The notes under the pieces were generated by a model. That model searched no databases. It had not been told where the DNA came from and saw nothing but the letters and a program-made list of their open reading frames with translations. From the NCBI RefSeq assembly GCF_003018235.1, contig NZ_CP027437.1: a stretch of DNA of 64,000 nt; one strand, given 5' to 3'. Shown here piece by piece: positions 1 through 64,000 of the stretch. The number at the start of each line of letters is the position of its first letter. Positions within the stretch are counted from its first letter, which is position 1. Made by a program: the position numbers and the translations under genes. The DNA is from Escherichia coli. Lineage in GTDB: Bacteria > Pseudomonadota > Gammaproteobacteria > Enterobacterales > Enterobacteriaceae.

Positions 1-114
1 CCTTTTCCGTCCTTAAATGAGGAGCAAATAGATTTCTCTATCCACTACAACAAATTCAGCCTGCGTGATCCCATCCTGCACGGGGTAATAGATGTTATCC
101 GTAATGCATTTTGA
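1..114 (+). CDS. Probable 3' end of an upstream gene truncated by the window edge (LysR-family regulator expected here by synteny)
   Basis: Frame 1 is open from base 1 to a TGA at 112-114; K-12 gene order places ybeF immediately upstream of lipA on the same strand. Not verified by homology. Confidence 0.3.
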   Translation, partial: PFPSLNEEQIDFSIHYNKFSLRDPILHGVIDVIRNAF

Positions 115-322
115 AAAAGTATTGTTACAGCCAGATCACAGCGAAGAGCGAAAAAATGGCACAATCCAACAACAATTTTACATTTTCGCGACCGCTTTGG
201 CTGCTTTCAGGTCCGTTTCAATGATATACTGCCAGTCGTTAATTCAAAAATAGTTGATAATTACAACAATCTATTGAATTGAAACGCTTTCCTTCGTAAT
301 TCGCAACTGGAACACGCACGCT

Positions 323-1288
323 ATGAGTAAACCCATTGTGATGGAACGCGGTGTTAAATACCGCGATGCCGATAAGATGGCCCTTATCCCGGTTAAAAAC
401 GTGGCAACAGAGCGCGAAGCCCTGCTGCGCAAGCCGGAATGGATGAAAATCAAGCTTCCAGCGGACTCTACACGTATCCAGGGCATCAAAGCCGCAATGC
501 GCAAAAATGGCCTGCATTCTGTCTGCGAGGAAGCCTCCTGCCCTAACCTGGCGGAATGCTTCAACCACGGCACAGCAACGTTTATGATCCTCGGCGCTAT
601 TTGTACCCGCCGTTGTCCGTTCTGTGACGTTGCCCACGGTCGCCCGGTAGCTCCGGATGCCAATGAACCAGTGAAACTGGCGCAGACCATTGCCGATATG
701 GCGCTGCGTTATGTGGTTATCACCTCCGTTGACCGTGATGACCTGCGCGATGGCGGTGCCCAGCACTTTGCGGATTGCATTACTGCCATTCGGGAAAAAA
801 GCCCGCAAATCAAAATTGAAACTCTGGTGCCGGATTTCCGCGGTCGTATGGATCGTGCTCTGGATATTCTGACCGCCACACCACCAGATGTGTTCAACCA
901 TAACCTGGAAAACGTACCGCGTATTTACCGTCAGGTACGGCCTGGTGCAGATTACAACTGGTCGCTGAAGCTGCTGGAACGCTTTAAAGAAGCGCATCCG
1001 GAAATCCCGACCAAGTCTGGTCTGATGGTGGGTCTGGGTGAAACCAATGAAGAAATTATTGAGGTAATGCGCGACCTGCGCCGTCATGGTGTGACGATGC
1101 TAACGCTGGGGCAATATTTGCAGCCAAGCCGCCATCACCTGCCGGTTCAACGTTACGTTAGCCCGGATGAGTTCGACGAAATGAAAGCCGAAGCGCTGGC
1201 GATGGGCTTTACCCATGCTGCATGCGGTCCGTTTGTCCGCTCGTCTTACCACGCCGATTTGCAGGCGAAAGGGATGGAAGTTAAGTAA
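323..1288 (+). CDS. lipA: Lipoyl synthase
   Basis: 321-aa ORF with radical-SAM CxxxCxxC (CPFCDVAHG) and N-terminal Cys cluster; full-length match to LipA. Confidence 0.97.
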
Positions 1289-1318
1289 TCCTGTAATAAT
1301 TACTTACATCTGTCTGAT

Positions 1319-1349
1319 AAAAAACCCGCTTTTTGAAGCGGGTTTTTTG
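1319..1349. terminator. Bidirectional rho-independent terminator between convergent lipA and tatE
   Basis: GC hairpin aaaaacccgctttttgaagcgggttttttg flanked by A and T runs. Confidence 0.6.
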
Positions 1350-1388
1350 TATCGAACAAGATATTGAGGGAGCGTCCTGCTCGCCACG

Positions 1389-1592
1389 TCACTCTTTATG
1401 AGAGAGCTTTTCAGCCTGAAGATCAACGTCTGCGCCTTTTTTCGCCGCAGCATCGTCATCATTCATCGCCTTCTTGAACCCTTTAATGGCCGCTCCAAGG
1501 TCTCCGCCCAGCGTACGTAACTTCTTAGTCCCAAACAGCAGAACGACCAGCGCCGCAACTACCAGCAGTTTGGTAATACTAATCTCACCCAT
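1389..1592 (-). CDS. tatE: Twin-arginine translocase subunit TatE
   Basis: 67-aa [29 protein letters not shown]... typical TatA/E family. Confidence 0.93.
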
Positions 1593-1720
1593 AGATACCT
1601 TCTTGACATATAACCGGCAACAGAACGCGCCTTAAAAACCAGAGAATATTAACGGTCATTCGACGCGCGCACACAATAGCAATCTGTAACAAGGTGAATC
1701 AAGCGCCGAGTAAAAAAACA

Positions 1721-2515
1721 TCATAATAATTGCGGCGGCGCAAAGCGACGGTTGTTTAAGACGGGCAGTTGCGCGCGCACCTGACGCACACGTTCGGGCG
1801 TCACTTCCGCCATAATGAGTGCAGGCATTTCTGACGCTGCCGCAATGGTGACGCCAAAGGGATCTATAATCCGGCTTTGCCCGATATTTTTGTTCCCGCA
1901 CTCCCCCGCCGCCACCATATAACAGGTGGTATCCAGCGCACGAGCGGCAAGCAACGTTGACCAGTGATGCTCTTTGAGCGGCCCGCGAACCCAGGCGGCA
2001 GGAAGTACCAGGATTTCAGCTCCCTGTAATGCCTGTGCCAGCGCCAGCTCTGGAAAGCGTAAGTCATAACAGGTCATCAGACCGACCTTCATCCCTTCCA
2101 CCTCCAGTAACGGAGCTATTTCATTACCAGCATCAACATGGCGTGATTCCTGAATGGCAAATGCATCATAGAGATGCAGTTTGGCATAACGGGCGACGAT
2201 GTTTCCTGCCTGAAGTGCCACCAGCATATTCCATGCGCGCCCCGGCGTTGAAGGAACATGAATCGTCAGAATTGTCGTCATCATGTTACGTTTACTTTCT
2301 CGCCGTAAACGTCCGAGGAATTCGCCTTCCAGCAGCTGCGCTGATTTAACCGATAGATCTGCATCATGATCATCACGCGCCAACAATGCTTCCGGCAGGA
2401 CAAACAGCGAAACGTCGTTTTCCGCCGCCTGCGCCATCAACGAGGCACAAATCTCAGCGTTCTTTTCCCACACAGATGTAACAGCAAACTGTCCTGCGGC
2501 AACCAGCATTGCCAC
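1721..2515 (-). CDS. ybeM: C-N hydrolase (nitrilase superfamily) amidase, apparently intact
   Basis: Uninterrupted 264-aa ORF with nitrilase-fold features; position between tatE and crcB. Confidence 0.85.
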
Positions 2516-2604
2516 CTCCTCCTGTCAGAGTCGTAAAATTCGCCAACGGCGATTATTCGGCGTTACACTTATCACTCATACAAATCAAATAGCAGGATTT
2601 TGCA

Positions 2605-2988
2605 GTGTTACAACTTCTTTTAGCAGTTTTTATTGGCGGTGGTACGGGAAGCGTGGCGAGATGGCTGTTAAGTATGCGATTTAACCCGCTGCATCAAGCG
2701 ATTCCGTTGGGGACGCTGGCTGCAAACCTGATTGGGGCATTCATCATAGGAATGGGATTCGCCTGGTTTAGCAGGATGACGAACATTGATCCAGTGTGGA
2801 AAGTATTAATCACCACCGGATTTTGTGGCGGTCTAACAACCTTCTCAACATTTTCGGCAGAAGTGGTGTTTTTGTTACAAGAGGGCCGCTTTGGCTGGGC
2901 GTTACTGAACGTTTTCGTCAACCTTTTGGGGTCTTTTGCCATGACCGCACTGGCTTTCTGGCTGTTTTCCGCCTCAACCGCACACTAA
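2605..2988 (+). CDS. crcB: Fluoride ion channel CrcB (Fluc)
   Basis: 127-aa hydrophobic ORF starting at GTG; matches CrcB. Confidence 0.93.
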
Positions 2989-2993
2989 AGACC

Positions 2994-3024
2994 AAAAAAA
3001 ACCCGCTGATTAAGCGGGTTTTGA
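2994..3024. terminator. Bidirectional terminator between convergent crcB and cspE
   Basis: aaaaaaa-acccgctgattaagcgggtt-ttg hairpin. Confidence 0.6.
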
Positions 3025-3041
3025 ATTCTTGCTGACGTATC

Positions 3042-3251
3042 TTACAGAGCGATTACGTTTGCAGCAGAAGGGCCTTTGGCACCGTTAGTGATTTCGAACT
3101 CTACGCGCTGACCTTCAGCAAGAGTTTTAAAACCATTAGTCTGGATTGCAGAGAAGTGTACGAACACGTCTTTGCTGCCGTCTTCCGGAGTAATGAAACC
3201 GAATCCTTTGGACTCATTAAACCACTTAACGTTACCTTTAATCTTAGACAT
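3042..3251 (-). CDS. cspE: Cold-shock-domain protein CspE
   Basis: ORF-track entry 3042..3335 trimmed to the ATG giving the 69-aa [20 protein letters not shown]... CspE sequence. Confidence 0.95.
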
Positions 3252-3425
3252 CAAAATTACCTTTACATGAAAAATAGACACAAATGCTGTGTCGGTTACC
3301 AGTACACCAATTGTGGTACGCTTTGTCCAGTGCAACTTTACTAAAAAGTGATAAAAGTCGCGTTATTTTTGATGTTAATTATTTTACTCATTGATTTTAA
3401 AGAGTTTACTAAAATTTCATTTGTC

Positions 3426-3986
3426 TCAAAACTGAAAGCGCATCCAGGCAAAGTACACATTGCCATTGTTATAGGTACCCGGAATGTAGGTCATCTGAAA
3501 AGTCACTGGACCATAACCCACAGAGGCCAATGGCAGTAGAACCGGGAGAGGGATGTAATTCCAGTTATCGCGTGCCGTTACGCCAGCGGTGAATCCCAGT
3601 CCTAAATGAAAATTTTCATCTGCCAGCGGTCGCCAGGTACTTTCCCATCCGTATCCGGCAATCGGTTCCCATTTGTTCCACGAGTCCTTAAATGCCATGG
3701 CATACAGGCCATGCCAGTTTCCTTTTTCATCCCATCGCGACTGACCAAAACCGCCCCCCCACGGTCGCTCGTTATAGCGATCGGTTTTTTCTTTGTCGTA
3801 AGCGAAACGTGCATGCCAGGTGATGGCAGGAATATATAAATCATAATGTTCAGGCTGTTGCCAGGTTTGTGCAATATTTTCTCTAAACGTTGTCATCCAC
3901 TCATCTGCGTTAGCAAAAACTTTACCAACGCTGATTAACTGAATAAAAACAAAGGAAAAGATAGCGACATATTTACTCACGTTCAT
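3426..3986 (-). CDS. pagP: Lipid A palmitoyltransferase PagP
   Basis: ORF trimmed to [14 protein letters not shown]... (186 aa), outer-membrane beta-barrel PagP. Confidence 0.93.
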
Positions 3987-4473
3987 TTGTGACCATAAAA
4001 CATTTATCAAAAATCTACTACTAGCATAGCAAAGCTACAATTAACATAACCTTAATAGCCCCAACATAAAGAACAATCTGAATAGCTGCTCTATTTATTT
4101 CCGCTTGTTTAAGTTAAATATTTCCGCGCATCGATTAAAGATGATGCGTCGTTTTCTGCGATGGGAATAGTCAAAAAAGAAAAACCAAGTCTTTTTTGAT
4201 GACAAAATGCAACCAAGAAAAAATTACTTTATTTTTTAATGAGATACAAAAAAAATTCCTTAACGAAAAATATATTATATATCGTCAACCCATGATCATG
4301 GTAGATTATTTTTTGAGCGCACACCCGCGGCTAACACCATTGCAATTAACAAATTTGCATCAATCCACCATCAATTTACACACATTATTATGTGATAATT
4401 GCCAACCGCTAAATATGCGTTTTGTTATCTATGTATAAAAACAGCAACTTCAATGTCTTAATGGCAGTTTTTC

Positions 4474-4487
4474 TTGATTTTAATCAG
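4474..4487 (+). promoter_or_regulatory. Putative FNR box upstream of dcuC
   Basis: TTGAT-TTTA-ATCAG, near-consensus TTGATnnnnATCAA, about 90 bp upstream of the dcuC ATG; dcuC is known to be anaerobically induced. Confidence 0.4.
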
Positions 4488-4576
4488 CATTCACCGCCAA
4501 TTTATTGGGCATATTTTTTCCTTAAGCTTTAGGAATTTTTTATTATTTACTTTGGGGCCTGGAGACAGGAAAAATT

Positions 4577-5962
4577 ATGCTGACATTCATTGAACTCCTT
4601 ATTGGGGTTGTGGTTATTGTGGGTGTAGCTCGCTACATCATTAAAGGGTATTCCGCCACTGGCGTGTTATTTGTCGGTGGCCTGTTATTGCTGATTATCA
4701 GTGCCATTATGGGGCACAAAGTGTTACCGTCCAGCCAGGCTTCAACAGGCTACAGCGCCACGGATATCGTTGAATACGTTAAAATATTGCTAATGAGCCG
4801 CGGCGGCGACCTCGGCATGATGATTATGATGCTGTGTGGCTTTGCCGCTTACATGACCCATATCGGCGCTAATGATATGGTGGTCAAGCTGGCGTCAAAA
4901 CCATTGCAGTATATTAACTCCCCTTACCTGCTGATGATTGCCGCCTATTTTGTCGCCTGTCTGATGTCTCTGGCCGTCTCTTCCGCGACCGGTCTGGGTG
5001 TTTTGCTGATGGCAACCCTGTTTCCGGTGATGGTAAACGTTGGTATCAGCCGTGGTGCAGCTGCTGCTATTTGTGCCTCCCCGGCGGCGATTATTCTCGC
5101 ACCGACTTCAGGGGATGTGGTGCTGGCGGCGCAGGCTTCCGAAATGTCGCTGATTGACTTCGCCTTCAAAACAACGCTGCCTATCTCAATTGCTGCAATT
5201 ATCGGCATGGCAATCGCCCACTTCTTCTGGCAACGTTATCTGGATAAAAAAGAACACATCTCTCATGAAATGTTAGATGTCAGTGAAATCACCACCACTG
5301 CCCCTGCGTTTTATGCCATTTTGCCGTTCACGCCGATCATCGGAGTGCTGATTTTTGACGGCAAATGGGGTCCGCAATTACACATCATCACTATTCTGGT
5401 GATTTGTATGCTGATTGCCTCCATTCTGGAGTTCATCCGCAGCTTTAATACCCAGAAAGTTTTCTCTGGTCTGGAAGTGGCTTATCGCGGGATGGCAGAT
5501 GCATTTGCAAACGTGGTGATGCTGCTGGTTGCCGCTGGGGTATTCGCTCAGGGGCTTAGCACCATCGGCTTTATTCAAAGTCTGATTTCTATCGCTACCT
5601 CGTTTGGTTCGGCGAGCATCATCCTGATGCTGGTATTGGTGATCCTGACAATGCTGGCGGCAGTCACGACCGGTTCAGGCAATGCGCCGTTTTATGCGTT
5701 TGTTGAGATGATCCCGAAACTGGCGCACTCTTCCGGCATTAACCCGGCGTATTTGACTATCCCAATGCTGCAGGCGTCAAACCTCGGCCGTACCCTGTCA
5801 CCCGTTTCTGGCGTAGTCGTTGCGGTTGCCGGGATGGCGAAAATCTCACCATTTGAAGTCGTAAAACGCACCTCGGTGCCGGTGCTTGTTGGGCTGGTGA
5901 TTGTTATCGTTGCTACAGAGCTGATGGTGCCAGGAACGGCAGCCGCGGTCACAGGCAAGTAA
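4577..5962 (+). CDS. dcuC: Anaerobic C4-dicarboxylate transporter DcuC
   Basis: 461-aa polytopic membrane ORF, full-length DcuC match. Confidence 0.95.
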   Translation: MLTFIELLIGVVVIVGVARYIIKGYSATGVLFVGGLLLLIISAIMGHKVLPSSQASTGYSATDIVEYVKILLMSRGGDLGMMIMMLCGFAAYMTHIGANDMVVKLASKPLQYINSPYLLMIAAYFVACLMSLAVSSATGLGVLLMATLFPVMVNVGISRGAAAAICASPAAIILAPTSGDVVLAAQASEMSLIDFAFKTTLPISIAAIIGMAIAHFFWQRYLDKKEHISHEMLDVSEITTTAPAFYAILPFTPIIGVLIFDGKWGPQLHIITILVICMLIASILEFIRSFNTQKVFSGLEVAYRGMADAFANVVMLLVAAGVFAQGLSTIGFIQSLISIATSFGSASIILMLVLVILTMLAAVTTGSGNAPFYAFVEMIPKLAHSSGINPAYLTIPMLQASNLGRTLSPVSGVVVAVAGMAKISPFEVVKRTSVPVLVGLVIVIVATELMVPGTAAAVTGK

Positions 5963-5968
5963 ATAGTC

Positions 5969-5999
5969 ATGCCGGAGGCAAGTTTCCTCCGGCTTTATC
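5969..5999. terminator. Bidirectional terminator between convergent dcuC and dpiA
   Basis: gccggaggcaagtttcctccggc hairpin followed by tttat. Confidence 0.55.
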
Positions 6000-6002
6000 A
6001 TG

Positions 6003-6683
6003 TCACCCACTGTGGTATATGCGTTGCGGTCTGCCAACTTTGCCGTGAACAATTTCAGCAATAATCAGATGGCGGCTGGCGCAATATTCAAGATAACGTC
6101 TGGCAGTGGTGCGGCTGATAGTCAGTGCCTGCGCCACCGTTTCTGCCGTATGTTGCACACCAGGCTCTTTAAACAGTTTTCGCACTGCGTTTAGCGTCAA
6201 GGGGTCAATGCCGGTCGGCAGTTCGTCTTTGGGTTCACCGCGAGCATAGGCATTAAACATCTCATCAATTTGCTTCTGGCTGGCGCTATCAATACTTTCC
6301 AGCATATGTTTACGCTGGCGGAAGCGGGTTAGCGTTTGCCCCAGCCGTTCATAGGCAATTGGCTTAATGAGATAATCAAATACACCACAACGTACGGCTT
6401 CAGACACCGTTTCCATATCACTGGCTGCAGTGGTAAACACCACGTCGCCGGGATAATGCGCCTGCACCAGTTCATGCAGTAAATTAATCCCTCTACCGTC
6501 AGGAAGATAGTTATCAAGCAAGATTAGCCCCGGCTTAAAACGCTCGATCATCATTCGGGCCTGCGCCAGGTTTCCCGCCAGTAATATCTGACTGAATCCG
6601 GGAATGTGACGAATATATTCCGCATGCATCTCTGCCAGCGGCGTTTCGTCCTCAACGATCAATAGGGTTAATGGAGCTGTCAT
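6003..6683 (-). CDS. dpiA: Two-component response regulator DpiA (CitB)
   Basis: 226-aa ORF with receiver domain (LIVEDE...D) and C-terminal HTH. Confidence 0.93.
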   Translation of the reverse strand: MTAPLTLLIVEDETPLAEMHAEYIRHIPGFSQILLAGNLAQARMMIERFKPGLILLDNYLPDGRGINLLHELVQAHYPGDVVFTTAASDMETVSEAVRCGVFDYLIKPIAYERLGQTLTRFRQRKHMLESIDSASQKQIDEMFNAYARGEPKDELPTGIDPLTLNAVRKLFKEPGVQHTAETVAQALTISRTTARRYLEYCASRHLIIAEIVHGKVGRPQRIYHSG

Positions 6684-8310
6684 TAGGTTTCACTTTCGGA
6701 ATATAGATTGAAAATAAGGTACCGCAGGGATCATTATCTTCGAGAGTGATAACACCACCGCAGCGCGTTACGTAGCTGGCAATCAAGTACAACCCAATGC
6801 CATGTTCGCCGGGCTCGTCAGCACGCGTACTGACACCCTGCTCAAATATTTTGTCTCGTAGAGACTCTGGAACGCCGCAGCCCTGATCGGCGACTTCAAT
6901 CACCACATCATCGCCTTCATCGCTGAGGAATAATTCAACGATCTTGTTTCCTTCATCGCTACGCAGGCTGGCTTCGAAGGCGTTATCAAGTAAATTGCCC
7001 ACAATGGCTGCAAACTCGGTGCTGTCCAGTCCTGGCGGCAGTTGCGAAAGCTGACTTCCGGGGACGATGACCATTTTTAGCCCCAGTTCGCGGGCGCGCT
7101 GCACTTTACCAAAAAGCAGCCCCGCCACCTGGCGATCGGCAAACGCCTCGCGCAGGCTATCAATAAGCTGTTGCTGGGCCTGAGACTCCCCCTGCACCAT
7201 CGCCAACACGCGATCATACTCTTTCATCTGCAACAGACCATTGAGCGTCGACATCCAATTGAGATGCTCGTGTCGCAATGTGCGCAGGCTCTCGACGTAT
7301 TGTTTAATTTGCGTCAGTTGCGCATTGAGGGTGGATATTTCGTCTTTACTACGAAAGCTGATAATGGCCCCCAGCAAATCATCACCAGAACGAATAGCTT
7401 CCCGGTTGGCAATAACGCTCAGACCGTTAAAGTTCGCCACCACATCCTGACGTTTTTCATCAATCTGTTCGGTAAAGAAATCGGCGGGCCTGACCACTTC
7501 AGCAATGGGTTTACCCAACCATTGCCGTCCGGGGGAACTCAGACCCAGCATCTTTCTTGCGTTACGATTGATGGCGGTAATGTAACCATGCGGATCCACC
7601 GCAATGAGCCCTTCATAAACCGAACTAAACAGCGCCTCTTGCTGACGGACCACGCGTGCGATTTGCTTTGGCTCCATGCCCATCATCTGCCGACGGATAT
7701 GCGCGGCCAGGAACCACGATAGCAACATCAGAATCCCTAACAGCACGACAAACACGCCAGCCATCGGTAATAAAAACTCAGCCCGCCAGCTATCGATTTT
7801 ACTCACCAGGTAGCCAATCGACACCACGCCGATGACTTTTCCATCGTCATCAAAGATTGGCGTTTTGGCACGCATCGCCATGCCAATTGACCCTTTCCCG
7901 GTGATGAAGTAGCTCTCCCCTTTCTCCAGCGCGCCCGGTTTGGTGAACTGCATAGGATAACCAATTTTCTCCGGATTAGGATGGTAAAGACGAATCGAGT
8001 GGCGATCGCCAATCACCACATAATCGAAATCAGTATCTCTTTGTAATTTATCAGCGATGGTCGCCAGCCTCTTGTAGTCACGCGTTTTCACTGCGCTGAT
8101 GATACTGTCATTAGAAGCAATAATTTTTGCCTGATTCATTGCCATGTCGCGCACATGAAGCGTTAAATAGTCCTCAAAACTGGCCGTAAAATATTGCGCC
8201 AGGGCTGCAATGACAAATATTGAGAACACCAGAATCAGCAAAAAGATACGCAGCGGAAATGCCAGTCTTTGGAAAAATGCAAACTGTTTATTCTCGTTAA
8301 GCTGCAACAT
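6652..8310 (-). CDS. dpiB: Sensor histidine kinase DpiB (CitA)
   Basis: ORF-track 572 aa trimmed to MLQLNENKQF... (552 aa); periplasmic citrate-sensing domain plus HATPase; 32-nt overlap with dpiA. Confidence 0.92.
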   Translation of the reverse strand: MLQLNENKQFAFFQRLAFPLRIFLLILVFSIFVIAALAQYFTASFEDYLTLHVRDMAMNQAKIIASNDSIISAVKTRDYKRLATIADKLQRDTDFDYVVIGDRHSIRLYHPNPEKIGYPMQFTKPGALEKGESYFITGKGSIGMAMRAKTPIFDDDGKVIGVVSIGYLVSKIDSWRAEFLLPMAGVFVVLLGILMLLSWFLAAHIRRQMMGMEPKQIARVVRQQEALFSSVYEGLIAVDPHGYITAINRNARKMLGLSSPGRQWLGKPIAEVVRPADFFTEQIDEKRQDVVANFNGLSVIANREAIRSGDDLLGAIISFRSKDEISTLNAQLTQIKQYVESLRTLRHEHLNWMSTLNGLLQMKEYDRVLAMVQGESQAQQQLIDSLREAFADRQVAGLLFGKVQRARELGLKMVIVPGSQLSQLPPGLDSTEFAAIVGNLLDNAFEASLRSDEGNKIVELFLSDEGDDVVIEVADQGCGVPESLRDKIFEQGVSTRADEPGEHGIGLYLIASYVTRCGGVITLEDNDPCGTLFSIYIPKVKPNDSSINPIDR

Positions 8311-8689
8311 TGTTTTCCTTGCGGGTTGTCCCGAGCCTCTTTGACGAATGTAATTAAAATGTTGAATCAAAATACATAGATATTAAATATAATCGTGGCA
8401 AATTTTATTCATTAAATCAATTAAATCACTTAAAACTGCGGGTCATTTCGTAATTACATTAATTAAAAAACTTAAAACCATTAAATAAATAAAAAACCAC
8501 TAACTCTATGTGAAATAAATCAAAATTTCACGCTGCAATACTCCTTAGGATGTATAGCGAAAGGAGAAAAAGATATACCTCGATCGCCCCCCTTTCTCCC
8601 AAGTAAAAATAAAAGGTTATCAGTTTGCAACATCGAACAACATTCGTTGCAAATCGATAACAACATGCACCTTCAGGATACTATTTATT

Positions 8690-9748
8690 ATGTTCGGCAA
8701 TGATATTTTCACCCGTGTAAAACGTTCAGAAAATAAAAAAATGGCGGAAATCGCCCAATTCCTGCATGAAAATGATTTGAGCGTTGACACCACAGTCGAA
8801 GTATTTATTACCGTAACCCGCGATGAAAAGCTTATCGCGTGCGGTGGAATTGCCGGAAATATTATTAAATGCGTTGCTATCAGTGAATCCGTTCGCGGTG
8901 AAGGACTGGCGCTGACATTAGCCACCGAGCTAATTAACCTCGCCTATGAGCGGCACAGCACGCATCTGTTTATTTATACCAAAACCGAATACGAGGCGCT
9001 GTTCCGCCAGTGCGGTTTTTCCACGCTGACCAGCGTACCCGGCGTGATGGTGCTGATGGAAAACAGCGCCACGCGACTGAAACGCTATGCCGAATCGCTG
9101 AAAAAATTTCGTCATCCAGGGAACAAGATTGGCTGCATTGTGATGAACGCCAATCCCTTTACGAATGGTCACCGTTATCTGATTCAACAGGCTGCAGCAC
9201 AGTGCGACTGGTTGCATCTGTTTTTAGTTAAAGAAGATTCTTCACGCTTTCCCTATGAAGACCGGCTGGATCTGGTGTTAAAAGGCACCGCCGATATTCC
9301 ACGCCTGACTGTGCATCGCGGCTCCGAATACATCATCTCCCGCGCTACGTTCCCTTGCTACTTCATTAAAGAACAGAGCGTCATTAACCATTGTTACACC
9401 GAAATTGATCTGAAGATTTTCCGTCAGTACCTCGCTCCCGCGCTGGGTGTAACTCACCGCTTTGTCGGTACTGAACCCTTTTGTCGCGTTACCGCCCAGT
9501 ACAACCAGGATATGCGCTACTGGCTGGAAACGCCGACTATCTCCGCACCGCCCATCGAACTGGTTGAAATTGAGCGGCTGCGTTACCAGGAGATGCCGAT
9601 ATCCGCTTCCCGGGTACGTCAACTGCTGGCGAAAAACGATCTCACGGCTATCGCGCCGCTGGTCCCTGCAGTCACGCTGCATTATTTGCAGAACCTGCTT
9701 GAGCACTCCCGCCAGGACGCGGCAGCTCGTCAAAAGACCCCCGCATGA
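8690..9748 (+). CDS. citC: [Citrate (pro-3S)-lyase] ligase CitC
   Basis: 352-aa ORF, full-length CitC match. Confidence 0.93.
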   Translation: MFGNDIFTRVKRSENKKMAEIAQFLHENDLSVDTTVEVFITVTRDEKLIACGGIAGNIIKCVAISESVRGEGLALTLATELINLAYERHSTHLFIYTKTEYEALFRQCGFSTLTSVPGVMVLMENSATRLKRYAESLKKFRHPGNKIGCIVMNANPFTNGHRYLIQQAAAQCDWLHLFLVKEDSSRFPYEDRLDLVLKGTADIPRLTVHRGSEYIISRATFPCYFIKEQSVINHCYTEIDLKIFRQYLAPALGVTHRFVGTEPFCRVTAQYNQDMRYWLETPTISAPPIELVEIERLRYQEMPISASRVRQLLAKNDLTAIAPLVPAVTLHYLQNLLEHSRQDAAARQKTPA

Positions 9749-9762
9749 GAAACAGGTGAAAA

Positions 9763-10059
9763 ATGAAAATAAACCAGCCCGCCGTTGCAGGCACCCTTGA
9801 GTCTGGGGATGTGATGATACGCATCGCCCCACTCGATACGCAGGATATCGACCTGCAAATCAACAGCAGCGTTGAGAAACAGTTTGGCGATGCCATTCGC
9901 ACCACCATTCTGGACGTTCTCGCCCGCTACAACGTGCGCGGCGTACAGCTGAATGTCGATGACAAAGGCGCACTGGACTGCATTTTACGTGCACGACTGG
10001 AAGCCCTGCTGGCACGCGCCAGCGGTATCCCGGCTCTGCCATGGGAGGATTGCCAATGA
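9763..10059 (+). CDS. citD: Citrate lyase acyl carrier protein (gamma subunit) CitD
   Basis: 98-aa [23 protein letters not shown]... Confidence 0.93.
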
Positions 10060-10964
10060 TTTCCGCTTCGCTGCAACAACGTAAAACTCGCACCCGCCGC
10101 AGCATGTTGTTTGTGCCTGGTGCCAATGCCGCGATGGTCAGCAACTCCTTCATCTACCCGGCTGATGCCCTGATGTTTGACCTCGAAGACTCCGTGGCTT
10201 TGCGTGAAAAAGACACCGCCCGCCGCATGGTTTACCACGCGCTGCAACATCCGCTGTATCGCGATATTGAAACCATTGTGCGTGTCAACGCGCTGGATTC
10301 CGAATGGGGTGTCAACGACCTGGAAGCCGTCGTTCGCGGTGGTGCGGACGTTGTGCGTCTGCCGAAAACCGATACCGCTCAGGATGTTCTGGATATCGAA
10401 AAAGAGATCCTGCGTATCGAAAAAGCCTGTGGTCGTGAACCCGGCAGCACCGGCCTGCTGGCGGCGATTGAATCTCCGCTGGGGATTACCCGCGCAGTGG
10501 AAATCGCTCACGCTTCCGAGCGTTTGATCGGTATCGCCCTCGGTGCAGAAGACTATGTGCGCAACCTGCGTACAGAACGCTCCCCGGAAGGAACTGAACT
10601 GCTGTTCGCTCGCTGCTCCATTTTGCAGGCCGCGCGCTCTGCGGGTATTCAGGCGTTCGATACCGTCTATTCCGACGCTAACAACGAAGCCGGATTCCTG
10701 CAAGAAGCCGCCCACATCAAACAGCTGGGCTTTGACGGCAAATCGCTGATCAACCCGCGTCAGATTGATCTGCTGCACAACCTCTACGCACCGACCCAGA
10801 AAGAAGTGGATCACGCCCGCCGCGTCGTAGAAGCCGCTGAAGCCGCCGCTCGCGAAGGCCTCGGCGTAGTTTCCCTGAACGGCAAGATGGTGGACGGTCC
10901 GGTTATCGATCGCGCCCGTCTGGTGCTCTCCCGCGCAGAACTTTCCGGCATCCGCGAAGAATAA
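10056..10964 (+). CDS. citE: Citrate lyase beta subunit (citryl-ACP lyase) CitE
   Basis: Trimmed to the ATG at 10056 ([10 protein letters not shown]...), 302 aa; ATGA overlap with the citD stop. Confidence 0.93.
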
Positions 10965-10974
10965 GGCAATCAAA

Positions 10975-12507
10975 ATGACGCAGAAAATTGAACAATCTCA
11001 ACGACAAGAACGGGTAGCGGCCTGGAATCGTCGCGCTGAATGCGATCTTGCCGCTTTCCAGAACTCGCCAAAGCAAACCTACCAGGCTGAAAAAGCGCGC
11101 GATCGCAAACTGTGCGCCAACCTGGAAGAAGCGATTCGTCGCTCTGGTTTACAGGACGGCATGACGGTTTCCTTCCATCACGCTTTCCGTGGCGGTGACC
11201 TGACCGTCAATATGGTGATGGACGTCATCGCGAAGATGGGCTTTAAAAACCTGACTCTGGCCTCCAGCTCCCTGAGTGATTGCCATGCGCCGCTGGTAGA
11301 ACACATTCGCCAGGGCGTGGTTACCCGCATTTATACCTCTGGCCTGCGCGGTCCACTGGCGGAAGAAATCTCCCGTGGTCTGCTGGCGGAACCGGTGCAA
11401 ATCCACTCTCACGGCGGACGTGTGCATCTGGTACAGAGCGGCGAACTGAATATCGACGTGGCTTTCCTCGGCGTCCCGTCCTGTGATGAATTCGGCAATG
11501 CCAACGGCTACACCGGTAAAGCCTGCTGCGGCTCCCTCGGCTATGCAATGGTTGATGCCGACAACGCGAAACAGGTTGTGATGCTCACTGAAGAACTGCT
11601 GCCTTATCCGCATAATCCGGCAAGCATTGAGCAAGATCAGGTTGATCTGATCGTCAAAGTTGATCGCGTTGGCGATGCCGCGAAAATCGGCGCTGGCGCG
11701 ACCCGTATGACCACTAACCCGCGCGAACTGCTTATTGCCCGTAGCGCTGCGGATGTGATTGTCAACTCTGGCTACTTCAAAGAAGGTTTCTCCATGCAGA
11801 CCGGCACCGGCGGCGCATCGCTGGCGGTAACCCGTTTCCTGGAAGACAAAATGCGTAGCCGCGATATTCGCGCCGACTTCGCCCTTGGCGGTATTACCGC
11901 AACGATGGTTGATCTGCACGAAAAAGGGCTGATCCGCAAACTGCTGGATGTACAGAGCTTTGACAGCCACGCTGCACAATCGCTGGCCCGTAACCCCAAT
12001 CACATCGAAATCAGCGCCAACCAGTACGCTAACTGGGGTTCAAAAGGCGCATCGGTTGATCGTCTCGACGTGGTGGTACTGAGCGCGCTGGAAATTGACA
12101 CCCAGTTCAACGTTAACGTGCTGACCGGCTCTGACGGCGTACTGCGTGGTGCTTCCGGTGGTCACTGCGATACCGCGATTGCCTCTGCGCTTTCCATCAT
12201 CGTCGCGCCGCTGGTACGCGGTCGTATTCCGACTCTGGTGGATAACGTGCTGACCTGCATCACCCCGGGCTCCAGTGTCGATATTCTGGTCACTGACCAC
12301 GGTATCGCAGTTAACCCGGCACGTCCGGAGCTGGCAGAACGTCTGCAGGAAGCGGGGATCAAAGTGGTTTCTATTGAGTGGCTGCGTGAACGTGCGCGTC
12401 TGCTGACCGGTGAACCACAGCCGATTGAATTCACCGACCGCGTCGTTGCCGTTGTGCGTTACCGCGATGGCTCGGTGATCGATGTTGTGCATCAGGTGAA
12501 GGAATAA
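10975..12507 (+). CDS. citF: Citrate lyase alpha subunit (citrate CoA-transferase) CitF
   Basis: 510-aa ORF, full-length CitF match. Confidence 0.95.
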   Translation: MTQKIEQSQRQERVAAWNRRAECDLAAFQNSPKQTYQAEKARDRKLCANLEEAIRRSGLQDGMTVSFHHAFRGGDLTVNMVMDVIAKMGFKNLTLASSSLSDCHAPLVEHIRQGVVTRIYTSGLRGPLAEEISRGLLAEPVQIHSHGGRVHLVQSGELNIDVAFLGVPSCDEFGNANGYTGKACCGSLGYAMVDADNAKQVVMLTEELLPYPHNPASIEQDQVDLIVKVDRVGDAAKIGAGATRMTTNPRELLIARSAADVIVNSGYFKEGFSMQTGTGGASLAVTRFLEDKMRSRDIRADFALGGITATMVDLHEKGLIRKLLDVQSFDSHAAQSLARNPNHIEISANQYANWGSKGASVDRLDVVVLSALEIDTQFNVNVLTGSDGVLRGASGGHCDTAIASALSIIVAPLVRGRIPTLVDNVLTCITPGSSVDILVTDHGIAVNPARPELAERLQEAGIKVVSIEWLRERARLLTGEPQPIEFTDRVVAVVRYRDGSVIDVVHQVKE

Positions 12508-12510
12508 GCC

Positions 12511-13915
<1,405 letters not shown>

Positions 13916-13965
13916 TTATTTAAGCACTTGATAAATTTGGAAATATTAATTTTCGGAGAACCCGT

Positions 13966-15429
13966 ATGTCTTTAGCAAAAGATAATATATGGAAACTATT
14001 GGCCCCACTGGTGGTGATGGGCGTCATGTTTCTTATCCCTGTCCCCGACGGTATGCCACCGCAGGCATGGCATTACTTCGCTGTGTTTGTGGCAATGATT
14101 GTCGGCATGATCCTCGAGCCAATTCCGGCAACAGCGATCAGTTTTATTGCGGTTACTATTTGCGTTATTGGCAGTAATTACCTGCTCTTTGATGCCAAAG
14201 AATTAGCTGACCCAGCGTTTAATGCGCAAAAACAGGCGCTGAAATGGGGTCTGGCTGGTTTTTCCAGCACCACGGTATGGCTGGTATTTGGCGCATTTAT
14301 TTTTGCATTAGGGTATGAAGTTTCCGGGTTAGGCCGTCGTATTGCCCTTTTCCTGGTGAAATTCATGGGCAAACGCACGCTGACGTTGGGTTATGCGATT
14401 GTCATTATCGACATTCTGCTGGCACCGTTTACACCGTCCAACACCGCGCGTACCGGGGGTACGGTTTTTCCGGTCATTAAAAACCTGCCGCCGCTGTTTA
14501 AATCATTCCCGAACGATCCGTCCGCGCGTCGTATTGGCGGCTATTTGATGTGGATGATGGTCATTAGTACCAGTCTGAGTTCGTCCATGTTTGTCACCGG
14601 TGCGGCACCAAACGTGCTGGGTCTGGAGTTCGTCAGCAAAATTGCCGGTATCCAGATTAGCTGGTTGCAGTGGTTCCTCTGCTTCCTGCCGGTTGGGGTT
14701 ATCTTGCTTATCATTGCGCCGTGGCTTTCCTACGTGCTGTACAAACCGGAAATCACACACAGTGAAGAAGTGGCAACCTGGGCGGGTGATGAACTAAAAA
14801 CCATGGGTGCGCTGACACGCAGAGAGTGGACGCTGATTGGCCTTGTATTGCTCAGCTTAGGTTTGTGGGTATTTGGCAGTGAAGTCATTAATGCTACTGC
14901 GGTAGGTCTGCTGGCAGTTTCGCTAATGCTGGCCCTGCACGTTGTGCCGTGGAAAGACATTACCCGCTATAACAGCGCGTGGAACACACTGGTCAACCTG
15001 GCAACTCTGGTTGTGATGGCTAATGGCCTGACTCGTTCTGGTTTTATTGACTGGTTCGCCGGTACCATGAGTACGCACCTGGAAGGATTCTCACCAAACG
15101 CAACGGTGATTGTACTGGTTCTGGTGTTCTACTTTGCACACTACCTGTTTGCCAGCCTGTCTGCGCACACCGCAACCATGCTGCCGGTTATTCTGGCCGT
15201 CGGTAAAGGTATTCCGGGCGTACCAATGGAACAACTGTGTATTCTGCTGGTGCTGTCTATCGGTATCATGGGCTGTCTGACGCCGTATGCAACCGGTCCT
15301 GGGGTGATTATTTACGGCTGTGGCTATGTGAAATCAAAAGATTACTGGCGACTTGGTGCAATCTTCGGGGTGATTTACATCTCTATGCTGCTGTTGGTTG
15401 GCTGGCCGATTCTCGCCATGTGGAACTAA
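13966..15429 (+). CDS. citT: Citrate:succinate antiporter CitT
   Basis: 487-aa membrane transporter ORF (DASS family), matches CitT. Confidence 0.93.
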   Translation: MSLAKDNIWKLLAPLVVMGVMFLIPVPDGMPPQAWHYFAVFVAMIVGMILEPIPATAISFIAVTICVIGSNYLLFDAKELADPAFNAQKQALKWGLAGFSSTTVWLVFGAFIFALGYEVSGLGRRIALFLVKFMGKRTLTLGYAIVIIDILLAPFTPSNTARTGGTVFPVIKNLPPLFKSFPNDPSARRIGGYLMWMMVISTSLSSSMFVTGAAPNVLGLEFVSKIAGIQISWLQWFLCFLPVGVILLIIAPWLSYVLYKPEITHSEEVATWAGDELKTMGALTRREWTLIGLVLLSLGLWVFGSEVINATAVGLLAVSLMLALHVVPWKDITRYNSAWNTLVNLATLVVMANGLTRSGFIDWFAGTMSTHLEGFSPNATVIVLVLVFYFAHYLFASLSAHTATMLPVILAVGKGIPGVPMEQLCILLVLSIGIMGCLTPYATGPGVIIYGCGYVKSKDYWRLGAIFGVIYISMLLLVGWPILAMWN

Positions 15430-15460
15430 TACGTTCGCCAAACGCTGAATAAATCATCAC

Positions 15461-15495
15461 GCCCGCCAGGTAAGCCCACCTGGCGGGCTTTTTTA
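15461..15495 (+). terminator. Rho-independent terminator after citT
   Basis: gcccgccaggtaagcccacctggcgggc followed by ttttttat. Confidence 0.65.
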
Positions 15496-15542
15496 TGATT
15501 TAATAGATAGTATTCAGTATATGTATGAGTTCCACACCCATT

Positions 15543-16349
15543 ATGAAAGCATTCTGGCGTAACGCCGCGTTGCTCGCGGTTTCTCTGCTTCCCTTCTCTT
15601 CTGCCAACGCCGTGGCGTTGCAGGCAAAACAGTATGGCGATTTTGATCGCTATGTCCTGGCCCTCTCCTGGCAAACCGGATTTTGCCAGAGTCAACACGA
15701 TCGAAATCGTAACGAACGAGATGAATGTCGCCTGCAAACCGAAACGACCAACAAAGCTGATTTTCTGACCGTACATGGTCTGTGGCCAGGATTGCCTAAA
15801 TCGGTTGCTGCCCGTGGTGTTGATGAACGCCGCTGGATGCGCTTCGGTTGCGCTACCCGCCCAATCCCGAATCTACCAGAAGCGCGCGCCAGCCGAATGT
15901 GTTCATCGCCGGAAACTGGGTTATCGCTGGAAACGGCAGCTAAACTAAGTGAAGTCATGCCAGGAGCTGGCGGACGTTCCTGCCTGGAACGCTACGAATA
16001 TGCCAAACACGGTGCCTGCTTTGGTTTTGATCCAGACGCATACTTCGGCACGATGGTACGCCTGAATCAAGAAATTAAAGAGAGCGAAGCCGGAAAATTC
16101 CTTGCGGATAATTACGGTAAAACAGTGAGCCGCCGTGACTTTGACGCCGCCTTTGCCAAAAGCTGGGGAAAAGAGAACGTGAAAGCAGTTAAGCTAACGT
16201 GCCAGGGTAACCCTGCGTATTTGACTGAAATTCAGATCTCGATCAAAGCTGACGCCATCAACGCTCCGCTTTCTGCCAACTCATTCTTGCCACAACCACA
16301 CCCAGGCAACTGTGGCAAAACCTTTGTGATTGATAAAGCAGGTTATTAA
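15543..16349 (+). CDS. rna: Ribonuclease I (periplasmic RNase T2 family)
   Basis: Trimmed to MKAFWRNAALLAVSLLP... (268 aa) with signal peptide and RNase T2 motif. Confidence 0.93.
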   Translation: MKAFWRNAALLAVSLLPFSSANAVALQAKQYGDFDRYVLALSWQTGFCQSQHDRNRNERDECRLQTETTNKADFLTVHGLWPGLPKSVAARGVDERRWMRFGCATRPIPNLPEARASRMCSSPETGLSLETAAKLSEVMPGAGGRSCLERYEYAKHGACFGFDPDAYFGTMVRLNQEIKESEAGKFLADNYGKTVSRRDFDAAFAKSWGKENVKAVKLTCQGNPAYLTEIQISIKADAINAPLSANSFLPQPHPGNCGKTFVIDKAGY

Positions 16350-16496
16350 TCCTCTGATTTACAAAACACGCTAATTCGTCTTCCATAAACCATGACGATT
16401 AAGATTTATACATAATGCGCTACATTGAGGAATTCCCTGAATGTGACGCAAATCACTTCAAAGAGTGAGCAACAGTCAGTATCATCATGTGAGTTA

Positions 16497-16530
16497 AACC
16501 CTCGCCGCCTGACGGTGAGGGTTTTCTTTT
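16497..16530 (+). terminator. Probable terminator downstream of rna
   Basis: aaccctcgccgcctgacggtgagggtt hairpin followed by ttctttt. Confidence 0.45.
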
Positions 16531-16578
16531 GGGTATGTTTATCTGCGACACTCGCAGTACCGACGACATGGAGTAAAA

Positions 16579-16989
16579 ATGTCCAGACCAACTATCATCA
16601 TTAACGACCTGGATGCCGAACGCATCGATATTCTGCTGGAGCAACCCGCCTATGCTGGTTTGCCAATCGCCGACGCGTTAAACGCAGAGTTGGATCGCGC
16701 CCAAATGTGTTCGCCAGAAGAGATGCCACACGACGTGGTGACAATGAACAGCCGGGTTAAATTCCGCAATCTTAGCGATGGCGAAGTGCGTGTGCGCACG
16801 CTGGTGTATCCGGCAAAAATGACCGACAGCAATACTCAGCTTTCCGTTATGGCTCCGGTAGGTGCCGCACTGCTGGGGCTGCGCGTTGGCGATTCCATTC
16901 ACTGGGAACTTCCGGGCGGCGTTGCAACCCACCTTGAAGTACTGGAACTCGAATACCAGCCAGAAGCTGCTGGCGACTACCTGCTTTAA
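16579..16989 (+). CDS. rnk: Regulator of nucleoside diphosphate kinase Rnk (GreA/GreB-like)
   Basis: 136-aa [23 protein letters not shown]..., matches Rnk. Confidence 0.92.
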
Positions 16990-17024
16990 TCCCATCTGCA
17001 CAAGCGATAACTCGCTTTGCCCAG

Positions 17025-17049
17025 AGGATGCACTCGCATCCTCTTTCCG
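17025..17049 (+). terminator. Probable terminator after rnk
   Basis: gaggatgcactcgcatcctc hairpin followed by tttcc. Confidence 0.4.
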
Positions 17050-17131
17050 CTCAAATATCAACCAGATTTATCATTTTGCTCTTAAGCGCAGCATTCTAAT
17101 CTGAACTGGTTATTCATCTGCGGAACCTCAT

Positions 17132-17221
17132 ATGAGCGAAGCTCTCGGTATCACTGCATTTTATATATTCATAGCAGCAATTATTGTTGCTGCAGTGCTA
17201 TACCTTGAACAACGCTGGTAG
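17132..17221 (+). CDS. Hypothetical 29-aa single-transmembrane small protein (unverified)
   Basis: ATG..TAG ORF MSEALGITAFYIFIAAIIVAAVLYLEQRW with a 19-residue hydrophobic core flanked by charged residues; weak GGAA Shine-Dalgarno 6 nt upstream. Below the ORF-track size cutoff. Confidence 0.25.
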   Translation: MSEALGITAFYIFIAAIIVAAVLYLEQRW

Positions 17222-17344
17222 CGCCTGGTTTTATTTATTTTCCAGCTCAATAGCAAATTCAGATCAAATCAGCCTCGCAAATCATAGATTCATAACCAAT
17301 AATGTGCTGTTATGTATACATGCAAAAACAAGGAGAGAATGCTT

Positions 17345-17773
17345 ATGTACAAAACAATCATCATGCCAGTGGATGTTTTCGAAATGGAATTGAGCGACAA
17401 AGCGGTTCGCCACGCTGAATTCCTCGCCCAGGATGACGGAGTTATTCATCTACTTCACGTACTACCGGGGTCAGCCAGCCTGAGCCTGCACCGTTTTGCC
17501 GCTGATGTACGTCGTTTTGAAGAGCATCTGCAACATGAAGCAGAAGAACGTTTGCAAACGATGGTCAGCCACTTCACCATCGATCCTTCCCGCATTAAAC
17601 AACATGTCCGTTTTGGTAGCGTGCGGGATGAAGTCAATGAGTTGGCAGAAGAACTGGGGGCTGATGTTGTCGTTATCGGTTCGCGCAACCCATCGATTTC
17701 GACCCATCTGTTAGGTTCTAACGCCTCAAGCGTTATCCGCCACGCCAATCTGCCGGTGCTGGTTGTGCGTTAA
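17345..17773 (+). CDS. uspG: Universal stress protein G
   Basis: Trimmed to [21 protein letters not shown]... (142 aa); strong AAGGAG Shine-Dalgarno upstream. Confidence 0.92.
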
Positions 17774-17788
17774 TTGCCAGAATAAATA

Positions 17789-17866
17789 TCCCGCCCTGCC
17801 CGGAGCCATCCCGGCGGGGCTTTTTATTGCCATAAAAAAGCCGCCAGGTTTGACCCCGGCGGCTAA
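17789..17866. terminator. Two back-to-back terminator hairpins between convergent uspG and ahpF
   Basis: cccgcc...ggcggggcttttt (plus-strand sense) and aaaaaagccgcc...ggcggct (minus-strand sense). Confidence 0.55.
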
Positions 17867-17893
17867 GCAATTGCAGGTGAATCTTACTTCTTC

Positions 17894-19459
17894 TTATGCA
17901 GTTTTGGTGCGAATCAGGTAGTCAAAAGCACTCAGAGAGGCTTTGGCACCTTCGCCAGTGGCGATGATGATCTGCTTGTACGGAACCGTCGTACAGTCAC
18001 CCGCTGCGAACACGCCTTTCACGTTGGTTTCGCATTTCGCATCAATGATAATCTCGCCCATGCGGTTACGTTCGACTGCGCCTTCGAGCCAGTTGGTGTT
18101 CGGCAGCAGACCAATCTGCACGAAAATACCGGCCAGTTCGATGTTGTGAATATCGCCGCTGACACGATCTCGATATTCCAGACCTACGACTTTGCTACCG
18201 TCGCCTTTCACTTCCGTGGTTTGCGCATTCAGAATAATGTCGACGTTTTTCAGGCTGCGCAGTTTGTCCTGCAGAACCTGGTCGGCTTTCATTTCTGGCG
18301 CAAATTCCAGCAGCGTTACGTGCTCAACGATACCCGCCAGGTCAATTGCCGCTTCCACGCCGGAGTTACCGCCGCCGATAACCGCTACGCGTTTACCTTT
18401 AAACAGCGGGCCGTCGCAGTGCGGGCAGTAGGTCACGCCTTTGGTGCGATACTGATCTTCGCCCGGAACGTTCATGTTGCGCCATTTTGCACCGGTCGCC
18501 ACGATAATGCTGCGTGCTTTCAGTACCGCGCCAGAAGCTGTTTCAATCTGATGCAGGCCACCTTCAACCGCTGCCGGGATCAGTTTGCTGGCGCTCTGGC
18601 TGTCGATCACATCAACGTCGTATTCATCAACGTGAACTTTCAGCGCACCTGCCAGTTTCTGGCCTTCGGTCTTCGGTACAGAAATGTAGTTTTCGATATC
18701 AACGGTATCGAGGATCTGACCACCAAAACGTTCGCCCATCAAACCAGTACGGATACCTTTACGTGCGGAGTAAATTGCTGCCGCTGCACCCGCCGGGCCG
18801 GAACCGACGATTAATACGTCATAAGCATCACGCTTGTTCAGCTCTTCTGCCGCACGTTTTTCCGCGCCAGTATCAATTTTGGCGACGATTTCAGTCAACG
18901 TCATGCGACCCTGACCAAACTCTTTCCCGTTTACGAACACTGCCGGAACGCCCATCACGTTGCGATCGGTGATTTCGTTCTGGAAGGTGCCGCCGTCAAT
19001 TGCAGTGTGCTTGATGCGCGGGTTCAGTACGCTCATCAGATTCAGCGCCTGCACCACATCCGGGCAGTTGTGGCAAGAGAGCGAGTAATAGGTTTCGAAT
19101 TCAAAATCACCGTCAATATGGCGAATCTGCTCCAGCAGAGACTGCGCTTCTTTCGACGGATGACCACCGGTCCACAACAACGCCAGTACCAGCGAGGTAA
19201 ACTCGTGGCCCAGCGGGGAACCTGCAAAACGTGGCCCCTGGTTGGAACCTGGGTTAGTGATCAGGAAAGACGGCTTACGCACCGGCAAGCTGTTATCTTC
19301 TTTAAAGGTGACTTTGTCTGACAGTTCTGCGATTTCAGCCAACAGTTCCTTGATTTCTGCCGATTTAGCGCTGTCATCCAGCGTGGCAATTAACTCAACA
19401 GGCTTGGTCAATTTCTCAAGGTAAGCCTTGAGTTGAGTTTTCATATTTGTGTCGAGCAT
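17894..19459 (-). CDS. ahpF: Alkyl hydroperoxide reductase subunit F (flavoprotein)
   Basis: Trimmed to [16 protein letters not shown]... (521 aa); CxxC redox centres and FAD/NAD motifs; AGGAG Shine-Dalgarno. Confidence 0.96.
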
Positions 19460-19483
19460 GTTTATCTCCTGGGCTTTAAACAT

Positions 19484-19615
19484 CATCATGCAAGCGGCCT
19501 CTGCGGCTACCTGGATGCAGCTTGCATCATGGTGCGGGGAAGAAAATCGGGTGCCGCAGCACCCGAAGAATTAGGTGAATTTCCGAAGTATTTCGCGCCG
19601 GAGTTGGTAGCGCGA
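19484..19615 (-). promoter_or_regulatory. Structured ahpC-ahpF intergenic region (partial terminator/attenuator)
   Basis: Long imperfect inverted repeat catcatgcaagc...gcttgcatcatg plus a second hairpin cgcgccggagttggtagcgcg between the ahpC stop and ahpF start. Confidence 0.4.
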
Positions 19616-19629
19616 AAGACGAAGGAAAT

Positions 19630-20193
19630 TTAGATTTTACCAACCAGGTCCAGAGACGGAGCCAGAGTTGCTTCACCTTCTTTCCATTTAGCCGGGCAAA
19701 CTTCACCTGGGTGAGAAGCTACGTACTGTGCTGCTTTGATTTTACGCAGCAGGTCAGACGCGTCACGGCCAATGCCTTCAGCGGTAACTTCGATTGCCTG
19801 GATGATACCCTGCGGGTCAACAACGAAGGTCGCACGGTCAGCCAGACCTTCATCTTCACGCATGTTGTCGAAGTTACGGGTCAGGGCGCCAGTCGGGTCG
19901 CCGATCATCGCATATTTGATTTTAGCGATGGTTTCAGAGCTGCTGTGCCATGCTTTGTGGGTGAAGTGAGTATCGGTAGATACTGCGTATACGTCTACGC
20001 CCAGTTTCTGCAGTTCTTCGTAGTGGTCAGCAACGTCACCCAGTTCGGTCGGGCATACGAAAGTAAAGTCAGCCGGGTAGAAGAAGAAGACGCTCCAGCG
20101 GCCTTCGGTATCTTTTTCGGTGATTTCGATGAATTCGCCGTTTTTGAATGCCTGGTTTTTAAAAGGTTTAATTTTGGTGTTAATCAAGGACAT
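19630..20193 (-). CDS. ahpC: Alkyl hydroperoxide reductase subunit C (peroxiredoxin)
   Basis: 187-aa ORF with peroxidatic FTFVCPTE and resolving Cys motifs. Confidence 0.97.
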
Positions 20194-20564
20194 CTATACT
20201 TCCTCCGTGTTTTCGATGAGATGTAAGGTAACCAATTTTTGCCGATTCGGCTAATGCGTTTCCATTATCAAATCGATAAGTTTTACCTTACAACCTTCGT
20301 AAGACAACTTTGTGAACTTTGCACCGCCAGCGGCGATAAAAAGTAAAATGGCCCCCTTTCCAGGTGACCGTGTAATCTGAACTACCCTTTGGTATCTTCA
20401 GCGCCTGCCTGCAGGCTGAGGTGTTGCCCTTACAAATGCAACAACGACATGGATTACAACACCCTCATAAACAAAGGGCAATCACCTGATCTAAGCTCTT
20501 ACCTATGACAGTGATAGGTTATGCCTTTTACCCGACTTTTGCACTGACTGAAAAGGACAAATTA
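20194..20564. promoter_or_regulatory. Divergent ahpC/dsbG promoter region (OxyR-regulated by established knowledge)
   Basis: 371-bp intergenic region between divergent ahpC and dsbG; no OxyR site could be pinpointed by eye. Confidence 0.35.
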
Positions 20565-21311
20565 ATGTTAAAAAAGATACTTTTACTGGCTCTGCTTCCT
20601 GCAATCGCCTTCGCAGAGGAACTTCCTGATCCAGTAAAAGCGATTGAAAAACAGGGCATTACAATCATCAAAACGTTCGATGCTCCCGGAGGAATGAAAG
20701 GTTATCTCGGCAAGTATCAGGATATGGGCGTCACCATCTACCTGACTCCAGATGGTAAGCACGCTATCTCCGGTTACATGTACAACGAGAAAGGTGAAAA
20801 CCTGAGTAACACACTTATCGAAAAAGAAATTTACGCACCAGCCGGGCGCGAAATGTGGCAACGGATGGAACAATCCCACTGGCTCCTCGACGGTAAAAAA
20901 GACGCGCCGGTCATTGTCTACGTCTTCGCCGATCCGTTCTGCCCATATTGTAAACAGTTCTGGCAGCAGGCTCGCCCGTGGGTTGATTCTGGCAAAGTGC
21001 AATTAAGAACATTGTTGGTTGGCGTTATCAAGCCAGAAAGCCCGGCGACAGCAGCGGCAATTCTTGCCTCCAAAGATCCCGCAAAAACCTGGCAAGAATA
21101 TGAAGCCTCTGGTGGCAAGCTTAAGCTAAACGTGCCTGCAAACGTAAGTACAGAGCAAATGAAAGTGTTAAGCGACAACGAGAAACTGATGGACGATCTG
21201 GGGGCAAATGTCACACCAGCTATCTACTACATGAGTAAGGAAAATACGCTGCAACAGGCCGTGGGGTTGCCCGATCAGAAAACGCTTAATATCATTATGG
21301 GGAATAAATAA
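20565..21311 (+). CDS. dsbG: Periplasmic disulfide isomerase/chaperone DsbG
   Basis: Trimmed to [17 protein letters not shown]... (248 aa); thioredoxin-fold CPYC active site. Confidence 0.93.
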
Positions 21312-21518
21312 AAGATAATTCATGGATGGTTGAAATATATCCCTGTTTTTCAACCATCCTAAAAAAGCATGAATTGCTCGCTCTGCCCTAAGTGGCTGTG
21401 CTATTTTAGAAAAACTTAATTCTGAGTTAAGCAAAAAAATATAATACAAATAAATACAACAGCAACATTATTGAACAAATGAATGATTTATAGAAGAGAT
21501 AATATAACGGAGTATGTT

Positions 21519-22421
21519 ATGGCGAATCTTTATGACCTAAAAAAATTTGATCTGAATTTACTGGTCATATTTGAGTGCATTTATCAACACCTCAGCATTA
21601 GCAAAGCAGCAGAATCATTATATATAACGCCCTCTGCTGTTAGTCAGTCGTTACAACGTTTACGCGCGCAATTTAATGACCCGTTATTCATCCGCTCAGG
21701 GAAAGGTATCGCGCCGACTACGACAGGGTTAAACCTGCATCACCATCTTGAGAAGAATCTCCGAGGCCTTGAACAAACGATCAATATTGTTAATAAGTCT
21801 GAGCTAAAGAAAAATTTTATTATCTACGGTCCTCAGCTTATTTCTTGTACTAATAACAACATGCTAATCTGCTGTCTTAGACAAGATACTTCAATCGATA
21901 TAGAATGCCATGACATACTGCTTTCAGCTGAAAATGCCGAAGAACTGTTGGTTCAACGCAAAACTGACCTGGCAATTACACTACAACCAGTAATTAGCCG
22001 CTCTGTCATCTGCATGCCGTTACATACTATTCGCAATTCTCTTATATGTAGCAATAAACATCCTCGTATTACCGATACCAGTAACTATGAACAAATTATC
22101 GCCGAAGAATTCACCTTGTTGATATCTAAATCAGCAGGGATTGACGAAATTCAAATGGACATAGATGAACGTTTTATGAACCGTAAAGTTTCATTTCGCA
22201 GTTCTTCTTTGTTGACGATAATTAATAGTATTTCTGTTACTGACTTATTGGGCATTGTGCCCACCGAACTGTACGATTTACATCGTGATTTTTTGAAGTT
22301 ACAAGAGATAAAACTGGAACGACCACTTCCTGCGGTTAAACTTTATATTTCCTATAACAAGGCTTCGTTGAACAACCTTGTCTTCTCACGATTCATAGAT
22401 CGTTTAAATGATAGCTTCTGA
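21519..22421 (+). CDS. ybdO: LysR-family transcriptional regulator YbdO
   Basis: Trimmed to MANLYDLKKFDLNLLVIFECIYQH... (300 aa); N-terminal LysR HTH; gene is conspicuously AT-rich. Confidence 0.85.
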   Translation: MANLYDLKKFDLNLLVIFECIYQHLSISKAAESLYITPSAVSQSLQRLRAQFNDPLFIRSGKGIAPTTTGLNLHHHLEKNLRGLEQTINIVNKSELKKNFIIYGPQLISCTNNNMLICCLRQDTSIDIECHDILLSAENAEELLVQRKTDLAITLQPVISRSVICMPLHTIRNSLICSNKHPRITDTSNYEQIIAEEFTLLISKSAGIDEIQMDIDERFMNRKVSFRSSSLLTIINSISVTDLLGIVPTELYDLHRDFLKLQEIKLERPLPAVKLYISYNKASLNNLVFSRFIDRLNDSF

Positions 22422-22567
22422 TTTATTACCACGGATAAATGTTATATTACGCATCAATTGATTCATTGTGTGAATATAAAATAATGTGCTCTATCTTGCT
22501 TCGTTTACCCTATAATTAACGGATTCATCTCACGAGTCACCCCGTAACGTTCAGAGAGCGTTTTCAG

Positions 22568-23788
22568 ATGTCTATTTATAAAATCCCGCTTCCACTGAAT
22601 ATTCTGGAAGCTGCAAAAGAACGTATTACCTGGACACTTAACACCCTACCCCGCGTCTGCGTTTCTTTTTCGGGTGGTAAAGATTCCGGATTAATGCTGC
22701 ATCTGACCGCCGAACTTGCCCGACAAATGGGCAAAAAAATTTGTGTTTTATTTATCGACTGGGAAGCTCAGTTCTCTTGCACCATTAACTATGTTCAGTC
22801 TCTGCGCGAGTTGTACACCGATGTCATCGAAGAGTTTTACTGGATTGCGCTCCCGCTTACAACGCAAAATTCCCTATCACAATACCAACCCGAATGGCAG
22901 TGCTGGGAACCTGATGTCGAATGGGTACGTCAGCCCCCGCAAGATGCGATAACCGATCCTGACTTTTTCTCCTTTTACCAGCCTGGCATGACCTTCGAAC
23001 AATTTGTGCGTGAGTTTGCCGAATGGTTTTCGCAAAAACGTCCGGCGGCGATGATGATCGGCATCCGTGCGGATGAGTCCTACAACCGTTTTGTCGCCAT
23101 CGCCAGTTTAAATAAACAACGTTTTGCCGATGATAAGCCCTGGACTACTGCCGCACCAGGCGGTCATAGCTGGTACATTTACCCCATCTACGACTGGAAA
23201 GTCGCTGATATCTGGACCTGGTATGCTAGCCATCAACGCCTCTGTAACCCACTGTATAATATAATGTATCAGGCAGGCGTTCCTCTACGTCATATGCGAA
23301 TTTGCGAACCTTTTGGTCCGGAACAACGGCAAGGATTATGGCTCTATCACGTTATCGAACCGGATCGCTGGGCTGCTATGTGCGCACGAGTCAGCGGGGT
23401 AAAAAGTGGCGGCATTTACGCCGGACATGACAACCATTTTTATGGTCATCGGAAAATCCTCAAGCCCGAACATTTAGACTGGCAGGAGTATGCATTATTG
23501 CTACTCAACAGCATGCCGGAGAAAACAGCTGAGCATTATCGCAATAAAATCGCCATTTATTTGCACTGGTATCAGAAAAAAGGCATCGAGGTTCCACAAA
23601 CCCAGCAAGGGGACATTGGCGCGAAAGATATCCCCTCCTGGCGGCGAATATGCAAAGTTTTACTCAATAACGATTACTGGTGTCGGGCATTATCATTTAG
23701 CCCGACCAAAGCGAAGAACTATCAGCGTTATAACGAACGAATAAAAGGAAAACGTCAGGAATGGGGGATACTATGCAACAACGATTAA
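22568..23788 (+). CDS. ybdN: PAPS-reductase-like (PP-loop ATP pyrophosphatase, DndC/IbrA-like) protein YbdN
   Basis: 406-aa ORF with PP-loop SGGKDS at residues 35-40. Confidence 0.88.
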   Translation: MSIYKIPLPLNILEAAKERITWTLNTLPRVCVSFSGGKDSGLMLHLTAELARQMGKKICVLFIDWEAQFSCTINYVQSLRELYTDVIEEFYWIALPLTTQNSLSQYQPEWQCWEPDVEWVRQPPQDAITDPDFFSFYQPGMTFEQFVREFAEWFSQKRPAAMMIGIRADESYNRFVAIASLNKQRFADDKPWTTAAPGGHSWYIYPIYDWKVADIWTWYASHQRLCNPLYNIMYQAGVPLRHMRICEPFGPEQRQGLWLYHVIEPDRWAAMCARVSGVKSGGIYAGHDNHFYGHRKILKPEHLDWQEYALLLLNSMPEKTAEHYRNKIAIYLHWYQKKGIEVPQTQQGDIGAKDIPSWRRICKVLLNNDYWCRALSFSPTKAKNYQRYNERIKGKRQEWGILCNND

Positions 23789-24390
23789 CGCAGGATTTAA
23801 CCCAATTTCTCGCCAGCTTGCCGGAAGACGATCGCATCAAAGCGATTAATGAAATCCGCATGGCGATCCATCAGGTTAGCCCCTTTCGAGAAGAGCCAGT
23901 GGATTGCGTTCTGTGGGTTAAAAACAGCCAACTTATGCCTAATGATTACAACCCAAACAACGTGGCACCACCCGAAAAAAAACTGCTGAAAAAATCCATT
24001 GAAATAGATGGTTTTACCCAACCCATTGTGGTCACGCATACGGATAAAAATGCCCTGGAAATCGTGGATGGTTTTCACCGCCATGAAATTGGTAAAGGCT
24101 CATCATCGTTAAAATTACGCTTAAAAGGTTATTTGCCGGTGACCTGTCTGGAAGGTACGCGTAATCAACGCATCGCCGCGACTATTCGTCATAACCGCGC
24201 TCGTGGACGTCACCAAATCACTGCCATGTCAGAAATCGTCCGTGAACTCAGCCAGTTGGGATGGGACGATAATAAAATTGGCAAAGAGCTGGGAATGGAC
24301 AGCGACGAAGTGCTACGCCTGAAGCAAATTAACGGCCTGCAAGAGTTGTTTGCCGACCGTCAATATTCCCGCGCCTGGACGGTTAAATAG
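23761..24390 (+). CDS. ybdM: ParB/sulfiredoxin-fold (DGQHR/DndB-like, IbrB-like) protein YbdM
   Basis: 209-aa ORF with a DGFHRH motif at residues 103-108; overlaps the ybdN 3' end by 28 nt. Confidence 0.85.
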   Translation: MGDTMQQRLTQDLTQFLASLPEDDRIKAINEIRMAIHQVSPFREEPVDCVLWVKNSQLMPNDYNPNNVAPPEKKLLKKSIEIDGFTQPIVVTHTDKNALEIVDGFHRHEIGKGSSSLKLRLKGYLPVTCLEGTRNQRIAATIRHNRARGRHQITAMSEIVRELSQLGWDDNKIGKELGMDSDEVLRLKQINGLQELFADRQYSRAWTVK

Positions 24391-25551
24391 CTAAAGCTGG
24401 CGCAGGCGTTCAGCTGCTGCCAGCAACGTCGATTCCTTCTTGGCAAAACAGAGACGAATCAGTTTATGTGGGAAGGGATCGGCGCAAAACACCGATAGCG
24501 GAATCGCCGCTACGCCGTGCTCCTGCGTCAGCCACTGGCAAAACTCAACGTCATCCAGGGTAGATACGGCGCTGTAATCCACCAGCAAAAAGTATGTACC
24601 TTCGCACGGTAAAATCTCCAGCCGGCTTTCATTTAAGGCATTCACCAGAATATCGCGCTTCTGGCGATAAAAGTCCGGTAACGCAAGATAATGCTCAGGT
24701 TCTGCACGTAGCATATCGGCAAGCGCCAGCTGTGCCGGGGTATTCACCGAAAAGGTCAGATACTGATGTACCTTGCGAATTTCGGCACTGATGGGCGCTG
24801 GCGCAACGCAATAACCCACTTTCCAGCCGGTCATATGATAGGTCTTGCCAAACGATGACACCGCCACCGCCCGCTCACGCAGCTGCGGATGCGCCTGCAC
24901 GCTGGCATGGCCCTGTTGTGAAAAGTTGATGTGCTCGTAAACTTCATCGCTAATGACAAAAATCTCGTGCCCGGCAATTGCCTGCCACAAAGCGGCGAAA
25001 TCAGCCTGCTGCCAGACAGTTGCACTGGGGTTATGCGGGGTGTTGAGGATCACCAGTCGGGTGCGCTCGCTTAACAATGCGGCAAATTCCTGCCAGTCCA
25101 CGCGAAAATGCGGTGGTTGCAGTGCAATACGTTTCACTATTCCCCCCGAAAGCGCGATGGCGGGCGCGTAACTGTCATAGCTGGGATCAAAGCAGATCAC
25201 TTCATCACCATTGCGCACCAATGCGGTAATCGCTGCATATAACGCTTCCGTCGCCCCTGCCGTTACGGTGATATCACTATCGGCATCCGGTTGATAGCCA
25301 TACAGACGTTCCGTTTTCTGAGCAATCGCCTCGCGCAAGGCCTGCACGCCAGTCATAGGCGCGTATTGGTTTGCCCCCTGGTCAACATGGTACGCCAGCC
25401 GCTCCTGCAAATAGCGCGGACCATCAAAATCAGGAAAGCCTTGCGAAAGGTTAATCGCCTGGTGTTGCTGCGCCAGCGCGCTCATCTGGGTGAAAATAGT
25501 GGTGCCAAGTTGTGGAAGTTTGCTTTGTGGAATCAGAGGGTTATTTGTCAT
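24391..25551 (-). CDS. ybdL: PLP-dependent methionine aminotransferase YbdL
   Basis: 386-aa ORF, class I/II aminotransferase, matches YbdL. Confidence 0.92.
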   Translation of the reverse strand: MTNNPLIPQSKLPQLGTTIFTQMSALAQQHQAINLSQGFPDFDGPRYLQERLAYHVDQGANQYAPMTGVQALREAIAQKTERLYGYQPDADSDITVTAGATEALYAAITALVRNGDEVICFDPSYDSYAPAIALSGGIVKRIALQPPHFRVDWQEFAALLSERTRLVILNTPHNPSATVWQQADFAALWQAIAGHEIFVISDEVYEHINFSQQGHASVQAHPQLRERAVAVSSFGKTYHMTGWKVGYCVAPAPISAEIRKVHQYLTFSVNTPAQLALADMLRAEPEHYLALPDFYRQKRDILVNALNESRLEILPCEGTYFLLVDYSAVSTLDDVEFCQWLTQEHGVAAIPLSVFCADPFPHKLIRLCFAKKESTLLAAAERLRQL

Positions 25552-25658
25552 TTTTTATTGTGCCTGACGAAGTTGTGTTGAAGGCACTATAACACGATGC
25601 TAGTATTTGGCGATCAAGACGTTTAGATGTCTAAATAAAACAATAAGGACAACACAAC

Positions 25659-26747
25659 ATGCCTCACAATCCTATCCGCGTGGTCGTCGGCCCGGCTAAC
25701 TACTTTTCACATCCCGGCAGTCTCAATCACCTGCACGATTTTTTCACTGATGAACAACTTTCTCGCGCGGTGTGGATCTACGGCGAACGCGCCATTGCTG
25801 CGGCGCAAACAAAACTTCCGCCAGCGTTTGAACTGCCAGGGGCAAAGCATATTTTGTTTCGCGGCCATTGCAGCGAAAGCGATGTACAACAACTGGCGGC
25901 TGAGTCCGGTGACGATCGCAGCGTGGTGATTGGCGTCGGCGGCGGCGCACTGCTCGACACCGCGAAAGCCCTCGCCCGCCGTCTCGGTCTGCCGTTTGTT
26001 GCCGTTCCGACGATCGCCGCCACCTGCGCCGCCTGGACACCGCTCTCCGTCTGGTATAACGATGCCGGACAGGCGCTGCATTATGAGATTTTCGACGACG
26101 CCAATTTTATGGTGCTGGTGGAGCCAGAGATTATCCTCAATGCGCCGCAAGAATATCTGCTGGCGGGGATCGGTGACACGCTGGCGAAATGGTATGAAGC
26201 GGTGGTGCTGGCCCCGCAACCAGAAACGTTGCCGCTAACCGTGCGACTGGGGATCAATAATGCGCAGGCCATTCGCGACGTCTTGTTAAACAGTAGCGAA
26301 CAGGCGCTTGCCGATCAGCAAAATCACCAGTTAACGCAATCATTTTGCGATGTGGTGGATGCGATTATCGCCGGAGGTGGAATGGTCGGTGGTCTGGGCG
26401 ATCGTTTTACGCGTGTGGCGGCGGCCCATGCCGTGCATAACGGTCTGACCGTGCTGCCGCAAACCGAGAAGTTTCTTCACGGCACCAAAGTCGCCTACGG
26501 AATTCTGGTGCAAAGCGCCTTGCTGGGTCAGGATGATGTGCTGGCGCAATTAACAGAGGCGTATCAGCGTTTTCATCTGCCGACTACGCTGGCGGAGCTG
26601 GAAGTGGATATCAATAATCAGGCGGAGATCGACAAAGTGATTGCCCACACCTTGCGCCCGGTGGAATCCATTCATTACCTGCCGGTCACGCTGACACCGG
26701 ATACGTTGCGTGCAGCGTTCGAAAAAGTGGAATCGTTTAAAGCCTGA
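25659..26747 (+). CDS. ybdH: Iron-containing alcohol/glycerol-dehydrogenase-family hydroxycarboxylate dehydrogenase
   Basis: 362-aa ORF, matches YbdH. Confidence 0.9.
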   Translation: MPHNPIRVVVGPANYFSHPGSLNHLHDFFTDEQLSRAVWIYGERAIAAAQTKLPPAFELPGAKHILFRGHCSESDVQQLAAESGDDRSVVIGVGGGALLDTAKALARRLGLPFVAVPTIAATCAAWTPLSVWYNDAGQALHYEIFDDANFMVLVEPEIILNAPQEYLLAGIGDTLAKWYEAVVLAPQPETLPLTVRLGINNAQAIRDVLLNSSEQALADQQNHQLTQSFCDVVDAIIAGGGMVGGLGDRFTRVAAAHAVHNGLTVLPQTEKFLHGTKVAYGILVQSALLGQDDVLAQLTEAYQRFHLPTTLAELEVDINNQAEIDKVIAHTLRPVESIHYLPVTLTPDTLRAAFEKVESFKA

Positions 26748-26756
26748 CGTACATAT

Positions 26757-26954
26757 TTAGCAGCAGCGCGCGCCGCCTTTTCCACCGTAGCGCGCGTCCT
26801 GCCGCTCACGGAAAAACTCCTCGTAGGTCATCGGCGTTTGATCGGGATGGTTAACCCGCATATGTTCGACATAGTTGTCGTAATCAGGCATACCAATCAT
26901 CAGTTTCGCCGCCTGACCTAAATATTTTCCGGCTTTTGCCAGTGAATCAAACAT
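26757..26954 (-). CDS. ybdD: Small protein YbdD (DUF466), cstA-associated
   Basis: 65-aa [35 protein letters not shown]... immediately downstream of cstA. Confidence 0.88.
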
Positions 26955-26973
26955 CTAAACCTCCGGTAATACA

Positions 26974-27000
26974 AATGCCCTCCTGAATTAAGAGGGCTTA
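26974..27000. terminator. Hairpin between convergent ybdH and ybdD
   Basis: gccctcctgaattaagagggc inverted repeat. Confidence 0.45.
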
Positions 27001-27066
27001 ATTGCTATCAACACGCTCGGGCTGAGAGTAAGGGGAACGCTCAGCACATCCCCCCTCACTCTGACT

Positions 27067-29039
27067 TTAGTGCGCGCCTTTCGCCTGCGCCACGATCTCT
27101 TCGACATTTTCCGGCATCGGCTCATATGGCGTTTCTTTCGCCGTTGGCTTCGGCTCTTTCAATGCCGCCAGTGCCGTCTTAATCGAGAACAGCGCCAGAA
27201 CCACCACGACCACCATAAAGAAGATGGTTAACCCGGCATCAAGACGGTTGTTGAATACCAGTTGCGCCAGCTGTGACTCAGTATACTGCGACGGAATATT
27301 GCCGCTGTCGATCATTGCCTGGAACTTATTAGCAATCGCCTGGAAGCCGACTTTCGCATCCGGGCTAAACGCTTTCTGCCAGCCTGCGGTCAGGGTACAA
27401 ATCAGCAGCCAGGCCGTTGGTACCAGCGCCACCCAGGCGTAACGTTGACGTTTCATTTTGAACAGCACCACAGCACAGAGCATCAGCGCCATCCCTGCCA
27501 GCATCTGGTTGGCAATACCAAACAGCGGCCACAAGGTGTTAATACCGCCCAGCGGATCGACCACACCCTGATGGAGGAAGTAGCCCCACGCCAGTACGCA
27601 CAGCGCCGTTGCCAGCAGGTTAGCAGGCAGTGAATCGGTCCGTTTCAGGCCCGGAGACACCACGCCCAGCAGATCCTGCAACATAAAGCGCGCAGCACGC
27701 GTACCTGCATCCACCGCCGTCAGAATAAACAGTGCTTCAAACAAAATGGCGAAGTGATACCAGAACGCCACATCCATCATGCCGCCCAGCGCGCCGTGCA
27801 GAATGTAGGCCATCCCCACCGCCAGCGTCGGCGCACCGCCCGCACGGGAAATGATCGACTGTTCACCCACTTCGCTGGCAATCTGGTTGAGCGTATCTGG
27901 TGTAATGCTAAATCCCCAGCTACTCACCACCTGCGCGGCAGAAGCAACCACATCCGCCGTACCTGCCGGAGCCAGCACCGCCATCGGGCTGTTCATAGCG
28001 AAGTACACACCCGGATCGATGATACAGGCGGAAACCAGCGCCATAATCGCTACGAAGGATTCCATTAACATCCCGCCGTAGCCGATAAAACACGCCTGCC
28101 CTTCGTTCGCCAGCATCTTCGGCGTGGTACCGGAAGAGATCAGCGCATGGAAGCCAGACACCGCGCCACAAGCGATGGTGATAAACAGGAACGGGAACAG
28201 GTTACCGGTCCATACCGGGCCTGTGCCATCGACAAATTTAGTTAGCGCAGGCATGGTCAGCGTCGGGCGCATAATCAAAATGCCTACCGCCAGACCGACG
28301 ATAGTCCCGATTTTCAGGAAGGTTGAGAGGTAGTCACGCGGAGCCAGCAGCAGCCACACCGGCAGCACCGCCGCCACAAAACCGTAACCCACCAGCATCC
28401 AGGTCAGCTGCACGCCGGTAAAGTCAAAGTACGGTGCCCAGGTCGGGCTTTCTGCCACCCAGCCGCCAGAGATAATGGCGAAAATCAGGAACACCAGACC
28501 AATCACCGACACTTCGCCAATACGCCCCGGACGCAGATAACGCAGGTAGATCCCCATAAACAGCGCCAGCGGAATGGTGAACGCAACGGTATACGTTCCC
28601 CACGGGCTATGGGTCAGGGCTTTCACCACGATCATCGCCAGCACGGCAAGGATAATGACCATGATCATAAAGCAGGCCACCAGCGCAATCACCCCGGCAG
28701 GTAACCCATTTGCGCCGCCAGCACCGGCCCCACCAGCGGGCCTGCTCCGGCAATGGCCGCAAAATGGTGACCGAACAGCACTTTTTTGTCCGTCGGCACA
28801 TAGTCCAGCCCGTCGTTATGGCGCACCGCTGGCGTCATACGCGTCGGGTCAACCGCCAGCACATTTTTGGCGATATACAGGCCATAAAAACGGTAAGCGA
28901 TCAGATAGATACAGACCGACGCCACCACAATCCACAGCGCGTTGATCTGTTCCCCACGATTTAAAGCAATGTATCCCAGAGCAAATGCTCCCATTACAGA
29001 GAGCACTGTCCAGACGAGGTATTTCCCTGATTTGTTCAT
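27067..29039 (-). pseudogene. cstA: Carbon-starvation peptide/pyruvate transporter CstA, interrupted by frameshift/internal deletion
   Basis: The CstA N-terminus (116 aa ending ...AAQMGYLPG) stops at a TGA at 28689-28691; the remainder (541 aa from VIALVACFMIMV...) resumes in another frame from 28692. The sum (657 aa) is about 44 aa short of the roughly 701 aa I recall for CstA. Confidence 0.7.
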
Positions 29040-29100
29040 AGTTGTTATCCGTGTGCGTGTCCATAGAGATGTTACATTTTGTTTCTATAACATCTTTGCG
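29040..29100 (-). promoter_or_regulatory. cstA 5' leader with GGA motifs (CsrA-type sites) and a 7-13-7 hairpin
   Basis: Minus-strand leader ...gatgttatagaaacaaaatgtaacatc...atGGAcacgcacacGGAtaacaacATG; cstA is a known CsrA target. Confidence 0.4.
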
Positions 29101-29159
29101 CAATTTAACAACACAGCAACCATGTAAATCGGAGTTGAAACCAATATTTAACTTAACAA

Positions 29160-29175
29160 TGTTAACTCGATCACT
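29160..29175 (-). promoter_or_regulatory. Putative CRP site in the cstA promoter
   Basis: TGTTA-N6-TCACT resembles TGTGA-N6-TCACA, about 120 bp upstream of the cstA ATG; cstA is known to be cAMP-CRP dependent. Confidence 0.3.
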
Positions 29176-29219
29176 CCGTTAACCGAGTTTTCCTGCAATC
29201 TCATTTAATTCTGTCGGGT

Positions 29220-30381
<1,162 letters not shown>

Positions 30382-30382
<1 letters not shown>

Positions 30383-31239
30383 TATTTCACCTCGCGGGAA
30401 AGTAGCTTCCACCAGGCGTCGATGGTCGGGTTTTTCGCCAGCATGACAAAGTCGATATCGCCATGCACTTTGCGCCAGCGCGCCGCCAGCGCCATCATCC
30501 GCACCGAATCCAGACCGTAGTCGATCAGGTTGTCGTCATCGAACGGTTCATCGGACTCGTCCAGCAACGGCAGGATCACCTCACGCAGCGCCGCTTTGCT
30601 GGCGGGGATAGGTGCTGGCAGTAATTCTTCGGTCATCACCACCCGGCCAGAACGTCCGGCCACATATTTCAGCGACATCAAATGCTCGTCACGGCTGAAA
30701 TCGGCCAGCGCATCTGCCACCATAAACGGTTTAATATCGCGCATAAATGCGTCGGTTGCGGTGGTCATACAGCCAATGTGGGCATATACCCCGGTAATAA
30801 TCAGCTGGTTACGTCCACTCTCTTTCAGCATTTGCTCCAGCGGGGAACGATGAAACGCGCTATAGCGCCACTTCACCAGCACCGTGTCGTCGGCATCTGG
30901 CGTCAGGCTATCCACCACCTTTTGCTGTTCCGGCGAACGGGTCAGGCCAGGCCCCCACATATCATTCAACAGCGCCCGATCTTCATCGCTCTGCTCTTTC
31001 GGCTGGGCGGTGTAATAAACCGGGATATTGTGCTGTTTGCAGTAGTCGCGTAGTGCCGCAATATTCGCGATCACCTGCTCCATCATCGGGCAGTTCTCGC
31101 CCCAGAAGCTGACAAAATAGTCCTGCATATCATGGATTAACAACGCGGCACGTTGCGGTTCAAAGGCCCAGTCGACTTTATTCTGCGGAATATCGTGAGA
31201 CTCCGGCAGTGCGTAAGCCTGTAATTTTGGAATAGCCAT
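30382..31239 (-). CDS. entB: Isochorismatase / aryl carrier protein EntB
   Basis: 285-aa ORF with isochorismatase domain and C-terminal ArCP (...DYGLDSVRMMAL...). Confidence 0.96.
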
Positions 31240-31252
31240 CGTGTTCTCTCCT

Positions 31253-32863
31253 TCAGGCTGATGCGCGTGACGCCAGCCACTGACGTAATTGTTTTTTATC
31301 GACTTTCCCGACCGCCGTCAGCGGAAGTGAATCCACACACTCCACGCGATCCGGTAATTTAAATTCGGCAATACCCTGTTCACGCAGGAAACGACGCACC
31401 TGCACCGCGCGTAGAGGCTCTTTTACCACCAGATAAGCACAGCTTTTTTCGCCCATCAGCTCATCTTCCATGCTCACCAGTGCGGCGTAGATCACCGCCG
31501 GATGGCGCAGCAGCAGGTTTTCGATCTCTTCGGCAGCGATCTTCTCGCCGCCACGGTTGATCTGATCTTTCTCGCGCCCCTGCACGGTGATGTACCCCTC
31601 TGGATCAATAGAGATCAGATCGCCGGAACAGTAAAAACCGTTGGCATCAAAGGCGCTGGCATTGTGCTGCGGGCTTTTGTAATAGCCACGGAAGGTGTAC
31701 GGACCGCGCGTCATCAGGCGTCCAACTTCTCCTTGCGGTAGTGGATTTCCTTCAGCATCGGCAACCCACACTTCATCGTCCGGACACATTGGATAGCCCT
31801 GGGTATGGATAATTTTCTCCGCGCTATCATCAAGACGGGTGTAGTTCACCAGCCCTTCCGCCATGCCAAACACCTGCTGCAACTGGCAGCCAATCTCAGC
31901 GGGAATACGCGCCGCAAGCGTGGCAGAAAGACGTGCGCCGCCGACCTGTAACAGTTTTAGCGAGGCAAGCTGCGCCTGGCTTTCGCCTTCGGTCAGCGCC
32001 TGTAACCACAGGCTGACTGCGGGTGGCACCAGCGCGGTGACGTTCACCTGATGTTTTTCAATCAATGGGAAACAGAGCGTGGCGCTGGGATCGGCCGCCA
32101 GAACGACCGTTCCTCCGGCAAGAAAGACGCCCAGCGATCCCGGCGAACTCATGGCGTAGTTGTGCGCCGCCGGAATCGCGCATAAATAGCGCGTCTGTTG
32201 TGTGAACTGACAAATCTCGACGCTACGACGCACGCTGTAGTAGTAGTCATTATGAGTGCGCGGGATCAGCTTCGGTGTGCCGGTGGTGCCGCCGGAAAGC
32301 TGGAAATAGGCCACTTCATCAGCAGGTGACGGCGTGGCAGTAAAATCCTCAGCCGGATGGTTAATCGCATCCTGCAAGTTATGCTCACCGCTGTCGTTGT
32401 GCAGTTGCACCACGCGAATGGAGGAATGCTCTGCAACAAATGTATTGAGGAAATCATCTCCGCTAAACAGCGCATGCTGGCGATCGGCAATCAGTAACGC
32501 CGGTTCAATCTGGCTGGCATAGGCGTTCAGTTCACTACGCTGATGGCTGAACAGCGCCAGCACCGGCGCAACGCCCAGTTTCAGCAGCGCGAAAAAGGTA
32601 ATATACAATTCAGCGACGTTACCCAGCTGTACCAGCGCGGTTTCACCAGGTTTAATGCCCTGACGGCGCAAACTACACGCGAGGTTATCCGCCGCCTGAT
32701 TCAGCTCCCGATAACTCAACTGCCTCTCGCCGTCGATAACCGCGATGCTGTCACTCGCAGCATGTCGCGTCAGAATGTCGGTCAGCGGCAAATCCTGCCA
32801 GTAGCCTTTTTCCCGATAGCGACGGGTAAACTCTTCCGGCCAGCGGGTAAATGGAATGCTCAT
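31253..32863 (-). CDS. entE: 2,3-dihydroxybenzoate-AMP ligase EntE
   Basis: 536-aa adenylate-forming enzyme ORF, matches EntE. Confidence 0.96.
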
Positions 32864-32872
32864 CCTCGCTCC

Positions 32873-34048
<1,176 letters not shown>

Positions 34049-34059
34049 ATCATCCTCCA

Positions 34060-34100
34060 CAAAATGATAAAGGCTTTAATAATGATTATCATTTATATTT
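34060..34100. promoter_or_regulatory. Fur box(es) in the divergent entC/fepB promoter
   Basis: aaaatgataaaggctttaataatgattatcatttat contains a near-consensus GATAATGATAATCATTATC-type iron box. Confidence 0.6.
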
Positions 34101-34236
34101 TCGGTCGCTAACCTAAAAGCAAACGCGCACTATGTCAACTCTTGAGGTAACGCAATCTGCAACTCGGGGTTGCATCTGGTTGTGGTTACAATGAAAATGA
34201 GAAGCATTAACTTCATTAATAACAGGAAGCTGATTT

Positions 34237-35193
34237 GTGAGACTCGTCCCGCTCTACCGCAACGCCCTTCTATTAACAGGACTTTTGCTTTCAGGAATAG
34301 TCGCAGTTCAGGCCGCCGACTGGCCGCGTCAGATTACTGACAGCCGTGGCACTCATTCCCTGGAAAGCCAGCCGCAGCGTATTGTTTCCACCAGCGTCAC
34401 CCTGACCGGCTCACTGCTGGCGATTGACGCTCCAGTGATTGCCAGCGGCGCGACCACGCCAAATAACCGCGTCGCGGATGACCAGGGCTTTTTACGCCAG
34501 TGGAGCAAGGTAGCGAAAGAACGCAAATTGCAACGACTCTATATCGGTGAACCAAGTGCCGAAGCCGTTGCCGCGCAAATGCCGGATCTGATTTTAATTA
34601 GCGCGACCGGCGGCGATTCGGCGCTGGCGCTGTATGATCAGCTTTCCACCATCGCCCCGACGTTAATCATCAATTACGACGACAAAAGCTGGCAGTCGCT
34701 GTTAACGCAACTTGGCGAAATTACCGGGCATGAGAAACAAGCGGCAGAGCGGATTGCACAGTTTGATAAGCAACTGGCGGCGGCGAAAGAGCAAATCAAA
34801 TTACCGCCGCAGCCGGTCACTGCCATTGTCTATACCGCCGCTGCACACAGTGCCAATCTCTGGACGCCGGAATCAGCACAAGGGCAGATGCTGGAACAAC
34901 TCGGCTTTACGTTGGCGAAATTGCCCGCAGGGTTAAATGCCAGCCAAAGCCAGGGTAAGCGTCATGACATCATTCAGCTTGGTGGGGAAAATCTGGCTGC
35001 AGGGTTAAATGGCGAGTCACTATTCCTGTTCGCCGGTGATCAGAAAGATGCCGATGCGATTTATGCTAATCCGCTGCTCGCGCACCTGCCTGCAGTACAA
35101 AACAAGCAGGTTTATGCGCTGGGAACCGAGACGTTCCGTCTGGATTACTACAGCGCCATGCAAGTGCTGGAACGGCTTAAGGCGCTGTTTTAA
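34237..35193 (+). CDS. fepB: Ferric enterobactin periplasmic binding protein FepB
   Basis: 318-aa ORF starting at GTG with AGGAAG Shine-Dalgarno; signal peptide; matches FepB. Confidence 0.94.
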
Positions 35194-35196
35194 GCA

Positions 35197-36447
35197 TTAA
35201 CTGTCGGACGCTGTCACCTGCGGCGGCGTCTGGCGAAAACGCCGCAACTCCACCAGCACCAGCAATAACAATACGCCGATAATCAACAAACCAAAACCGC
35301 TTGCGCTTGCGGAAGCAACCGGTGTCATCATCGCGCCCAAACCGCCCAGCAGCGCCGCGCCTATGGCATCGCCCGTCACGTTTTGTGCCGTCCACAAACC
35401 GTTAATCCGCCCTAACATCGCTTCCGGGGTTTGCGTTTGCAGCATTGTATATTGCAGCAACGAACTAACCGCGCTCAGCCAGCCGAATAGCGCCAGACAA
35501 ATCACGCCTAAAATCCACATCGGCATCAGGCCAAACAGCCCAATGGCGAGGAACGATCCCAGCGTGGAGAGCAGCATCAATAACCCTGGTCGCGCGCTAT
35601 GTGCCAGCTTCCCGCTGGTTAACGCGCCAATAGCCGCGCCGAGCGGGATCGCCGCATAGAGAAAACCAATCTGTGCCGCCGACATCTGCCAGTTGTCAGC
35701 CAGCGCCGGATACAGTACCCGCACCGCACTCGCCATCGTCAATAAACCACCCAGCAGCGCAATCCCTCCCACCAGCGGGCTGGCGAGCAGAAAACGAAAT
35801 CCTGCCAGTAATGATTTCAACGGATGCTCACGCGGCTGCGGTGGCGGTGGCAACGCCGGAAGGCTTAATAACGGCAGCAAGGTAATAAACGTGCCCGCCG
35901 CCGCCAGCCCGTAGTTCCAGGCTACGCCGCCGGTCGCCAGCAATAAACCGCCAATCATAGGCGAAATCACCGACCCCAGACGCACGGTCAACATGGTGAT
36001 CGCCCCGGCCTGCATTAAGTTTTCACGCCCTACCAGTGCAGGTGTCGCCGCCAGTAGCGCCGTAACGCCAAGCGATGCGAAAAAACCATCCCATAAACCG
36101 AGTAAATAGATTGCCAATAGAGATGGCTCCGGCAGCAGCGCGTTCAGGCACAGTCCAATGAAGCCAATGCCACAGGTGCCGCGCGCCAGCAAAATCACTT
36201 TTTTGCGCTCATAGCGATCCGCCAGCACACCGCCGACCATCAGGCCAACAAACATCGCGCCGCCGGTCAGCGTCACCGAAAGCCCCACCTGCCAGGTAGA
36301 ATGCGTCATCATCTGGATCTGCACTGGTACCGCGACGCCGAGCAAACCCAGAGACACAATTGAGATAAAACGAGCGAGGAATACTGCGCGAAACGCCGGG
36401 TGCGTTTTCAACAGGCTGAGGTTAAGCAGCCAGGATTGTTTATTCAT
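35197..36447 (-). CDS. entS: Enterobactin exporter EntS (MFS)
   Basis: 416-aa 12-TM MFS ORF, matches EntS/YbdA. Confidence 0.93.
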
Positions 36448-36520
36448 TACAATGCCTTGCCATCAAATATTTTAAATACCTATTCTTAGGCTGCACATGC
36501 TAACATATCCAAATAAGATC

Positions 36521-36545
36521 GATAACGATAATTAATTTCATTATC
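36521..36545. promoter_or_regulatory. Fur box in the divergent entS/fepD promoter
   Basis: gataacgataattaatttcattatc, near-perfect Fur consensus, abutting the fepD start region. Confidence 0.65.
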
Positions 36546-36557
36546 ATGGAAGTTCGT

Positions 36558-37562
36558 ATGTCTGGTTCTGTTGCCGTGACACGCGCCATTGCCGTGCCCG
36601 GATTGCTGTTATTACTGATTATCGCGACGGCATTAAGCCTGCTCATTGGGGCAAAATCACTCCCCGCTTCCGTAGTGCTGGAGGCCCTCTCCGGCACCTG
36701 CCAGAGCGCCGACTGCACCATCGTGCTCGACGCGCGGCTGCCGCGCACCCTTGCCGGTTTACTGGCAGGCGGCGCGCTTGGGCTTGCCGGGGCGTTAATG
36801 CAAACCCTCACCCGAAACCCACTTGCCGACCCCGGCTTGCTTGGTGTGAACGCCGGAGCCAGCTTTGCCATTGTGCTGGGTGCGGCGCTGTTTGGTTACT
36901 CATCCGCGCAGGAACAACTGGCGATGGCCTTCGCCGGGGCGCTGGTGGCCTCATTGATTGTTGCCTTTACCGGCAGCCAGGGCGGCGGGCAGTTAAGTCC
37001 GGTGCGTTTAACCCTGGCGGGCGTGGCGCTGGCGGCGGTGCTGGAAGGGCTGACCAGCGGCATCGCCCTGCTTAATCCTGACGTCTACGATCAACTGCGT
37101 TTCTGGCAAGCCGGTTCGCTGGATATTCGCAATCTACATACCTTAAAAGTTGTGCTGATCCCGGTGCTGATCGCCGGAGCAACCGCGCTATTACTGAGCC
37201 GCGCGCTGAACAGTTTAAGCCTCGGCAGTGACACCGCGACGGCGCTGGGCAGTCGCGTGGCGCGCACACAGTTGATTGGTCTGCTGGCGATTACCGTGCT
37301 TTGTGGTAGTGCAACGGCGGTAGTTGGCCCGATTGCCTTTATTGGCCTGATGATGCCGCATATGGCGCGTTGGCTGGTGGGTGCCGATCATCGCTGGTCG
37401 CTGCCCGTCACGCTGCTTGCTACCCCTGCCCTGCTGCTGTTTGCCGATATCATCGGGCGGGTGATTGTGCCCGGCGAACTGCGAGTTTCCGTGGTCAGTG
37501 CGTTTATTGGTGCACCGGTGCTGATCTTCCTCGTGCGACGTAAAACGCGAGGTGGCGCATGA
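36558..37562 (+). CDS. fepD: Ferric enterobactin ABC transporter permease FepD
   Basis: Start set at the second in-frame ATG (MSGSVAVTRAIA..., 334 aa); an alternative ATG lies at 36546. Confidence 0.9.
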   Translation: MSGSVAVTRAIAVPGLLLLLIIATALSLLIGAKSLPASVVLEALSGTCQSADCTIVLDARLPRTLAGLLAGGALGLAGALMQTLTRNPLADPGLLGVNAGASFAIVLGAALFGYSSAQEQLAMAFAGALVASLIVAFTGSQGGGQLSPVRLTLAGVALAAVLEGLTSGIALLNPDVYDQLRFWQAGSLDIRNLHTLKVVLIPVLIAGATALLLSRALNSLSLGSDTATALGSRVARTQLIGLLAITVLCGSATAVVGPIAFIGLMMPHMARWLVGADHRWSLPVTLLATPALLLFADIIGRVIVPGELRVSVVSAFIGAPVLIFLVRRKTRGGA

Positions 37563-38551
37563 TTTACGTCTCTCGCCGATTAATTATCACCTGTTTGCTG
37601 CTGGTTTCCGCCTGTGTGGTTGCAGGTATCTGGGGATTACGCAGCGGTACCATCACGCTGGAAACCTCGCAGATATTCGCCGCGCTGATGGGCGATGCGC
37701 CGCGCAGTATGACGATGGTGGTCACCGAATGGCGTTTACCACGCGTGCTGATGGCGCTGTTGATTGGCGCGGCACTGGGCGTCAGCGGCGCGATTTTTCA
37801 GTCGCTGATGCGTAACCCGCTCGGTAGTCCTGACGTAATGGGCTTTAACACCGGGGCGTGGAGCGGCGTGCTGGTGGCGATGGTGCTGTTTGGTCAGGAC
37901 CTGACGGCTATTGCCCTGGCAGCAATTGTGGGCGGCATTGTCACTTCGCTGCTGGTCTGGCTGCTCGCCTGGCGTAACGGCATCGACACCTTTCGGTTGA
38001 TTATTATTGGTATCGGCATTCGCGCCATGCTGGTGGCCTTTAATACCTGGCTGTTGCTGAAAGCGTCTTTAGAAACGGCGCTAACAGCGGGTTTGTGGAA
38101 TGCCGGATCGCTCAACGGCCTGACGTGGGCAAAAACCTCGCCTTCCGCACCCATCATTATATTGATGCTAATTGCCGCCGCCTTACTGGTACGCCGGATG
38201 CGCTTGCTGGAAATGGGCGATGATACCGCGTGTGCGCTGGGCGTCAGCGTCGAACGTTCGCGTCTGTTAATGATGCTGGTTGCCGTAGTGCTTACCGCTG
38301 CGGCAACAGCGCTTGCCGGGCCGATTTCCTTTATTGCTTTAGTCGCGCCACACATTGCCCGCCGCATTAGCAGCACCGCTCGCTGGGGGCTGACCCAGGC
38401 GGCGCTGTGCGGGGCGTTGTTACTGCTGGCGGCCGATCTCTGCGCCCAACAACTGTTTATGCCGTATCAACTTCCGGTTGGCGTCGTTACCGTCAGCCTC
38501 GGTGGTATTTACCTTATCGTCTTGTTAATTCAGGAGTCTCGCAAAAAATGA
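37559..38551 (+). CDS. fepG: Ferric enterobactin ABC transporter permease FepG
   Basis: 330-aa ORF; ATGA overlaps with fepD and fepC. Confidence 0.93.
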   Translation: MIYVSRRLIITCLLLVSACVVAGIWGLRSGTITLETSQIFAALMGDAPRSMTMVVTEWRLPRVLMALLIGAALGVSGAIFQSLMRNPLGSPDVMGFNTGAWSGVLVAMVLFGQDLTAIALAAIVGGIVTSLLVWLLAWRNGIDTFRLIIIGIGIRAMLVAFNTWLLLKASLETALTAGLWNAGSLNGLTWAKTSPSAPIIILMLIAAALLVRRMRLLEMGDDTACALGVSVERSRLLMMLVAVVLTAAATALAGPISFIALVAPHIARRISSTARWGLTQAALCGALLLLAADLCAQQLFMPYQLPVGVVTVSLGGIYLIVLLIQESRKK

Positions 38552-39363
38552 CCGAATCAGTAGCCCGTTTGCGTGGCGAACAGTTAACCCTCGGATATGG
38601 CAAATATACCGTTGCGGAAAATCTGACTGTAGAAATTCCTGATGGTCACTTCACGGCAATTATCGGGCCAAATGGCTGCGGTAAATCCACGTTACTGCGT
38701 ACTTTAAGCCGCCTGATGACGCCTGCTCACGGGCATGTCTGGCTGGATGGTGAGCACATTCAACATTACGCCAGTAAAGAGGTTGCACGCCGGATTGGCC
38801 TGTTGGCGCAAAATGCTACCACGCCGGGCGATATCACCGTGCAGGAGCTGGTGGCGCGTGGACGTTACCCGCATCAACCGCTGTTTACCCGCTGGCGCAA
38901 AGAGGATGAAGAAGCGGTAACGAAAGCGATGCAGGCCACGGGAATCACTCATCTGGCAGATCAAAGCGTGGATACCCTTTCTGGCGGACAACGCCAGCGA
39001 GCGTGGATAGCAATGGTGCTGGCCCAGGAAACGGCAATTATGCTGCTCGATGAACCAACGACCTGGCTGGATATCAGTCATCAGATTGATTTGCTGGAAC
39101 TGTTAAGCGAACTGAACCGCGAGAAAGGCTATACCCTGGCGGCGGTGCTGCACGATCTTAATCAGGCCTGTCGTTACGCCAGCCATTTGATTGCATTGCG
39201 GGAAGGGAAAATTGTTGCTCAGGGAGCGCCGAAGGAGATTGTCACTGCTGAATTGATCGAGCGCATTTATGGTCTGCGCTGCATGATTATTGACGACCCG
39301 GTTGCCGGAACGCCGCTCGTGGTGCCGCTCGGACGAACGGCACCTTCAACCGCAAATAGTTAA
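38548..39363 (+). CDS. fepC: Ferric enterobactin ABC transporter ATPase FepC
   Basis: Trimmed to MTESVARLRGEQL... (271 aa); Walker A GPNGCGKST, ABC signature LSGGQRQR. Confidence 0.95.
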   Translation: MTESVARLRGEQLTLGYGKYTVAENLTVEIPDGHFTAIIGPNGCGKSTLLRTLSRLMTPAHGHVWLDGEHIQHYASKEVARRIGLLAQNATTPGDITVQELVARGRYPHQPLFTRWRKEDEEAVTKAMQATGITHLADQSVDTLSGGQRQRAWIAMVLAQETAIMLLDEPTTWLDISHQIDLLELLSELNREKGYTLAAVLHDLNQACRYASHLIALREGKIVAQGAPKEIVTAELIERIYGLRCMIIDDPVAGTPLVVPLGRTAPSTANS

Positions 39364-40493
39364 ACTAAGTGGTCTGCTATCATGGCATCCTGTTTTCTGG
39401 ATGCCATCGCATAGCGCAACAGCACGCCACCACAAGCCACCATCCCGCCGATCATCGCAGAAAGGATCACAATAATCGCCTTACCCGGACCGTCTTTTTT
39501 CACTGGCAATGACGGGCTTAACTGATATTTAAACGGCGTAAAATTCACATCGTTGATATTTGCTTTTGTTAACTGCTCAACAAGATACTGACGATTACGT
39601 AATTCACCGTTCAGTTCCGCAACGTTAGTAACCGCTTTTTCAATTTCCAGTTTGCGTTCAATACCGTCTGCGCCGAGAGAAATAGAGAAATCGGGGTCAT
39701 CTTTAACGGCCTGACCATTACTGTAAACGGGCTTTTTAATTCCTGCCGCGTTGGCAATGTCGAGTGAATAATTGAGGCGCTGAATGTTTGCATCAAGTTG
39801 ATTTTTCGTTTTAATGCGATCCTGAGCCAGTTTTTCTTTTTCAAACTGGGTTTTGATCTCCAGTTTATTACGGACGTTTTCTATCGACTCTTTCACCACC
39901 AACGCAGAGATATAATCGATATACCCGCTCAAAACGGTCTGCGCCTCTTCACTGGTTGGCGCGGTAAAACTTAGCGTCCAGGAGTTATACAGTGACGGTT
40001 CATCTTTTTTCTTACTGGCATTGTCATCAACCGCTTTCATTTTTTCGCTCAATGCGACAATTGCGCGATGCAAATCCAGCTCGTCGATTTTCGCCTCTTT
40101 TAATTGGTCCATCACATAAGGTGTTGAGCGCAGGTACTCTTCCAGCAAGCTAACCGACTGAAACTTCTTGATAAACAGGTTAAATGCTTCTGTACGATCA
40201 ATTTTGATATCCAGATCCAGCACACGAAGCTTAGTGAATGTTTTCTCAAGCGCCTGCCACTGAACAGGTTCTGGAGGCGTGACAACCGCCGCGCTGGTCC
40301 ATTTTTGCGGCAGGATGAAAGAGATCAGTAAACCTGCGCAGGCAAACGCAAAAACGACCGCCATGACCGTTTTTTTGGCCCGCCATAAAACTTCGATTAG
40401 ATTAAGTAAATCAATTTCATTATTACTGGGCGACGCCAGAGGATACTCGGGAAAATGAGTGTCACTTCCCTGTTTAATATTCAGTGATGACAT
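39360..40493 (-). CDS. fepE: Polysaccharide co-polymerase (O-antigen very-long chain length regulator) FepE
   Basis: Trimmed to MSSLNIKQGSDTHFPEYPLASP... (377 aa). Confidence 0.9.
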   Translation of the reverse strand: MSSLNIKQGSDTHFPEYPLASPSNNEIDLLNLIEVLWRAKKTVMAVVFAFACAGLLISFILPQKWTSAAVVTPPEPVQWQALEKTFTKLRVLDLDIKIDRTEAFNLFIKKFQSVSLLEEYLRSTPYVMDQLKEAKIDELDLHRAIVALSEKMKAVDDNASKKKDEPSLYNSWTLSFTAPTSEEAQTVLSGYIDYISALVVKESIENVRNKLEIKTQFEKEKLAQDRIKTKNQLDANIQRLNYSLDIANAAGIKKPVYSNGQAVKDDPDFSISLGADGIERKLEIEKAVTNVAELNGELRNRQYLVEQLTKANINDVNFTPFKYQLSPSLPVKKDGPGKAIIVILSAMIGGMVACGGVLLRYAMASRKQDAMIADHLV

Positions 40494-40650
40494 GGGGTAT
40501 AACCTGAAAATGAGTCCAATAAGAGTAAATCTCCACGGCCCCCACTCTACCAGTTGGTGAGATTTATCCGAAGCTGAAGTTTGTAAATTACTCCCACTGA
40601 ATGCAACATTCACTCTATTTCAGAGAAACACCCACCAAATTTATAAATTA

Positions 40651-40693
40651 AACAAATGATAAACCCATAATTATTTTCTGTAATTATGGGTTT
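40651..40693 (-). terminator. Rho-independent terminator downstream of entF
   Basis: aaacccataattattttctgtaattatgggttt perfect 13-bp-arm hairpin; minus strand has a U-rich tract after it. Confidence 0.55.
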
Positions 40694-40708
40694 ATAGATA
40701 ATATAAAT

Positions 40709-43700
40709 TTACTTATTTAGCGTCGCACGAATAATCGGCCCAATTTTTTCAAACGCCACCGGAGAGATAATATCCACATGCGCACAATCCTGACGATAGA
40801 TATCCAGCTCAGCAATCCACGGTGCCCAGGCCTGTTCAGGACTCATACCTTCCTGAAGCGTGCGTTCGGCAACAAATAGCGTCGCTTTACCATCAAACGG
40901 TACGCTATGAGCTGTCGTCAGCAGGCGCACAGCATCAGCGTAGTTGCCTTCAATGGTGGTAAACAACTCCGTTGAAGTACTTCCCTGCTGTGCCGCCAGG
41001 AAGGCTTCGCGCTCGCGGTTAATCTCCGCCAGCACTTCCGGGTCCAGACCATTAGCCTCTTTTTCCTGCCAGTTTTGCGTTTCTGGCGGCCAGGTATCCA
41101 GCAAGCCAAGAAATGCCACCTGTTCGCCACGGGCACGCAGTCGCGCCGCAATGCCCTGCGCCAGCGTACCGCCCAGCGAATACCCCAGCAGGTAATAAGG
41201 GCCGTGCGGTTGTTGTTCAAGTAACGTTGCCAGATGCGCTTCGCAGACTTCATCCAGGTTTGCCGCGGTCTGCATGGGGCCATGAGGGCGCGGCGACTGA
41301 ATGCCAATAATCGACCATTGTGGATCGAGATAACGCGAAAGCACGCTAAACTGCCAGGCAAAACCGGAGGCCGGATGGAAACAAAACAGCGTCGGGCCAT
41401 TACCTTCACGCAACGGCAGAATGGTTTCGAATCCCATGCGCTGGGTGCTGTCTTCTTCACCATCAATAATCGTTGCCAGTTTGGCGACAGTTGACGCGAC
41501 CATCACCTGCCCCGGCGTCACCTGGCGGGTAAACTGCCGACTTAACTGCGCAGCCAGTTTCATTGCCAGTAGCGAATGACCGCCAAGCGCAAAGAAATCA
41601 GCATCGGCATCCTGCACGTCACAACCCAGCAACGACGAGAATGCCGCGGCGATAATCGTTTCACTGCCCGCTTTCGGCGCACGCCCCGGCGCTTGTGCCT
41701 TCAGTTCAGGCAACGGTAAGGCTTTGCGATCCAGCTTGCCGTTGGCGCTAAGCGGCAACTGCGGAAGTTGCAGCAGAACCACGGGCACCATATGCGGTGG
41801 CAATGTTTCGCGCAACTGCGCCTGCAATGCAGTGGTATCCAGCGGCAGGCCTGATTGCGACACCAGATACCCAACCAACTGACGCGCATCGCCTCCCGTT
41901 GCGGCAGCCTGGTTAATGACGCAGGCGTGGGTAACGGCCTGTTCGACATCCGGCAGTGCCTGCATCACGCGATCGATTTCGCCCAGTTCAATACGCTGCC
42001 CGCGAATTTTTAGCTGATCGTCACTGCGCCCGAGGTACTCCACCGCGCCGTTATCCAGCCAGCGGGCAACGTCTCCGGTACGGTACATCCGTTCGCCAGG
42101 GGCAAAAGGATCGGCAATAAAGCGGCTGGCGGTCAGATCGGGTCGTCCAAGATACCCCTGCGCCAGTTGAATACCGGTGAGATAGAGATCTCCCGCCACA
42201 CCCGGCGGCACCGGATGCATCATCGCATCAAGAATACGCAGGCCCGTATTCCACACCGGATAACCAATCGGCACACTGCTGCCGCGCACCTGTGCCAGTT
42301 CCTCGCCAAAAGCCGGATACCAGCTGACATCTACCGCCGCTTCCGTCGGGCCATATAAATTATGCAACGGCGCGCTGGTTAACTGTTGCCATTCGCGGCA
42401 TAAATCAGCGGGTAAGGCCTCACCACTACAGAAAACCTGTTTCAACGTCGCGCAATTCTGACGAGCGGTTTGCGGAGTCAGCGATGCAACAAATGCCGCC
42501 AGCATCGACGGCACAAAGTGCGTGGTCGTTACACCATATTCGGCAAAGAATTGCTGCATAGCGAGCGGGTCGCGGTGCGCTTCCGGTTCAGCCATCACCA
42601 GTTTAGCCCCGGCAATAAACGGCCAGAAAAACTCCCACACCGAGACATCAAAACTGCACGGCGTTTTTTGGGCAACGACATCTTCGCCTGTAAGCGGGTA
42701 GTGGTTTTGCATCCAAAGCAGGCGGTTAACGATAGCCGTCTGCCCGACCATTACCCCTTTTGGTCTGCCGGTGGAACCTGAGGTGAAGATGATATAAGCC
42801 GTGTGGTGCGGTTGTGAAAGCTGCAGCGGCGCACTGCCCTGCGGTGTAAGCGGGGCGTTATAGCAAAGGTTGGTTAAATCTGGAACATCGGCAAAGCGCG
42901 GCAGTTGATCGTCGGTGGTGATTAACAGCGACGGACGCGCATCTTCCAGCATCATTTTCAAGCGATCGTCCGGATAACCGGTATCCAGCGGTAGCCAGGC
43001 CGCGCCAGCTTCAACTATCGCATGTAGCGCCAGGGTCAAAAAGACCGAGCGCGGTAGCGCCACCGCCACGCTGTCCCCTGGTTTAACGCCGCGCTCACGC
43101 AGCAGATTCGCCAGCGCCACCACCTGCTCGCGCATTTCCCGATAGCTGAACTGGTAACGCGCATCTGCCAGCGCCGGAGCATGCGGCGTTTTTGCCGCTT
43201 GTTCTGCCACCAGCGCGCTAAGCGTGGTTTCTGGAATCTCAACCTGAGTGGCGTTGATCTGCGCCAGCTGCGCATACTCACCTGGCAGCATAATATCGAC
43301 ATCGCCGCACAACAGCGCCGGATCCGCGGCGAACTGGGCAATCAGCATTTTCAGGCGTTCAGCATGCTGGATTAACGTTGGCTCATCGTAACGCTGTTTA
43401 TTGGCGAGGATCTCAATACTCAAATCACCGTGTTCATCCGGGAACAGTGCCAGTTCAAGGTCATTAACCGGACCGGTTGCTAGTGTATGGGTTTGCGCCT
43501 GAACACCAGGAATATCCAGTTGGTAATCAAATACCTTGATATTGAGTACCGGACCAAACAGCGGTTCATCACCTGCCGCTCGCCCGCTGTCACGGACAAT
43601 TTGTTCGGCATCGTAACGTTGATGACGACGCATTTTTTTCAGTTGTGCTGCCAGTCGGGTTGCCAGTTGCGGCAGCGTTTCTTGCGCCGCAATGTGAATA

Positions 43701-44590
43701 CCCAACGGTAAAACGTTGAGCACGGGTCCGGTAGCCGTCAGCGCCGCCGAGCCCAGTCGACGCATAAAGATAAATCCGGCAGCGTAGTCCATGCGGTTGC
43801 ACAATCGCCCCAGCCACAAAGCCGTCAGCGCAAGGGCTAAATCGGTACGCTGCACACCTGAAAGTTGCGTAGCCAGCTGGCGGAATTCCCCGTCGGTAAA
43901 TTCCAGTTTCAGGCGCAAAATATCTGCCGAAGCGCTGCGCCCCGGTAAAGGTGCCGGAGAAAGTGACGCGGGCGGTGGCAGTTGACGACGCTGTTCCGCC
44001 CAGAATGCCGCATCACGCTGCCAGGCTTCGCTTTCGCGGTATTGCTGGTACTCTTCCACTACATCAGCGAAAGGCGTAAACGGCGAAGCAGGCGTTGGTT
44101 CGCCACGCAGCAATGCGCAGTAAATATTGGCGATCTGGCGTGTAATGGCCGGGAAACTGAAGCCATCGACCAGCAAATGGTGATAACGCTGATACCAGTA
44201 CCAGCGGTTATCCGCCACCTGTATCAGTTGATGAAAGACCAGTGGTTTACCACTATCGACGCGCAGATCTTGTTGCAAATCCGCCTGCATTAATGCCCGC
44301 GCAGTACCGTGCGGATCAATGTTGGTTCGCAGGTCGATAATTTCTGGCAGTTCGAACGTCTGCGCATCATCGACCCACTGCCAGACTTCGCCGTTATCTT
44401 CCGTAAAACGCATCCGCAACGTATCTGCTTGCGCTAGTCCGGCAACCACCGCGCGGGCCAGTAATGGCGCATCAACCTCTCCGGTTAACTCAACGTAATG
44501 CGCCACGCTCCAGGCGGAGGGTAAATCCGACAGTTTTTCTGCCATCCAGATGCCGGGCTGTGCGGCGACCAAAGGTAAATGCTGGCTCAT
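40709..44590 (-). CDS. entF: Enterobactin non-ribosomal peptide synthetase EntF (C-A-PCP-TE)
   Basis: 1293-aa ORF with condensation, adenylation (serine-activating), PCP (GGHSL) and thioesterase (GYSLGG) domains. Confidence 0.97.
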   Translation of the reverse strand: MSQHLPLVAAQPGIWMAEKLSDLPSAWSVAHYVELTGEVDAPLLARAVVAGLAQADTLRMRFTEDNGEVWQWVDDAQTFELPEIIDLRTNIDPHGTARALMQADLQQDLRVDSGKPLVFHQLIQVADNRWYWYQRYHHLLVDGFSFPAITRQIANIYCALLRGEPTPASPFTPFADVVEEYQQYRESEAWQRDAAFWAEQRRQLPPPASLSPAPLPGRSASADILRLKLEFTDGEFRQLATQLSGVQRTDLALALTALWLGRLCNRMDYAAGFIFMRRLGSAALTATGPVLNVLPLGIHIAAQETLPQLATRLAAQLKKMRRHQRYDAEQIVRDSGRAAGDEPLFGPVLNIKVFDYQLDIPGVQAQTHTLATGPVNDLELALFPDEHGDLSIEILANKQRYDEPTLIQHAERLKMLIAQFAADPALLCGDVDIMLPGEYAQLAQINATQVEIPETTLSALVAEQAAKTPHAPALADARYQFSYREMREQVVALANLLRERGVKPGDSVAVALPRSVFLTLALHAIVEAGAAWLPLDTGYPDDRLKMMLEDARPSLLITTDDQLPRFADVPDLTNLCYNAPLTPQGSAPLQLSQPHHTAYIIFTSGSTGRPKGVMVGQTAIVNRLLWMQNHYPLTGEDVVAQKTPCSFDVSVWEFFWPFIAGAKLVMAEPEAHRDPLAMQQFFAEYGVTTTHFVPSMLAAFVASLTPQTARQNCATLKQVFCSGEALPADLCREWQQLTSAPLHNLYGPTEAAVDVSWYPAFGEELAQVRGSSVPIGYPVWNTGLRILDAMMHPVPPGVAGDLYLTGIQLAQGYLGRPDLTASRFIADPFAPGERMYRTGDVARWLDNGAVEYLGRSDDQLKIRGQRIELGEIDRVMQALPDVEQAVTHACVINQAAATGGDARQLVGYLVSQSGLPLDTTALQAQLRETLPPHMVPVVLLQLPQLPLSANGKLDRKALPLPELKAQAPGRAPKAGSETIIAAAFSSLLGCDVQDADADFFALGGHSLLAMKLAAQLSRQFTRQVTPGQVMVASTVAKLATIIDGEEDSTQRMGFETILPLREGNGPTLFCFHPASGFAWQFSVLSRYLDPQWSIIGIQSPRPHGPMQTAANLDEVCEAHLATLLEQQPHGPYYLLGYSLGGTLAQGIAARLRARGEQVAFLGLLDTWPPETQNWQEKEANGLDPEVLAEINREREAFLAAQQGSTSTELFTTIEGNYADAVRLLTTAHSVPFDGKATLFVAERTLQEGMSPEQAWAPWIAELDIYRQDCAHVDIISPVAFEKIGPIIRATLNK

Positions 44591-44805
44591 TGTGCCTCCT
44601 GCAACTGGGTGAAATTCGCCGGTGTCAGAGTACGCCAGTGGGCTTCAAGCCACTGCTGGCAGGACGCCTGTGACTGCGGCTGACACACAACGTCCCAGCC
44701 TGCCGGTAAGGCGCATTGTTGCGGCCACAGACTGAATTGCCCCTGCGCATTGCGCAAAATGTAAAACACGCCCTGCGGATCATCGAAGGGATTACTGAAT
44801 GCCAT
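44587..44805 (-). CDS. ybdZ: MbtH-like protein YbdZ
   Basis: Trimmed to MAFSNPFDDPQGVFYILRNAQGQFSLWP... (72 aa); overlaps the entF start by 4 nt. Confidence 0.9.
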   Translation of the reverse strand: MAFSNPFDDPQGVFYILRNAQGQFSLWPQQCALPAGWDVVCQPQSQASCQQWLEAHWRTLTPANFTQLQEAQ

Positions 44806-44807
44806 AT

Positions 44808-46010
44808 TCAACTCCTGTCATGGAAAAGTGGTTGCCAGAGGTCGATTAGCCCCTGCATCAAGCCACCGCGCCAACAAAGCGCATCATGTCCGCCGTCAAC
44901 CTGACGCCAGAAAATGGATTCTTTTATGGGGTGTAATTGCGCATACAGCGCCTGATTGGCCCGCATGATCATCGGCTCGCGAATACCCGCTTCCAGCACA
45001 ATGCGCAGACCTTCGGCGCTAACTTCACCAGCTTTAAGTTGCTCAAGTAAAACACCTTCTTGCTGCCCGCCCCGATGCGGCCACCAGTACGATCCTGACT
45101 GGCTTAATACACAGCCAAAGCGTTCAGGCCAGTGCAGTCCGGCATACAGCGCGGAAAGCCCACCAAAACTCTGCCCGGCGACCACGGTGCGATCGGCGCG
45201 ATCGCTAAAAGGGGCAATAGCTTTCACCAGGGGTAATAACTCTTGCTGTACTGCCAGCCAGAAATCCGCATTACACGGCAGTTCGTGGGCGCGGTGCGTG
45301 GTGTCGATAGCGTCGATCAACACATACACGGCGGGAGGAAGTTGCCGACGATGGGTCAGCGAAGTCAGCACAGGCCAGACGGGCATACTTTGCGCCCAAA
45401 ATTCGCCATCGAGCAAAACTGCCAGCGGGCGTTCTTCTGCTGTTACATCGCCGGTGGTAAAAATCCATACACGACGTGAATTTTTCAGCCGTTCACTTTT
45501 CCAGATAATTTCTTTGACAGGTATTTCTGGCGCTTGCGGACAATCCCATCCCGGTTGCAGAGGCGCTTGCGGCATTTCGAGTGCAGAAACAGCGTGCCCT
45601 CGCCCGCCTTTCCAGCTTTGTGGATTCAGCGGATCGGCTATCGCCTGGGGTAATAGTTTTCGCCAGCCTTCGCGTAATTCGAGGCGATCAGGGGATGGTG
45701 CAGAAAAAATGTCATCGCGTTCGGTGGGAATAAAGCAGTAGCTGCCGCGCCAGTTGGCATTGAGTTGTGTCGTCCACTGCCAGACATCAGTACCTGCAAT
45801 TCGCTGCATCGACTGGGGCTGGCTGTTCTGATGGTGATCGGTCACACCAGTGATGTAGACCCATACCCGCTTTATCGTCGAGTATTCTTCAGAACCTTGG
45901 GGATCACGCCACCAGAAAGTGACCTCAAACATTTCGTCATTCAGACGCTGCCATTCCGGGCCATGTTTCGACTGCCACCAGCTCTCACTTCCTACTTTTA
46001 ACGCCGTCAC
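44808..46010 (-). CDS. fes: Enterochelin (ferric enterobactin) esterase Fes
   Basis: 400-aa ORF with alpha/beta-hydrolase GQSFGG motif. Confidence 0.93.
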   Translation of the reverse strand: MTALKVGSESWWQSKHGPEWQRLNDEMFEVTFWWRDPQGSEEYSTIKRVWVYITGVTDHHQNSQPQSMQRIAGTDVWQWTTQLNANWRGSYCFIPTERDDIFSAPSPDRLELREGWRKLLPQAIADPLNPQSWKGGRGHAVSALEMPQAPLQPGWDCPQAPEIPVKEIIWKSERLKNSRRVWIFTTGDVTAEERPLAVLLDGEFWAQSMPVWPVLTSLTHRRQLPPAVYVLIDAIDTTHRAHELPCNADFWLAVQQELLPLVKAIAPFSDRADRTVVAGQSFGGLSALYAGLHWPERFGCVLSQSGSYWWPHRGGQQEGVLLEQLKAGEVSAEGLRIVLEAGIREPMIMRANQALYAQLHPIKESIFWRQVDGGHDALCWRGGLMQGLIDLWQPLFHDRS

Positions 46011-46057
46011 ACCATAACCCCATGTTTACTGTGCAATTTTTCATTGATTGCAGAAAT

Positions 46058-46090
46058 ATATTGATAATATTATTGATAACTATTTGCATT
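46058..46090. promoter_or_regulatory. Overlapping Fur boxes in the divergent fes/fepA promoter
   Basis: atattgataatattattgataactatttgc: tandem GATAAT hexamer repeats. Confidence 0.6.
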
Positions 46091-46252
46091 TGCAATAGCG
46101 TAATGGCGCGCCGTGGGAAGCGCGGACATTAATTAACCAACTGCACTGCGTGTCTTTCAGGATCAAAGGTTTTCGCGGTAGCGGGGTGCGTCGTATTGAT
46201 GACGACCATGCCTGACAGTTGCAATTCGTGGCAAAAATGCAGGAATAAAACA

Positions 46253-48493
46253 ATGAACAAGAAGATTCATTCCCTGGCCTTGTTGGTCAATCTGGGGATT
46301 TATGGGGTAGCACAGGCACAAGAGCCAACCGATACTCCTGTTTCACATGACGATACCATTGTCGTTACCGCCGCCGAGCAGAACTTGCAGGCGCCTGGCG
46401 TTTCGACCATCACCGCAGATGAAATCCGCAAAAACCCCGTTGCCCGCGATGTCTCGGAGATCATCCGTACCATGCCAGGCGTTAACCTGACCGGTAACTC
46501 CACCAGTGGTCAGCGTGGGAATAACCGACAGATTGATATTCGCGGTATGGGTCCGGAAAACACGCTGATTTTGATTGACGGCAAGCCGGTAAGCAGCCGT
46601 AACTCGGTGCGTCAGGGCTGGCGTGGCGAGCGCGATACCCGTGGTGATACCTCCTGGGTGCCACCTGAAATGATTGAACGTATTGAAGTTCTGCGTGGTC
46701 CGGCAGCTGCGCGTTATGGCAACGGCGCGGCGGGCGGCGTGGTTAACATCATTACCAAAAAAGGCAGTGGTGAGTGGCACGGCTCCTGGGACGCATATTT
46801 CAATGCGCCAGAACATAAAGAGGAAGGTGCCACTAAACGCACCAACTTCAGCCTGACCGGTCCGCTGGGCGACGAATTCAGCTTCCGCTTGTATGGCAAC
46901 CTCGACAAAACCCAGGCTGACGCGTGGGATATCAACCAGGGCCATCAGTCCGCGCGTGCCGGAACGTATGCCACGACGTTACCAGCCGGGCGCGAAGGGG
47001 TAATTAACAAAGATATTAATGGCGTGGTGCGCTGGGACTTCGCGCCATTGCAATCGCTGGAACTGGAAGCAGGTTACAGCCGCCAGGGCAACCTGTATGC
47101 GGGCGACACCCAGAACACCAACTCCGATTCCTATACCCGCTCGAAATATGGCGATGAAACCAACCGTCTGTATCGCCAGAACTACTCGCTGACCTGGAAC
47201 GGCGGCTGGGATAACGGAGTGACCACCAGCAACTGGGTGCAGTACGAACACACCCGTAACTCGCGTATTCCGGAAGGTCTGGCGGGCGGTACCGAAGGGA
47301 AATTTAACGAAAAAGCGACACAGGATTTCGTCGATATCGATCTTGATGACGTGATGCTGCACAGCGAAGTTAACCTGCCGATTGATTTCCTCGTTAACCA
47401 GACGCTGACGCTGGGTACGGAGTGGAATCAGCAGCGGATGAAGGATTTAAGTTCCAACACCCAGGCGCTCACTGGGACGAATACCGGCGGTGCTATTGAT
47501 GGTGTGAGTGCGACAGACCGTAGCCCATATTCAAAAGCAGAAATTTTCTCGCTGTTTGCCGAAAACAATATGGAGCTGACTGACAGCACCATCGTAACGC
47601 CTGGGCTGCGTTTCGATCATCACAGCATTGTTGGCAATAACTGGAGTCCGGCGCTGAACATCTCGCAAGGTTTAGGTGATGACTTCACTCTGAAAATGGG
47701 CATTGCCCGTGCTTATAAAGCGCCGAGTCTGTACCAGACTAACCCAAACTACATTCTCTATAGTAAAGGTCAGGGCTGCTATGCCAGCGCGGGCGGCTGC
47801 TATCTGCAAGGTAATGATGACCTGAAAGCGGAAACCAGTATTAACAAAGAGATTGGTCTGGAGTTCAAGCGCGACGGCTGGCTGGCGGGCGTCACCTGGT
47901 TCCGTAACGATTATCGCAATAAGATTGAAGCGGGCTATGTGGCTGTAGGGCAAAACGCAGTCGGCACCGATCTCTATCAGTGGGATAACGTACCGAAAGC
48001 GGTGGTTGAAGGTCTGGAAGGATCGCTAAACGTACCGGTTAGCGAAACGGTGATGTGGACCAATAACATCACTTATATGCTGAAGAGTGAAAACAAAACC
48101 ACGGGCGACCGTTTGTCGATCATCCCGGAGTATACGTTGAACTCAACGCTGAGCTGGCAGGCACGGGAAGATTTGTCGATGCAAACAACCTTCACCTGGT
48201 ACGGCAAGCAGCAGCCGAAGAAGTACAACTATAAAGGTCAGCCAGCGGTTGGACCGGAAACCAAAGAAATCAGCCCGTACAGCATTGTTGGCCTGAGCGC
48301 GACCTGGGATGTGACGAAGAATGTCAGTCTGACCGGCGGCGTGGACAACCTGTTCGACAAACGTTTGTGGCGTGCGGGTAATGCCCAGACCACGGGCGAT
48401 CTGGCAGGAGCCAACTATATCGCCGGTGCCGGGGCGTATACCTATAACGAGCCGGGACGTACGTGGTATATGAGCATTAATACTCACTTCTGA
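46253..48493 (+). CDS. fepA: TonB-dependent ferrienterobactin outer-membrane receptor FepA
   Basis: ORF-track TTG start trimmed to MNKKIHSLALLVNLGIYGVAQA... (746 aa); TonB box DTIVVTA; C-terminal aromatic residue. Confidence 0.96.
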   Translation: MNKKIHSLALLVNLGIYGVAQAQEPTDTPVSHDDTIVVTAAEQNLQAPGVSTITADEIRKNPVARDVSEIIRTMPGVNLTGNSTSGQRGNNRQIDIRGMGPENTLILIDGKPVSSRNSVRQGWRGERDTRGDTSWVPPEMIERIEVLRGPAAARYGNGAAGGVVNIITKKGSGEWHGSWDAYFNAPEHKEEGATKRTNFSLTGPLGDEFSFRLYGNLDKTQADAWDINQGHQSARAGTYATTLPAGREGVINKDINGVVRWDFAPLQSLELEAGYSRQGNLYAGDTQNTNSDSYTRSKYGDETNRLYRQNYSLTWNGGWDNGVTTSNWVQYEHTRNSRIPEGLAGGTEGKFNEKATQDFVDIDLDDVMLHSEVNLPIDFLVNQTLTLGTEWNQQRMKDLSSNTQALTGTNTGGAIDGVSATDRSPYSKAEIFSLFAENNMELTDSTIVTPGLRFDHHSIVGNNWSPALNISQGLGDDFTLKMGIARAYKAPSLYQTNPNYILYSKGQGCYASAGGCYLQGNDDLKAETSINKEIGLEFKRDGWLAGVTWFRNDYRNKIEAGYVAVGQNAVGTDLYQWDNVPKAVVEGLEGSLNVPVSETVMWTNNITYMLKSENKTTGDRLSIIPEYTLNSTLSWQAREDLSMQTTFTWYGKQQPKKYNYKGQPAVGPETKEISPYSIVGLSATWDVTKNVSLTGGVDNLFDKRLWRAGNAQTTGDLAGANYIAGAGAYTYNEPGRTWYMSINTHF

Positions 48494-48532
48494 TGCTAAC
48501 GTCAGATTGTTGACAAAGTGCGCGTAGTTCAT

Positions 48533-48630
48533 GCCGGATGCGGCGTGAACGCCTTATCCGGCCTACAAAAATCTTGCCAATTCAATATATTGCAGGACCA
48601 CGTAGGCCTGATAAGCGTAGCGCATCAGGC
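48533..48630. repeat. BIME: two inverted REP (palindromic unit) elements in the fepA-entD intergenic region
   Basis: gccggatgcggcgtgaacgccttatccggcctac ... gtaggcctgataagcgtagcgcatcaggc, classic REP consensus in opposite orientations. Confidence 0.7.
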
Positions 48631-48667
48631 AGTTTTGCGTTTGTCAACATTCTCTAATATGGTCGAC

Positions 48668-49288
48668 ATGAAAACTACGCATACCGCCCTCCCCTTTGCC
48701 GGAAATACGCTGCATTTTGTTAAGTTCGATCCGGCGAGTTTTCGCGAGCAGGATTTACTCTGGCTGCCACACTACGCACAACTGCAACACGCTGGACGTA
48801 AACGTAAAACAGAGCATTTAGCTGGACGAATCGCTGCTGTTTATGCCTTGCGGGAATATGACTATAAATATGTGCCCGCTATCGGCGAGCTACGCCAACC
48901 TGTGTGGCCTGCGGAGGTATACGGCAGTATTAGCCACTGCGGGACTACGGCATTAGCCGTGGTATCTCGTCAACCGATTGGCATTGATATCGAAGAGATT
49001 TTCTCTGTACAAACCGCAAGAGAATTGACAGACAACATTATTACACCAGCAGAACACGAGCGACTCGCAGAATGCGGTTTAACCTTTTCTCTGGCGCTAA
49101 CACTGGCATTTTCCGCCAAAGAGAGCGCATTTAAGGCATCGGAGAGACAAACTGATGCAGGATTTCTGGATTATCAGATAATTAGCTTGAATAAACAGCA
49201 GATCATCATTCGACTAGAGGATGAGCAGTTTGCTGTGCACTGGCAGATAAAAGAAAAGATAGTCATAACGCTGTGCCAACACGATTAA
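48668..49288 (+). CDS. entD: Phosphopantetheinyl transferase EntD
   Basis: ORF-track 256-aa entry runs through the REP element and is trimmed to MKTTHTALPFAGNTLHF... (206 aa); an alternative ATG lies 9 nt upstream (48659). Confidence 0.88.
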   Translation: MKTTHTALPFAGNTLHFVKFDPASFREQDLLWLPHYAQLQHAGRKRKTEHLAGRIAAVYALREYDYKYVPAIGELRQPVWPAEVYGSISHCGTTALAVVSRQPIGIDIEEIFSVQTARELTDNIITPAEHERLAECGLTFSLALTLAFSAKESAFKASERQTDAGFLDYQIISLNKQQIIIRLEDEQFAVHWQIKEKIVITLCQHD

Positions 49289-49437
49289 TTGACAATACCC
49301 GGAGCGATTCGCCCGCAGCCAATGCTGACTGCGGGCGAAAGTGTAAAGCAGGTGCCTTACTACTCTGACCTGACAACCGGATATGCGGGGATTACTCCCA
49401 TAAGCGCTAACTTAAGGGATTACTCCCCGCACAACGG

Positions 49438-49590
49438 CTACTTCTTCGGTTCGTAAGCGAGAACAGCCTTAAACTCAATATTACGTTCCTTCACCGTAAA
49501 CTCACACAGCGAGTCGCGGACCAGAAGCGTAAATCCCAGCACCGTTAAACACAGCACTATGACTGCCACAAGGGCATATTTCGTCAGCAT
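49438..49590 (-). CDS. Hok-family membrane toxin, copy 1 (in-frame Mok extension from the ATG at 49626)
   Basis: 50-aa [50 protein letters not shown]; GGAGG Shine-Dalgarno lies inside the upstream mok frame ([12 protein letters not shown]). Confidence 0.8.
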
Positions 49591-49624
49591 GTTTATATTG
49601 CCTCCATGCGAAGAAGGGACTACC

Positions 49625-49692
49625 ATCCGAGTTGTTGAGGTTCGGAGTGGCAGCCCCAGGATTGATAGAAATATCTCCTGGGGCTTCATCTT
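49625..49692 (+). ncRNA. Putative Sok-like antisense RNA, copy 1 (boundaries approximate)
   Basis: Plus-strand hairpin gccccagg-N16-cctggggc followed by ttcatcttt, antisense to the mok initiation region. Confidence 0.3.
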
Positions 49693-49940
49693 TCCAGATC
49701 TCAGAGTTAACCTGAAACCGGAAAGCTTCAGGCACCCGCAGCTATCTTACCTTTCCTCAACAAAATAGCTGTTTATTTATACAGCAAATCCTGTTTCGGA
49801 CTTCTGTTGGCAAAACTGATCATTGCCCTTAAAACGACATCGCCCGCAGCCATTGCTGACCGCGGGCGAAAGTGTAAAACAGGTGCCTTACCACCCTGAC
49901 CTGACAACCGGATATGCGGGGATTGCTCCCCGCACAACGG

Positions 49941-50093
49941 CTACTTCTTCGGTTCGTAAGCGAGAACAGCCCTGAACTCAATATTACGTTCGTTCACCGT
50001 AAACTCACACAGCGAGTCTCCGACCAGAAGCGTAAATCCCAGCACCGTTAAACACAGCACTATGACTGCCACAAGGGCATATTTCGTCAGCAT
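49941..50093 (-). CDS. Hok-family membrane toxin, copy 2 (Mok extension from the ATG at 50129)
   Basis: 50-aa [50 protein letters not shown]. Confidence 0.8.
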
Positions 50094-50127
50094 GTTTATA
50101 TTGCCTCCATGCGAAGAAGGGACTACC

Positions 50128-50196
50128 ATCCAAATTGTTCAGGTTTGGGTAGGTAGCCCCAGGGTTGATAGAAATATCGTCCTGGGGCTTCATCTT
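50128..50196 (+). ncRNA. Putative Sok-like antisense RNA, copy 2 (boundaries approximate)
   Basis: Conserved gccccagg...cctggggc hairpin plus U-tract. Confidence 0.3.
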
Positions 50197-50444
50197 TCCA
50201 GACCTCAGAGTTAACCTGAAACCGGAAAGCTTCAGGCACCCGCTGTTATCTTACCCTTCCTCAGCAAAATAGCTGTTTATTTATACAGTGAATCCTGTTT
50301 CGGACTTCTGTTGGCAAAACTGATCATTGCCCTTAAAACGACATCGCCCGCAGCCATTGCTGACCGCGGGCGAAAGTGTAAAACAGGTGCCTTACCACCC
50401 TGACCTGACAACCGGATATGCGGGGATTACTCCCCGCACAACGG

Positions 50445-50597
50445 CTACTTCTTCGGTTCGTAAGCGAGAACAGCCTTAAACTCAATATTACGTTCCTTCA
50501 CCGTAAACTCACACAGCGAGTCTCCGACCAGAAGCGTAAATCCCAGTACCGTCAAACACAGCACTATGACTGCCACAAGGGCATATTTCGTCAGCAT
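50445..50597 (-). CDS. hokE: Hok-family membrane toxin, copy 3 (matches the HokE sequence as I recall it; Mok extension from the ATG at 50633)
   Basis: 50-aa [50 protein letters not shown]. Confidence 0.8.
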
Positions 50598-50631
50598 GTT
50601 TATATTGCCTCCATGCGAAGAAGGGACTACC

Positions 50632-50700
50632 ATCCAAATTGTCTGGTTTGGAGTGGCAGCCCCAGGGTTGATAGAAATATCTCCTGGGGCTTCATCTTTC
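50632..50700 (+). ncRNA. Putative Sok-like antisense RNA, copy 3 (boundaries approximate)
   Basis: Conserved gccccagg...cctggggc hairpin plus U-tract. Confidence 0.3.
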
Positions 50701-51028
50701 CAGACCTCAGAGTAAACCTGAAACCGGAAAGCTTCAGGCACCCGCCGTTATCTTACCCTTCCTCAGCAAAATAGCTGTTTATTTATACAGTGAGTCCTGT
50801 TTCGGACTTCTCACTCCTCATTTGATCAACTGAAGCTGAACCCGTTTTTTTCTGCATGCCTCAATCGTCAAAATTCTTCGCCACCAGCCAGCTCTGCCAT
50901 AACTTGTCACATTGCAAAAGTAGCCAAATTGCTTCAGTCACCATCACCAAAAAAAAGAAACATTCCAGAACTTCCGCATCTCGCCCAGCCGCTCCGACTT
51001 CTATACTGAATAGAAAACGCCAACATAA

Positions 51029-52156
<1,128 letters not shown>

Positions 52157-52221
52157 GCCGGGAATTGCCTTACAGAAGAATATCCCTGACAATGGTGTTT
52201 TAACTTACATTTAACAATGTT

Positions 52222-52470
52222 ATGAAACACCCTTTAGAAACCTTGACCACCGCAGCAGGCATTTTGCTGATGGCTTTCCTTTCTTGCCTGCTGCTACCCG
52301 CCCCCGCACTGGGGCTGACGCTGGCACAAAAACTGGTGACCATGTTCCATCTGATGGATCTTAGCCAGCTTTACACTTTATTGTTTTGTCTGTGGTTTTT
52401 AGTGCTGGGCGCTATTGAGTATTTTGTTCTGCGCTTTATCTGGCGACGCTGGTTCTCGCTGGCGGATTAA
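52222..52470 (+). CDS. ybdJ: Small inner-membrane protein YbdJ (DUF1158)
   Basis: 82-aa two-helix hydrophobic [23 protein letters not shown]... Confidence 0.85.
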
Positions 52471-52534
52471 ACGTCGATTATCGCCGAACTTCGCGGCATA
52501 CTTTGCTTATTCTCCTTCGCCTAAAGGAACGTTT

Positions 52535-52903
52535 ATGGATAAGCAATCACTGCACGAAACGGCGAAACGCCTGGCCCTTGAGTTACCCTTTGTCGAGCTT
52601 TGCTGGCCTTTTGGCCCGGAGTTCGATGTTTTTAAAATTGGCGGCAAGATTTTTATGCTGTCGTCGGAGCTGCGCGGCGTCCCCTTTATCAATCTGAAGT
52701 CCGATCCACAAAAATCCCTGTTAAATCAGCAAATATACCCGAGCATCAAGCCAGGGTATCACATGAATAAAAAGCACTGGATTTCAGTGTATCCCGGCGA
52801 GGAAATCTCCGAAGCGTTACTTCGCGATCTGATCAACGATTCGTGGAATCTGGTGGTTGATGGTCTGGCTAAACGCGATCAAAAAAGAGTGCGTCCAGGC
52901 TAA
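52535..52903 (+). CDS. ybdF: YbdF (DUF419/MmcQ-like) protein
   Basis: Trimmed to [21 protein letters not shown]... (122 aa); AAAGGA Shine-Dalgarno. Confidence 0.88.
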
Positions 52904-52996
52904 AGCGGAAATCTATAGCGCATTTTTCTCGCTTACCATTTCTCGTTGAACCTTGTAATCTGCTGGCACGCAAAATTACTTTCACATGGAGTCTTT

Positions 52997-53650
52997 ATGG
53001 ATATCATTTCTGTCGCCTTAAAGCGTCATTCCACTAAGGCATTTGATGCCAGCAAAAAACTAACCCCGGAACAGGCCGAGCAGATCAAAACTCTACTGCA
53101 ATACAGCCCATCCAGCACCAACTCCCAGCCGTGGCATTTTATTGTTGCCAGCACGGAAGAAGGTAAAGCGCGTGTTGCCAAATCCGCTGCCGATAATTAC
53201 GTGTTTAACGAGCGTAAAATGCTTGATGCCTCGCACGTCGTGGTGTTCTGTGCAAAAACCGCGATGGACGATGCCTGGCTGAAGCTGGTTGTTGACCAGG
53301 AAGATGCCGATGGCCGTTTTGCCACGCCGGAAGCGAAAGCCGCGAACGATAAAGGTCGCAAGTTCTTCGCCGATATGCACCGTAAAGATCTGCATGATGA
53401 TGCGCAGTGGATGGCAAAACAGGTTTATCTCAACGTCGGTAACTTCCTGCTCGGCGTTGCAGCGCTGGGTCTGGACGCGGTACCCATCGAAGGTTTTGAC
53501 GCCGCCATCCTCGATGCAGAATTTGGTCTGAAAGAGAAAGGCTACACCAGTCTGGTGGTTGTTCCGGTAGGACATCACAGCGTTGAAGATTTTAACGCTA
53601 CGCTGCCGAAATCTCGTCTGCCGCAAAACATCACCTTAACCGAAGTGTAA
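52997..53650 (+). CDS. nfsB: Oxygen-insensitive NAD(P)H nitroreductase NfsB
   Basis: Trimmed to [22 protein letters not shown]... (217 aa); GGAG Shine-Dalgarno. Confidence 0.95.
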
Positions 53651-53709
53651 TTCTCTCTTGCCGGGCATCTGCCCGGCTATTTCCCCTCAGATTCTCCTGA
53701 TTTGCATAA

Positions 53710-55005
<1,296 letters not shown>

Positions 55006-55007
55006 TT

Positions 55008-55047
55008 AAAAAAACCGCTCTTATCGAATGGATGAGAGCGGTTTCGG
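55008..55047. terminator. Bidirectional terminator between convergent ybdG and pheP
   Basis: aaaaaaa-ccgctcttatcgaatggatgagagcgg-tttcgg. Confidence 0.6.
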
Positions 55048-55085
55048 ATGGTTGACATCATTTTGTCGGATACGGCGTGAATACC

Positions 55086-56462
55086 TTATTTCCGACGCAG
55101 CGTTTTAAACGCTACAAACAGGAATACAATCCACACCGGTAGCAGAATCGCTGACAAGCGCATATCATCCATCGTGCACATCAGCAGCAAAATCATGCCG
55201 AGGAAGGCGATGCAAAGATAGTTGCCGAACGGATAGAGCAGCGCCTTAAACTGTGTTTCACGTCCCTGACGTCGCATCGCCGCGCGAAAACGCAGATGCG
55301 CCAGGCAGATCATAATCCAGTTCAACAGCAGCGTTGCTACCACCAGCGCCATCAGCAGACCAAACGCTTTTTGCGGCAGCAGATAGTTGATTAACACCAC
55401 CAGCGAAGTGATGGCTCCGGAAAGCATCAGCGAGTTAATCGGCACGCCGCGACGGCTGACGCGAGTCAAAAACTTCGGTGCATTACCCTGCACAGAAAGG
55501 CCAAACAGCATCCGGCTGTTAGAGTAAACCCCGCTGTTATACACCGATAACGATGCTACCAGAATGACGAAGTTCAGCGCAGAAGCTACCACGTTGCTGT
55601 CGAGATTATGGAAAATCATCACAAACGGGCTACTGTTGGATTTCACTTCCACCCACGGATAGAGTGCCAGTAAAACCACCAGTGAACCGATGTAAAACAG
55701 CAGGATGCGATAAACCACCTGATTCACTGCTTTAGGGATGCTTTTTTCCGGATCGCGCGCTTCAGCGGCAGTAATCCCAATCAGCTCCAGACCGCCGAAG
55801 GAGAACATAATTACCGCCAGCGACAAAATCAGCCCATTCCAGCCGGTGGCAAAAAAACCACCGTAACGCCAGAGGTTGTCGATACTGGCTTTCTCGCCGC
55901 CGTGACCAGAAAACAGCAGCCACAGACCAAAGCCGATCATGCCGATGATCGCCAGCACTTTAATCAGCGCAAACCAGAACTCAGTTTCGCCATATAAGCG
56001 CACGTTCACCAGGTTAACGGCGTTGATGATAATAAAGAAGGCGGCTGCCCAAATCCACGTTGGAACATCCGGGAACCAGTACTGCATATAGATGCCCGCA
56101 GCGGTCAACTCTGCCATTCCCACCAGCACGAACATCACCCAGTAGTTCCAGCCAGAGAGGAAGCCCGCAAACGGTCCCCAGTATTTATAGGCAAAGTGGG
56201 CAAATGAACCGGATACCGGCTCTTCGACCACCATCTCGCCGAGCTGGCGCATAATCAGGAAAGCGATGATCCCAGCGACGCCGTAGCCCAGCAATACAGC
56301 CGGACCCGCCATCTGAATCGCCGGGCCAATGCCAAGAAACAGACCAGTACCAATTGCGCCACCCAGCGCAATCAGTTGAATATGACGGTTATGTAATCCG
56401 CGATGAAGCGTCGGCTCTTGATTCGACGCAGTATCTTCCGATACGGTTGACGCGTTTTTCAC
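55086..56462 (-). CDS. pheP: Phenylalanine-specific permease PheP (APC family)
   Basis: Trimmed to the GTG giving (M)KNASTVSEDTASNQEPTLHRG... (458 aa); the ORF-track alternative start 12 codons upstream is also GTG. Confidence 0.92.
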   Translation of the reverse strand: MKNASTVSEDTASNQEPTLHRGLHNRHIQLIALGGAIGTGLFLGIGPAIQMAGPAVLLGYGVAGIIAFLIMRQLGEMVVEEPVSGSFAHFAYKYWGPFAGFLSGWNYWVMFVLVGMAELTAAGIYMQYWFPDVPTWIWAAAFFIIINAVNLVNVRLYGETEFWFALIKVLAIIGMIGFGLWLLFSGHGGEKASIDNLWRYGGFFATGWNGLILSLAVIMFSFGGLELIGITAAEARDPEKSIPKAVNQVVYRILLFYIGSLVVLLALYPWVEVKSNSSPFVMIFHNLDSNVVASALNFVILVASLSVYNSGVYSNSRMLFGLSVQGNAPKFLTRVSRRGVPINSLMLSGAITSLVVLINYLLPQKAFGLLMALVVATLLLNWIMICLAHLRFRAAMRRQGRETQFKALLYPFGNYLCIAFLGMILLLMCTMDDMRLSAILLPVWIVFLFVAFKTLRRK

Positions 56463-56563
56463 GCCTTTCCCCTGTGTGTCTTTTTTGTTGAGGGGCACCT
56501 TTTAACATTTAGTGCCCATCGTCGCAAGACACAATCCACACGGTTAAACCGGGTATCCTGCTT

Positions 56564-59500
56564 TTATTTCCGTACCCGATGTCGGTGCAGCCACATCAGC
56601 TTATACGCCGCCGGGATAATAAACAGCGACAGCAAAGGCGCGGTGATCATGCCGCCAATCATCGGCGCGGCAATCCGGCTCATCACCTCTGAACCTGCTC
56701 CCGTTCCCCACAGAATCGGCAGCAGACCAGCGATAATCACCGCCACCGTCATCGCTTTCGGGCGCACGCGCAGGACCGCGCCGTGATACAACGCCTCATC
56801 CAGCTTCTGCTCGCTGAATGTTTGCGGATTATTCAACGACGGCTCGGCCTCTATGGCGTGACGTAAATACATCAGCATCACCACGCCAAATTCGGCGGCG
56901 ACCCCGGCAAGGGCAATAAAACCGGTGCCCGTCGCCACGGAAAGATGAAAGCCCATCCACCACAGCAACCAGATGCCACCCACCAGCGCAAACGGTACGC
57001 TGCTGATAATCAGCAACGCTTCGCCCACCCGACGGAACGCCAAATACAACAGCACGAAGATGATCATCAACGTCATCGGCACCATGAGTTTCAGCTTATG
57101 GTTGGCGCGTTCCAGTAGCTCGAACTGCCCGGAGAATGCCACGCTGGTGCCCGGTTTTAACTGTACTTTTTCAGCTATCGCTTTTTGCAGATCGTGAACC
57201 ACCGACACCATGTCACGATCGCGGGCATCGATATAAATCCAGCTCGTCGGGCGCGCATTCTCGGTTTTCAGCATCGACGGTCCGGTAGAGACTTTAACGT
57301 CGGCCACGTCTGCCAGGGTGATTTGCTGCTTCATCGGCGTCAGGATCGGCAACTGGCGCAGCGCCTGCGGACTATCGCGCCAGCTTTGCGGATAACGCAG
57401 ATTAATTGGATAACGGGCAATCCCTTCCACCGTTTCGCCAACCATCGCCCCGCCCACCGCAGAAGTCACAAACAACTGCACATCCGCCACCGTCATACCG
57501 TAACGTGCGGCTTTTTCACGGTTAATCTCAACGTTGATATAGCGCCCACCTTCCAGCCGCTCGGCAAGCGCAGAAGCTACGCCTGGCACCGTTCGCGCCA
57601 CTTCTTCAATTTGCTCAGCCATCGCGTCGATATCCGCCAGCACAGTGCCGGAAACTTTAATGCCGATAGGGCTTTTAATGCCGGTTGAGAGCATATCGAT
57701 ACGGTTACGAATTGGCGGCACCCACAGATTCGCCAGCCCCGGCAGACGCACGGTGTTATCCAGTTCCTCAATGATTTTGTCCATCGTCATGCCTGGCCGC
57801 CACTGATCTTGTGGCTTAAGCTGGATGGTCGTTTCTACCATCTCCAGCGGAGCAGAATCGGTGGCGGTTTCCGCTTTCCCGGTTTTGCCAAATACCCGCG
57901 CCACTTCAGGTACGCTCATAATCAGCTTGTCGGTTTTTTGCAGCATACTCGCCGCCTCTGCTGCGGAAATCCCCGGCAGCGTCGATGGCATATACAACAA
58001 GTCGCCTTCATTGATCTGCGGTAAAAATTCCCCGCCAACTTTATTGAGCGGCCAGAGAACCGTCAGCACCGAAAGCGCTGCCACCAACAGCGTGGTTTTC
58101 GGCCAGTGCAGTACTTTCAGCAACAGCGGATGATAAACACGAATCAAAAAGCGATTGAGCGGGTTACTGCTTTCCGGCGGAATTTTGCCACGGATCCAGT
58201 AGCCCATCAGGATCGGGATCACTACGATCGCCAGTAGCGCCGCGCCCGCCATCGCATAGGTTTTGGTGAACGCCAGCGGGCCAAACAGACGCCCTTCCTG
58301 CCCTTCCAGGGTGAAGATCGGGATAAACGACAACGTGATAATCAGCAGACTGATAAACAGCGCCGGCCCCACTTCAACAGATGCATCGGTGATCACCTGC
58401 CAGCGCGTTTTATTATCCAGCGTGGCGTCAGGATGCTGGTGCTGCCACTCTTCCAGCCGTTTATGTGCATTCTCGATCATGACGATAGCGGCATCGACCA
58501 TCGCCCCGACGGCAATAGCAATACCGCCCAGCGACATAATATTGGCGTTCAGTCCCTGAAAGTGCATGACAATAAAAGCAATACACAACCCCAGCGGCAA
58601 CGAAATAATCGCCACCAGCGCCGAGCGCACATGCCAGAGAAACAGCGCACAGACTACCGCCACCACAATAAACTCTTCCAGCAACTTGCCGCTGAGGTTG
58701 TCGATGGCGCGGTCAATGAGCTGGCTGCGATCGTATGTTGTAACTATCTCCACGCCTTCCGGCAGACTACTTTTCAGCGTTTCCAGTTTGTCTTTCACGG
58801 CGGCGATCACTTCTCGGGCGTTTTTGCCGGAGCGCAGGATCACCACCCCGCCCGCCACTTCGCCTTCGCCGTTCAGTTCGGCAATGCCCCGGCGCATCTC
58901 CGGGCCAATCTGGACCTTCGCAACATCGCGCAGATAAACGGGCACGCCATTTTCACTGGCTTTTAAAACGATGTGATTAAAGTCGTCGAGCGTTTGCAGA
59001 TAGCCGCTGGCGCGCACCATATATTCCGCTTCCGCCAGTTCGATCGACGAACCGCCCGCTTCCTGGTTTGAAGCATCCAGCGCGCTTTTTACTTCGGCGA
59101 GACTGATGCCATATTGCGCCAGGCGCTGAGGATCGATAACCACCTGATACTCTTTCACCACACCGCCTACCGACGCCACTTCCGCAACGTCAGGAATGGT
59201 TTTCAGCTCATATTTGAGAAACCAGTCCTGCAATGAGCGTAAATCGGCAAGATCGTGCTTACCGCTGCGATCCACCAGTGCATATTCATAGATCCAGCCA
59301 ACACCCGTGGCATCTGGCCCCAGCTCGGCGCTGACTCCCGCAGGGAGCTTACCCTGTACCTGGTTGAGGTACTCCAGCACCCGCGAACGCGCCCAGTACG
59401 GATCGGTGCCATCTTCGAAAATGACATACACATAAGAGTCGCCAAACTGCGAGAAACCGCGCACAGTCTTCGCGCCAGGCACCGACAACATGGTGGTGGT

Positions 59501-59707
59501 TAGCGGATAAGTCACCTGATTTTCAACGATTTGCGGTGCCTGACCGGGATAGCTGGTTTTAATAATCACCTGCACATCGGAGAGATCCGGCAGCGCATCC
59601 ACTGGCGTGTTAATGATGGTCCAGGTGCCCCAGATACTCAGAAACAACGCGCCCATCAGTACCAGAAAACGGTTCGCCACCGAGCGACGAATAATCCATT
59701 CAATCAT
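56564..59707 (-). CDS. cusA: Cu(I)/Ag(I) efflux RND transporter CusA
   Basis: 1047-aa RND ORF, full-length CusA match. Confidence 0.97.
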
Positions 59708-59718
59708 TGGTTATTCCC

Positions 59719-60942
59719 TCAATGCGCATGGGTAGCACTTTCAGAGCGCATCCGCTCCAGTGCGCCAGAAATATTGGCTTCGGAATCAATCAGGAACAAG
59801 CCGCTGGACACCACCTTTTCACCTTCCGCCAGACCAGAGCGTAACGCGGTGACGCCTTGCGATGCCTGGAAAACGGCAACGCGTTTCGGTACAAAGCGCC
59901 CGTCGGCATCAACGGTAATCACCCGCTGTTCGTTGCCGGTATCAATCAGCGCCTGTGACGGAATGAGCAGCATCGGTTCGCTGGCGGTGTTGAGTTGCAA
60001 CCAGGCGTTCATGCCCGGTTTTAGCGCCTCGTCGGCGTTGTCGACTTCCAGACGCAGTTGCAGCGTGCGGGTCGCGGCATCCACGCCGGGTAGCAGGGTC
60101 CATTTGCGAATGGTGAGTGTTTTATCAGGTCGCGCCGGAACGGTGAGCGTAAACTGCGAGGCATCTTTCACCAGCCAGGCGATGGACTCCGGGATCGCGG
60201 CAGTGATCCACACCGGGTCCATACCCTGAATTTTCGCTACCACATTATCTTTGGCGATATTCATTCCCGCGCGCAGATCAAACGCGGTGATCACGCCATC
60301 AATGGGCGCTTTGAGCGTAAAGCGAGTCTGGATTTTTTGCGTAGCGATCAGGCGGCGAATATCCGCCTCCGGCATTCCCGCCAGTCGCAGCCGCTCAAGA
60401 ATGCCTTCAGTCTGGGTCGCCGTACCGCCGGTTTCGCGCAGCAGTAAATACTCACTCTGCGCTTCCACCCAGTCGGGAATGGTCAGGTCGAGAAGCGGTG
60501 TGCCCTTTTGCACTTTATCGCCCACGGTAAGCGGATACACCTTGTCGATAAACCCGGCAGCGCGAGCCTGCACAATGGCATACTGATACTCGTTGTAACT
60601 GACATTCGCCGGGAAACTCTGGGCAAAAGTCAGCGGCCCGCGCGTGACGGTAGCCGTTTTCACCCCCAGATTCTGCGTCTGGGTCGGGTCAATGCGTACA
60701 CCAGACGCAGAACTCTCTTCATCGGCATATTTCGGCACCAGATCCATATCCATAAACGGCGATTTACCTGGTTTATCGAACCGCGTATTGGGATACATCG
60801 GGTCGTACCAGAATAAGATTTTACGTTCTGCGGTCGGCGTTTTTTCTGCGGGCGGTTCAGCCTTTGCAAACCAGGTAAAACCTGCCGCAGAAATAATACC
60901 GCCCGCGATCATGCTGCCGATAATAAGCGCGATTTTTTTCAT
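59719..60942 (-). CDS. cusB: Cu/Ag efflux membrane fusion protein CusB
   Basis: 407-aa ORF, matches CusB. Confidence 0.95.
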   Translation of the reverse strand: MKKIALIIGSMIAGGIISAAGFTWFAKAEPPAEKTPTAERKILFWYDPMYPNTRFDKPGKSPFMDMDLVPKYADEESSASGVRIDPTQTQNLGVKTATVTRGPLTFAQSFPANVSYNEYQYAIVQARAAGFIDKVYPLTVGDKVQKGTPLLDLTIPDWVEAQSEYLLLRETGGTATQTEGILERLRLAGMPEADIRRLIATQKIQTRFTLKAPIDGVITAFDLRAGMNIAKDNVVAKIQGMDPVWITAAIPESIAWLVKDASQFTLTVPARPDKTLTIRKWTLLPGVDAATRTLQLRLEVDNADEALKPGMNAWLQLNTASEPMLLIPSQALIDTGNEQRVITVDADGRFVPKRVAVFQASQGVTALRSGLAEGEKVVSSGLFLIDSEANISGALERMRSESATHAH

Positions 60943-60957
60943 CTCATTAAACCTGGG

Positions 60958-61290
60958 TTACTGGCTGACTTTAATATCCTGTAATAAAGAAAGGTTGCCC
61001 TGCTGGACAAAATTAAACGCCACTTTGTCGCCGGTTTTAATTTCACTCATTTTCGTCTGCGGGGTTATAGTAAAGCGCATGGTCATCTCCGGCCATTTCA
61101 CGGCAGCAATCGGATCGTGATGGATGGTGATTTTTTTGCTTTCCAGATCAATACCTTTTACCACGCCAGTGGCGCTAATAACCTGCGGTTGTACTTCGCT
61201 CATGGTTTCATGATGATGTTCGTTAGCCTGGGTATTAAAGCCAATAACGGTAAACAGACTGAACATTGCGACTTGCAGTGCTTTTTTCAT
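60958..61290 (-). CDS. cusF: Periplasmic copper/silver chaperone CusF
   Basis: 110-aa ORF with signal peptide and Met/His-rich metal site. Confidence 0.93.
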   Translation of the reverse strand: MKKALQVAMFSLFTVIGFNTQANEHHHETMSEVQPQVISATGVVKGIDLESKKITIHHDPIAAVKWPEMTMRFTITPQTKMSEIKTGDKVAFNFVQQGNLSLLQDIKVSQ

Positions 61291-61313
61291 TTATTCTCTC
61301 CTGGAGTTAAAAA

Positions 61314-62696
61314 TTATTGCTGCCAACCGCCACCAAGTGCGGTATATAAAGAAATTTCGTTCACCTGACGGGCATAATTCAGGTCAAGTAAAGTTTGTCG
61401 GGTTGCAAATAAAGAACGTTCGGCATCCAGCACTTCCAGATAACTTACTGCGCCGTGCTGATATAATGCCCGCGCCCGTTGCAGAGTAATTTGTAGCGAC
61501 GCCAGATAACGCTGCTGGGCGCTAATTTGATCGTTCAGGCTTTGACGTAATGCCAGCGCATCTGCCACTTCTTTAAAGGCGTTCTGGATTTTCTGTTCAT
61601 AATTCACCACCGACTGCTGCTGGCGAATTTCGGCGATATCCAGATTGGCCTGGTTACGTCCGGCATTAAAAATGGGGATCTCAATTTTGGGTATAAAATT
61701 CCACATCCCGCTGCTGGCGTTAAATAATGACGACAGATCGCTGCTGGCGGTTGATATTCCGCTGGTCAGGCTGATAGACGGGAAAAATGCCGCGCGTGCA
61801 GCACCAATATTGGCATTAGCCGCTATTAACGCATGTTCAGCTTCCATAATATCCGGGCGCTGCAATAAGATTTGCGACGACAAGCCCGCCGGTAATTTAA
61901 CGCTTTGCAGGCTGTCGCTGTTTACTGTCTGCGCTTGCGGCAGCTTGCCGTAGCTTCCCAATAACAGTTGCAATGCATTATTCGCCTGCGCCAGTTCCCC
62001 CTGACGTTTAGCGATGTCGCCGCGGGTACTTTCAATCACCCCGCGAGCCTGTTCCAGCGCCAGAACATTGCTGCTACCGGTCAACAGTTGTTTTTCGACA
62101 AACGCATATGACTGCTGATAATTACGCAGCGTTTCTTCGGCGATTTGCAATTGCGCATACGCCAGCTGCTGATTGAAATAGCTTTGCGCGACATTAGAAA
62201 CCAGCAGAATATGCACCGCGCGCTGGGCTTCCTCAGTGGCTAAATAATTTTGGCGCTCGGCTTCGCTCATGTTCTTTAAGCGACCGAAAAAATCGAGATC
62301 AAAGCTGGCGTTAAGGCCAGTCGAGAACTCCCGCGTCGTGGCTGAATCGCCTTTAAGATTGCCGCTCCAGCTGCCGCTGCCCTTGCCATTGAGCTGTGGG
62401 TAGCGGTCGGCATCGGTCAGACGATATTGCGCCCGCGCTTCCTGCACTTTCAGCGTCGCCATGCGCAAATCCCGGTTATTCACCAGCGCCTCGCTAATCA
62501 GCGTCTTCACCTGATTATCAACAAAAAAGGTGCGCCAGCCCGCGTTCTGGTAGTTATCTGCTGCGTTAACCAGGCCGTTCTGGTTGAGTGAGAACTGCGG
62601 CGGCACGGGCATTGCCGGGCGCTGATAAACCGGTGCTAGTGAACAACCGGTTAGCGCAAGGGCCACACAAAATGGCAGAAGTTTACAAGAAAACAT
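61314..62696 (-). CDS. cusC: Cu/Ag efflux outer-membrane factor CusC
   Basis: 460-aa ORF with lipoprotein signal (LTGCS), TolC-like. Confidence 0.94.
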   Translation of the reverse strand: MFSCKLLPFCVALALTGCSLAPVYQRPAMPVPPQFSLNQNGLVNAADNYQNAGWRTFFVDNQVKTLISEALVNNRDLRMATLKVQEARAQYRLTDADRYPQLNGKGSGSWSGNLKGDSATTREFSTGLNASFDLDFFGRLKNMSEAERQNYLATEEAQRAVHILLVSNVAQSYFNQQLAYAQLQIAEETLRNYQQSYAFVEKQLLTGSSNVLALEQARGVIESTRGDIAKRQGELAQANNALQLLLGSYGKLPQAQTVNSDSLQSVKLPAGLSSQILLQRPDIMEAEHALIAANANIGAARAAFFPSISLTSGISTASSDLSSLFNASSGMWNFIPKIEIPIFNAGRNQANLDIAEIRQQQSVVNYEQKIQNAFKEVADALALRQSLNDQISAQQRYLASLQITLQRARALYQHGAVSYLEVLDAERSLFATRQTLLDLNYARQVNEISLYTALGGGWQQ

Positions 62697-62756
62697 AGGC
62701 TCATAATTTCTGGTGATTTTATGCCGCCAACTTTACTCGCCAGGCTCTGATTTTCC

Positions 62757-62778
62757 GGTGACAGGAAAATGACAAAAT
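62757..62778. promoter_or_regulatory. CusR box in the divergent cusC/cusR promoter
   Basis: Perfect palindrome aaaatgacaaaattgtcatttt. Confidence 0.7.
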
Positions 62779-62852
62779 TGTCATTTTGCCAATAAGCGAT
62801 TGCCATCTGATCCCGCTACTCTAGAATTGCCCGGGCAACATGCGGAGGAAAT

Positions 62853-63536
62853 ATGAAACTGTTGATTGTCGAAGATGAAAAGAAAACCGGAGAATACTTG
62901 ACCAAAGGGTTAACCGAAGCCGGTTTTGTGGTCGATTTGGCCGACAACGGGCTGAATGGCTACCATCTGGCGATGACCGGTGATTATGACCTGATAATCC
63001 TCGATATTATGCTGCCAGACGTGAACGGCTGGGATATCGTGCGTATGTTGCGTTCCGCCAATAAAGGGATGCCGATTCTGTTGCTTACCGCGCTTGGCAC
63101 CATTGAACATCGCGTCAAGGGGCTGGAGTTGGGGGCAGATGACTACCTGGTGAAGCCATTCGCTTTTGCTGAACTGCTGGCACGGGTGCGCACATTACTG
63201 CGGCGCGGGGCGGCGGTGATTATCGAAAGTCAGTTTCAGGTTGCCGATTTGATGGTCGATCTCGTCAGCCGCAAAGTCACCCGCAGCGGTACGCGCATCA
63301 CTCTGACCAGTAAAGAGTTTACACTGCTGGAGTTTTTCCTTCGCCATCAGGGCGAAGTGCTGCCCCGCTCGCTTATCGCCTCGCAGGTGTGGGACATGAA
63401 TTTCGACAGCGACACTAACGCCATTGATGTGGCGGTGAAGCGGCTGCGTGGCAAAATCGACAACGACTTTGAGCCGAAGCTGATTCAAACCGTGCGCGGC
63501 GTGGGCTATATGCTTGAGGTGCCGGATGGTCAGTAA
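62853..63536 (+). CDS. cusR: Copper-responsive response regulator CusR (OmpR family)
   Basis: 227-aa [19 protein letters not shown]..., receiver plus winged-helix. Confidence 0.95.
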
Positions 63537-64000
63537 GCCATTTCAGCGCCCGTTTTCGCTGGCAACCCGCCTGACCTTTTTTATCAGCCTGGCCACCATC
63601 GCGGCGTTTTTCGCCTTTGCCTGGATCATGATTCACTCGGTAAAAGTGCATTTTGCTGAGCAGGATATTAATGATTTAAAAGAGATTAGCGCCACACTCA
63701 AGCGCGTTCTTAATCATCCCGAAGAGACACAAGCCCGACGCTTAATGACGCTGGAAGATATCGTCAGTGGTTATTCCAATGTGTTGATTTCCCTGGCAGA
63801 TAGCCAGGGTAAAACGGTGTATCACTCCCCCGGTGCGCCGGATATCCGCGAGTTTACGCGTGACGCCATACCCGATAAAGACACGCGGGGCGGCGAGGTG
63901 TATCTCCTTTCCGGCCCGACGATTATGATGCCGGGCCACGGTCACGGGCATATGGAACACAGCAACTGGCGGATGATTAACTTGCCGGTTGGCCCGTTGG
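63526..64000 (+). CDS. cusS: Copper sensor histidine kinase CusS, 3'-truncated by the window edge
   Basis: ATG at 63526 overlapping the cusR stop; open frame [22 protein letters not shown]... to the window end. Confidence 0.9.

Follow-up and report, generated by a model that had tools for sequence, protein, structure and literature searches.

An intact ybeM gene in Escherichia coli, predicted to encode a deaminated glutathione amidase, and the lineage-wide distribution of its K-12 frameshift

Within the nitrilase superfamily, the relatives of YbeM of E. coli include eukaryotic Nit1, yeast NIT2 and the Nit domain of NitFhit. Nit1 converts deaminated glutathione (dGSH) to alpha-ketoglutarate (2-oxoglutarate) and Cys-Gly, a reaction regarded as metabolite repair (PMC10452834, PMC5714238; both cite Peracchi et al. 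2017), and the same conversion of dGSH to 2-oxoglutarate and Cys-Gly is the reaction proposed for YbeM (PMC10452834). YbeM and these eukaryotic proteins share an aligned Glu–Lys–Cys triad and can be aligned over nearly their whole length, although the relationship is distant (E-values of 1e-27 to 1e-29) and YbeM is shorter, without the Fhit fusion, the mitochondrial targeting and several of the loop insertions of the yeast enzyme. A separate, paralogous branch is formed by the omega-amidases Nit2 and YafV, which have the fold family and the triad in common with YbeM and act as repair or salvage amidases for the amides of 2-oxo-acids. Among bacteria, the Nit1 homologs of E. coli and of other glutathione-producing species were reportedly found by Peracchi et al. 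in 2017 to be efficient dGSH amidases.

The closest system of all is E. coli YbeM itself, as represented by protein WP_001305561.1 and the family model NF033621, which is the same gene as the open reading frame (ORF) studied here. The frame lies in a 64,000-nucleotide stretch of E. coli DNA, referred to below as the window, and its DNA is 100% identical to that of strain PCN033; nothing substantive separates it from WP_001305561.1, a 264-codon version of the ORF merely beginning two codons further upstream. The K-12 counterpart, b4581, has the same locus and the same orientation to crcB and tatE, but it is without the G at nucleotide 200. Taken as a whole, the evidence makes it very probable that the product of the intact, ancestral ybeM is a thiol amidase of the cytoplasm, belongs to the Nit1 branch and repairs dGSH, and that the loss of this one G kills alleles of the K-12 type. 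The features referred to in the following paragraphs are listed here with their window coordinates:

1389..1592, minus strand: tatE, neighbour flanking ybeM
1721..2509, minus strand: coding region of ybeM (262 codons), closed by the TGA at 1721-1723
2069..2071, minus strand: codon of the predicted nucleophile Cys147, aligned with Cys169 of 1EMS and invariant among orthologs
2180..2182, minus strand: codon of the predicted catalytic Lys110, aligned with Lys127 of 1EMS and invariant among orthologs
2309..2311, minus strand: Arg67 codon (CGT), whose middle G at 2310 is absent in K-12 and in the lineage with the K-12 allele
2390..2392, minus strand: codon of the predicted catalytic Glu40 (general base), aligned with Glu54 of 1EMS and nearly invariant among orthologs
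2513..2515, minus strand: in-frame upstream GTG from which the ORF counts 264 codons; unlikely to be the true start
2515..2523, minus strand: Shine–Dalgarno sequence AGGAGGAGG, separated from the ATG by 5-8 nt, read from the sequence
2605..2988, plus strand: crcB, neighbour flanking ybeM

The ORF listing of the window contains an unbroken minus-strand frame at 1721..2515, which is 264 amino acids long when counted from the GTG; beyond the flanking genes lie lipA, past tatE, and cspE and pagP, past crcB. The preliminary description, which had proposed an uninterrupted nitrilase-superfamily gene of 264 codons between tatE and crcB, was right about the intact frame, its position and, as shown below, its family, whereas the length is likelier to be 262 codons, from the ATG at 2509. 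This ATG, most likely the true start, encodes the methionine at which all of the 262-aa orthologs begin, and RefSeq/PGAP calls the gene as 262 aa in the identical sequence of strain PCN033. We rejected a start at the GTG (2515): BL21 carries GTA there, no start codon lies upstream in frame in the outgroups E. fergusonii, Salmonella and Citrobacter, and the GTG overlaps the Shine–Dalgarno sequence. Directly 5' of the ATG the sequence reads ...ACAGGAGGAGGTGGCA-ATG. Both K-12 and BL21 have AGGAGG as their Shine–Dalgarno sequence, relative to which that of the window contains a 3-nt duplication of GGA, and it is this duplication that explains why match lengths of 1021 nt and 1018 nt are found among strains.

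Upstream of ybeM, a simple scan detected no sigma-70 promoter-like site; the counts from the promoter and terminator scan did not exceed shuffle expectation, and the scan is therefore uninformative. The Rfam search returned no RNA element within or beside ybeM and no fluoride riboswitch upstream of crcB. Elsewhere in the window, Rfam matches include a cspA-type thermoregulator 5' UTR over cspE (2994-3352, minus strand, 123 bits) and an rnk leader (16425-16533, plus strand, 125 bits), both of which are expected in this region of E. coli, as well as three tandem matches to the sok antitoxin RNA (RF01794) on the minus strand at 49582-49737, 50085-50241 and 50589-50743. The sok matches score ~84 bits each at a spacing of ~500 nt, and suggest a triplicated toxin–antitoxin locus of the hok/sok type.

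Membership of the nitrilase superfamily is indicated by a match to the Pfam family CN_hydrolase (PF00795; E=4.3e-41, with 141 bits where the cut-off is 23.2), which takes in positions 2-255 of the 256 in the profile and spans YbeM residues 5-247. At the level of function, the NCBIfam model NF033621 (de_GSH_amidase, deaminated glutathione amidase) gives 451.5 bits, its curated threshold being 355, and the eight other nitrilase-family NCBIfam models all score the window protein well below their own cut-offs, the YafV-type amidohydrolase model NF007757 reaching 61.5 bits against 249. With Pfam and NCBIfam matches of this strength, ybeM is not a chance ORF. Structural relatives were sought by a phmmer search against PDB sequences, in which the best match was the Nit domain of C. 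elegans NitFhit (1EMS, E=1.7e-29) and the second was yeast NIT2 (4H5U, 1.1e-26), with the mouse Nit2 omega-amidase (2W1V, 4.4e-22) ranking behind. Full-length homology to these solved members leads us to expect the alpha-beta-beta-alpha sandwich fold for YbeM.

The residues E40, K110 and C147 of YbeM align with positions 54, 127 and 169 of 1EMS, which we take to be its E54/K127/C169 catalytic triad. In PDB 4HGD, presumably a Cys-to-Ser mutant of yeast NIT2, the column of Cys147 is occupied by Ser. Conservation of the triad was judged on an alignment of Enterobacteriaceae orthologs, with residues numbered from the ATG at 2509; all three residues are present in the window allele and no loss of the triad was seen. 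At residue 124, a column that varies among orthologs, the window allele has His in place of the Arg found in K-12 and in the cluster representative P0002.

For the E. coli enzyme, we infer the substrate from the naming of the NCBIfam model and from the activity reported by Peracchi et al. 2017, and the catalytic steps proposed here are likewise predicted from homology within the superfamily. In this scheme YbeM, as a metabolite-repair enzyme, would hydrolyse dGSH, a useless by-product of transaminases acting on glutathione, to 2-oxoglutarate and cysteinylglycine. With Glu40 as the putative general base, Cys147 would attack the carbonyl of the amide, yielding a thioester that holds the 2-oxoglutaryl moiety, and Cys-Gly would be released; Lys110 may stabilise the tetrahedral intermediate or oxyanion, and catalysis may be assisted by a further Glu, probably Glu121 of the motif IQESR. 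Water would then hydrolyse the thioester acyl-enzyme and free 2-oxoglutarate. Where the codon-67 G is lost, in K-12 and the sublineage with the same allele, the 75-residue product lacks Lys110 and Cys147, and the gene is dead.

The preliminary description had named ybeM of the K-12 reference as a frameshifted pseudogene and had taken the uninterrupted allele to be the ancestral one; annotation and alignment confirm the former, and the latter is supported by intact syntenic orthologs and by the frequency of the intact sequence in E. coli, both described below. The annotation of MG1655 (NC_000913.3) treats ybeM (b4581), which lies between crcB and tatE, as a pseudogene of 788 nt, and in K-12 NCM3722 the gene is flagged as ‘frameshifted’. 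Over 789 nt, pairwise alignment of K-12 with the window showed 9 substitutions and the deletion of a single base (~98.7% identity), so the K-12 allele is not intact. The deleted base is the G at window position 2310, nt 200 from the ATG, by the loss of which GGACGTTTA becomes GGAC-TTTA. The product in K-12 consists of 75 residues, 66 native and 9 aberrant, and retains Glu40; Lys110 and Cys147 are lost, which means that the gene is dead in strains with the deletion.

The rest of the K-12 gene is open in the +2 frame and almost the same as the window allele, a picture typical of a gene inactivated recently by a single hit. Two missense changes, V33A and V37A, at ybeM nt 98 and 110 (window 2412 and 2400), are private to K-12 and, in a multi-strain alignment, absent from wild isolates with the same ybeM deletion. 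They are consistent with relaxed constraint after inactivation, but as two changes only they are not significant. Programmed frameshifting in K-12 ybeM was considered and rejected, as no test supports it and the GGAC-TTTAC context does not resemble a slippery site.

The intact allele is widespread. In PCN033 (NZ_CP006632.1), to which the ybeM region of the window is 100% identical, RefSeq annotates an intact 789-nt CDS as ‘deaminated glutathione amidase’ (WP_001305561.1), and ybeM is also intact in BL21(DE3). The region is 98–99% identical to that of essentially all other E. coli, with a match in 5,424 of 5,426 complete genomes; two genomes are without a match, and two of the matches fall on plasmid records. 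Outside the species, intact orthologs of 262 aa that bear the name deaminated glutathione amidase are found in E. fergusonii (at 83% identity), Citrobacter (80–84%), Salmonella (73%), Leclercia, Kosakonia and Enterobacter. The order crcB–ybeM–tatE–lipA, with a ybeM of 789 nt, is kept in the loci of E. fergusonii, Salmonella and C. amalonaticus, and the alignment of ybeM from E. fergusonii, Salmonella and Citrobacter has no gap at the site of the K-12 deletion. Since these outgroup orthologs are intact at that site, the intact allele is ancestral and the K-12 deletion is derived.

Across comparisons, the Nei-Gojobori dN/dS of the window ybeM ranges from 0.03 to 0.14. Against BL21 there are 10 synonymous differences and 1 non-synonymous difference (dN/dS 0.03), and values against the outgroups lie between 0.05 and 0.11, approximate figures because dS is saturated. 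On these substitution ratios ybeM is under purifying selection. Judged by its sequence, the window allele is probably functional.

The frameshift is lineage-wide, and the K-12 reference is only one of its carriers. Of 5,423 complete genomes, 860 (~16%) contain an exact match to a 61-mer that runs across the deletion of K-12. The matching intact 62-mer is exact in 3,568 of the complete E. coli genomes, the remainder differing by substitutions. Carriers of the deletion include many laboratory derivatives of K-12, together with five wild isolates: one from human stool in Mozambique, one from chicken in China, one from cucumber in Korea, one from bovine mastitis in France and an enterotoxigenic strain (ETEC) from a pig in Belgium. 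In all five, ybeM is annotated as ‘frameshifted’. In the multi-strain alignment, these isolates have the deletion together with 7 of the 9 substitutions of K-12, so the allele is identical by descent; the presence of the deletion in wild isolates with the K-12 haplotype likewise means that it is not a laboratory artefact. Because BL21(DE3) is intact, loss of ybeM marks a sublineage and not every close relative of K-12. With ~16% of complete E. coli genomes lacking a working ybeM, the function is evidently dispensable, at least in that lineage.

Other apparent frameshifts were rejected as independent common alleles. Two clusters of truncated proteins, P0044 (an additional T at nt 152) and P0046 (loss of an A from the A5 run near nt 619), represent either artefacts or very rare alleles: their diagnostic 61-mers are absent from all 5,426 complete genomes, and most of the contigs concerned (L010-L012, L014 and L015) also have a split pagP or lipA, as is typical of error-rich assemblies. 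The ‘frameshifted’ ybeM of strain UTME-9 was set down to assembly error, cspE, crcB and tatE being frameshifted there too. In the O166:H15 strain JNE21-003, an IS21-family element, ISEc62 (istA/istB), is inserted near the 3' end of ybeM (locus L020, 3838-5930), and this is a genuine disruption, independent of the K-12 deletion.

Considering the question of substrate, it is quite improbable that this intact nitrilase-superfamily amidase acts physiologically on something other than dGSH, be it as an omega-amidase for 2-oxoglutaramate and 2-oxosuccinamate, like Nit2 and YafV, or on another small amide. Substrate ranges in the superfamily are promiscuous and hard to predict, and structures of the Nit2 type also match YbeM (2W1V at 4.4e-22 and 1F89 at 6.4e-20), but the top PDB matches belong to the Nit1 branch, and the dGSH amidase model is passed (451.5 against 355 bits) where the YafV-type model is missed by a wide interval (61.5 against 249). 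E. coli YbeM was, moreover, reportedly active on dGSH in the study of Peracchi et al. 2017, which again counts against a different substrate.

That the gene is intact yet silent or decaying in this genome, either unexpressed or carrying an inactivating missense change, strikes us as very improbable indeed. While the simple scan gave no promoter-like site, the Shine–Dalgarno region has its 3-nt duplication and strains of the K-12-type lineage do without the gene, every catalytic residue is present, and the 10 synonymous differences against 1 non-synonymous from BL21 form a pattern of constraint; the duplicated Shine–Dalgarno sequence also keeps the canonical spacing to the ATG. In the uropathogenic (UPEC) strain CFT073, furthermore, ybeM is transcribed and responsive to NO: NsrR ChIP peaks lie at crcB/ybeM in both K-12 and CFT073, and ybeM is down to 0.30-fold in the CFT073 triple (‘3X’) mutant under a physiological source of NO (PMC5320621). 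A further report concerns ybeM of UTI89, of which over-expressed out-of-frame sub-fragments cause filamentation and the full ORF does not (PMC6206680). Neither the NsrR/NO work nor the filamentation work changes the reading of ybeM as an intact gene for a probable dGSH amidase.

An intact ybeM in E. coli is thus a correct and ordinary observation, already known from public annotation (RefSeq PCN033), and what is added to that annotation is that ~16% of complete genomes have the K-12 deletion by descent. It is conceivable, if unlikely, that the K-12-type frameshift is an old loss of single origin in a large natural sublineage and that, should the loss be adaptive or costly, K-12 is a natural knockout that misrepresents the repair of glutathione damage in most E. 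coli. If that were true, the cost might be an accumulation of dGSH or, given NsrR binding at crcB/ybeM, an altered glutathione or NO-stress physiology. Beyond bookkeeping the finding has little importance, although for practical purposes the bookkeeping does count: transfer of the K-12 annotation would mislabel ybeM as a pseudogene in most strains, and K-12, the exception at this locus, is unsuitable as the ‘wild type’ for work on dGSH repair in E. coli.

Follow-up and report, generated by a model that had tools for sequence, protein, structure and literature searches.

The AT-rich pagP-dcuC spacer of Escherichia coli, a divergent regulatory region with a conserved FNR site

The pagP-dcuC locus

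The DNA analyzed here (the window) is a stretch of 64,000 nucleotides from E. coli contig NZ_CP027437.1. In the region of interest the gene order is crcB (+), cspE (-), pagP (-), dcuC (+) and dpiA (-), according to the RefSeq annotation of matching E. coli records. What lies between the divergently transcribed pagP and dcuC genes? The features that we assign to this spacer and its borders are collected in Table 1. Because pagP begins at the ATG at position 3986 and not at the TTG at 4010, the spacer is 590 bp long. The preliminary description of this DNA had set the left boundary at 4011 and the length at 566 bp, following an in-frame upstream TTG in a mechanically compiled list of open reading frames; this boundary is its sole error. 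No annotation is found under the spacer in the listed RefSeq E. coli records, and a search with Tandem Repeats Finder returned no tandem repeats within it.

Table 1. Features of the pagP-dcuC spacer and its borders (window coordinates; pi, nucleotide diversity)
Feature	Position	Strand	Basis and remarks
pagP (crcA) coding sequence, 186 aa	3426-3986	-	Start ATG 3986; RefSeq annotation of the K-12-type and A10 records, translation
pagP-dcuC divergent intergenic region, 590 bp, GC 31.7%	3987-4576	.	Unannotated
pagP core promoter segment	3987-4060		pi 0.028
pagP extended -10, TGcTATGCT, predicted start near 4016	4023-4031	-	Own scan; cross-genus alignment
PhoP box TATTAAggttaTGTTAA	4041-4057	-	12 nt upstream of the pagP -10; one half-site conserved across genera; published position
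Intervening segment	4061-4199		pi 0.046; near-neutral
Weak terminator-like hairpin GCGCATCGATTAAAGATGATGCGT	4126-4149	+	Not conserved; altered in SE15, FSIS and other Escherichia species
Chance 80-aa open reading frame, TTG start	4196-4438	+	Frameshifts or stops in 5 strains; no Pfam match; first half in hypervariable core
Distal promoter-like sequence ATGACA-17-AATTAC (AATTAT in K-12)	4199-4227	+	Last -10 base lost (C) in this allele
Hypervariable core	4200-4335	.	pi 0.129, versus 0.013-0.021 in flanking coding sequence
Constrained block	4336-4469	.	pi 0.020; invariant motifs across Escherichia, including ATTAACAAA and GTATAAAAACA
dcuC core promoter segment	4470-4576		pi 0.018
FNR site TTGATtttaATCAG	4474-4487	+	9/10 consensus positions; conservation; same site in Table S6 of Myers et al. 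2013, under an FNR ChIP peak
dcuC -10 hexamer CATATT (CACATT in most genera)	4510-4515	+	Conserved spacing, alignment; no -35 match
Predicted dcuC leader, putative start near 4522	4522-4576	+	Shine-Dalgarno AGGA 4567-4570, 6 nt before the ATG
dcuC coding sequence, 461 aa	4577-5962	+	Open reading frame list and RefSeq annotation

The spacer had been described as very AT-rich and unusually long, and it is both. Its GC content is 0.317, versus 0.519 for the window, and only 0.1% of the 590-nt windows in a scan of the window are as GC-poor. The K-12 counterpart of the spacer, at 588 bp, is the longest of the 31 intergenic gaps in the corresponding 50 kb, where the next-longest gaps measure 378, 374 and 371 bp. 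Of 5426 complete E. coli genomes, 5381 contain the spacer, each in a single copy. Consensus-like sigma-70 promoters are depleted in the 750 bp from 3900 to 4650: none is present, versus 3.3 +/- 1.8 in shuffled sequences. This absence fits activator dependence on both sides of the spacer.

A number of observations on the genes around the spacer can be recorded here. The ybeM gene (deaminated glutathione amidase; 1721-2515, - strand) forms an uninterrupted frame of 264 codons in the window. The annotations of A10 and SE15 likewise give it as intact, and those of the K-12-type record and MINF_8D as frameshifted. In E. coli MINF_8D an IS1 element lies about 150 bp into the spacer (positions 3150-4250 of the extracted locus, L086), dcuC, dpiA and dpiB are missing, and citC adjoins the insertion sequence. 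The pagP gene appears to be degraded in Escherichia sp. MOD1-EC7003 (L004), where a tblastn match covers 402 nt for 186 residues, and in E. coli SCPM-O-B-8794 (L005), where only residues 127-186 were found; both lineages have kept an intact dcuC with its FNR promoter.

The FNR site and the promoter of dcuC

The box TTGATTTTAATCAG at 4474-4487 is centered 96.5 bp upstream of the dcuC ATG (4577), and it agrees with the inverted repeat TTGAT-N4-ATCAA of class II FNR promoters at nine of ten positions. Because the window contains seven sites with one mismatch to the FNR consensus versus 2.5 expected, a count reached by 1 of 100 shuffles, a single match of this quality is not significant by itself. 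That the box is genuine was thus decided by its conservation and not by the lone motif match. Other one-mismatch matches lie at window positions 440, 13691, 26998, 33579 and 56023. We dismissed a cluster of FNR-like and PhoP-like matches at 20154-20187 (the FNR-like match is at 20174), which is located within the ahpC coding sequence.

To what extent is the site conserved? We compared the dcuC loci of 80 species representatives from about 18 enterobacterial genera. In 79 of these loci an FNR site with at most two mismatches lies within 200 nt of the dcuC ATG, and in the 80th, from Citrobacter amalonaticus S646 (L045), the same site is found 334 bp upstream, behind a leader insertion of about 235 bp. 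The TTGAT-N4-ATCAG box to which the preliminary description had drawn attention upstream of dcuC is therefore real and present in every one of the 80 Enterobacteriaceae species loci. When at most one mismatch is allowed, 58 of the 80 loci still have the site, versus 1.1% of upstream regions after shuffling. Among 79 loci, 77 have TTGAT as their left half-site. On the promoter-proximal side every one of the 79 carries ATCAG, GTCAG or ATCAT, and none carries the consensus ATCAA. The site is retained irrespective of whether pagP is the upstream neighbor of dcuC. We note that the C. amalonaticus insertion, which spans about 90-320 nt upstream of dcuC, contains internal inverted repeats, resembles a repeat element, and separates the FNR/-10 module from the Shine-Dalgarno sequence.

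The only other strongly conserved element in the cross-genus alignment of dcuC upstream regions is a CAyATT hexamer, and the distance from the center of the FNR site to the last base of this hexamer is 34.5 bp in 69 of 72 loci. If transcription starts 7 nt downstream of the hexamer, near 4522, then this spacing would put the center of the FNR site at -41.5. Class II FNR promoters, for example those of dmsA and narG, have their FNR site centered near -41.5. The predicted position of the dcuC site, together with the lack of a -35 hexamer, would therefore correspond to the class II layout. Inspection by eye of positions 4336-4469 revealed no convincing second FNR site, CRP site or NarL heptamers.

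Published genome-wide data place FNR on this site in vivo. Myers et al. (2013, PMC3688515) assign to dcuC an FNR ChIP-seq peak located at 655,298 and list the operon among those directly activated by FNR; by our coordinate conversion this peak is about 10 bp from the box in the window. Their Table S6 lists CTGATTAAAATCAA at 655,281 for dcuC/pagP with a score of 12.38 bits and a ChIP "+", and this sequence is the reverse complement of the box in the window. Likewise, dcuC is "Activated" by FNR in their RNA-seq comparison of an fnr mutant with the wild type (Table S8), and its aerobic/anaerobic expression ratio of 0.05 corresponds to a 20-fold anaerobic induction (Table S12). For the FNR dependence of dcuC Myers et al. 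(2013, PMC3688515) in turn cite Zientz 1999. The preliminary description had made its interpretation depend on anaerobic induction and on FNR binding; both are found in these published data, and the interpretation passed. The FNR-like box is a genuine FNR site, and on this the ChIP peak and the FNR-dependent activation agree with the conservation seen here.

For dcuC, Myers et al. (2013, PMC3688515) add the remark "TSS not in peak region". A catalogued dcuC start thus lay elsewhere, and the -41.5 geometry derives solely from the conserved -10-like hexamer. We regard this putative geometry as a small refinement of a site that the ChIP-seq paper left unplaced relative to a start. We propose that under anaerobiosis an FNR dimer would occupy TTGATtttaATCAG (4474-4487) and stand in for the missing -35 element. 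Bound FNR would recruit sigma-70 RNA polymerase in the class II manner to the -10 hexamer CATATT (4510-4515), and dcuC mRNA beginning near 4522 would carry an unstructured leader of about 55 nt with an AGGA Shine-Dalgarno sequence. The proposed promoter resembles known class II FNR promoters in its near-consensus repeat over the -35 position, in its lack of a -35 hexamer and its weak -10, and in its published anaerobic, FNR-dependent induction and in vivo FNR occupancy. It differs from them in that the promoter-proximal half-site is never the consensus (79 species), in that the dcuC start is predicted, and in that Escherichia dcuC has an additional constrained block of 134 bp upstream.

Two further ideas about dcuC expression were rejected. 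The leader does not look like an attenuator: it offers a weak 5-bp stem followed by a T-run, and the RNA of 4522-4600 is predicted to be unstructured (minimum free energy -8 kcal/mol, z-score +1.39). Similarly, a sigma-54 promoter was considered in view of the RpoN SELEX peaks in the spacer; inspection by eye showed that the two parts of TGGCAG-N6-TTGA (4462-4477) are wrongly spaced and that the GC expected in the -12 element is missing.

The pagP promoter and silencing by H-NS

On the other side of the spacer, TATTAAggttaTGTTAA agrees with the PhoP direct repeat (T/G)GTTTA-N5-(T/G)GTTTA at nine of twelve positions. Since this pattern is unspecific by itself (185 matches with at most three mismatches in the window versus 123 expected), support for the PhoP box comes from its conservation across genera and its published position. 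In the cross-genus alignment oriented along pagP, a half-site of the TGTTAA type and the -10 are both conserved. Harari et al. (2010) place the PhoP site of E. coli crcA 32 bp from the start versus 44 bp in Salmonella, and the E. coli distance fits a box centered at 4049 with our predicted start near 4016. The -10 aligns with TATTAT, which Zwir et al. (2012) give as the -10 in Salmonella, and the anaerobic sigma-70 ChIP-seq peak of Myers et al. at 655,742 falls, by our conversion, at about window position 4024, which is on the pagP -10. In the same study crcA is expressed 3.4-fold higher anaerobically, as are other genes of the PhoP regulon (Myers et al. 2013, PMC3688515). We propose that the PhoP box (4057-4041, - strand) and the extended -10 (4031-4023) would together drive pagP transcription from a start near 4016.

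The E. coli arrangement can be compared with the Salmonella pagP promoter, classified as architecture IV (Zwir et al. 2012). The two promoters share an orthologous gene, a half-site of the TGTTAA type, the position of the -10 and PhoP dependence. They differ in that the best E. coli box is one helical turn nearer to the -10, at 12 versus 23 nt, a difference that has already been published. Elsewhere in the window, a PhoP box without a single mismatch to the consensus, GGTTTATCATTTGTTTA, is found upstream of wzz(fepE), in the spacer that separates this gene from entF (40649-40665, - strand), directly after a hairpin that resembles an entF terminator.

How is pagP kept silent? Its promoter is subject to H-NS: a pagP-lacZ fusion is derepressed 18-fold by deletion of hns, and SlyA is needed for induction in biofilm (PMC4147861). 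RcsB together with GadE provides a further input to pagP (PMC6106083), and the dcuC-pagP spacer has been flagged as an H-NS target by genomic SELEX (Shimada et al. 2014, PMC3946193). The spacer has the AT-richness associated with H-NS silencing, being among the 0.1% of most GC-poor windows. Matches to the H-NS high-affinity motif TCGATAAATT are as many as expected in the window (60 versus 60) and are uninformative. At the dcuC FNR site, Table S6 of Myers et al. (2013, PMC3688515) shows no ChIP enrichment of H-NS, IHF or Fis, and simultaneous loss of hns and stpA leaves the occupancy of this site by FNR unchanged (PMC3688515). The lack of a nucleoid-protein signal at the FNR site indicates that it is the pagP side and the central part of the spacer that are silenced, and not the dcuC promoter; H-NS may cover only part of the spacer. 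The preliminary description considered the region likely to be bound by nucleoid proteins, a view that the 18-fold derepression of pagP and the SELEX flag bear out, with the qualification that the FNR site itself is unmasked.

We propose that the roughly 400 bp of AT-rich DNA between the two promoters would serve as a platform from which H-NS silences pagP, its coverage probably extending over the pagP side and the spacer middle, and that SlyA and RcsB/GadE would relieve this silencing. This proposal follows the pattern of H-NS silencing with SlyA or RcsB counter-silencing at other AT-rich promoters of envelope genes, with which pagP shares AT-rich upstream DNA, derepression in hns mutants, and the need for SlyA and RcsB/GadE. 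Unlike at those promoters, a neighboring FNR site is left unmasked by H-NS.

The middle of the spacer, alternative readings and significance

We divided the spacer into five segments and determined pi from 12 E. coli strains (Table 1). The segment 4061-4199 can be considered near-neutral since its pi is close to the diversity at four-fold sites, which is 0.045-0.095 in six strains. The core at 4200-4335 falls into about four haplotype classes that are 12-20% apart and incongruent with the flanking genes. For example, FSIS11705876 and K-12 are 0.4% apart in the flanks and 18% apart in the core. Does the core stand out as an exceptional island? When 136-nt windows were ranked over about 48 kb against K-12 and SE15, it reached only the 97.5-98.5th percentile, and several other spacers in the window are equally or more divergent; we have downgraded the idea accordingly. 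Relative to K-12 and SE15, the stretches 21380-22510, 7981-8116 and 41791-41926 exceed the pagP-dcuC core in divergence. In the uspG/ybdR/yldA area, around 22.4 kb, the divergence reaches 34% within 136 nt; SE15 is without ybdR. The distal promoter-like sequence at the left edge of the core corresponds, in its ATGACA-17-AATTAT form, to a distal dcuC promoter predicted by RpoD SELEX (Shimada et al. 2014, PMC3946193).

The adjoining block, 4336-4469, is under constraint equal to that of the dcuC core promoter, and its pi is about one third of that of four-fold sites. Outside Escherichia, only an A-tract is conserved in it. On the improbable reading given below, candidate factors acting at this block would be ArcA, SdiA, or RcsB-GadE at the GAD-box-like core TTTTGTTATCTA (4420-4431). 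The full 20-bp GAD box has no match at up to three mismatches. Its 12-bp core has two matches in the spacer versus 0.43 expected for the whole window, a weak lead in DNA this rich in A and T.

Could the block and the leader act together? An inverted repeat pairs 4509-4522, which spans the -10 and the discriminator, with the Shine-Dalgarno sequence and AUG at 4567-4580. Folding predicts that transcripts from upstream starts hide the dcuC ribosome-binding site and that RNA begun at the FNR-dependent start is open. This recalls the "fold-back inhibition" of IS10 that Davis, Simons and Kleckner reportedly described in 1985, whereby read-through transcripts sequester their ribosome-binding site. 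As in IS10, sequence just upstream of the start is complementary to the Shine-Dalgarno sequence and AUG; unlike in IS10, the pairing is statistically unremarkable and lacking outside Escherichia. Its z-score is -1.8, its energy ranks 5th of 44 neighboring genes, and we saw no compensatory double changes. We have downgraded the idea on account of the energy rank and the restriction to Escherichia. If it held, upstream starts could arise from allele-specific or spurious promoters in the recombining core 4200-4335 or from a candidate extended -10, TGTGATAAT (4391-4399). A fold-back peculiar to Escherichia that ties dcuC translation to the FNR start by keeping upstream-started transcripts silent, with 4336-4469 as an uncharacterized Escherichia-specific control module, is in our estimate a long shot.

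Three other readings bear on whether the spacer contains anything beyond two promoters and whether FNR acts at its right-hand end. An open frame of 80 codons is present in this allele, and it or another short frame of the spacer might be a real, unannotated protein gene. The 80-codon frame is shifted or stopped in all five of the other E. coli strains compared (K-12, A10, SE15, FSIS11705876 and A8), and in A10 this is so even at 99.2% identity to the window over the spacer. The frame starts with TTG, no purine-rich Shine-Dalgarno sequence precedes it, and nowhere does the spacer vary more than in the frame's 5' half. Pfam gave no match for this frame or for four further short ones in the spacer, and the mini-frames MMRRFLRWE (4141) and MRFVIYV (4415) are without an ATG in other Escherichia species. 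The decay in close relatives already refutes the reading for the 80-aa frame, and a protein gene in the spacer is highly improbable; the frame had been called probably not coding, and the comparison agrees. A small regulatory RNA on the pagP strand is the second possibility, and here there is a precedent: Wang et al. (2016) predicted Ssr31 of Shigella flexneri 2a, an RT-PCR-positive RNA of 295 nt, between pagP and dcuC on the pagP strand. In an E. coli counterpart the block 4336-4469 would be the promoter or 5' part. From TTTATA-16-CATATT, a weak candidate promoter on the minus strand, transcription would begin near 4405, and about 280-295 nt further downstream it would reach the hairpin read as 4149-4126. 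Against this, the promoter candidate matches at only 8 of 12 positions, no more than is usual in AT-rich DNA; the hairpin, the only terminator-like one in the spacer, sits in the near-neutral segment and is unconserved even within E. coli; and the scan gives no terminator-like site on the minus strand. The RT-PCR signal may also stem from a pagP transcript of greater length or, if the assay did not distinguish the strands, from a transcript in the dcuC direction. An Rfam search (E-value <=1) gave no match in 3353-5000, its one result being a cspA-type model over cspE, and the spacer shows neither a match to a covariance model nor a conserved promoter with a terminator. We consider such an RNA unlikely.

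The remaining alternative is that the AT-rich DNA matches the FNR consensus merely by chance and that dcuC is induced anaerobically by another route, for example through ArcA. Chance alone would supply 2.5 one-mismatch matches per window, ArcA and SdiA SELEX also list dcuC, and an ArcA site has been predicted in the spacer, albeit without ChIP signal (Park et al. 2013). Retention of the box in 80 of 80 species at a fixed spacing to the -10 speaks against chance, and published FNR occupancy by ChIP-seq and fnr-dependent expression have already refuted it; we give this alternative practically no weight. We therefore return to a spacer that is very probably a compound divergent regulatory region of two unrelated genes, with no gene of its own. 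As such it is ordinary, and its main parts have been published: FNR binding and the FNR-dependent, anaerobic induction of dcuC on one side, and the PhoP dependence and H-NS repression of pagP on the other. As a separate observation, the Rfam model over cspE is RF01766 (cspA thermoregulator), which covers the whole cspE transcript region (2994-3352, - strand) with 123 bits versus a gathering score of 78; this suggests, at the level of a covariance-model match, that cspE mRNA has a cspA-like leader and structure.

Finally, the region is an already characterized divergent regulatory region, and both the observation and the interpretation in the preliminary description are correct apart from the left boundary. 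Our analysis adds a phylogenetic footprint, which places the conserved FNR site at -41.5 of a predicted start, and the evidence, from its decay in other strains, that the 80-aa frame is spurious. It also adds the 134-bp constrained block at 4336-4469, the one place for a possible new regulator site, and a control, according to which local hypervariability of this kind is shared by several spacers in the window. DcuC exports succinate in anaerobic growth and fermentation, and PagP palmitoylates lipid A. These functions bear on gut colonization, biofilm survival and immune evasion, and the control region that the two genes share is thus biologically relevant.

Follow-up and report, generated by a model that had tools for sequence, protein, structure and literature searches.

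The window analyzed here is a 64-kb stretch of Escherichia coli DNA in which rna (15525-16349) is followed by rnk, a spacer of exactly 355 bp (16990-17344), uspG and, on the opposite strand, ahpF (17894-19489). The features of the spacer and its flanks are collected in Table 1. The original prediction described the spacer as a gap from which ybdR is missing, and both its coordinates and a tblastn search with K-12 YbdR confirm this description: no match was found across the whole 64-kb window (best E = 0.15), and no YbdR-homologous ORF of ~412 aa, encoding a Zn-dependent alcohol dehydrogenase, lies between yldA and uspG in the window. The K-12 gene order given in that prediction, with ybdR between uspG and rnk, is likewise correct, MG1655 being arranged as uspG - ybdR - yldA - rnk. 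An ATG-initiated ORF of 29 codons, whose product is MSEALGITAFYIFIAAIIVAAVLYLEQRW, occupies the predicted position within the spacer and is preceded by the weak Shine-Dalgarno sequence that had been pointed out; in the alignment, a purine-rich GGAA, GGGGA, or AGGA is preserved at this position across genera.

Table 1. Features of the rnk-uspG interval and its flanks, in window coordinates.
Feature	Position	Strand	Basis and remarks
rnk CDS (nucleoside diphosphate kinase regulator)	16579..16989	+	ORF; RefSeq annotation of identical ST2747 sequence; left flank common to both haplotypes
rnk 3' double hairpin, terminator-like	16998..17044	+	RNA fold -24.2 kcal/mol, z = -6.2
Haplotype-specific segment, "W type"	17051..17326 (276 bp)	.	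No significant blastn match to K-12 (L001 4473-6083)
Shine-Dalgarno-like GGAA, weak, putative	17122..17125	+	6 nt before yldA ATG; read from the sequence
yldA, W-class allele, 29-aa small membrane protein YldA	17132..17221	+	RefSeq WP_001287361.1; NCBIfam NF041476
Imperfect inverted repeat CATAGATTCATAAC N12 GTTATGTATACATG	17283..17322	.	14-nt arms, 79% complementary; 23-62 nt 5' of uspG ATG
uspG Shine-Dalgarno AAGGAG	17330..17335	+	Sequence; K-12 homology back from 17327 (blastn)
uspG CDS	17345..17773	+	Annotation; first ~60 nt form the right edge of the diverged tract

The double hairpin downstream of rnk was not equaled in stability by any shuffled sequence (0/200) and includes a perfect 9-nt inverted repeat (17023-17031 / 17036-17044); since just three U residues follow the stem, its role as a terminator is putative. 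A scan of positions 16900-17900 returned no sigma-70 consensus promoter, and the sole terminator-like site in the same region lies 3' of uspG on the minus strand and was assigned to ahpF. Rfam gave no real match within the interval, its single hit being a sub-threshold match to a eukaryotic snoRNA model, and RNA folding around yldA, in its 5' region and in the sequence that follows it, and in the uspG leader predicted structures no more stable than those of shuffled sequences. The block that holds the inverted repeat upstream of uspG is near-invariant in Escherichia of the W type and still recognizable in W-like Citrobacter, and the repeat is a possible promoter element or operator of uspG.

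Just 5' of rnk, at 16425-16533 (+), the window also matches rnk_leader (RF01771; 124.9 bits), a known cis-regulatory leader that is common to K-12.

Identity, conservation, and possible partners of YldA

The 29-codon ORF is neither unannotated nor novel; it is the already known and annotated gene yldA. RefSeq names it "small membrane protein YldA" (WP_001287361.1) in E. coli sequences identical to the window, for instance ST2747, and its product matches the NCBIfam equivalog NF041476 with 59 bits (E = 3.2e-16; cut-off 45) over profile positions 1-29 of 29. The Pfam family PF23689 (YldA-like) scores the window allele at 22.9 bits (E = 9e-5), under its gathering threshold of 27, versus 73.6 bits for the K-12 allele, and the model appears to be centered on the latter class. 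MG1655 annotates yldA (b4734; YP_009518757.1; product MAEAFYILIGFLIMAAIIVMAVLYLENHS) between ybdR and rnk, and a study that combined chromosomal SPA tags with immunoblots detected K-12 YldA as one of 36 small proteins (VanOrsdel 2018, PMC6001520). The ORF in the gap is therefore not a distinction from K-12, whose own yldA the original prediction overlooked; and because K-12 carries both yldA and ybdR, the window ORF is no substitute for ybdR.

The two alleles share their placement ~140 bp 3' of rnk on the same strand, their length of 29 aa, and their RefSeq name, together with the residues M1, E3, A21, V22, L25, and E26 and the C-terminal half AAIIV.AVLYLE. They differ in that their amino acid identity ranges from 52% (global) to 58% (local), with DNA identity undetectable, and in their C termini, where the QRW of the window allele is near the RHW of most family members, whereas the K-12 allele ends in NHS. 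Their downstream neighbors are also different: uspG on the same strand in the window, and a convergent ybdR 3 nt away in K-12. Experimental detection of the protein concerns the K-12 allele; the window allele is known from sequence.

The conservation of yldA extends well beyond these two alleles. The gene lies ~140 bp past the rnk stop codon, on the same strand, in the window, in K-12, and in about 35 enterobacterial loci, and it occurs both with and without ybdR. From rnk-centered loci of Escherichia, Citrobacter, Enterobacter, Lelliottia, Leclercia, Kosakonia, Phytobacter, and relatives we gathered 32 distinct YldA sequences, every one of 29 aa, which align without indels to the consensus M.EIL.ITL.FLI..AIIV.AVLYLERHW; the six residues named above are invariant among them, and the window allele has all six. 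Residues 5-23 have a mean Kyte-Doolittle hydropathy of 2.67, a value typical of a membrane helix, which supports a predicted single helix in the inner membrane and agrees with the single-pass shape that the original prediction had assigned to the ORF.

Length by itself provides no evidence of coding, since 4334 of 5000 spacers simulated with a first-order Markov model (87%) contained an ATG-initiated ORF of 29 codons or more. This frequency, the weak Shine-Dalgarno sequence, and the lack of a consensus promoter in the scan are what would be expected of a chance ORF in noncoding DNA, in which the conserved element would be an RNA or a regulatory site. We give this explanation almost no credence in view of the substitutions: relative to E. 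albertii, the window allele shows six synonymous and no nonsynonymous differences over 87 coding bases. The fixed length of 29 codons and the invariant residues persist across genera even where the DNA can no longer be aligned, a tagged protein was obtained from the K-12 ortholog, and the interval has neither an Rfam match nor significant RNA structure. Based on these comparisons, it is conservation and family membership, and not length, that mark the ORF as a real gene.

A whole-word search of the searchable literature returned no reported function of YldA in E. coli. A modest lead comes from a resemblance to YoaI (b1788, 34 aa), a small protein of the inner membrane that binds the sensor kinase EnvZ and thereby activates it (PMC11429745, PMC12648545), and we found no mention of this link in the searchable literature. 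Against the NCBIfam model of YoaI (NF041475; cut-off 45), YldA of the window reaches 30 bits (E = 4e-7) and that of K-12 22.5 bits; YldA is not a member of the YoaI family, and the two proteins may be distantly related or act in the same way. In an hhalign comparison, the YldA alignment and YoaI were related with 91.7% probability over 27 columns. Similarly, YoaI scored 19.1 bits against the YldA HMM built here, a value that no shuffle attained, whether of the full sequence (5000) or of the hydrophobic core alone (5000), and six other small membrane proteins scored at most 3.1 bits. Both proteins consist of a single hydrophobic helix between glutamates, with aligned E-x3-I-T ... V-x2-V-L ... 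E-R. Unlike YldA, YoaI has 5 additional N-terminal residues, is encoded at the yeaK-yeaL locus, and is PhoB-regulated.

A tentative model, which we regard as possible but on the unlikely side, is that YldA would insert in the inner membrane as one helix, with the invariant E3 and E26 on either side of it, and may, through contact between helices, modulate a larger membrane protein. A histidine kinase is one candidate for this partner because YoaI, the closest characterized relative, binds EnvZ. With somewhat less than even odds, YldA could instead be a real membrane peptide whose partner is not a sensor kinase but a transporter, a respiratory or stress complex, or the membrane itself, its likeness to YoaI reflecting a shared helix architecture. 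Characterized small membrane proteins bind many classes of targets (PMC12648545), YldA stays under the YoaI family cut-off, and no kinase is found among the neighbors rnk, ybdR, and uspG, all of which agrees with a different partner. The positional similarity to YoaI, which exceeds that of all 10000 shuffles, including those that preserve the polar ends, and the reciprocal NCBIfam match (E = 4e-7) argue against architecture as the whole explanation, although a similarity between two helices of some 30 residues could be convergent. The resemblance thus supplies a testable class of partners for an uncharacterized small protein.

Two haplotypes at the rnk-uspG locus

The window is 98.5% identical to K-12 up to position 17050 and 98.1% identical from 17327. 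Between these points, the 276 bp of the window stand opposite 1611 bp in K-12, which contain yldA(K), ybdR, and the uspG upstream region, and blastn detected no significant DNA similarity between the two segments. Within uspG, mismatches to K-12 fall at positions 5, 8, 17, 26, 32, 35, and 59 from the ATG, all third codon positions, and are then followed by a background of ~2%; because these seven differences are concentrated in the first 60 nt, the diverged tract ends within uspG. Judged from the alignments, the difference between the window type (W) and the K-12 type (K) is a replacement rather than a plain indel with scars. The deletion scars or target-site features that had been anticipated from an alignment to the ybdR-bearing locus did not materialize: the borders of the segment lack both direct repeats and target-site duplications, and sensitive blastn and blastx searches for a ybdR remnant in the interval yielded matches at chance level only.

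Both types are frequent. Among 5426 complete E. coli genomes, the full window spacer was found in 1816 and the W-specific 276 bp (17051-17326) in 1817; the remaining genomes with a match align only to the first 57-61 bases of the spacer, which correspond to the rnk terminator. In 3605 complete genomes we found the K-12 segment, including its yldA(K) and ybdR, so that the W and K counts add up to 5422, the number of genomes that match the locus at all. The W type occurs in ATCC 11775, Nissle 1917, ST131, APEC O1, 042, and SMS-3-5, and the K type in K-12, O111, and O157:H7. In this comparison, which covers a handful of strains, the W type falls in phylogroups that we take to be B2 (ATCC 11775, Nissle 1917, ST131, and APEC O1), D (042), and F (SMS-3-5), and the K type in what are presumably phylogroups A (K-12), B1 (O111), and E (O157:H7). 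A literature search for ybdR together with phylogroup found nothing.

Our findings suggest, with a probability of about 80%, that the interval is the ordinary sequence between rnk and uspG in one of the two haplotypes that are common in E. coli. A locus without ybdR is a frequent and old natural variant and not an event peculiar to this genome.

One genome stands apart from both types: in E. coli HS-02 (NZ_CP172818.1), only 56% of the W-specific segment is matched, at 94.4% identity, and yldA is unannotated. Its spacer may be degraded or may represent a third variant.

Plain deletions of ybdR do occur in the family, and they allow a direct comparison with the window. In E. coli HH97 (L083 3077-3421), a deletion inside a K-type locus left a 192-bp ybdR pseudogene fragment and changed the 3' end of the yldA ORF, now 141 nt; this deletion is independent and recent. 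In Enterobacter asburiae TN152 (L056 1057-1166), ~31 C-terminal codons of ybdR directly follow yldA (blastx E = 2e-5), a scar which shows that ybdR was lost repeatedly in the family. HH97, TN152, and Lelliottia thus resemble the window in their resulting order, rnk-yldA-uspG, but their yldA and its flanks are still homologous to those of ybdR-bearing relatives; HH97 and TN152 retain ybdR fragments, whereas the window has none and carries a yldA of another allele class. These cases lend precedent to the idea that the spacer arose, in this strain or in a recent ancestor, through simple deletion of ybdR from a locus like that of K-12, an idea that nevertheless has a negligible chance of being right. 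The window preserves no remnant of ybdR, its yldA and both noncoding stretches are without DNA homology to K-12, the segment lacks flanking direct repeats, and the arrangement is common to one third of E. coli genomes and to E. albertii. A plain deletion of ybdR in this strain is refuted by the collinearity with E. albertii combined with the missing K-12 homology across the segment.

Origin of the two haplotypes

Through the spacer, the window is collinear with Escherichia sp. MOD1-EC7003 (L003; 94.7% over 8.9 kb), with a divergent species representative labeled "E. coli" (L004; 92.5%), and with E. albertii (L005; 89.7%). The W spacer diverges from each of them about as much as the surrounding 9-10 kb do, and collinearity is unbroken. 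By parsimony, this collinearity within Escherichia, along with the occurrence of W in B2, D, and F and of K in A, B1, and E, points to W as the resident haplotype and to K as a later import. We lean towards this reading, in which homologous recombination would have replaced the resident W type in the lineage leading to A, B1, and E, K-12 included. The incoming DNA, yldA(K)-ybdR-uspG promoter, would have come from another enterobacterium, with breakpoints at the rnk terminator and ~60 nt inside uspG. The original prediction had left two options, that this genome lacks ybdR or that the reference gained it; a gain in the reference fits better, and a deletion here is disfavored by the collinearity across Escherichia.

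The opposite history deserves a minor but real share of belief. It holds that yldA(K) with ybdR is the vertically inherited state of Escherichia and that W was imported or spread into E. albertii, other Escherichia, and phylogroups B2, D, and F, or else that both types form an old polymorphism predating the split. Within Enterobacteriaceae, the arrangement with ybdR between rnk and uspG is widespread and the more common one, with examples in Salmonella, C. sedlakii, and Enterobacter. In DNA identity to Salmonella, K-12 ybdR (80.5-81%) is on a par with rnk (82%) and uspG (79.5%), and such a distance is expected under vertical descent. A search for a donor of the K-12 segment among the loci of 80 enterobacterial species found no near-identical one; the best candidates, Salmonella and C. 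sedlakii at ~80-81% DNA identity, did not exceed the flanks in similarity. The K-12 uspG upstream region is also closest to Salmonella and C. sedlakii (0.78-0.80 in an 80-nt identity table, from which the strongest groupings alone were used because its baseline of 0.6-0.7 is high), and W-like spacers reach beyond Escherichia into Citrobacter sp. R56, Citrobacter NCU1, and C. amalonaticus S646. Against vertical inheritance of K stands the background-level divergence of the collinear W spacer, at 94.7%, 92.5%, and 89.7% identity, which fits vertical descent within Escherichia; several independent imports, or a polymorphism maintained for a very long time, would be required otherwise. In addition, among the sampled Escherichia, a set without E. 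fergusonii, E. marmotae, and E. ruysiae, the K type was seen in E. coli alone.

Since W-like spacers occur in some Citrobacter, with K-like yldA in others (C. amalonaticus AUH, C. sedlakii, and C. koseri), both classes cross genus borders. Four states of the spacer exist in the family: yldA alone, yldA with ybdR, ybdR alone (Salmonella), and neither, the last found in the C. freundii complex, Kluyvera, and most Kosakonia. In the type strains of Salmonella enterica subsp. diarizonae (L021) and arizonae (L022), for instance, ybdR ends ~92 bp after rnk and yldA is undetectable, leaving ybdR only. This diversity of states indicates that the rnk-uspG locus is prone to loss and exchange.

A more ambitious reading, which we consider improbable, would make the spacer an old two-allele cassette spanning genera that has been kept or re-exchanged in Escherichia and Citrobacter, each yldA class (W and K) being paired with a uspG upstream region of its own, in the presence or absence of ybdR, and YldA, as a remote paralog of YoaI, tuning a sensor kinase in the membrane. 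If that were true, the allele classes would differ in partner or regulation, and the wiring of stress responses would differ between B2/D/F and A/B1/E.

The main value of these results is one of correction, as the ORF is a named small protein gene with experimental support and the absence of ybdR a frequent natural variant; the haplotype structure and the resemblance to YoaI are modest additions to a known gene. They also show that K-12 is unrepresentative of one third of E. coli, B2 pathogens included, at the rnk-uspG locus. The locus offers a clean example of homologous replacement in which the exchanged segments have diverged roughly to the level seen between genera.

Transcriptional context and other features of the window

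In the W type, uspG follows yldA on the same strand after 123 bp, and RNA folding predicted no stable hairpin between them; given the shared direction, the short distance, and the lack of an intervening terminator, the two genes may be co-transcribed. In K-12, by contrast, yldA and ybdR are convergent, with stop codons 3 nt apart, and ExcludonFinder lists ybdR-yldA as a convergent excludon (PMC12288877). The uspG upstream region also differs between the W type and K-12. Because of these differences in yldA context and in the region upstream of uspG, the expression of both genes may differ between the two groups of E. coli, and, since the yldA allele differs as well, results obtained in K-12 on the regulation of yldA or uspG may not transfer to strains of the W type.

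Several further features lie outside the interval. The alignment of the window to K-12 also breaks at 19598, in the ahpF-ahpC spacer (window ~19598-19760; L001 8353-8460; L088 358-487; L090 591-836). In ST2747, which matches the window, this spacer measures 170 bp; SMS-3-5 has a shorter one (128 bp), and K-12 and 042 have a longer one (244 bp). This variation may reflect the copy number of a repeat element. Beyond ahpC, a match to the STnc70 sRNA was found at 20338-20431 (-), with 44.1 bits against a gathering score of 40. A cspA-thermoregulator model matched at 2994-3352 (-) with 123 bits, a position that synteny with 042 and SMS-3-5 places in the cspE region. Near entD, three tandem matches to the sok antitoxin RNA on the minus strand, of ~84 bits each (49582-49737, 50085-50241, and 50589-50743), imply a triplicated toxin-antitoxin module of the hok/sok type (hokE); at the same place, strain 042 has two annotated copies of hokE.

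Follow-up and report, generated by a model that had tools for sequence, protein, structure and literature searches.

Three hairpins in the ahpC-ahpF spacer of Escherichia coli: a probable composite intercistronic control region

The spacer between ahpC and ahpF of Escherichia coli is, with high probability, a composite intercistronic control region of the ahpCF operon. It combines a hairpin at the ahpC stop codon (H1), a terminator-type hairpin (H2), a hairpin that is an RNase III site (H3) and the ribosome-binding site of ahpF. E. coli relies mainly on AhpCF to remove hydrogen peroxide at low levels, and the enzyme needs its two subunits in unequal amounts. The spacer would be a compact case of three uncoupling layers in one operon, namely a repeat remnant, a partial terminator and an RNase III site. 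For strain K-12 the ERIC family of the repeat, the Term-seq 3' end and the RNase III site are known already, and no new principle is involved. The layering across genera (an old terminator, a younger H3 and a variable ERIC) and the unusually conserved 3' arm of H3 may be undescribed. The comparative layering and a three-allele polymorphism of the ERIC are small additions to what is known.

Locus and structure of the spacer

The stretch of DNA that we analysed (64,000 nt, hereafter the window) is part of an E. coli chromosome. A 301-nt stretch around the spacer was matched in 5422 of 5426 complete E. coli genomes, many of them at 100% identity, and the annotation there is ahpC/ahpF. The features of the locus in window coordinates are as follows.

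19630..20193, minus strand: ahpC coding sequence (peroxiredoxin subunit C), from the ORF list and the RefSeq annotation of 100% identical E. coli records
19632-19630, minus strand: ahpC stop codon TAA
19460-19629, minus strand: ahpC-ahpF spacer, 170 nt
19578..19630, minus strand: H1, a 53-nt hairpin beginning at the last base of the ahpC stop codon, from the fold and alignment
19547..19566, minus strand: H2, stem-loop UCGGGUGC-UGCG-GCACCCGA, from the terminator scan and the fold
19539..19546, minus strand: U-rich tract UUUUCUUC after H2, from the sequence and the scan
19481..19534, minus strand: H3, a long imperfect hairpin, from the inverted repeat, the fold and the published RNase III site
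19466..19470, minus strand: ahpF Shine-Dalgarno sequence AGGAG, 6 nt ahead of the AUG, read from the sequence
19459-19457, minus strand: ahpF start codon AUG (MLDTNMK...)
17894..19459, minus strand: ahpF coding sequence (flavoprotein subunit F), from the ORF list, RefSeq and cross-species tblastn of the N-terminus

The whole spacer, folded as mRNA, gave -59.2 kcal/mol as compared to -44.0 +/- 4.0 kcal/mol for dinucleotide shuffles (z -3.8), and none of 200 shuffles was as good. A preliminary description of this DNA had called the spacer highly structured, and the folding bears this out. On the mRNA strand there are three separate hairpins, H1, H2 and H3 in that order from the ahpC stop codon. 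The preliminary description had quoted the non-transcribed orientation, because the genes lie on the minus strand, and had put the length at 140 bp, 30 nt short of the actual spacer. Both hairpins that it named are real. Its long imperfect palindrome is H3, whose arms (19481-19501 and 19514-19534) have 21 nt each, are 81% complementary and are separated by 12 nt; the pattern is CCATGAYGCAAG ... GCTTRCATGATGA. Its second GC hairpin is most likely H2, in which 19547-19554 pairs with 19559-19566 to form eight perfect pairs, six of them G-C, around a loop of 4 nt (-16.6 kcal/mol, z -5.6). That picture of two hairpins was incomplete, since H1 went unmentioned and the limits drawn for the spacer cut through it. 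From 19597 to the ahpF start, which takes in the 3' arm of H1 and all of H2 and H3, the window is exactly the K-12 sequence in the alignment. An Rfam scan of 17000-21500 at E <= 10 returned nothing in 19460-19629.

Several other elements were noticed near the spacer. A perfect A/U stem of 7 bp (AUGUUUA / UAAACAU; 19458-19464 and 19477-19483, minus strand) encloses a 12-nt loop that contains the ahpF Shine-Dalgarno sequence, and the A and U of the start codon are themselves paired in this stem. E. coli and E. albertii have the stem; the other aligned genera lack it. About 30 nt past the ahpF stop codon, a strong terminator-like hairpin (17839-17864, minus strand) with 10 pairs, 8 of them G-C, is followed by UUUUUAU. 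It lies between ahpF and a convergent ORF resembling universal stress proteins (17312-17773, plus strand), and the ahpCF operon presumably ends here. Between dsbG and ahpC, upstream of the latter, Rfam matched the enterobacterial sRNA STnc70 (RF02069) at 20338-20431 on the minus strand with 44.1 bits against a gathering score of 40. An 'orphan' Term-seq 3' end of Adams et al. (MG1655 638796, 149 nt before the ahpC ORF) maps to about window position 20342, which is the 3' end of this match. One record, that of E. coli DH5alpha (NZ_CP045741.1), is without H3 and a normal ahpF start at about 760-835 of the retrieved locus. Its H2 has altered bases, and the annotated N-terminus of its ahpF differs. 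An error of assembly or sequencing is the probable cause, a laboratory deletion a possible one.

The terminator-type hairpin and the RNase III hairpin

On the mRNA strand H2 is followed by UUUUCUU, and the terminator scan calls a terminator-like site at 19566-19547. The C that interrupts the U tract suggests moderate strength, as far as can be read from sequence. Adams et al. (2021; eLife, PMC7815308, Supplementary file 1) reported dominant plus-strand 3' ends at MG1655 639668 (LB OD 0.4 and M63) and 639670 (LB OD 2.0), with flanking sequence that closes in ...GGGTGCTGCGGCACCCGATTT. Through the MG1655 locus, which is identical in sequence here, these ends map to window positions 19544 and 19542, 3-5 nt past the H2 stem and in the U tract; in Term-seq data of this kind, ends made by termination and ends made by exonuclease trimming look alike. 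Neither ahpC nor ahpF is entered among the Rho termination regions in Supplementary file 2 of the same study.

The hairpin with its U-rich tail was found in all 21 Enterobacterales ahpC-ahpF spacers that we compared. These spacers came from an AhpC search of the genome collection, which returned no Salmonella locus. The H2 core is of the CGGGUGC type in 19 of the 21, and 17 have CGGGUGC itself as the 5' arm. Compensatory double changes were seen three times independently: a U-A pair at position 1 in E. asburiae, a C-G pair at position 4 in Enterobacter sp. Ag1 and an A-U pair at position 4 in Erwinia endophytica. Several G-U wobbles also occur, and many species have a run of A upstream of the hairpin. 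With a GC stem-loop, a U tract, 3' ends in vivo and compensatory changes, H2 has several of the properties expected of an intrinsic terminator. Pantoea, Providencia, Brenneria, Erwinia and Mangrovibacter have a short spacer without H3, in which the U tract of H2 ends about 20 nt ahead of the ahpF AUG. Because H2 is kept with its U tract where H3 is absent, it is not merely a by-product of RNase III processing. From this comparison H2 appears to be the old core of the spacer, found across the Enterobacterales, and its 3' end probably arises in part by true termination.

By folding statistics alone, H3 is only moderately unusual: folded by itself it gave -23.0 kcal/mol (z -2.24), and 4 of 200 shuffles were as good. 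The fold has 20 pairs, broken by single-base bulges and small loops, and so reaches the duplex of about 20 bp or more looked for in an RNase III substrate. RNase III has little sequence specificity. Gordon, Cameron and Pfleger (2017; mBio, PMC5371410) list a new RNase III site at NC_000913.3 639695, 'Intergenic (ahpC-ahpF)', which they confirmed by 5' RACE and by cutting the RNA in vitro with the purified enzyme. They give the half-life of ahpC mRNA as about 14 min in the wild type and about 6 min in an rnc mutant, with the stability of ahpF unchanged. Position 639695 corresponds to window position 19517 in the 5' arm of H3, 58 nt ahead of the ahpF AUG and 60 nt downstream of the K-12 ERIC. 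Cleavage was thus published on a K-12 sequence identical to that of the window, and on this basis H3 is an RNase III processing site.

These results bear on the functional claim of the preliminary description, that partial termination at the structured spacer sets the AhpC:AhpF ratio. Partial termination fits H2, with its U tract and 3' ends. The palindrome works through RNA processing: the RNase III site maps inside H3, and the palindrome is not a terminator because no U tract follows it. The preliminary description had named a spacer free of 3' ends as the outcome that would speak against it. This is not what is seen: published Term-seq places a dominant 3' end after H2 under three growth conditions.

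H3 was found in spacers of the Escherichia, Citrobacter, Enterobacter, Leclercia and Superficieibacter type, where it adds about 65 nt between the terminator and the ribosome-binding site. It is missing from the spacers of more distant genera. Judged by this distribution, H3 appears to be a later addition than the terminator. H2 and H3 together occur in a single copy per genome, with at least 99% identity in 4296 of 5422 E. coli records; having one place per genome, they were discarded as a candidate dispersed repeat. Among 12 species the mean pairwise identity was 0.83 for the 5' arm of H3 and 0.94 for its 3' arm, as compared to 0.67-0.73 at third codon positions of the flanking genes and 0.57 in the linker and Shine-Dalgarno region. 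In the same 12 species, 17 of the 21 positions of the 3' arm (GCUUGCAUGAUGAUGUUU, 19481-19501) are invariant, against 10 of 20 in the 5' arm and 3 of 19 in the ahpF Shine-Dalgarno region. Over 16 predicted pairs of H3 these species showed no compensatory double change and a few broken pairs. The arms are nearly invariant, and covariation is absent because they hardly vary; evidence for the helix therefore comes from the published cleavage assays and from the conservation of the sequence.

Other readings of the conserved H3 sequence were considered and set aside. The conserved AUGAUGAUG in the arm could have opened a small upstream ORF or an N-terminal extension of AhpF. Its frame relative to ahpF is 0, 1 or 2 across the 12 species, and the peptide would have 4, 8, 15 or 24 amino acids or be fused to AhpF, so this idea was rejected. 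A 7-codon ORF in the 5' arm was dropped as well, having no Shine-Dalgarno sequence and, as read from the alignment, no conserved length. A complementarity of 7 nt between the loop region of H2 and the apex of H3 was dismissed as an antiterminator, because H3 is transcribed after H2 and is unable to stop H2 from forming.

The ERIC remnant

H1 folds with -19.1 kcal/mol (z -5.2). In the alignment of K-12 with the window, K-12 has 74 additional nt within the H1 loop, which makes a palindrome of 127 nt; strains of the O157:H7 type lack almost all of H1. A report on such repeats (PMC3184786, citing Sharples and Lloyd 1990, Hulton et al. 1991, and Wilson and Sharp 2006) describes ERIC or IRU elements as imperfect palindromes of 127 bp in the Enterobacteriaceae. 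The K-12 insert matches the standard ERIC-PCR primers at 20 of 22 (ERIC1R) and 21 of 22 (ERIC2) positions. The best matches of the window spacer to ERIC1R and ERIC2 are 13 and 11 of 22, respectively, which is chance level, and no ERIC core was found anywhere in the window. The arms of H1 are nonetheless those of the K-12 element: 19 of the 5' 20 nt are alike and the 3' 18 nt are identical. The window allele keeps about 20 nt of each ERIC end around a loop of 13 nt, and the core is gone.

The K-12 element of 127 nt is dispersed, with a median of 8 places and up to 15 per E. coli genome. The 53-nt form of the window has a median of one place per genome and was found in 2545 of 5426 genomes. With one place per genome, H1 was discarded as a dispersed repeat in its own right. 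At 53 nt it falls short of the 127-bp length of an ERIC, and the central core and the multiple copies are wanting; the homology of its arms to a full ERIC at the orthologous site is present. Since its arms are those of an ERIC while its length, core and copy number are not, we class H1 as an ERIC (IRU) remnant by descent, as its sequence indicates, and not as an ERIC itself. At the orthologous position, Citrobacter werkmanii, Enterobacter sp. Bisph1 and Superficieibacter carry full ERICs, as does one metagenome-assembled genome.

Three alleles of H1 occur in E. coli. The full ERIC of 127 nt is found in about 1764 records, or about 32% of complete genomes (K-12, B, W3110). The remnant of 53 nt makes up 47% (the window, Nissle 1917). 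A near-empty form of about 10 nt makes up about 20% as estimated from 12 of 60 evenly spaced records (O157:H7, O104:H21). E. albertii has the same short form as the window, and the long allele of K-12 is closely like the Superficieibacter copy at this site. The short form does not appear to be a recent deletion of the K-12 copy, since its loop differs and E. albertii shares it. The sequences suggest that the length alleles reflect an old polymorphism or recombination. They provide natural alleles for asking whether such repeats affect mRNA stability.

In other genera the position of H1 is taken by a full ERIC, a REP-like palindrome or another hairpin. We surveyed the first 20-100 nt after ahpC in four further loci and saw differing palindromes. 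In Citrobacter sp. FP75 only the outermost ERIC ends (AATTCGC..GCGAATT) are present, REP-like units occur in Enterobacteriaceae bacterium RIT691 and Leclercia, and E. asburiae has an unrelated GC hairpin. The outer ERIC stem shows compensatory differences among genera, with UUUCC/GGAAA in place of UUCGC/GCGAA. Such varied palindromes suggest that insertions of palindromic repeats are tolerated just past the ahpC stop codon. A search of the open literature found no paper linking ERIC and ahpC. An ERIC between ahpC and ahpF of Salmonella was reportedly listed by Hulton et al. in 1991.

Expression from the ahpCF operon and known parallels

Conway et al. (2014) described ahpCF as one operon with three promoters upstream of ahpC, and the enzyme has the stoichiometry [AhpC]10[AhpF]2. 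On the reading that we favor, transcription would begin at these promoters and part of the RNA polymerases would stop at H2, leaving a short, stable ahpC-only mRNA that ends in H1 and H2. The remaining polymerases would read through into ahpF. RNase III would cut H3 in the read-through RNAs and part ahpC from ahpF. The upstream piece would then be trimmed of a short single-stranded tail back to H2, which would make it as stable as the terminated form and long-lived; the ahpF piece would decay at its own rate and be shorter-lived. H1, left behind by a mobile palindromic element, would at most add 3' structure to the ahpC mRNA. Termination and processing together would yield more AhpC than AhpF from one promoter region, which matches the ratio of ten to two.

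Term-seq shows a single dominant peak in the spacer, as would be expected if the terminated and the trimmed routes converge on one 3' end. Because RNase III cuts in vivo at a site beyond H2, some transcripts must read through H2. Since cleavage lengthens the half-life of ahpC, the ratio would depend at least in part on RNA processing and on the differing stability of the mRNAs, and not on termination alone. The 3' end at H2, the RNase III cut in H3 and the effect on ahpC half-life were published on identical sequence, all of them in K-12, where a full ERIC precedes H2. What we infer is how much true termination occurs at H2, that trimming halts there and what follows for the protein ratio.

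The same observations could be read without any termination at H2. All transcripts would then reach ahpF, RNase III would cut H3, and 3' exonucleases would chew back to H2, which would act only as a protective 3' hairpin. Gordon et al. (PMC5371410) propose that, once RNase III has cut, exonucleases are blocked by hairpins located 3' of ahpC. Without RNase III the ahpC half-life falls to less than half, so many ahpC mRNAs come from read-through transcripts, and 3' ends 3-5 nt past a stem are also typical of trimming. We nevertheless regard this account as unlikely. H2 has the full anatomy of a terminator, with a GC stem, a U tract and, in many species, an upstream A run, and it is kept with its U tract in genera that lack H3 and thus have no downstream RNase III hairpin to start the trimming. 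At the other extreme, H2 might end essentially all ahpC transcripts and ahpF might be expressed from its own promoter in or near the spacer. Such separate transcription of ahpC and ahpF occurs in some other bacteria, and a weak promoter-like match (9 of 12 positions; 19766-19739, minus strand) falls within the 3' end of the ahpC gene. This arrangement seems to us highly improbable. The promoter scan, a crude consensus search, found no promoter-like site on the minus strand within the spacer, and an ahpF promoter inside the spacer was discarded as a candidate for want of a consensus-like site. Moreover, the operon of Conway et al. is a single one with three upstream promoters, and in Supplementary file 3 of Adams et al. 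(PMC7815308) the H2 3' end is not classed among the 5'-UTR events of ahpF. Cleavage of H3 changes the stability of ahpC mRNA, which places ahpC and H3 on the same RNA.

Beside termination at H2 and processing at H3, which we prefer, H3 might have a second job, for example in controlling ahpF translation or in the binding of a small RNA or protein by the 3' arm, the part that ends up as 5' leader of the processed ahpF mRNA. The asymmetry between the arms, described above, goes beyond what pairing or RNase III recognition needs and speaks for such a role. No partner is known, Rfam gave no match, and AUGAUGAUG heads no conserved reading frame. A search for the RIL-seq label 'ahpC.ahpF' gave nothing, and Gordon et al. 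(PMC5371410) report ahpF mRNA stability as unchanged in the rnc mutant. We therefore hold a second job of H3 to be doubtful. Similarly speculative is the broader thought, drawn from the comparison of sequences, that the 3' arm of H3 has an undescribed function, that the ERIC-length alleles (127, 53 and about 10 nt) alter the stability of ahpC mRNA, or both. If the alleles did so, lineages would differ in their AhpC:AhpF ratio.

Comparisons with known systems place the composite region among other intercistronic elements. The K-12 allele of H1 is like other ERIC/IRU elements in being a 127-nt palindrome with the ERIC core that is transcribed, intergenic, directly past a stop codon and multi-copy; the H1 of the window is unlike them in that the core is absent and there is a single copy. 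In Yersinia, according to PMC3184786, co-transcribed ERICs alter the stability of the upstream mRNA. REP/BIME elements (Higgins et al.) offer a further likeness, as intercistronic palindromic repeats that shield the upstream mRNA and allow unequal expression within an operon. They belong to another repeat family, however, and the E. coli site holds an ERIC and not a REP.

The pflB-pflA spacer of E. coli, as described by Gordon et al. 2017 (PMC5371410), also has an RNase III site after a gene with a rho-independent terminator, and cleavage there stabilizes the upstream mRNA. The hairpin of that spacer overlaps the pflA promoter, whereas H3 overlaps none. In the rplL-rpoB spacer of the E. coli rplJL-rpoBC operon, a partial terminator stands between an abundant upstream and a scarcer downstream product, and RNase III cleavage of the read-through transcript parts the two mRNAs (Barry, Squires and Squires 1980, as cited in later papers). 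The genes are others, the sequence is unrelated, and termination efficiency was measured there. By analogy of layout, rplL-rpoB appears to be the closest known arrangement to the ahpC-ahpF spacer.

Follow-up and report, generated by a model that had tools for sequence, protein, structure and literature searches.

The AT-rich ybdO (citR) locus of Escherichia coli: probably an old, H-NS-silenced resident with a history of allelic replacement

Introduction

What does it mean when a single gene is far richer in A and T than the core genes that surround it? In the 64-kb stretch of Escherichia coli DNA analyzed here (the window, by which we mean this whole stretch of 64,000 nucleotides), the question is raised by ybdO, also named citR. 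A preliminary description had read the composition of this gene as the signature of horizontally acquired, H-NS-silenced DNA and had suggested that ybdO, ybdN, and ybdM were acquired together, with ybdO possibly regulating the other two. Silencing of ybdO by H-NS and a link between CitR and ybdNM are already published biology. What is new here is a conserved, putative TTAA-N7-TTAA operator over the ybdO -10/start site and the evidence for allelic replacement.

Results

The DNA between the dsbG stop and ybdN, running from the first base past that stop (21311) to the last base ahead of the ybdN start (22568), has a GC content of 36.3% at 21312-22567, compared to 51.9% for the whole 64-kb window. 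When the 64 kb was scanned with sliding 1256-bp windows, GC averaged 51.9% (sd 4.7). The lowest value, 35.5%, belongs to the sliding window that starts at 21273; equally low values occur in 0.18% of these windows, each of which overlaps the ybdO tract. In 100-bp windows, the AT-rich tract spans 21250-22800 with 21312-22567 as its core (22-47% GC inside, at least 49% outside), extends ~230 bp into the 5' part of ybdN, and falls to 22-31% at 21400-21599. This tract and the recombination tract described below carry no strand; all other features given with coordinates are on the + strand.

Within the tract, ybdO itself has a GC content of 38.0% (GC1/2/3 of 44.2/32.6/37.2%) and ranks lowest among 53 genes (GC z = -3.5; GC3 z = -3.3), while its neighbors are at 47.4% (dsbG), 47.2% (ybdN), 47.1% (ybdM), and 54.0% (ybdL). 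The intergenic regions on either side have 29.5% GC (promoter side) and 35.6% (ybdN side), values that taken alone are ordinary, given a span of 30-55% among the window's remaining intergenic stretches. Codon usage in ybdO is atypical as well, in that ATA is chosen for 29% of isoleucine residues against a window mean of 5% (z = 3.65) and CTG accounts for 19% of Leu codons vs. a mean of 52%; CTG likewise makes up 19% of Leu codons in ybdN. Karlin's B statistic does not set ybdO apart from the other genes (z = 0.96), owing to its noise in short genes; GC3 and the fractions of single codons did discriminate. The visual impression of a sharply AT-rich ybdO with AT-rich flanks was therefore accurate, in windowed GC as well as in codon usage, and the AT-richness takes in the promoter as well as the 5' end of the coding sequence, as looked for in an H-NS-silenced locus.

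Is this composition a sign of recent arrival? The gene order ahpCF-(dsbG)-ybdO-ybdN-ybdM-ybdL is common to at least 12 enterobacterial genera, including, among the matches listed, Citrobacter, Salmonella diarizonae, Enterobacter, Lelliottia, Klebsiella, Raoultella, Kluyvera, Pluralibacter, Pseudocitrobacter, Superficieibacter, and Leclercia. Of 5426 E. coli genomes, 5356 have the locus. Outside E. coli, 38 loci were recovered among the matches listed, a sample drawn from species other than, among others, E. fergusonii and S. enterica, and ybdO sits at the shared position in each of them. Among these same matches, ybdO is the lowest-GC gene at 38 of 39 loci, and at 32 loci its GC3 follows that of its flanks (r = 0.85) with a slope of 1.00 and an offset of -0.148 (sd 0.041), i.e., the deficit is constant over a range of host GC3 of ~0.55-0.78. 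Such a constant offset across hosts points to an equilibrium and not to a gene still drifting to host composition. No tRNA was found in 10000-35000, and the annotation from citT to entE includes neither an integrase nor an IS element. The locus thus displays neither a patchy distribution among the matches listed, nor mobility signatures at its borders, nor a composition shifting towards that of the host, the features by which genomic islands are recognized.

These findings bear directly on the idea that ybdO, or a ybdO-ybdN-ybdM island, was recently acquired from an AT-rich donor, has kept its unadjusted composition, and is silenced by H-NS as foreign DNA. The low GC and GC3 of ybdO and its odd codon usage, milder in ybdN, are what this idea predicts, and YbdN and YbdM are probably paralogous to the island-borne IbrA and IbrB. 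The gene has also been termed horizontally transferred (PMC4720273, PMC9141747). However, its identical position in at least 12 genera means that any acquisition must precede their divergence, and the GC3 deficit stays the same, with a slope of 1.00, while the hosts among the matches listed vary. There are no mobility genes or tRNA close by, and in AT content ybdN and ybdM do not exceed the core gene dsbG. Moreover, among the matches listed, five lineages retain ybdO adjoining ybdL without ybdNM (two Leclercia species, Raoultella terrigena, UBA7338, and ESNIH1). We therefore consider a recent import very improbable. AT-richness does not serve as a mark of recent acquisition at this locus, and joint acquisition of the three genes is unsupported, given the 47% GC of ybdN and ybdM, which resembles that of dsbG, and the lineages lacking the pair. 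Instead, the AT-richness of ybdO is probably a stable, locus-specific property predating the divergence of the enterobacterial genera.

What the gene encodes is clear from its domains. Gene coordinates were transferred by BLAST from strain 042, which matches the window at 100% over dsbG-citR-ybdN-ybdM-ybdL and at 95-100%, with indels, outside 19610-26970. The ybdO/citR gene (21519-22421) encodes a 300-aa LysR-type regulator, assigned by Pfam, by NCBIfam NF047710, and by the RefSeq annotation citR. It has an N-terminal helix-turn-helix (PF00126, HTH_1, residues 12-70, 67.8 bits vs. a 26.6-bit cut-off) and an effector domain (PF03466, LysR_substrate, residues 137-298, 40.1 bits vs. a 28-bit cut-off), and its nearest solved structures are LysR-type transcriptional regulators (LTTRs) of the DntR type. 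The CitR equivalog NF047710 is matched with 451.1 bits (cut-off 400 bits), and the NCBIfam runner-up, YbeF, reaches 166 bits vs. a 277-bit cut-off.

Upstream lies dsbG (20565-21311; annotation from strain 042 at 100% identity), the last ~45 bp of which fall within a published H-NS repression element. After its stop, a perfect 12-bp inverted repeat (GGATGGTTGAAA ... TTTCAACCATCC) can be read off the sequence at 21324-21359. It is probably the hairpin at the end of the dsbG transcript, although no T-run follows; its stems are the same across five Escherichia alleles and its loop is variable. A terminator scan of 21100-22800 returned no intrinsic terminator, this hairpin included, and the sole Rfam match is again the hairpin, under threshold. 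The ybdO promoter (21402-21414) comprises a -10 element, TATTTT, at 21402-21407, invariant across five aligned Escherichia alleles, and a start site at ~21412-21414; in K-12, SE11, and SE15, transcription starts at -107/-106 from the start codon (PMC4720273).

Overlapping this promoter, we identified a putative LysR-type operator at 21405-21431, with half-sites TTTAG (21405-09), CTTAA (21415-19), and TTAAG (21427-31) at 11-bp spacing. The dyad CTTAA-N7-TTAAG (21415-21431) includes a T-N11-A motif, so that the predicted operator has the form expected of an LTTR at its own promoter, and the candidate site covers +3 to +19 as well as part of the -10 element. A TTAA-N7-TTAA box (at most one mismatch, between -135 and -81) is present at 30 of 39 loci among the matches listed, vs. 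3.9 expected by shuffling. Published ChIP-exo data place a YbdO peak ahead of citR, and the single predicted CitR site listed is at ybdO (PMC9068703). We infer that this peak corresponds to the TTAA operator predicted here. YbdO would then bind three half-sites, including the T-N11-A dyad over its own -10/start site, and repress its own transcription.

The part of the preliminary description that concerned H-NS agrees with published occupancy, reporter fusions, EMSA, and derepression in other E. coli strains (PMC4720273, PMC9141747). ChAP-seq places H-NS on ybdO in K-12, SE11, and SE15, with expression going up in an hns mutant, and deletion mapping in the same strains showed that repression by H-NS requires an upstream and a downstream element, URE and DRE (PMC4720273). 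In E. coli K1, H-NS shifts the ybdO promoter in EMSA, hns deletion leads to 2.2-2.4-fold derepression, and acid pH relieves H-NS at ybdO (PMC9141747). Converting the published coordinates from the ybdO start codon at 21519, we placed by homology the URE (-250 to -176) at 21269-21343 and the DRE (+27 to +164; PMC4720273), which is inside the coding sequence, at 21545-21682. The DRE region encodes the same protein as in K-12, yet its DNA is merely 74-82% identical. Matches to the 10-bp high-affinity H-NS motif TCGATAAATT with at most two mismatches are uninformative, with 60 in the window vs. 60.2 expected.

By analogy with these strains, the window allele is presumably silenced by H-NS as well. 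The AT-rich ybdO DNA would act as an H-NS nucleation site, with H-NS binding the 3' end of dsbG, upstream of the promoter, and the first ~55 codons of ybdO. The promoter would be almost off until the H-NS filament is relieved, be it in stationary phase, at acid pH, or in cells lacking hns. Could the AT-richness instead be a mere by-product of low expression and of a protein rich in Asn, Lys, Ile, Leu, and Ser, with no role in silencing? GC1 and GC2 of ybdO are low, the fraction of G/A/R/P residues in YbdO is the minimum among the 53 genes, and the weakly expressed neighbors dsbG and ybdN are also poor in CTG. However, GC3 and both noncoding flanks are low too, and two alleles that are 21% apart in DNA have nevertheless kept a similar GC (38.0% vs. 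38.6%). Since H-NS binding and hns-dependent repression have been shown experimentally (PMC4720273, PMC9141747), we give this by-product explanation hardly any credence.

As had been described, ybdO sits directly upstream of ybdN-ybdM on the same strand, with a spacer of 146 bp (22422-22567; 35.6% GC) that contains a -10-like TATAAT (22511-22516) and a leader. This TATAAT and the 5' leader ahead of ybdN are kept in five Escherichia alleles, and the spacer is unalignable between genera. The first gene, ybdN (22568-23788), is IbrA-like, with a PAPS-reductase domain and DUF3440 (PF01507, 55.1 bits; PF11922, 112.3 bits; both above cut-offs). It overlaps by 28 nt with ybdM (23761-24390), which is IbrB-like and annotated by RefSeq as "IbrB-like domain-containing," with a candidate ParB N-terminal-like domain whose Pfam ParB_N match of 24.6 bits is slightly below the 26.3-bit cut-off. 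PADLOC assigned none of YbdO, YbdN, and YbdM to a defense system, giving only marginal DndC and BrxP domain matches. A literature search on ybdN, ybdM, IbrB, and DUF3440 found no functional study besides PMC9068703. According to that study, which used the K-12-type allele only, ybdN is up by log2 5.5 and ybdM by log2 2.5 in the RNA-seq of a citR deletion mutant, and CitR is reported to repress ybdNM and to influence citCDEF, hence its name (PMC9068703).

The suggestion that ybdO may regulate ybdNM thus stands as far as both genes rise in the citR mutant; direct control of the ybdN promoter is unproven. Because there is no terminator between ybdO and ybdN and the predicted operator lies at ybdO, the RNA-seq result could also stem from read-through or from polarity of the deletion, so that the response of ybdNM could be a polar artifact, direct repression, or read-through. 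Direct repression of the ybdN promoter from the spacer, with ybdNM as a dedicated target operon of CitR, would account for the magnitude of the RNA-seq response (PMC9068703), for the trio staying together in most genera among the matches listed, and for the conservation of the TATAAT and leader within Escherichia. It fits less well with the ChIP-exo peak being upstream of citR and the sole listed predicted site at ybdO (PMC9068703). TTAA-N7-TTAA boxes in the spacer are not enriched among the matches listed (8 of 32 loci vs. 10.9 expected), where the spacer does not align between genera, and ybdO is kept in lineages without ybdNM. With no terminator in between, read-through from the derepressed promoter or from a cassette-borne one is equally simple, and we regard direct repression as possible but doubtful. 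We favor the alternative that ybdN-ybdM have a weak promoter of their own but are expressed mainly from transcription starting at, or crossing, the ybdO region that H-NS silences.

Within E. coli, the locus exists in different alleles. Compared with K-12, the window has 5 differences in 21252-21445 and becomes densely different from 21446 to ~22771, within ybdN. Difference density and third codon positions in ybdN delimit a recombination tract at 21446-22771 that is sharply divergent from the K-12-type allele. Nucleotide identity to K-12, 94-100% in the flanks, drops to 79% in ybdO and to 70% in the ybdO-ybdN spacer. The two YbdO proteins are 88% identical, the first 110 residues being the same and 35 of 35 substitutions falling in the effector-binding domain. 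Divergence was measured by four-fold-site counts (d4) in place of NG86 pS, since pS values of 0.73-0.9, which had appeared to be "above saturation," are an artifact of two-fold-site counting in an AT-rich gene. For the window vs. K-12, d4 is 0.99 in ybdO and 0.11-0.26 in the flanks; vs. a second Escherichia species (L042), 0.51 and 0.33-0.58; and vs. p11B, 0.14 and 0.02-0.21. In a tree of ybdO, the window groups with p11B and L042, with K-12 outside, while in the flank tree the three E. coli strains group together with L042 outside. Each of these conflicting topologies has a bootstrap of ~100%, which argues for allelic replacement.

Among the 5356 complete E. coli genomes with a match, ~459 carry the window type (at least 95% identity), ~1318 a close variant (~94%), and ~3553 the K-12-type allele (~79% identity to the window). 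The window allele is itself mosaic, its promoter segment (21252-21445) being K-12-like and its coding sequence B2-like. This allele would fit the Escherichia species tree, and most other E. coli, K-12 included, would carry a replacement allele acquired via homologous recombination over ~1.3 kb. That the K-12 type is the imported one is suggested on grounds of parsimony. A search among 5.8 billion proteins for a donor of the K-12-type allele returned nothing at 89-98% protein identity, the nearest relative being another E. coli allele, the third one (P0012, locus L047).

In-place decay or hypermutation is one reading of the statement that "H-NS facilitates sequence diversification." Under it, H-NS silence would relax selection or raise AT-biased mutation, and the tract would drift to AT and diverge fast where it stands. 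Consistent with this, ybdO is within the top 50 E. coli orthologs by substitution rate (PMC4720273), and for most close pairs, family-wide, YbdO proteins are 5-26 times as distant as YbdL + AhpF. However, dN/dS in ybdO is 0.025, equal to that of the flanks, and all alleles examined have an uninterrupted frame of 300 aa. Where the trees agree, no raised rate is seen (d4 of 0.14 to p11B and 0.51 to L042), and the distance ratios are bimodal (~1.5-2 or 5-26), not evenly high. Together with the sharp breakpoint at 21446 and topologies in conflict at ~100% bootstrap, these observations speak for replacement events, and in-place decay appears unlikely.

Across Escherichia and Citrobacter, the DNA-binding domain is 82-100% conserved, and the effector domain 44-66% outside coli-type alleles. 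Two individual comparisons may be recorded here: the K-12 and window types are at a d4 of ~1.0 within one species, and two Citrobacter species with 1.8% protein divergence in the flanks differ by 32% in YbdO. We tentatively raise the possibility, which we think more likely wrong than right, that ybdO is a family-wide hypervariable "allele cassette," in which the DNA-binding domain and operator are frozen and the effector domain exists in deep, swapped lineages. The conserved flanks, dsbG/ahpC on one side and ybdN on the other, would then be the borders between which homologous recombination exchanges these lineages.

Discussion

Taken together, these findings are best explained, and with good confidence, by a citR locus in which silencing by H-NS, autorepression, read-through into ybdNM, old residence, and allele replacement are combined. 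Low GC at ybdO does not date its acquisition, since the deficit is constant across hosts with GC3 of ~0.55-0.78, and the equation of AT-rich with recently horizontal would mislabel ybdO and probably further old H-NS targets. The high "substitution rate" of ybdO, a showcase of H-NS-driven diversification, is here mainly allelic replacement, which affects a published inference. Functional work on YbdO spans the K-12, K1, and APEC alleles, whose effector domains are up to 18% apart, and results may not transfer between them. If the cassette idea were true, AT-richness and H-NS silencing would make swaps tolerable, or be selected themselves, E. coli phylogroups would carry regulators with different signal responses, and this could account for ybdO promoting virulence in K1 but attenuating it in APEC.

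How does this locus compare with known systems? The ibrA-ibrB genes are regulators of the Eib immunoglobulin-binding proteins, and YbdN/YbdM are probably paralogs of this island-borne pair. The arrangement looks alike, with a PAPS-reductase/DUF3440 gene (ybdN) followed by an overlapping, putatively ParB-like gene (ybdM), but ybdNM are at a conserved chromosomal position and not in a prophage-like island. Genomic islands such as Salmonella SPI-1 and SPI-2 are the standard case of xenogeneic silencing, in the Navarre/Lucchini model. Like them, ybdO is AT-rich relative to its host, has atypical codon usage, and, in the literature on other strains, is bound and repressed by H-NS. Unlike them, it has, among the matches listed, no restricted distribution and a constant composition offset, and it is one 0.9-kb gene amid core genes without mobility genes or a tRNA/attachment-site junction.

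A further parallel is provided by leuO, bgl, and proU, which are AT-rich loci conserved across Enterobacteriaceae and silenced by H-NS bound to either side of the promoter. Within the LysR regulators, LeuO belongs to the same sub-branch as YbdO and is its next NCBIfam match after YbeF; at 98 bits vs. a 262-bit LeuO cut-off, YbdO is not its ortholog, and YbdO is not known to antagonize H-NS. The URE/DRE pair of ybdO has itself been likened to the H-NS elements of bgl and proU (PMC4720273). Finally, the gene in the window is the same as ybdO/citR (b0603) of K-12, SE11, SE15, K1, and APEC, with the same position and neighbors (PMC4720273, PMC9141747, PMC11681634, PMC9068703). Its length of 300 aa, its -10 element, the region around its start site, and the predicted operator are those of b0603; it differs from K-12 citR in that the window has the other major allele.

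A sharply AT-rich tract at ybdO

The interval 21312–22567 spans precisely the distance from the dsbG stop codon to the ybdN start codon. Over 5.2 kb around ybdO, the window shows 100.0% identity (rounded) to E. coli 042 (NC_017626.1), in which RefSeq names the matching block dsbG, citR (the new name of ybdO), ybdN, ybdM, and ybdL. The window is not strain 042 itself, since identity elsewhere is 95–100%, with indels. Gene coordinates were transferred from 042 by BLAST: ahpF (17894–19459) and ahpC (19630–20193) on the minus strand, dsbG (20565–21311), ybdO (21519–22421), ybdN (22568–23788), and ybdM (23761–24390) on the plus strand, and ybdL (24391–25551) on the minus strand. YbdO consists of LysR HTH_1 and LysR substrate-binding domains and passes the NCBIfam CitR equivalog (451 bits, cut-off 400), the next families, YbeF and LeuO, both being subthreshold. 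YbdN has a PAPS-reductase domain and DUF3440, and YbdM is ParB-N–like, with a score slightly below the Pfam cut-off.

The preliminary description of ybdO and its flanks as sharply AT-rich was borne out by windowed GC, which is 36.3% in 21312–22567 vs. 51.9% window-wide, with the lowest 1,256-bp stretch of the 64 kb falling in the dsbG–ybdN interval. In 100-bp windows, the low-GC tract extends over ~21250–22800. With 38.0% GC (z = −3.5) and 37.2% GC3 (z = −3.3), ybdO is the lowest among 53 genes; the spacers on either side have 29.5 and 35.6%, while dsbG, ybdN, and ybdM have 47.1–47.4% and ybdL 54%. Codon usage, the other check proposed, is likewise atypical in ybdO (ATA is 29% of Ile, CTG 19% of Leu), and YbdO is the poorest of the 53 proteins in G/A/R/P residues. 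The other GC minima of the window, at 3339–4594 (pagP–dcuC spacer, 31.7% over 590 bp), 8005–9260 (dpiB–citC spacer, 31.4%), and 39518–40773 (fepE, 44.6%), are possible additional targets of H-NS.

Elsewhere in the window, cstA (27067–29039, minus strand) looks disrupted, with ORFs of 541 and 116 residues and not one of 701; compared to 042, the gene lacks nucleotides 367–471, and its two BLAST pieces share a 28-bp overlap. At ~16990–17344, rnk and uspG are only a 355-bp spacer apart; K-12 and ET120 carry ybdR, a zinc alcohol dehydrogenase gene, in the gap from yldA to uspG, and 042 lacks it. The hokE region (49416–50811) contains a unit of ~390–470 bp three times in tandem, and 042 has two annotated hokE copies.

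Conservation of the locus across genera

The low GC had been taken as a sign of horizontally acquired DNA, with ybdO and ybdNM suggested to have arrived together; read as recent, joint acquisition, this proved wrong. We surveyed the family using one genome per species, which yielded at least 40 loci. Among the loci listed, the order ahpF-ahpC-(dsbG)-ybdO-ybdN-ybdM-ybdL is kept in Citrobacter, Salmonella diarizonae, Enterobacter, Lelliottia, Klebsiella, Raoultella, Kluyvera, Pluralibacter, Pseudocitrobacter, and Superficieibacter, and ybdO adjoins ybdL without ybdNM in Leclercia (two species), R. terrigena, UBA7338, and "Escherichia sp. ESNIH1." In 38 of 39 of these loci, ybdO is the lowest-GC gene (mean 43.7%, vs. 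51.5% for ybdN and 57.9% for ybdL). Since its GC3 follows that of the flanks one-for-one with a fixed deficit (r = 0.85, slope 1.00, offset −0.148, SD 0.041), ybdO composition is at a locus-specific equilibrium, under forces that presumably keep the tract AT-rich, and is not that of a foreign gene drifting to host composition. No tRNA (10000–35000) or mobility gene (annotation from citT to entE) flanks ybdO. On conserved order, constant GC3 offset, and lack of such genes, recent acquisition is rejected. Joint acquisition has no compositional support, as ybdN and ybdM have a GC like that of dsbG, although ybdN has part of the atypical codon usage and the trio is usually together across the loci listed.

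The database names of two of these sequences seem to be mistaken. With 47% identity in YbdO and 85–91% in the flanks, "Escherichia sp. ESNIH1" is not a true Escherichia. E. coli K-12–type ybdO–ybdN (99% identity for YbdN) on a contig from a "Bacteroides sp." metagenome-assembled genome is probably contamination.

Divergence of ybdO points to allelic replacement

The AT-rich tract coincides with a hyperdivergent block. DNA identity between the window and K-12 is 79% in ybdO and 70% in the ybdO–ybdN spacer, vs. 96–100% in ahpC, dsbG, ybdM, and ybdL. The left edge is sharp, with five differences in 21252–21445 and dense differences from 21446; the right edge is gradual, inside ybdN at ~22771. The YbdO proteins are 88% identical, residues 1–110 being unchanged and every change falling in the effector domain. 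At four-fold sites, 54.8% differ in ybdO (four-fold-site divergence, d4, of 0.99), compared to ~10–12% in the flanks, and dN/dS is 0.025, the same as in the flanks. Despite 21% divergence, the two alleles have nearly equal GC (38.0 and 38.6%). Among 5,356 matching complete E. coli genomes, classified by identity to the window allele, ~459 have the window type (≥95%), ~1,318 a ~94% variant, ~3,553 the K-12 type (~79%), and 26 show 80–90% identity.

The substitution rate of ybdO is not intrinsically high, because its d4 in the window falls within flank ranges both vs. E. coli p11B (0.14; flanks 0.02–0.21) and vs. L042, an Escherichia genome with flanks 7–16% diverged from E. coli (0.51; flanks 0.33–0.58). 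In a neighbor-joining tree of ybdO, K-12 lies outside the window, p11B, and L042 (bootstrap 100% for nucleotides, 99.8% for protein), whereas in the tree of the flanks L042 lies outside the three E. coli strains (100%). This conflict shows ybdO divergence to be allelic replacement through homologous recombination, and parsimony would make the K-12 type the imported allele. No donor was found among 5.8 billion proteins; what came nearest was a third allele from E. coli (P0012/L047), which forms a mosaic with the K-12 type; the window allele is also mosaic, with a K-12–like promoter segment and a B2-like coding sequence. In the contig carrying the third allele (Logan DRR294271, 6001–8872), the 5′ part of ybdO is K-12–like, whereas identity of the 3′ half to either of the other types is 70–85%. 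There, ybdN is broken into two ORFs, and ybdM has a diverged patch (84–88% identity) corresponding to 23816–24215. In E. coli ET120 (10120–11700), ybdO is truncated after ~36 codons by an IS5-family element, ybdN to fepE are deleted, and the remnant adjoins entF.

Alleles that are deeper still, with 21–29% protein divergence, occur in three further Escherichia lineages, one of them E. albertii, and within Citrobacter a difference of 1.8% between species in flank proteins goes with 32% in YbdO. Family-wide, YbdO/flank divergence ratios are bimodal, ~1.5–2 or 5–26. Higashi et al. reported an unusually high substitution count in ybdO and read it as H-NS–facilitated diversification (PMC4720273); our findings suggest that most ybdO "diversity" at the locus is exchange of old alleles. 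Between Escherichia species (E. albertii L048, and L049), divergence is much greater throughout dsbG-ybdO-ybdN-ybdM than in the adjacent genes. The fast-evolving unit may be larger than ybdO, because d4 in this four-gene block is 0.8–1.0 (2.0 in ybdO) vs. 0.31 in ybdL and 0.08 in ahpC. YbdO is reported to promote virulence in a K1 strain (PMC9141747) and to attenuate it in an APEC strain, an inconsistency remarked by the APEC authors (PMC11681634); neither study considered the strain's own ybdO allele. The deep allelic structure of the YbdO effector domain across Enterobacteriaceae is the thread worth following.

A predicted operator and the link to ybdNM

Published coordinates, once converted, place the ybdO −10 element (TATTTT) at 21402–21407 and the transcription start site at ~21412–21414. 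Three predicted operator half-sites with 11-bp spacing, TTTAG (21405–21409), CTTAA (21415–21419), and TTAAG (21427–21431), overlap the −10 element and +3 to +19. Among the loci listed, 30 of 39, from many genera, have a TTAA-N7-TTAA box (at most one mismatch) equally far from the start codon, vs. 3.9 expected from shuffles, and the remainder of the spacer is highly divergent between loci. The YbdO DNA-binding domain is 82–100% conserved in the Escherichia and Citrobacter proteins compared. Both patterns would fit YbdO autorepression at this operator. Just upstream of the −10 element, an 18-bp patch (21381–21398) in an otherwise conserved promoter occurs in two forms, one common to the window and K-12, the other to p11B and L042, with 12 of 18 positions differing between the window and p11B.

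That ybdO may regulate ybdNM, as had been proposed, is already published: Rodionova et al. 2022, who renamed YbdO CitR, report a ChIP-exo peak upstream of citR and, in a citR mutant, increased ybdN (log2 5.5), ybdM (log2 2.5), and citCDEF (PMC9068703). The rise of ybdNM could reflect direct repression of the ybdN promoter by CitR, and within Escherichia a TATAAT (22511–22516) and leader upstream of ybdN are conserved. However, the ybdO–ybdN spacer shows no box enrichment (8 of 32 loci listed vs. 10.9 expected), no alignment between genera, and no intrinsic terminator in a terminator scan, so that transcription reading through from the region of the ybdO promoter, or polarity of the deletion, would be at least as likely.

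Published H-NS silencing of ybdO

Silencing by H-NS, also part of the preliminary description, has been published for other E. coli strains. Higashi et al. 2016 found that K-12, SE11, and SE15 share H-NS binding upstream of ybdO and over its coding region, mapped the start site at −107/−106, showed derepression in an hns mutant, and found that H-NS–dependent repression requires two elements, one upstream (URE, −250 to −176) and one downstream (DRE, +27 to +164) (PMC4720273), which convert to 21269–21343 and 21545–21682. Fan et al. 2022 showed that H-NS shifts the ybdO promoter in EMSA, that hns deletion derepresses ybdO 2.2–2.4-fold in a K1 strain, and that acid pH relieves repression (PMC9141747). 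After the dsbG stop codon, partly within the URE, lies a perfect 12-bp stem (21324–21359), with invariant arms, a variable loop across five Escherichia alleles, and no T-run after it.

The AT-rich observation is thus real and the mechanism largely right, the tract being ybdO/citR itself, and silencing and ybdNM regulation were already in the literature (PMC4720273, PMC9141747, and PMC9068703). Xenogeneic silencing of a genomic island is a poor model for the tract, which departs from it in distribution, borders, and composition drift, all of which we tested. Its closest analogues in working are leuO, bgl, and proU, which are ancient, AT-rich, and H-NS–silenced, with upstream and downstream H-NS elements; for bgl and proU, the comparison of these elements was drawn by Higashi et al. 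(PMC4720273).

What the first reader, a model, noticed from the sequence alone, without database searches (positions are those of the whole stretch)
22568..24390. ybdN/ybdM: overlapping PP-loop PAPS-reductase-like and ParB/DGQHR-like gene pair resembling a minimal Dnd/Ibr module
YbdN carries an intact PP-loop (SGGKDS) as in PAPS reductase and DndC-type sulfur-transfer enzymes. YbdM carries a DGFHRH motif of the ParB/sulfiredoxin/DGQHR fold, as in DndB-like proteins and ParB nucleases. The genes overlap by 28 nt, implying co-translation, and lie directly downstream of the AT-rich regulator ybdO. The architecture parallels the IbrA/IbrB pair and the DndB/DndC core of DNA phosphorothioation systems, yet no function is established. 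A nucleic-acid modification or defence-related role is a reasonable hypothesis, not a demonstrated one.
Basis: partly seen in the sequence, partly recalled or inferred. Interest (0 to 1): 0.5.

Follow-up and report, generated by a model that had tools for sequence, protein, structure and literature searches.

The report
E. coli ybdN-ybdM, an IbrA/IbrB pair
These are the already annotated E. coli genes ybdN and ybdM, a conserved, normally repressed copy of a two-gene module (an ATP-using enzyme plus a ParB-like partner) that is otherwise carried mostly by phages; its biochemical job is still unknown, and it lacks the hallmarks of DNA sulfur modification.

Summary
ybdN (22568-23788, 406 aa, intact PP-loop SGGKDS) and ybdM (23761-24390, 209 aa, DGFHR motif) overlap by 28 nt. 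They lie 146 bp downstream of the AT-rich LysR gene ybdO/citR.

The pair is an annotated core locus, present in 5420 of 5426 complete E. coli genomes. It is syntenic across Enterobacteriaceae and under strong purifying selection (dN/dS about 0.03-0.18).

It belongs to the IbrA/IbrB family, with 56-57% identity to a coliphage IbrA/IbrB. In 91 loci spanning many bacterial phyla, one archaeal MAG and phages, an IbrB-like gene lies on the same strand in 86, adjacent in nearly all.

- **YbdN:** an active-type PP-loop enzyme of the PAPS-reductase/CysD/FAD-synthase clade, plus a basic helical DUF3440 domain.
- **YbdM:** a ParB/sulfiredoxin-fold domain with three divergent but invariant nucleotide-pocket motifs, plus a KorB-like helix-turn-helix.

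The Dnd-like reading holds only at superfamily level. No cysteine is conserved in the IbrA family, Dnd models score far below cut-off, and no Dnd partner genes occur.

Recurrent third partners are an SNF2-type helicase (20 loci) and a remote GNAT-like protein (18 loci).

My best inference, unproven, is a DNA-directed, ATP-dependent, non-sulfur modifying or remodelling pair that alters (pro)phage gene expression.

The parts
21519..22421 (+). ybdO/citR, an AT-rich LysR-type repressor of ybdNM.
   Evidence: ORF; the RefSeq start is the MANLYD... methionine. NCBIfam CitR match at 2e-135, 450.9 bits against a 400-bit cut-off. GC is 0.35-0.39. ChIP-exo and RNA-seq show that CitR represses ybdNM (PMC9068703). 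A homolog is found only in the Enterobacteriaceae loci: 10 loci, 10 of the 12 ortholog loci.
22422..22567 (+). ybdO-ybdN intergenic region (146 bp, AT-rich), the presumed ybdNM promoter and operator region.
   Evidence: Sequence. One sigma-70-like match lies at 22458-22485, but the number of promoter-like sites in the region is no higher than in shuffled sequence. The region is poorly conserved between genera.
22568..23788 (+). ybdN, an IbrA-family protein. It has a PP-loop ATP-pyrophosphatase core of the PAPS-reductase/CysD/FAD-synthase clade (about residues 1-234, with a Trp-rich insert at 84-156) and a basic helical DUF3440 domain (about residues 235-406).
22670..22687 (+). Codons of the PP-loop S35-G-G-K-D-S40.
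   Evidence: G37, K38 and S40 are invariant and S35, G36 and D39 are at least 90% conserved in 76 sequences.
23761..23788 (+). 28-nt overlap of ybdN (3' end) and ybdM (5' end).
   Evidence: The same -28 overlap occurs in 11 of the 12 enterobacterial ortholog loci. Other family members overlap by 4-20 nt or lie within a few nt.
23761..24390 (+). ybdM, an IbrB-family protein. It has an N-terminal helical hairpin (1-39, clade-specific), a ParB/sulfiredoxin-fold nucleotide-binding domain (about 45-130) and a KorB / sigma-region-4-like helix-turn-helix (about 134-196).
24067..24081 (+). Codons of D103-G-F-H-R107, the counterpart of ParB box II (GERR) and of sulfiredoxin GCHR.
   Evidence: D, G and R are invariant and H is present in 73 of 75 sequences.
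24187..24213 (+). Codons of R143-H-N-R-A-R-G-R-H151, an invariant RHNRARGxH motif and the likely counterpart of ParB box III (ENxxR).
   Evidence: All named positions are 75 of 75. The correspondence to box III is my inference from spacing and motif pattern.

Best explanation
**Identity (shown).** ybdN-ybdM is the vertically inherited, CitR-repressed chromosomal copy of the IbrA/IbrB two-gene module. That module is otherwise carried mainly by phages, prophages and genomic islands.

**The two proteins (shown by structure prediction and profile comparison).**
- YbdN is an active-type PP-loop ATP pyrophosphatase. Its nearest solved relatives (FAD synthase, CysD, APS/PAPS reductases) all handle an adenylyl group joined to a phosphate or sulfate oxyanion. 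It carries an extra Trp-rich insert and a basic helical DUF3440 domain.
- YbdM is a ParB/sulfiredoxin-fold nucleotide-binding domain joined to a KorB-like helix-turn-helix.

**Mechanism (inferred).** The two proteins act as one unit on DNA.
1. YbdM, gated by a bound NTP, provides DNA targeting or activation. Other ParB-like proteins do this for DNA-modifying enzymes.
2. YbdN uses ATP to adenylylate an oxygen on the nucleic-acid target, releasing PPi.
3. This leads to a non-sulfur covalent mark or a remodelling step.
4. The outcome is altered expression or protection of (pro)phage DNA. This fits the one genetic result for the family: ibrA and ibrB together switch on prophage eib genes.

In phages the pair is often extended by an SNF2-type translocase or a GNAT-like protein. 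In E. coli it is kept nearly silent by CitR.
For: **Identity**
- 56% (IbrA) and 57% (IbrB) identity to Escherichia phage PhiR5_2, with the same overlapping gene order.
- AFDB neighbours are named 'Immunoglobulin-binding regulator' or 'Co-activator of prophage gene expression IbrA'.
- Full-length PHROG matches: phrog_2302 at 1e-76 and phrog_2159 at 4e-69.

**Obligate pairing**
- An IbrB-like ORF lies on the same strand in 86 of 91 loci, adjacent or overlapping in nearly all. Gene order is sometimes reversed.
- Four of the five exceptions are cut by contig ends; one is a true orphan.

**Active enzyme**
- Invariant: G37, K38 and S40 of the PP-loop, plus D64, E66 and D214. At least 90% conserved: the rest of the PP-loop and the GxRxxES motif.

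**Nucleotide pocket in YbdM**
- NxYNPN (at least 90% conserved), DGFHR and RHNRARGxH; D103, G104, R107 and the whole RHNRARGxH motif are invariant across 75 sequences from many phyla.
- The family aligns to the ParB/Noc CTP-binding domain and folds like sulfiredoxin, KorB, SbnI and SerK.

**DNA as the target**
- A consistently basic DUF3440 domain.
- An SNF2-type helicase (Pfam SNF2-rel_dom + Helicase_C) abutting the pair in 20 of 91 loci.
- The second-best PHROG for IbrB proteins is the ParB-like N-terminus of DNA methyltransferases (phrog_498, 1e-10 to 1e-13).
- A GNAT-like third gene in 18 loci.
- Precedents: a ParB-like activator required by a phage thymine dioxygenase on dsDNA (PMC13229309), and the ParB-like ATPase DpdB, needed for preQ0 insertion into DNA (PMC12839542).

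**Non-sulfur chemistry**
- No conserved cysteine.

**Expression phenotype**
- ibrB-containing strains show enhanced Eib expression (Sandt 2002, as cited in PMC7649339).
- CitR represses ybdNM: log2 fold change +5.5 for ybdN and +2.5 for ybdM in the citR deletion (PMC9068703).

**A functional, selected gene pair**
- Present in 5420 of 5426 genomes; dN/dS 0.03-0.18 with no internal stops.
Against: - No biochemical or genetic test of ybdNM exists. The substrate, the chemistry, the YbdN-YbdM interaction and DNA binding by YbdM are all inferred.
- The helix-turn-helix region of IbrB proteins is not consistently basic (family median pI 6.3).
- YbdM lacks the C-terminal dimerisation domain of clamp-forming ParB proteins.
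- E. coli ybdNM has no adjacent helicase or GNAT partner.
- Deleting or overexpressing ybdM alone gave only 1-2% and 10% growth effects (PMC8764527).
- The citR deletion also raises the cys regulon (PMC9068703). This could point to a sulfur or PAPS link that the cysteine argument does not exclude.
- Activation of eib could equally come from transcription regulation without any covalent modification.
Confidence: 0.4

Rival explanations
1. **Pure transcription control.** YbdM/IbrB is a VirB/KorB/BisD-like NTP-switched DNA-binding regulator, for example an anti-silencer of H-NS-repressed AT-rich (pro)phage genes. YbdN only supports it, for instance by making or removing a nucleotide ligand or by adenylylating YbdM. 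DNA is not chemically modified.
For: - ParB-fold proteins VirB and BisD regulate gene expression through CTP binding (PMC12704722; PMC10770331 listed).
- IbrAB activates eib genes.
- The citR-ybdNM locus is AT-rich and reported as H-NS regulated (PMC9068703).
Against: - It does not explain why an intact, strongly conserved ATP pyrophosphatase is an obligate partner in 86 of 91 loci.
- It does not explain the recruitment of SNF2 helicases or GNAT-like proteins.
- YbdM lacks the GERR arginine patch and the C-terminal dimerisation domain of clamp-type ParBs.
- The module also occurs in Streptococcus thermophilus Moineauvirus phages in a region with no integrase annotated.
Confidence: 0.25
2. **Another target.** The pair modifies RNA (for example tRNA), a protein or a free nucleotide or metabolite rather than DNA. 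YbdM would act as a sulfiredoxin/SerK-like ATP-dependent phosphotransferase and YbdN as an adenylyltransferase working on the phosphorylated product.
For: - One locus has a tRNA_bind-domain neighbour.
- The cys regulon rises when ybdNM is derepressed.
Against: - The helix-turn-helix in YbdM, the SNF2 helicase partners and the affinity to ParB-methyltransferase fusions all point to DNA.
- No recurrent metabolic neighbour was found.
Confidence: 0.12
3. **Conflict system.** The module is an anti-phage defence in bacteria, or a counter-defence or self-protection device in phages (a functional label that could sit on top of the best explanation).
For: - In phages the module sits in the accessory region between the lysis genes and the early genes.
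- A mobile ibrAB copy occurs in 1930 of 5426 E. coli genomes, with up to 4 copies and 66 places on plasmids, and lies in an IS-rich island in one strain.
- There are weak PADLOC hits to DndC and BrxP.
- A preprint lists nucleoid-protein + PAPS reductase (+ParBc) operons among candidate PANGU-like defences.
Against: - ybdNM itself is a core, syntenic, repressed locus among housekeeping genes.
- PADLOC matches are far below family level.
- No restriction or effector partner is conserved.
Confidence: 0.1
4. **The first reader's reading.** The pair is a minimal Dnd/Ssp-like module that puts sulfur into DNA (phosphorothioate) or thiolates a base.
For: - An intact SGGKDS loop, as in DndC, and a DGxHR-type motif, as in DndB.
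- Marginal HMM hits to DndC at 8e-5 and 2e-5.
- Cys-regulon induction in the citR mutant.
Against: - DndC model score is 21.7 bits against a 290.4-bit cut-off, and there is no DndB/DGQHR model hit.
- No conserved cysteine, so no three-Cys 4Fe-4S site or Cys dyad (against PMC10853773).
- No DndA, DndD, DndE or SspBC neighbours.
- The closest folds are FAD synthase, CysD and APS reductase rather than the thiolases.
Confidence: 0.05
5. **The RefSeq product name taken literally.** YbdN is an assimilatory PAPS reductase.
For: - RefSeq product name.
Against: - Scores are far below the CysH cut-offs: 34 bits against 254.2 and 33.2 against 154.
- No conserved cysteine, so no counterpart of the C-terminal catalytic Cys of CysH (the CysH feature is from established knowledge).
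- The PP-loop is intact, whereas in CysH it is degenerate (established knowledge).
- The pairing with a ParB-like protein is obligate.
Confidence: 0.02

Closest known systems
IbrA/IbrB of the E. coli ECOR-9 IbrAB island and of phages (immunoglobulin-binding regulators; 'co-activators of prophage gene expression')
   Same: - Same two-protein architecture: PAPS_reduct + DUF3440, followed by a ParB-like + helix-turn-helix protein.
- Same overlapping gene order.
- 56-57% identity to the phage PhiR5_2 pair.
- Same conserved motifs.
   Different: - ybdNM is a core chromosomal locus with its own LysR repressor, CitR. It is present in nearly all E. coli and syntenic across Enterobacteriaceae.
- ibrAB is mobile, present in about 36% of genomes, on islands, prophages and some plasmids.
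- Whether ybdNM can activate eib or any prophage gene has not been tested.
DndC/DndB of DNA phosphorothioation systems (and the PAPS-reductase-like BrxP of type 4 BREX)
   Same: A PP-loop enzyme of the PAPS-reductase superfamily is encoded beside a ParB-superfamily protein with a DGxHR-type motif. ATP-dependent activation of a DNA oxygen is a plausible shared first step.
   Different: - No 4Fe-4S cysteines and no Cys dyad.
- No DndA, DndD or DndE.
- Model scores are far below cut-off.
- DUF3440 takes the place of the DndC C-terminal region.
- YbdM has a KorB-like helix-turn-helix and does not match DndB models.
CysD (ATP sulfurylase small subunit), eukaryotic-type FAD synthase (FMN adenylyltransferase) and APS/PAPS reductases
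   Different: YbdN has a 70-residue Trp-rich insert and a 170-residue basic helical domain. It has an obligate ParB-like partner and no metabolic gene context.
ParB-fold regulators and accessory proteins: KorB, VirB, BisD (CTP-switched gene regulators); DpdB; the ParB-like activator of phage thymine dioxygenases; ParB-methyltransferase fusions
   Same: A ParB/sulfiredoxin nucleotide-binding fold is followed by a helix-turn-helix, as in KorB. These proteins also provide precedents for ParB-like proteins that enable DNA-modifying enzymes or are fused to them (phrog_498).
   Different: - DGFHR replaces GERR.
- There is no C-terminal dimerisation domain.
- There is no ParA or parS context.
- The partner enzyme is a PP-loop ATP pyrophosphatase. 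I found no characterised system that pairs a ParB-like protein with such an enzyme outside Dnd.

Membership tests
IbrA/IbrB family | IbrA-type architecture: PAPS_reduct (PP-loop) core plus C-terminal DUF3440. | tested here: met
   Pfam PAPS_reduct at 1.7e-6 and 3.9e-5, DUF3440 at 5.1e-23. Full-length phrog_2302 at 1e-76. AFDB50 neighbours are named IbrA or immunoglobulin-binding regulator.
IbrA/IbrB family | An IbrB-type ParB-like gene immediately adjacent or overlapping on the same strand. | tested here: met
   The window has a 28-nt overlap. An IbrB-like ORF lies on the same strand in 86 of 91 family loci, adjacent or overlapping in nearly all. phrog_2159 matches at 4e-69. RefSeq names ybdM 'IbrB-like domain-containing protein'.
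IbrA/IbrB family | Clear sequence similarity to proteins annotated IbrA and IbrB. | tested here: met
   56.4% identity over 99% of YbdN to phage PhiR5_2 IbrA. 57% identity of YbdM to its IbrB.
IbrA/IbrB family | The two genes together activate prophage eib expression. | not testable with these tools
   This is known only for ECOR-9 ibrAB (Sandt et al. 2002, cited; the paper itself is not held).
DndC (DNA phosphorothioation sulfurtransferase) | Match to the DndC model above its curated cut-off. | tested here: not met
   TIGR03183 gives 21.7 bits against a 290.4-bit cut-off. PADLOC DndC gives 2.1e-5, 21.7 bits, on residues 155-259 only.
DndC (DNA phosphorothioation sulfurtransferase) | 4Fe-4S centre held by three cysteines, plus a distinctive cysteine dyad (PMC10853773). 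| tested here: not met
   No cysteine column is conserved. The best column is 78% Cys but is Ala94 in YbdN. Cysteine patterns are mosaic, and some members have 1-3 Cys in total.
DndC (DNA phosphorothioation sulfurtransferase) | Intact PP-loop (SGGKDS). | tested here: met
   Residues 35-40; G37, K38 and S40 are invariant and S35, G36 and D39 are at least 90% conserved.
DndC (DNA phosphorothioation sulfurtransferase) | Operon with DndD/DndE (and DndA or IscS). | tested here: not met
   The window neighbours are citR and ybdL. Clustering of all ORFs in 91 loci found only an SNF2 helicase and a GNAT-like protein as recurrent partners.
DndB / DGQHR-domain proteins | Match to the DndB or DGQHR-domain models. 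| tested here: not met
   The NCBIfam scan of YbdM at E <= 0.01 returned only Noc (2.7e-4) and ParB (8.7e-3) models.
DndB / DGQHR-domain proteins | DGxHR motif in a ParB-superfamily fold. | tested here: met
   DGFHR at residues 103-107, with D, G and R invariant. This is a superfamily-level feature only.
Assimilatory PAPS reductase (CysH) | Match to the CysH models above cut-off, and a C-terminal catalytic cysteine. | tested here: not met
   TIGR02057 gives 34 bits against 254.2. NF002537 gives 33.2 against 154. TIGR00434 gives 23.6 against 165.1. There is no conserved cysteine.
Clamp-type ParB/KorB/VirB CTPases | ParB N-terminal nucleotide-binding fold. | tested here: met
Clamp-type ParB/KorB/VirB CTPases | GERRxR arginine patch (box II). 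| tested here: not met
   The aligned segment is DGFHR(H/Y). It is closer to sulfiredoxin GCHR (the sulfiredoxin motif is recalled from established knowledge).
Clamp-type ParB/KorB/VirB CTPases | Central helix-turn-helix DNA-binding domain. | tested here: met
Clamp-type ParB/KorB/VirB CTPases | C-terminal dimerisation domain; parS site; ParA partner. | tested here: not met
   The protein ends at residue 209, right after the helix-turn-helix. No ParA-like neighbour is present. A parS-like site was not searched for.
Known anti-phage defence systems (PADLOC-DB 2.0) | Family-level match to a component of a catalogued system. | tested here: not met
   Only marginal hits were found: DndC 2.1e-5, BrxP 1.7e-4 and MTase_II 6.6e-4.

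The most novel reading that the evidence does not exclude
IbrA/IbrB, alone or with an SNF2 translocase or a GNAT-like protein, is a previously unrecognised class of ATP-dependent, sulfur-independent DNA-modifying (epigenetic 'writer') system. It is shared by phages from many bacterial phyla and by Enterobacteriaceae. On this reading, nearly every E. coli carries a silent copy that CitR (and, as reported, H-NS) keeps off, and it would change DNA chemistry and (pro)phage gene expression when derepressed.
Probability: 0.2. Interest if true: 0.8.

Novelty: already known. Interest (0 to 1): 0.4.

Why it matters
ybdN and ybdM are among the remaining function-unknown genes of the E. coli core genome. 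The same pair is widespread in phages of dairy streptococci, gut Bacteroidales, Clostridia, Flavobacterium and others, where databases label it a sulfur-metabolism 'auxiliary metabolic gene' or a 'partition protein'. If the pair is a DNA-directed ATP-dependent modifier or regulator, those labels are wrong. It would also be a new route by which phages and hosts mark DNA or switch on horizontally acquired genes.

The work here narrows the experiments:
- Look for a non-sulfur product.
- Test YbdN and YbdM together.
- Use citR deletion to switch the genes on.
- Consider an SNF2 helicase or a GNAT-like protein as a missing third player.

Tried and rejected
**Searches that led nowhere**
- A single-protein scan of viral contigs found only one near-identical fragment.
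- The word-indexed homolog search returned almost only enterobacterial orthologs. Diversity came instead from the representative search and the genome scan.
- The Foldseek search of AFDB50 returned only the protein's own family.
- No solved structure of a close relative exists.
- Longer IbrA or IbrB homologs showed no informative fused domain.
- Pfam and NCBIfam gave nothing for the 136-aa Bacteroidales partner. Only hhalign linked it to a GNAT-like neighbour.

**Regulatory region**
- Promoter and terminator consensus scans around ybdNM were no better than shuffled sequence.
- The citR-ybdN intergenic region is not conserved between genera.
- Rfam found nothing in ybdNM.

**Literature**
- I found no functional study of the family beyond Sandt 2002. 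That paper and Maindola 2014 are not held.
- A four-term search for PAPS reductase, ParB-like, phage and helicase found no paper.
- A 2025 survey of the ParB-CTPase fold does not mention YbdM, IbrB or PAPS reductase in its main text.

**Considered and rejected**
- Dnd-like sulfur insertion, because there is no conserved Cys and no Dnd partner genes.
- CysH-like sulfate assimilation.
- Membership of a catalogued defence system.
- A partition ParB, because there is no ParA, no dimerisation domain and no GERR patch.

**Not attempted**
- I did not attempt a YbdN-YbdM complex prediction. The structure tool takes one chain and returns no inter-domain error map, so a linker fusion would not have been interpretable.


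Full report
**What is there**

The window is the E. coli ahpCF-dsbG-citR(ybdO)-ybdN-ybdM-ybdL-hcxA-ybdD-cstA region. ybdN is 22568-23788 (+, 406 aa) and ybdM is 23761-24390 (+, 209 aa). The two overlap by 28 nt.

YbdN carries SGGKDS at residues 35-40. YbdM carries DGFHR(H) at residues 103-108. ybdO lies upstream, separated by 146 bp. It has 35-39% GC, against 46-50% in ybdNM, and it matches the NCBIfam CitR model above its cut-off.

**A known, core, selected locus**

- A megablast of the 1823-bp pair finds it in 5420 of 5426 complete E. coli genomes, nearly always once and on the chromosome. RefSeq annotates it as ybdN 'phosphoadenosine phosphosulfate reductase' and ybdM 'IbrB-like domain-containing protein'.
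- Orthologs with the same neighbours occur in Citrobacter, Enterobacter, Pseudocitrobacter, Kluyvera, Superficieibacter and others; 11 of the 12 ortholog loci keep the same 28-nt overlap.
- All orthologs examined are intact. dN/dS against the window copy is about 0.04 for ybdN and 0.03-0.18 for ybdM.
- ChIP-exo and RNA-seq show that CitR binds upstream of citR-ybdNM. Deleting citR raises ybdN by log2 5.5 and ybdM by log2 2.5 (PMC9068703).
- YbdM protein rose 29-fold in cells carrying a CTX-M-15 plasmid. The authors of that study call it 'completely uncharacterized' (PMC8764527).
- A Keio ybdM knockout appeared in a peptide-resistance screen (PMC12147183).
- I found no functional study of either protein.

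**Family membership**

- YbdN has Pfam PAPS_reduct (split into two pieces by an insert) plus DUF3440. YbdM has a weak ParB_N match.
- Both match phage protein families over their full length: phrog_2302 at 1e-76 and phrog_2159 at 4e-69.
- Escherichia phage PhiR5_2 encodes an overlapping IbrA/IbrB pair that is 56% and 57% identical to YbdN and YbdM.
- A copy about 84% identical in DNA to the phage ibrAB occurs in 1930 of 5426 E. coli genomes. Some genomes hold up to four copies, and 66 places are on plasmids. In one strain it sits in an IS-rich island.
- ibrA and ibrB were named because they activate prophage eib genes (Sandt et al. 2002, cited; the original paper is not held).

ybdNM is therefore the resident chromosomal member of the IbrA/IbrB family.

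**Distribution and neighbourhood**

An exhaustive search of 1.84 billion representative proteins finds 1682 clusters at E <= 0.001 and 217 at E <= 1e-30.

I collected 79 genome loci, covering Proteobacteria, Bacteroidota, Firmicutes, Verrucomicrobiota, Actinobacteria, Campylobacterota and one archaeal MAG. I added phage and metagenome loci.

- **Pairing.** In 86 of 91 loci an IbrB-like ORF lies on the same strand, adjacent to or overlapping the IbrA-like gene in nearly all; in two a gene sits between them. Occasionally the order is reversed. Four of the five exceptions are cut by contig ends, and one (L065) is a true orphan.
- **Partners.** Clustering all neighbouring ORFs shows only two recurrent third genes.
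  - An SNF2-type helicase (Pfam SNF2-rel_dom + Helicase_C) abuts the pair in 20 loci.
  - A 136-aa protein occurs in 17 Bacteroidales loci. It is remotely related (hhalign probability 93%, E 3e-7) to a GNAT acetyltransferase that sits between the two genes in another locus.
- **Absent partners.** No cysteine desulfurase, DndD/E-like gene, nuclease or ParA recurs.
- **LysR gene.** It is specific to the Enterobacteriaceae ybdNM locus.
- **Position in phages.** In Streptococcus, Lactobacillus and Clostridium phages the module lies between the lysis genes and the early or regulatory genes. This position is typical of accessory functions (my inference).

**YbdN**

- With a 76-sequence alignment the AF2 model is confident (pLDDT 93.1, pTM 0.90).
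- G37, K38 and S40 of the PP-loop, D64, E66, W119, D214 and Y230 are invariant. The rest of the PP-loop, the GxRxxES motif (165-171), R174, the P.YDW....D.W motif, R244 and R274 are at least 90% conserved.
- A 70-residue insert (84-156) holds three or four conserved tryptophans.
- The helical DUF3440 domain (235-406) has no solved counterpart. It is basic in 95% of members (median pI 9.4).
- No cysteine is conserved. The most frequent cysteine column (78%) is alanine in YbdN, the patterns are mosaic, and some members have only one to three cysteines.
- DndC is defined by a three-cysteine 4Fe-4S site and a cysteine dyad (PMC10853773). From established knowledge, CysH uses a C-terminal catalytic cysteine, and the PP-loop thiolases use cysteines or Fe-S clusters.
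- The DndC, CysH and CysD models all score far below their cut-offs.

YbdN therefore looks like a working ATP pyrophosphatase. Its nearest relatives join or split an adenylyl-oxyanion bond. It does not have the equipment of a sulfur-inserting or PAPS-reducing enzyme.

**YbdM**

- IbrB proteins are unusually conserved, at 39-57% identity to YbdM outside its close orthologs.
- Three motifs stand out: N.YNPN, DGFHR and RHNRARGxH. In 75 sequences D103, G104, R107 and every named position of the last motif are invariant.
- In the HMM alignment to Noc and ParB, the first two motifs fall on ParB box I and box II (GERR). By spacing and pattern ([E/H]-N-x-x-R), the third motif corresponds to box III. 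That correspondence is my inference.
- The AF2 model (pLDDT 88) has three parts: a helical hairpin (1-39, present in only about 30 of 75 members), a ParB/sulfiredoxin core (45-130) and a helical domain (134-196).
- There is no C-terminal dimerisation domain, no GERR patch and no match to DndB/DGQHR models.
- The next-best phage family for IbrB proteins is the ParB-like N-terminus of DNA methyltransferases (phrog_498).

**How it most likely works**

Shown:
- The identity of the pair.
- The pairing of the two genes.
- The predicted folds.
- The conserved sites.
- Repression by CitR.

Inferred: the two proteins form one functional unit that acts on DNA.

- YbdM supplies nucleotide-gated targeting or activation. 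A ParB-like protein does this for a phage thymine dioxygenase on dsDNA (PMC13229309). The ParB-like ATPase DpdB does this for preQ0 insertion into DNA.
- YbdN spends ATP to adenylylate an oxygen on the target. The result would be a non-sulfur mark or a remodelling step that changes expression or protection of (pro)phage DNA.
- The SNF2 helicase and GNAT-like partners, the basic DUF3440 domain and the eib phenotype all fit this picture.

The main rival is regulation without modification, in the manner of VirB, KorB or BisD. It explains the eib phenotype, but it does not explain the obligate, conserved enzyme. Other rivals are a non-DNA target (sulfiredoxin/SerK-type phosphotransfer plus adenylyl transfer), a conflict role, Dnd-like sulfur chemistry and sulfate assimilation. 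The last two fail specific tests.

One loose end remains. The citR deletion also raises cysDNC, cysJI and cysAUW by log2 2-2.8. This may be indirect, or it may hint at use of a sulfur nucleotide.

**Comparison with the known, and verdict**

The pair is a member of the IbrA/IbrB family: all testable features are met. It is not a member of the DndC, DndB, CysH, clamp-type ParB or catalogued defence families, because defining features were tested and not met. It may still resemble Dnd in its first step, ATP-dependent activation of a DNA oxygen beside a ParB-superfamily protein.

The genes, their domains and their homology to IbrAB are already in the databases and the literature, so the finding itself is known. 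The open question is the biochemistry, which none of the papers I could search addresses. This analysis adds four points:
- Family-wide absence of cysteines.
- Near-obligate pairing.
- An invariant ParB-like nucleotide pocket.
- SNF2 and GNAT-like partners.

Interest is moderate. This is an ordinary annotated locus, but it is a tractable, conserved unknown with a realistic chance of hiding a new DNA-directed activity.

Noticed in passing
window 20338-20431 (- strand): Rfam match to the enterobacterial sRNA STnc70 (44.1 bits against a gathering score of 40, E 1.7e-6). It lies in the ahpC-dsbG intergenic region.
   Followed up: no
window 24390/24391: ybdM (+) ends at 24390 and the convergent ybdL ORF (-) occupies 24391-25551, so there is no spacer between them. 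The only terminator-like site nearby lies inside ybdL. An RNA-seq survey lists ybdL-ybdM as a convergent 'excludon' with overlapping transcripts (PMC12288877).
   Followed up: partly
NZ_CP090319.1 1592937-1595958 (hit H1): In E. coli strain EECO1006 the otherwise 100% identical ybdNM match is split into two pieces, with an IS5-family transposase annotated under the match. This is a natural insertion in the locus.
   Followed up: no
L002 4758-5996, L003 4833-6002, L005 4611-6023, L006 7212-9170 and 16 further loci: An SNF2-type helicase gene abuts or overlaps the IbrA/IbrB pair in 20 of 91 loci, mostly directly upstream. E. coli ybdNM and ibrAB lack it.
   Followed up: partly
L047 7577-7984 and 16 other Bacteroidales loci; L012 2438-2869: A 136-aa protein with no Pfam, NCBIfam or PHROG match sits directly upstream of IbrA in 17 loci. 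It is remotely similar (hhalign probability 93%) to a GNAT acetyltransferase that lies between IbrA and IbrB in L012.
   Followed up: partly
Literature: PMC9068703 Table 1: Deleting citR/ybdO raises ybdN and ybdM. It also raises the sulfate-assimilation genes cysD, cysN, cysC, cysJ, cysI, cysA, cysU and cysW (log2 2.0-2.8) and the flagellar regulon. Whether the cys response depends on ybdNM is unknown.
   Followed up: no
L065 7974-9284 (Bacteroides finegoldii DSM 17565) and L031 (Edwardsiella ictaluri): L065 is a true orphan IbrA-like gene with no IbrB-like neighbour, although the same genome has a complete pair at L052. L031 holds a second IbrB-like ORF 7.3 kb downstream of the first pair.
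   Followed up: partly
AFDB entry A0A6N3R9C3: A 505-aa Shigella flexneri protein named 'ParB-like nuclease domain protein' aligns over 341 columns at 92% identity to YbdN. It looks like a ybdN-ybdM read-through or frameshift fusion, or an annotation artefact.
   Followed up: no
L014 (record titled Escherichia coli strain SCPM-O-B-8794): Its ybdN and ybdM differ from the window copy by dS of about 0.7 (93% protein identity). That is far more than typical within-species divergence, so the assembly may belong to a divergent Escherichia lineage.
   Followed up: no
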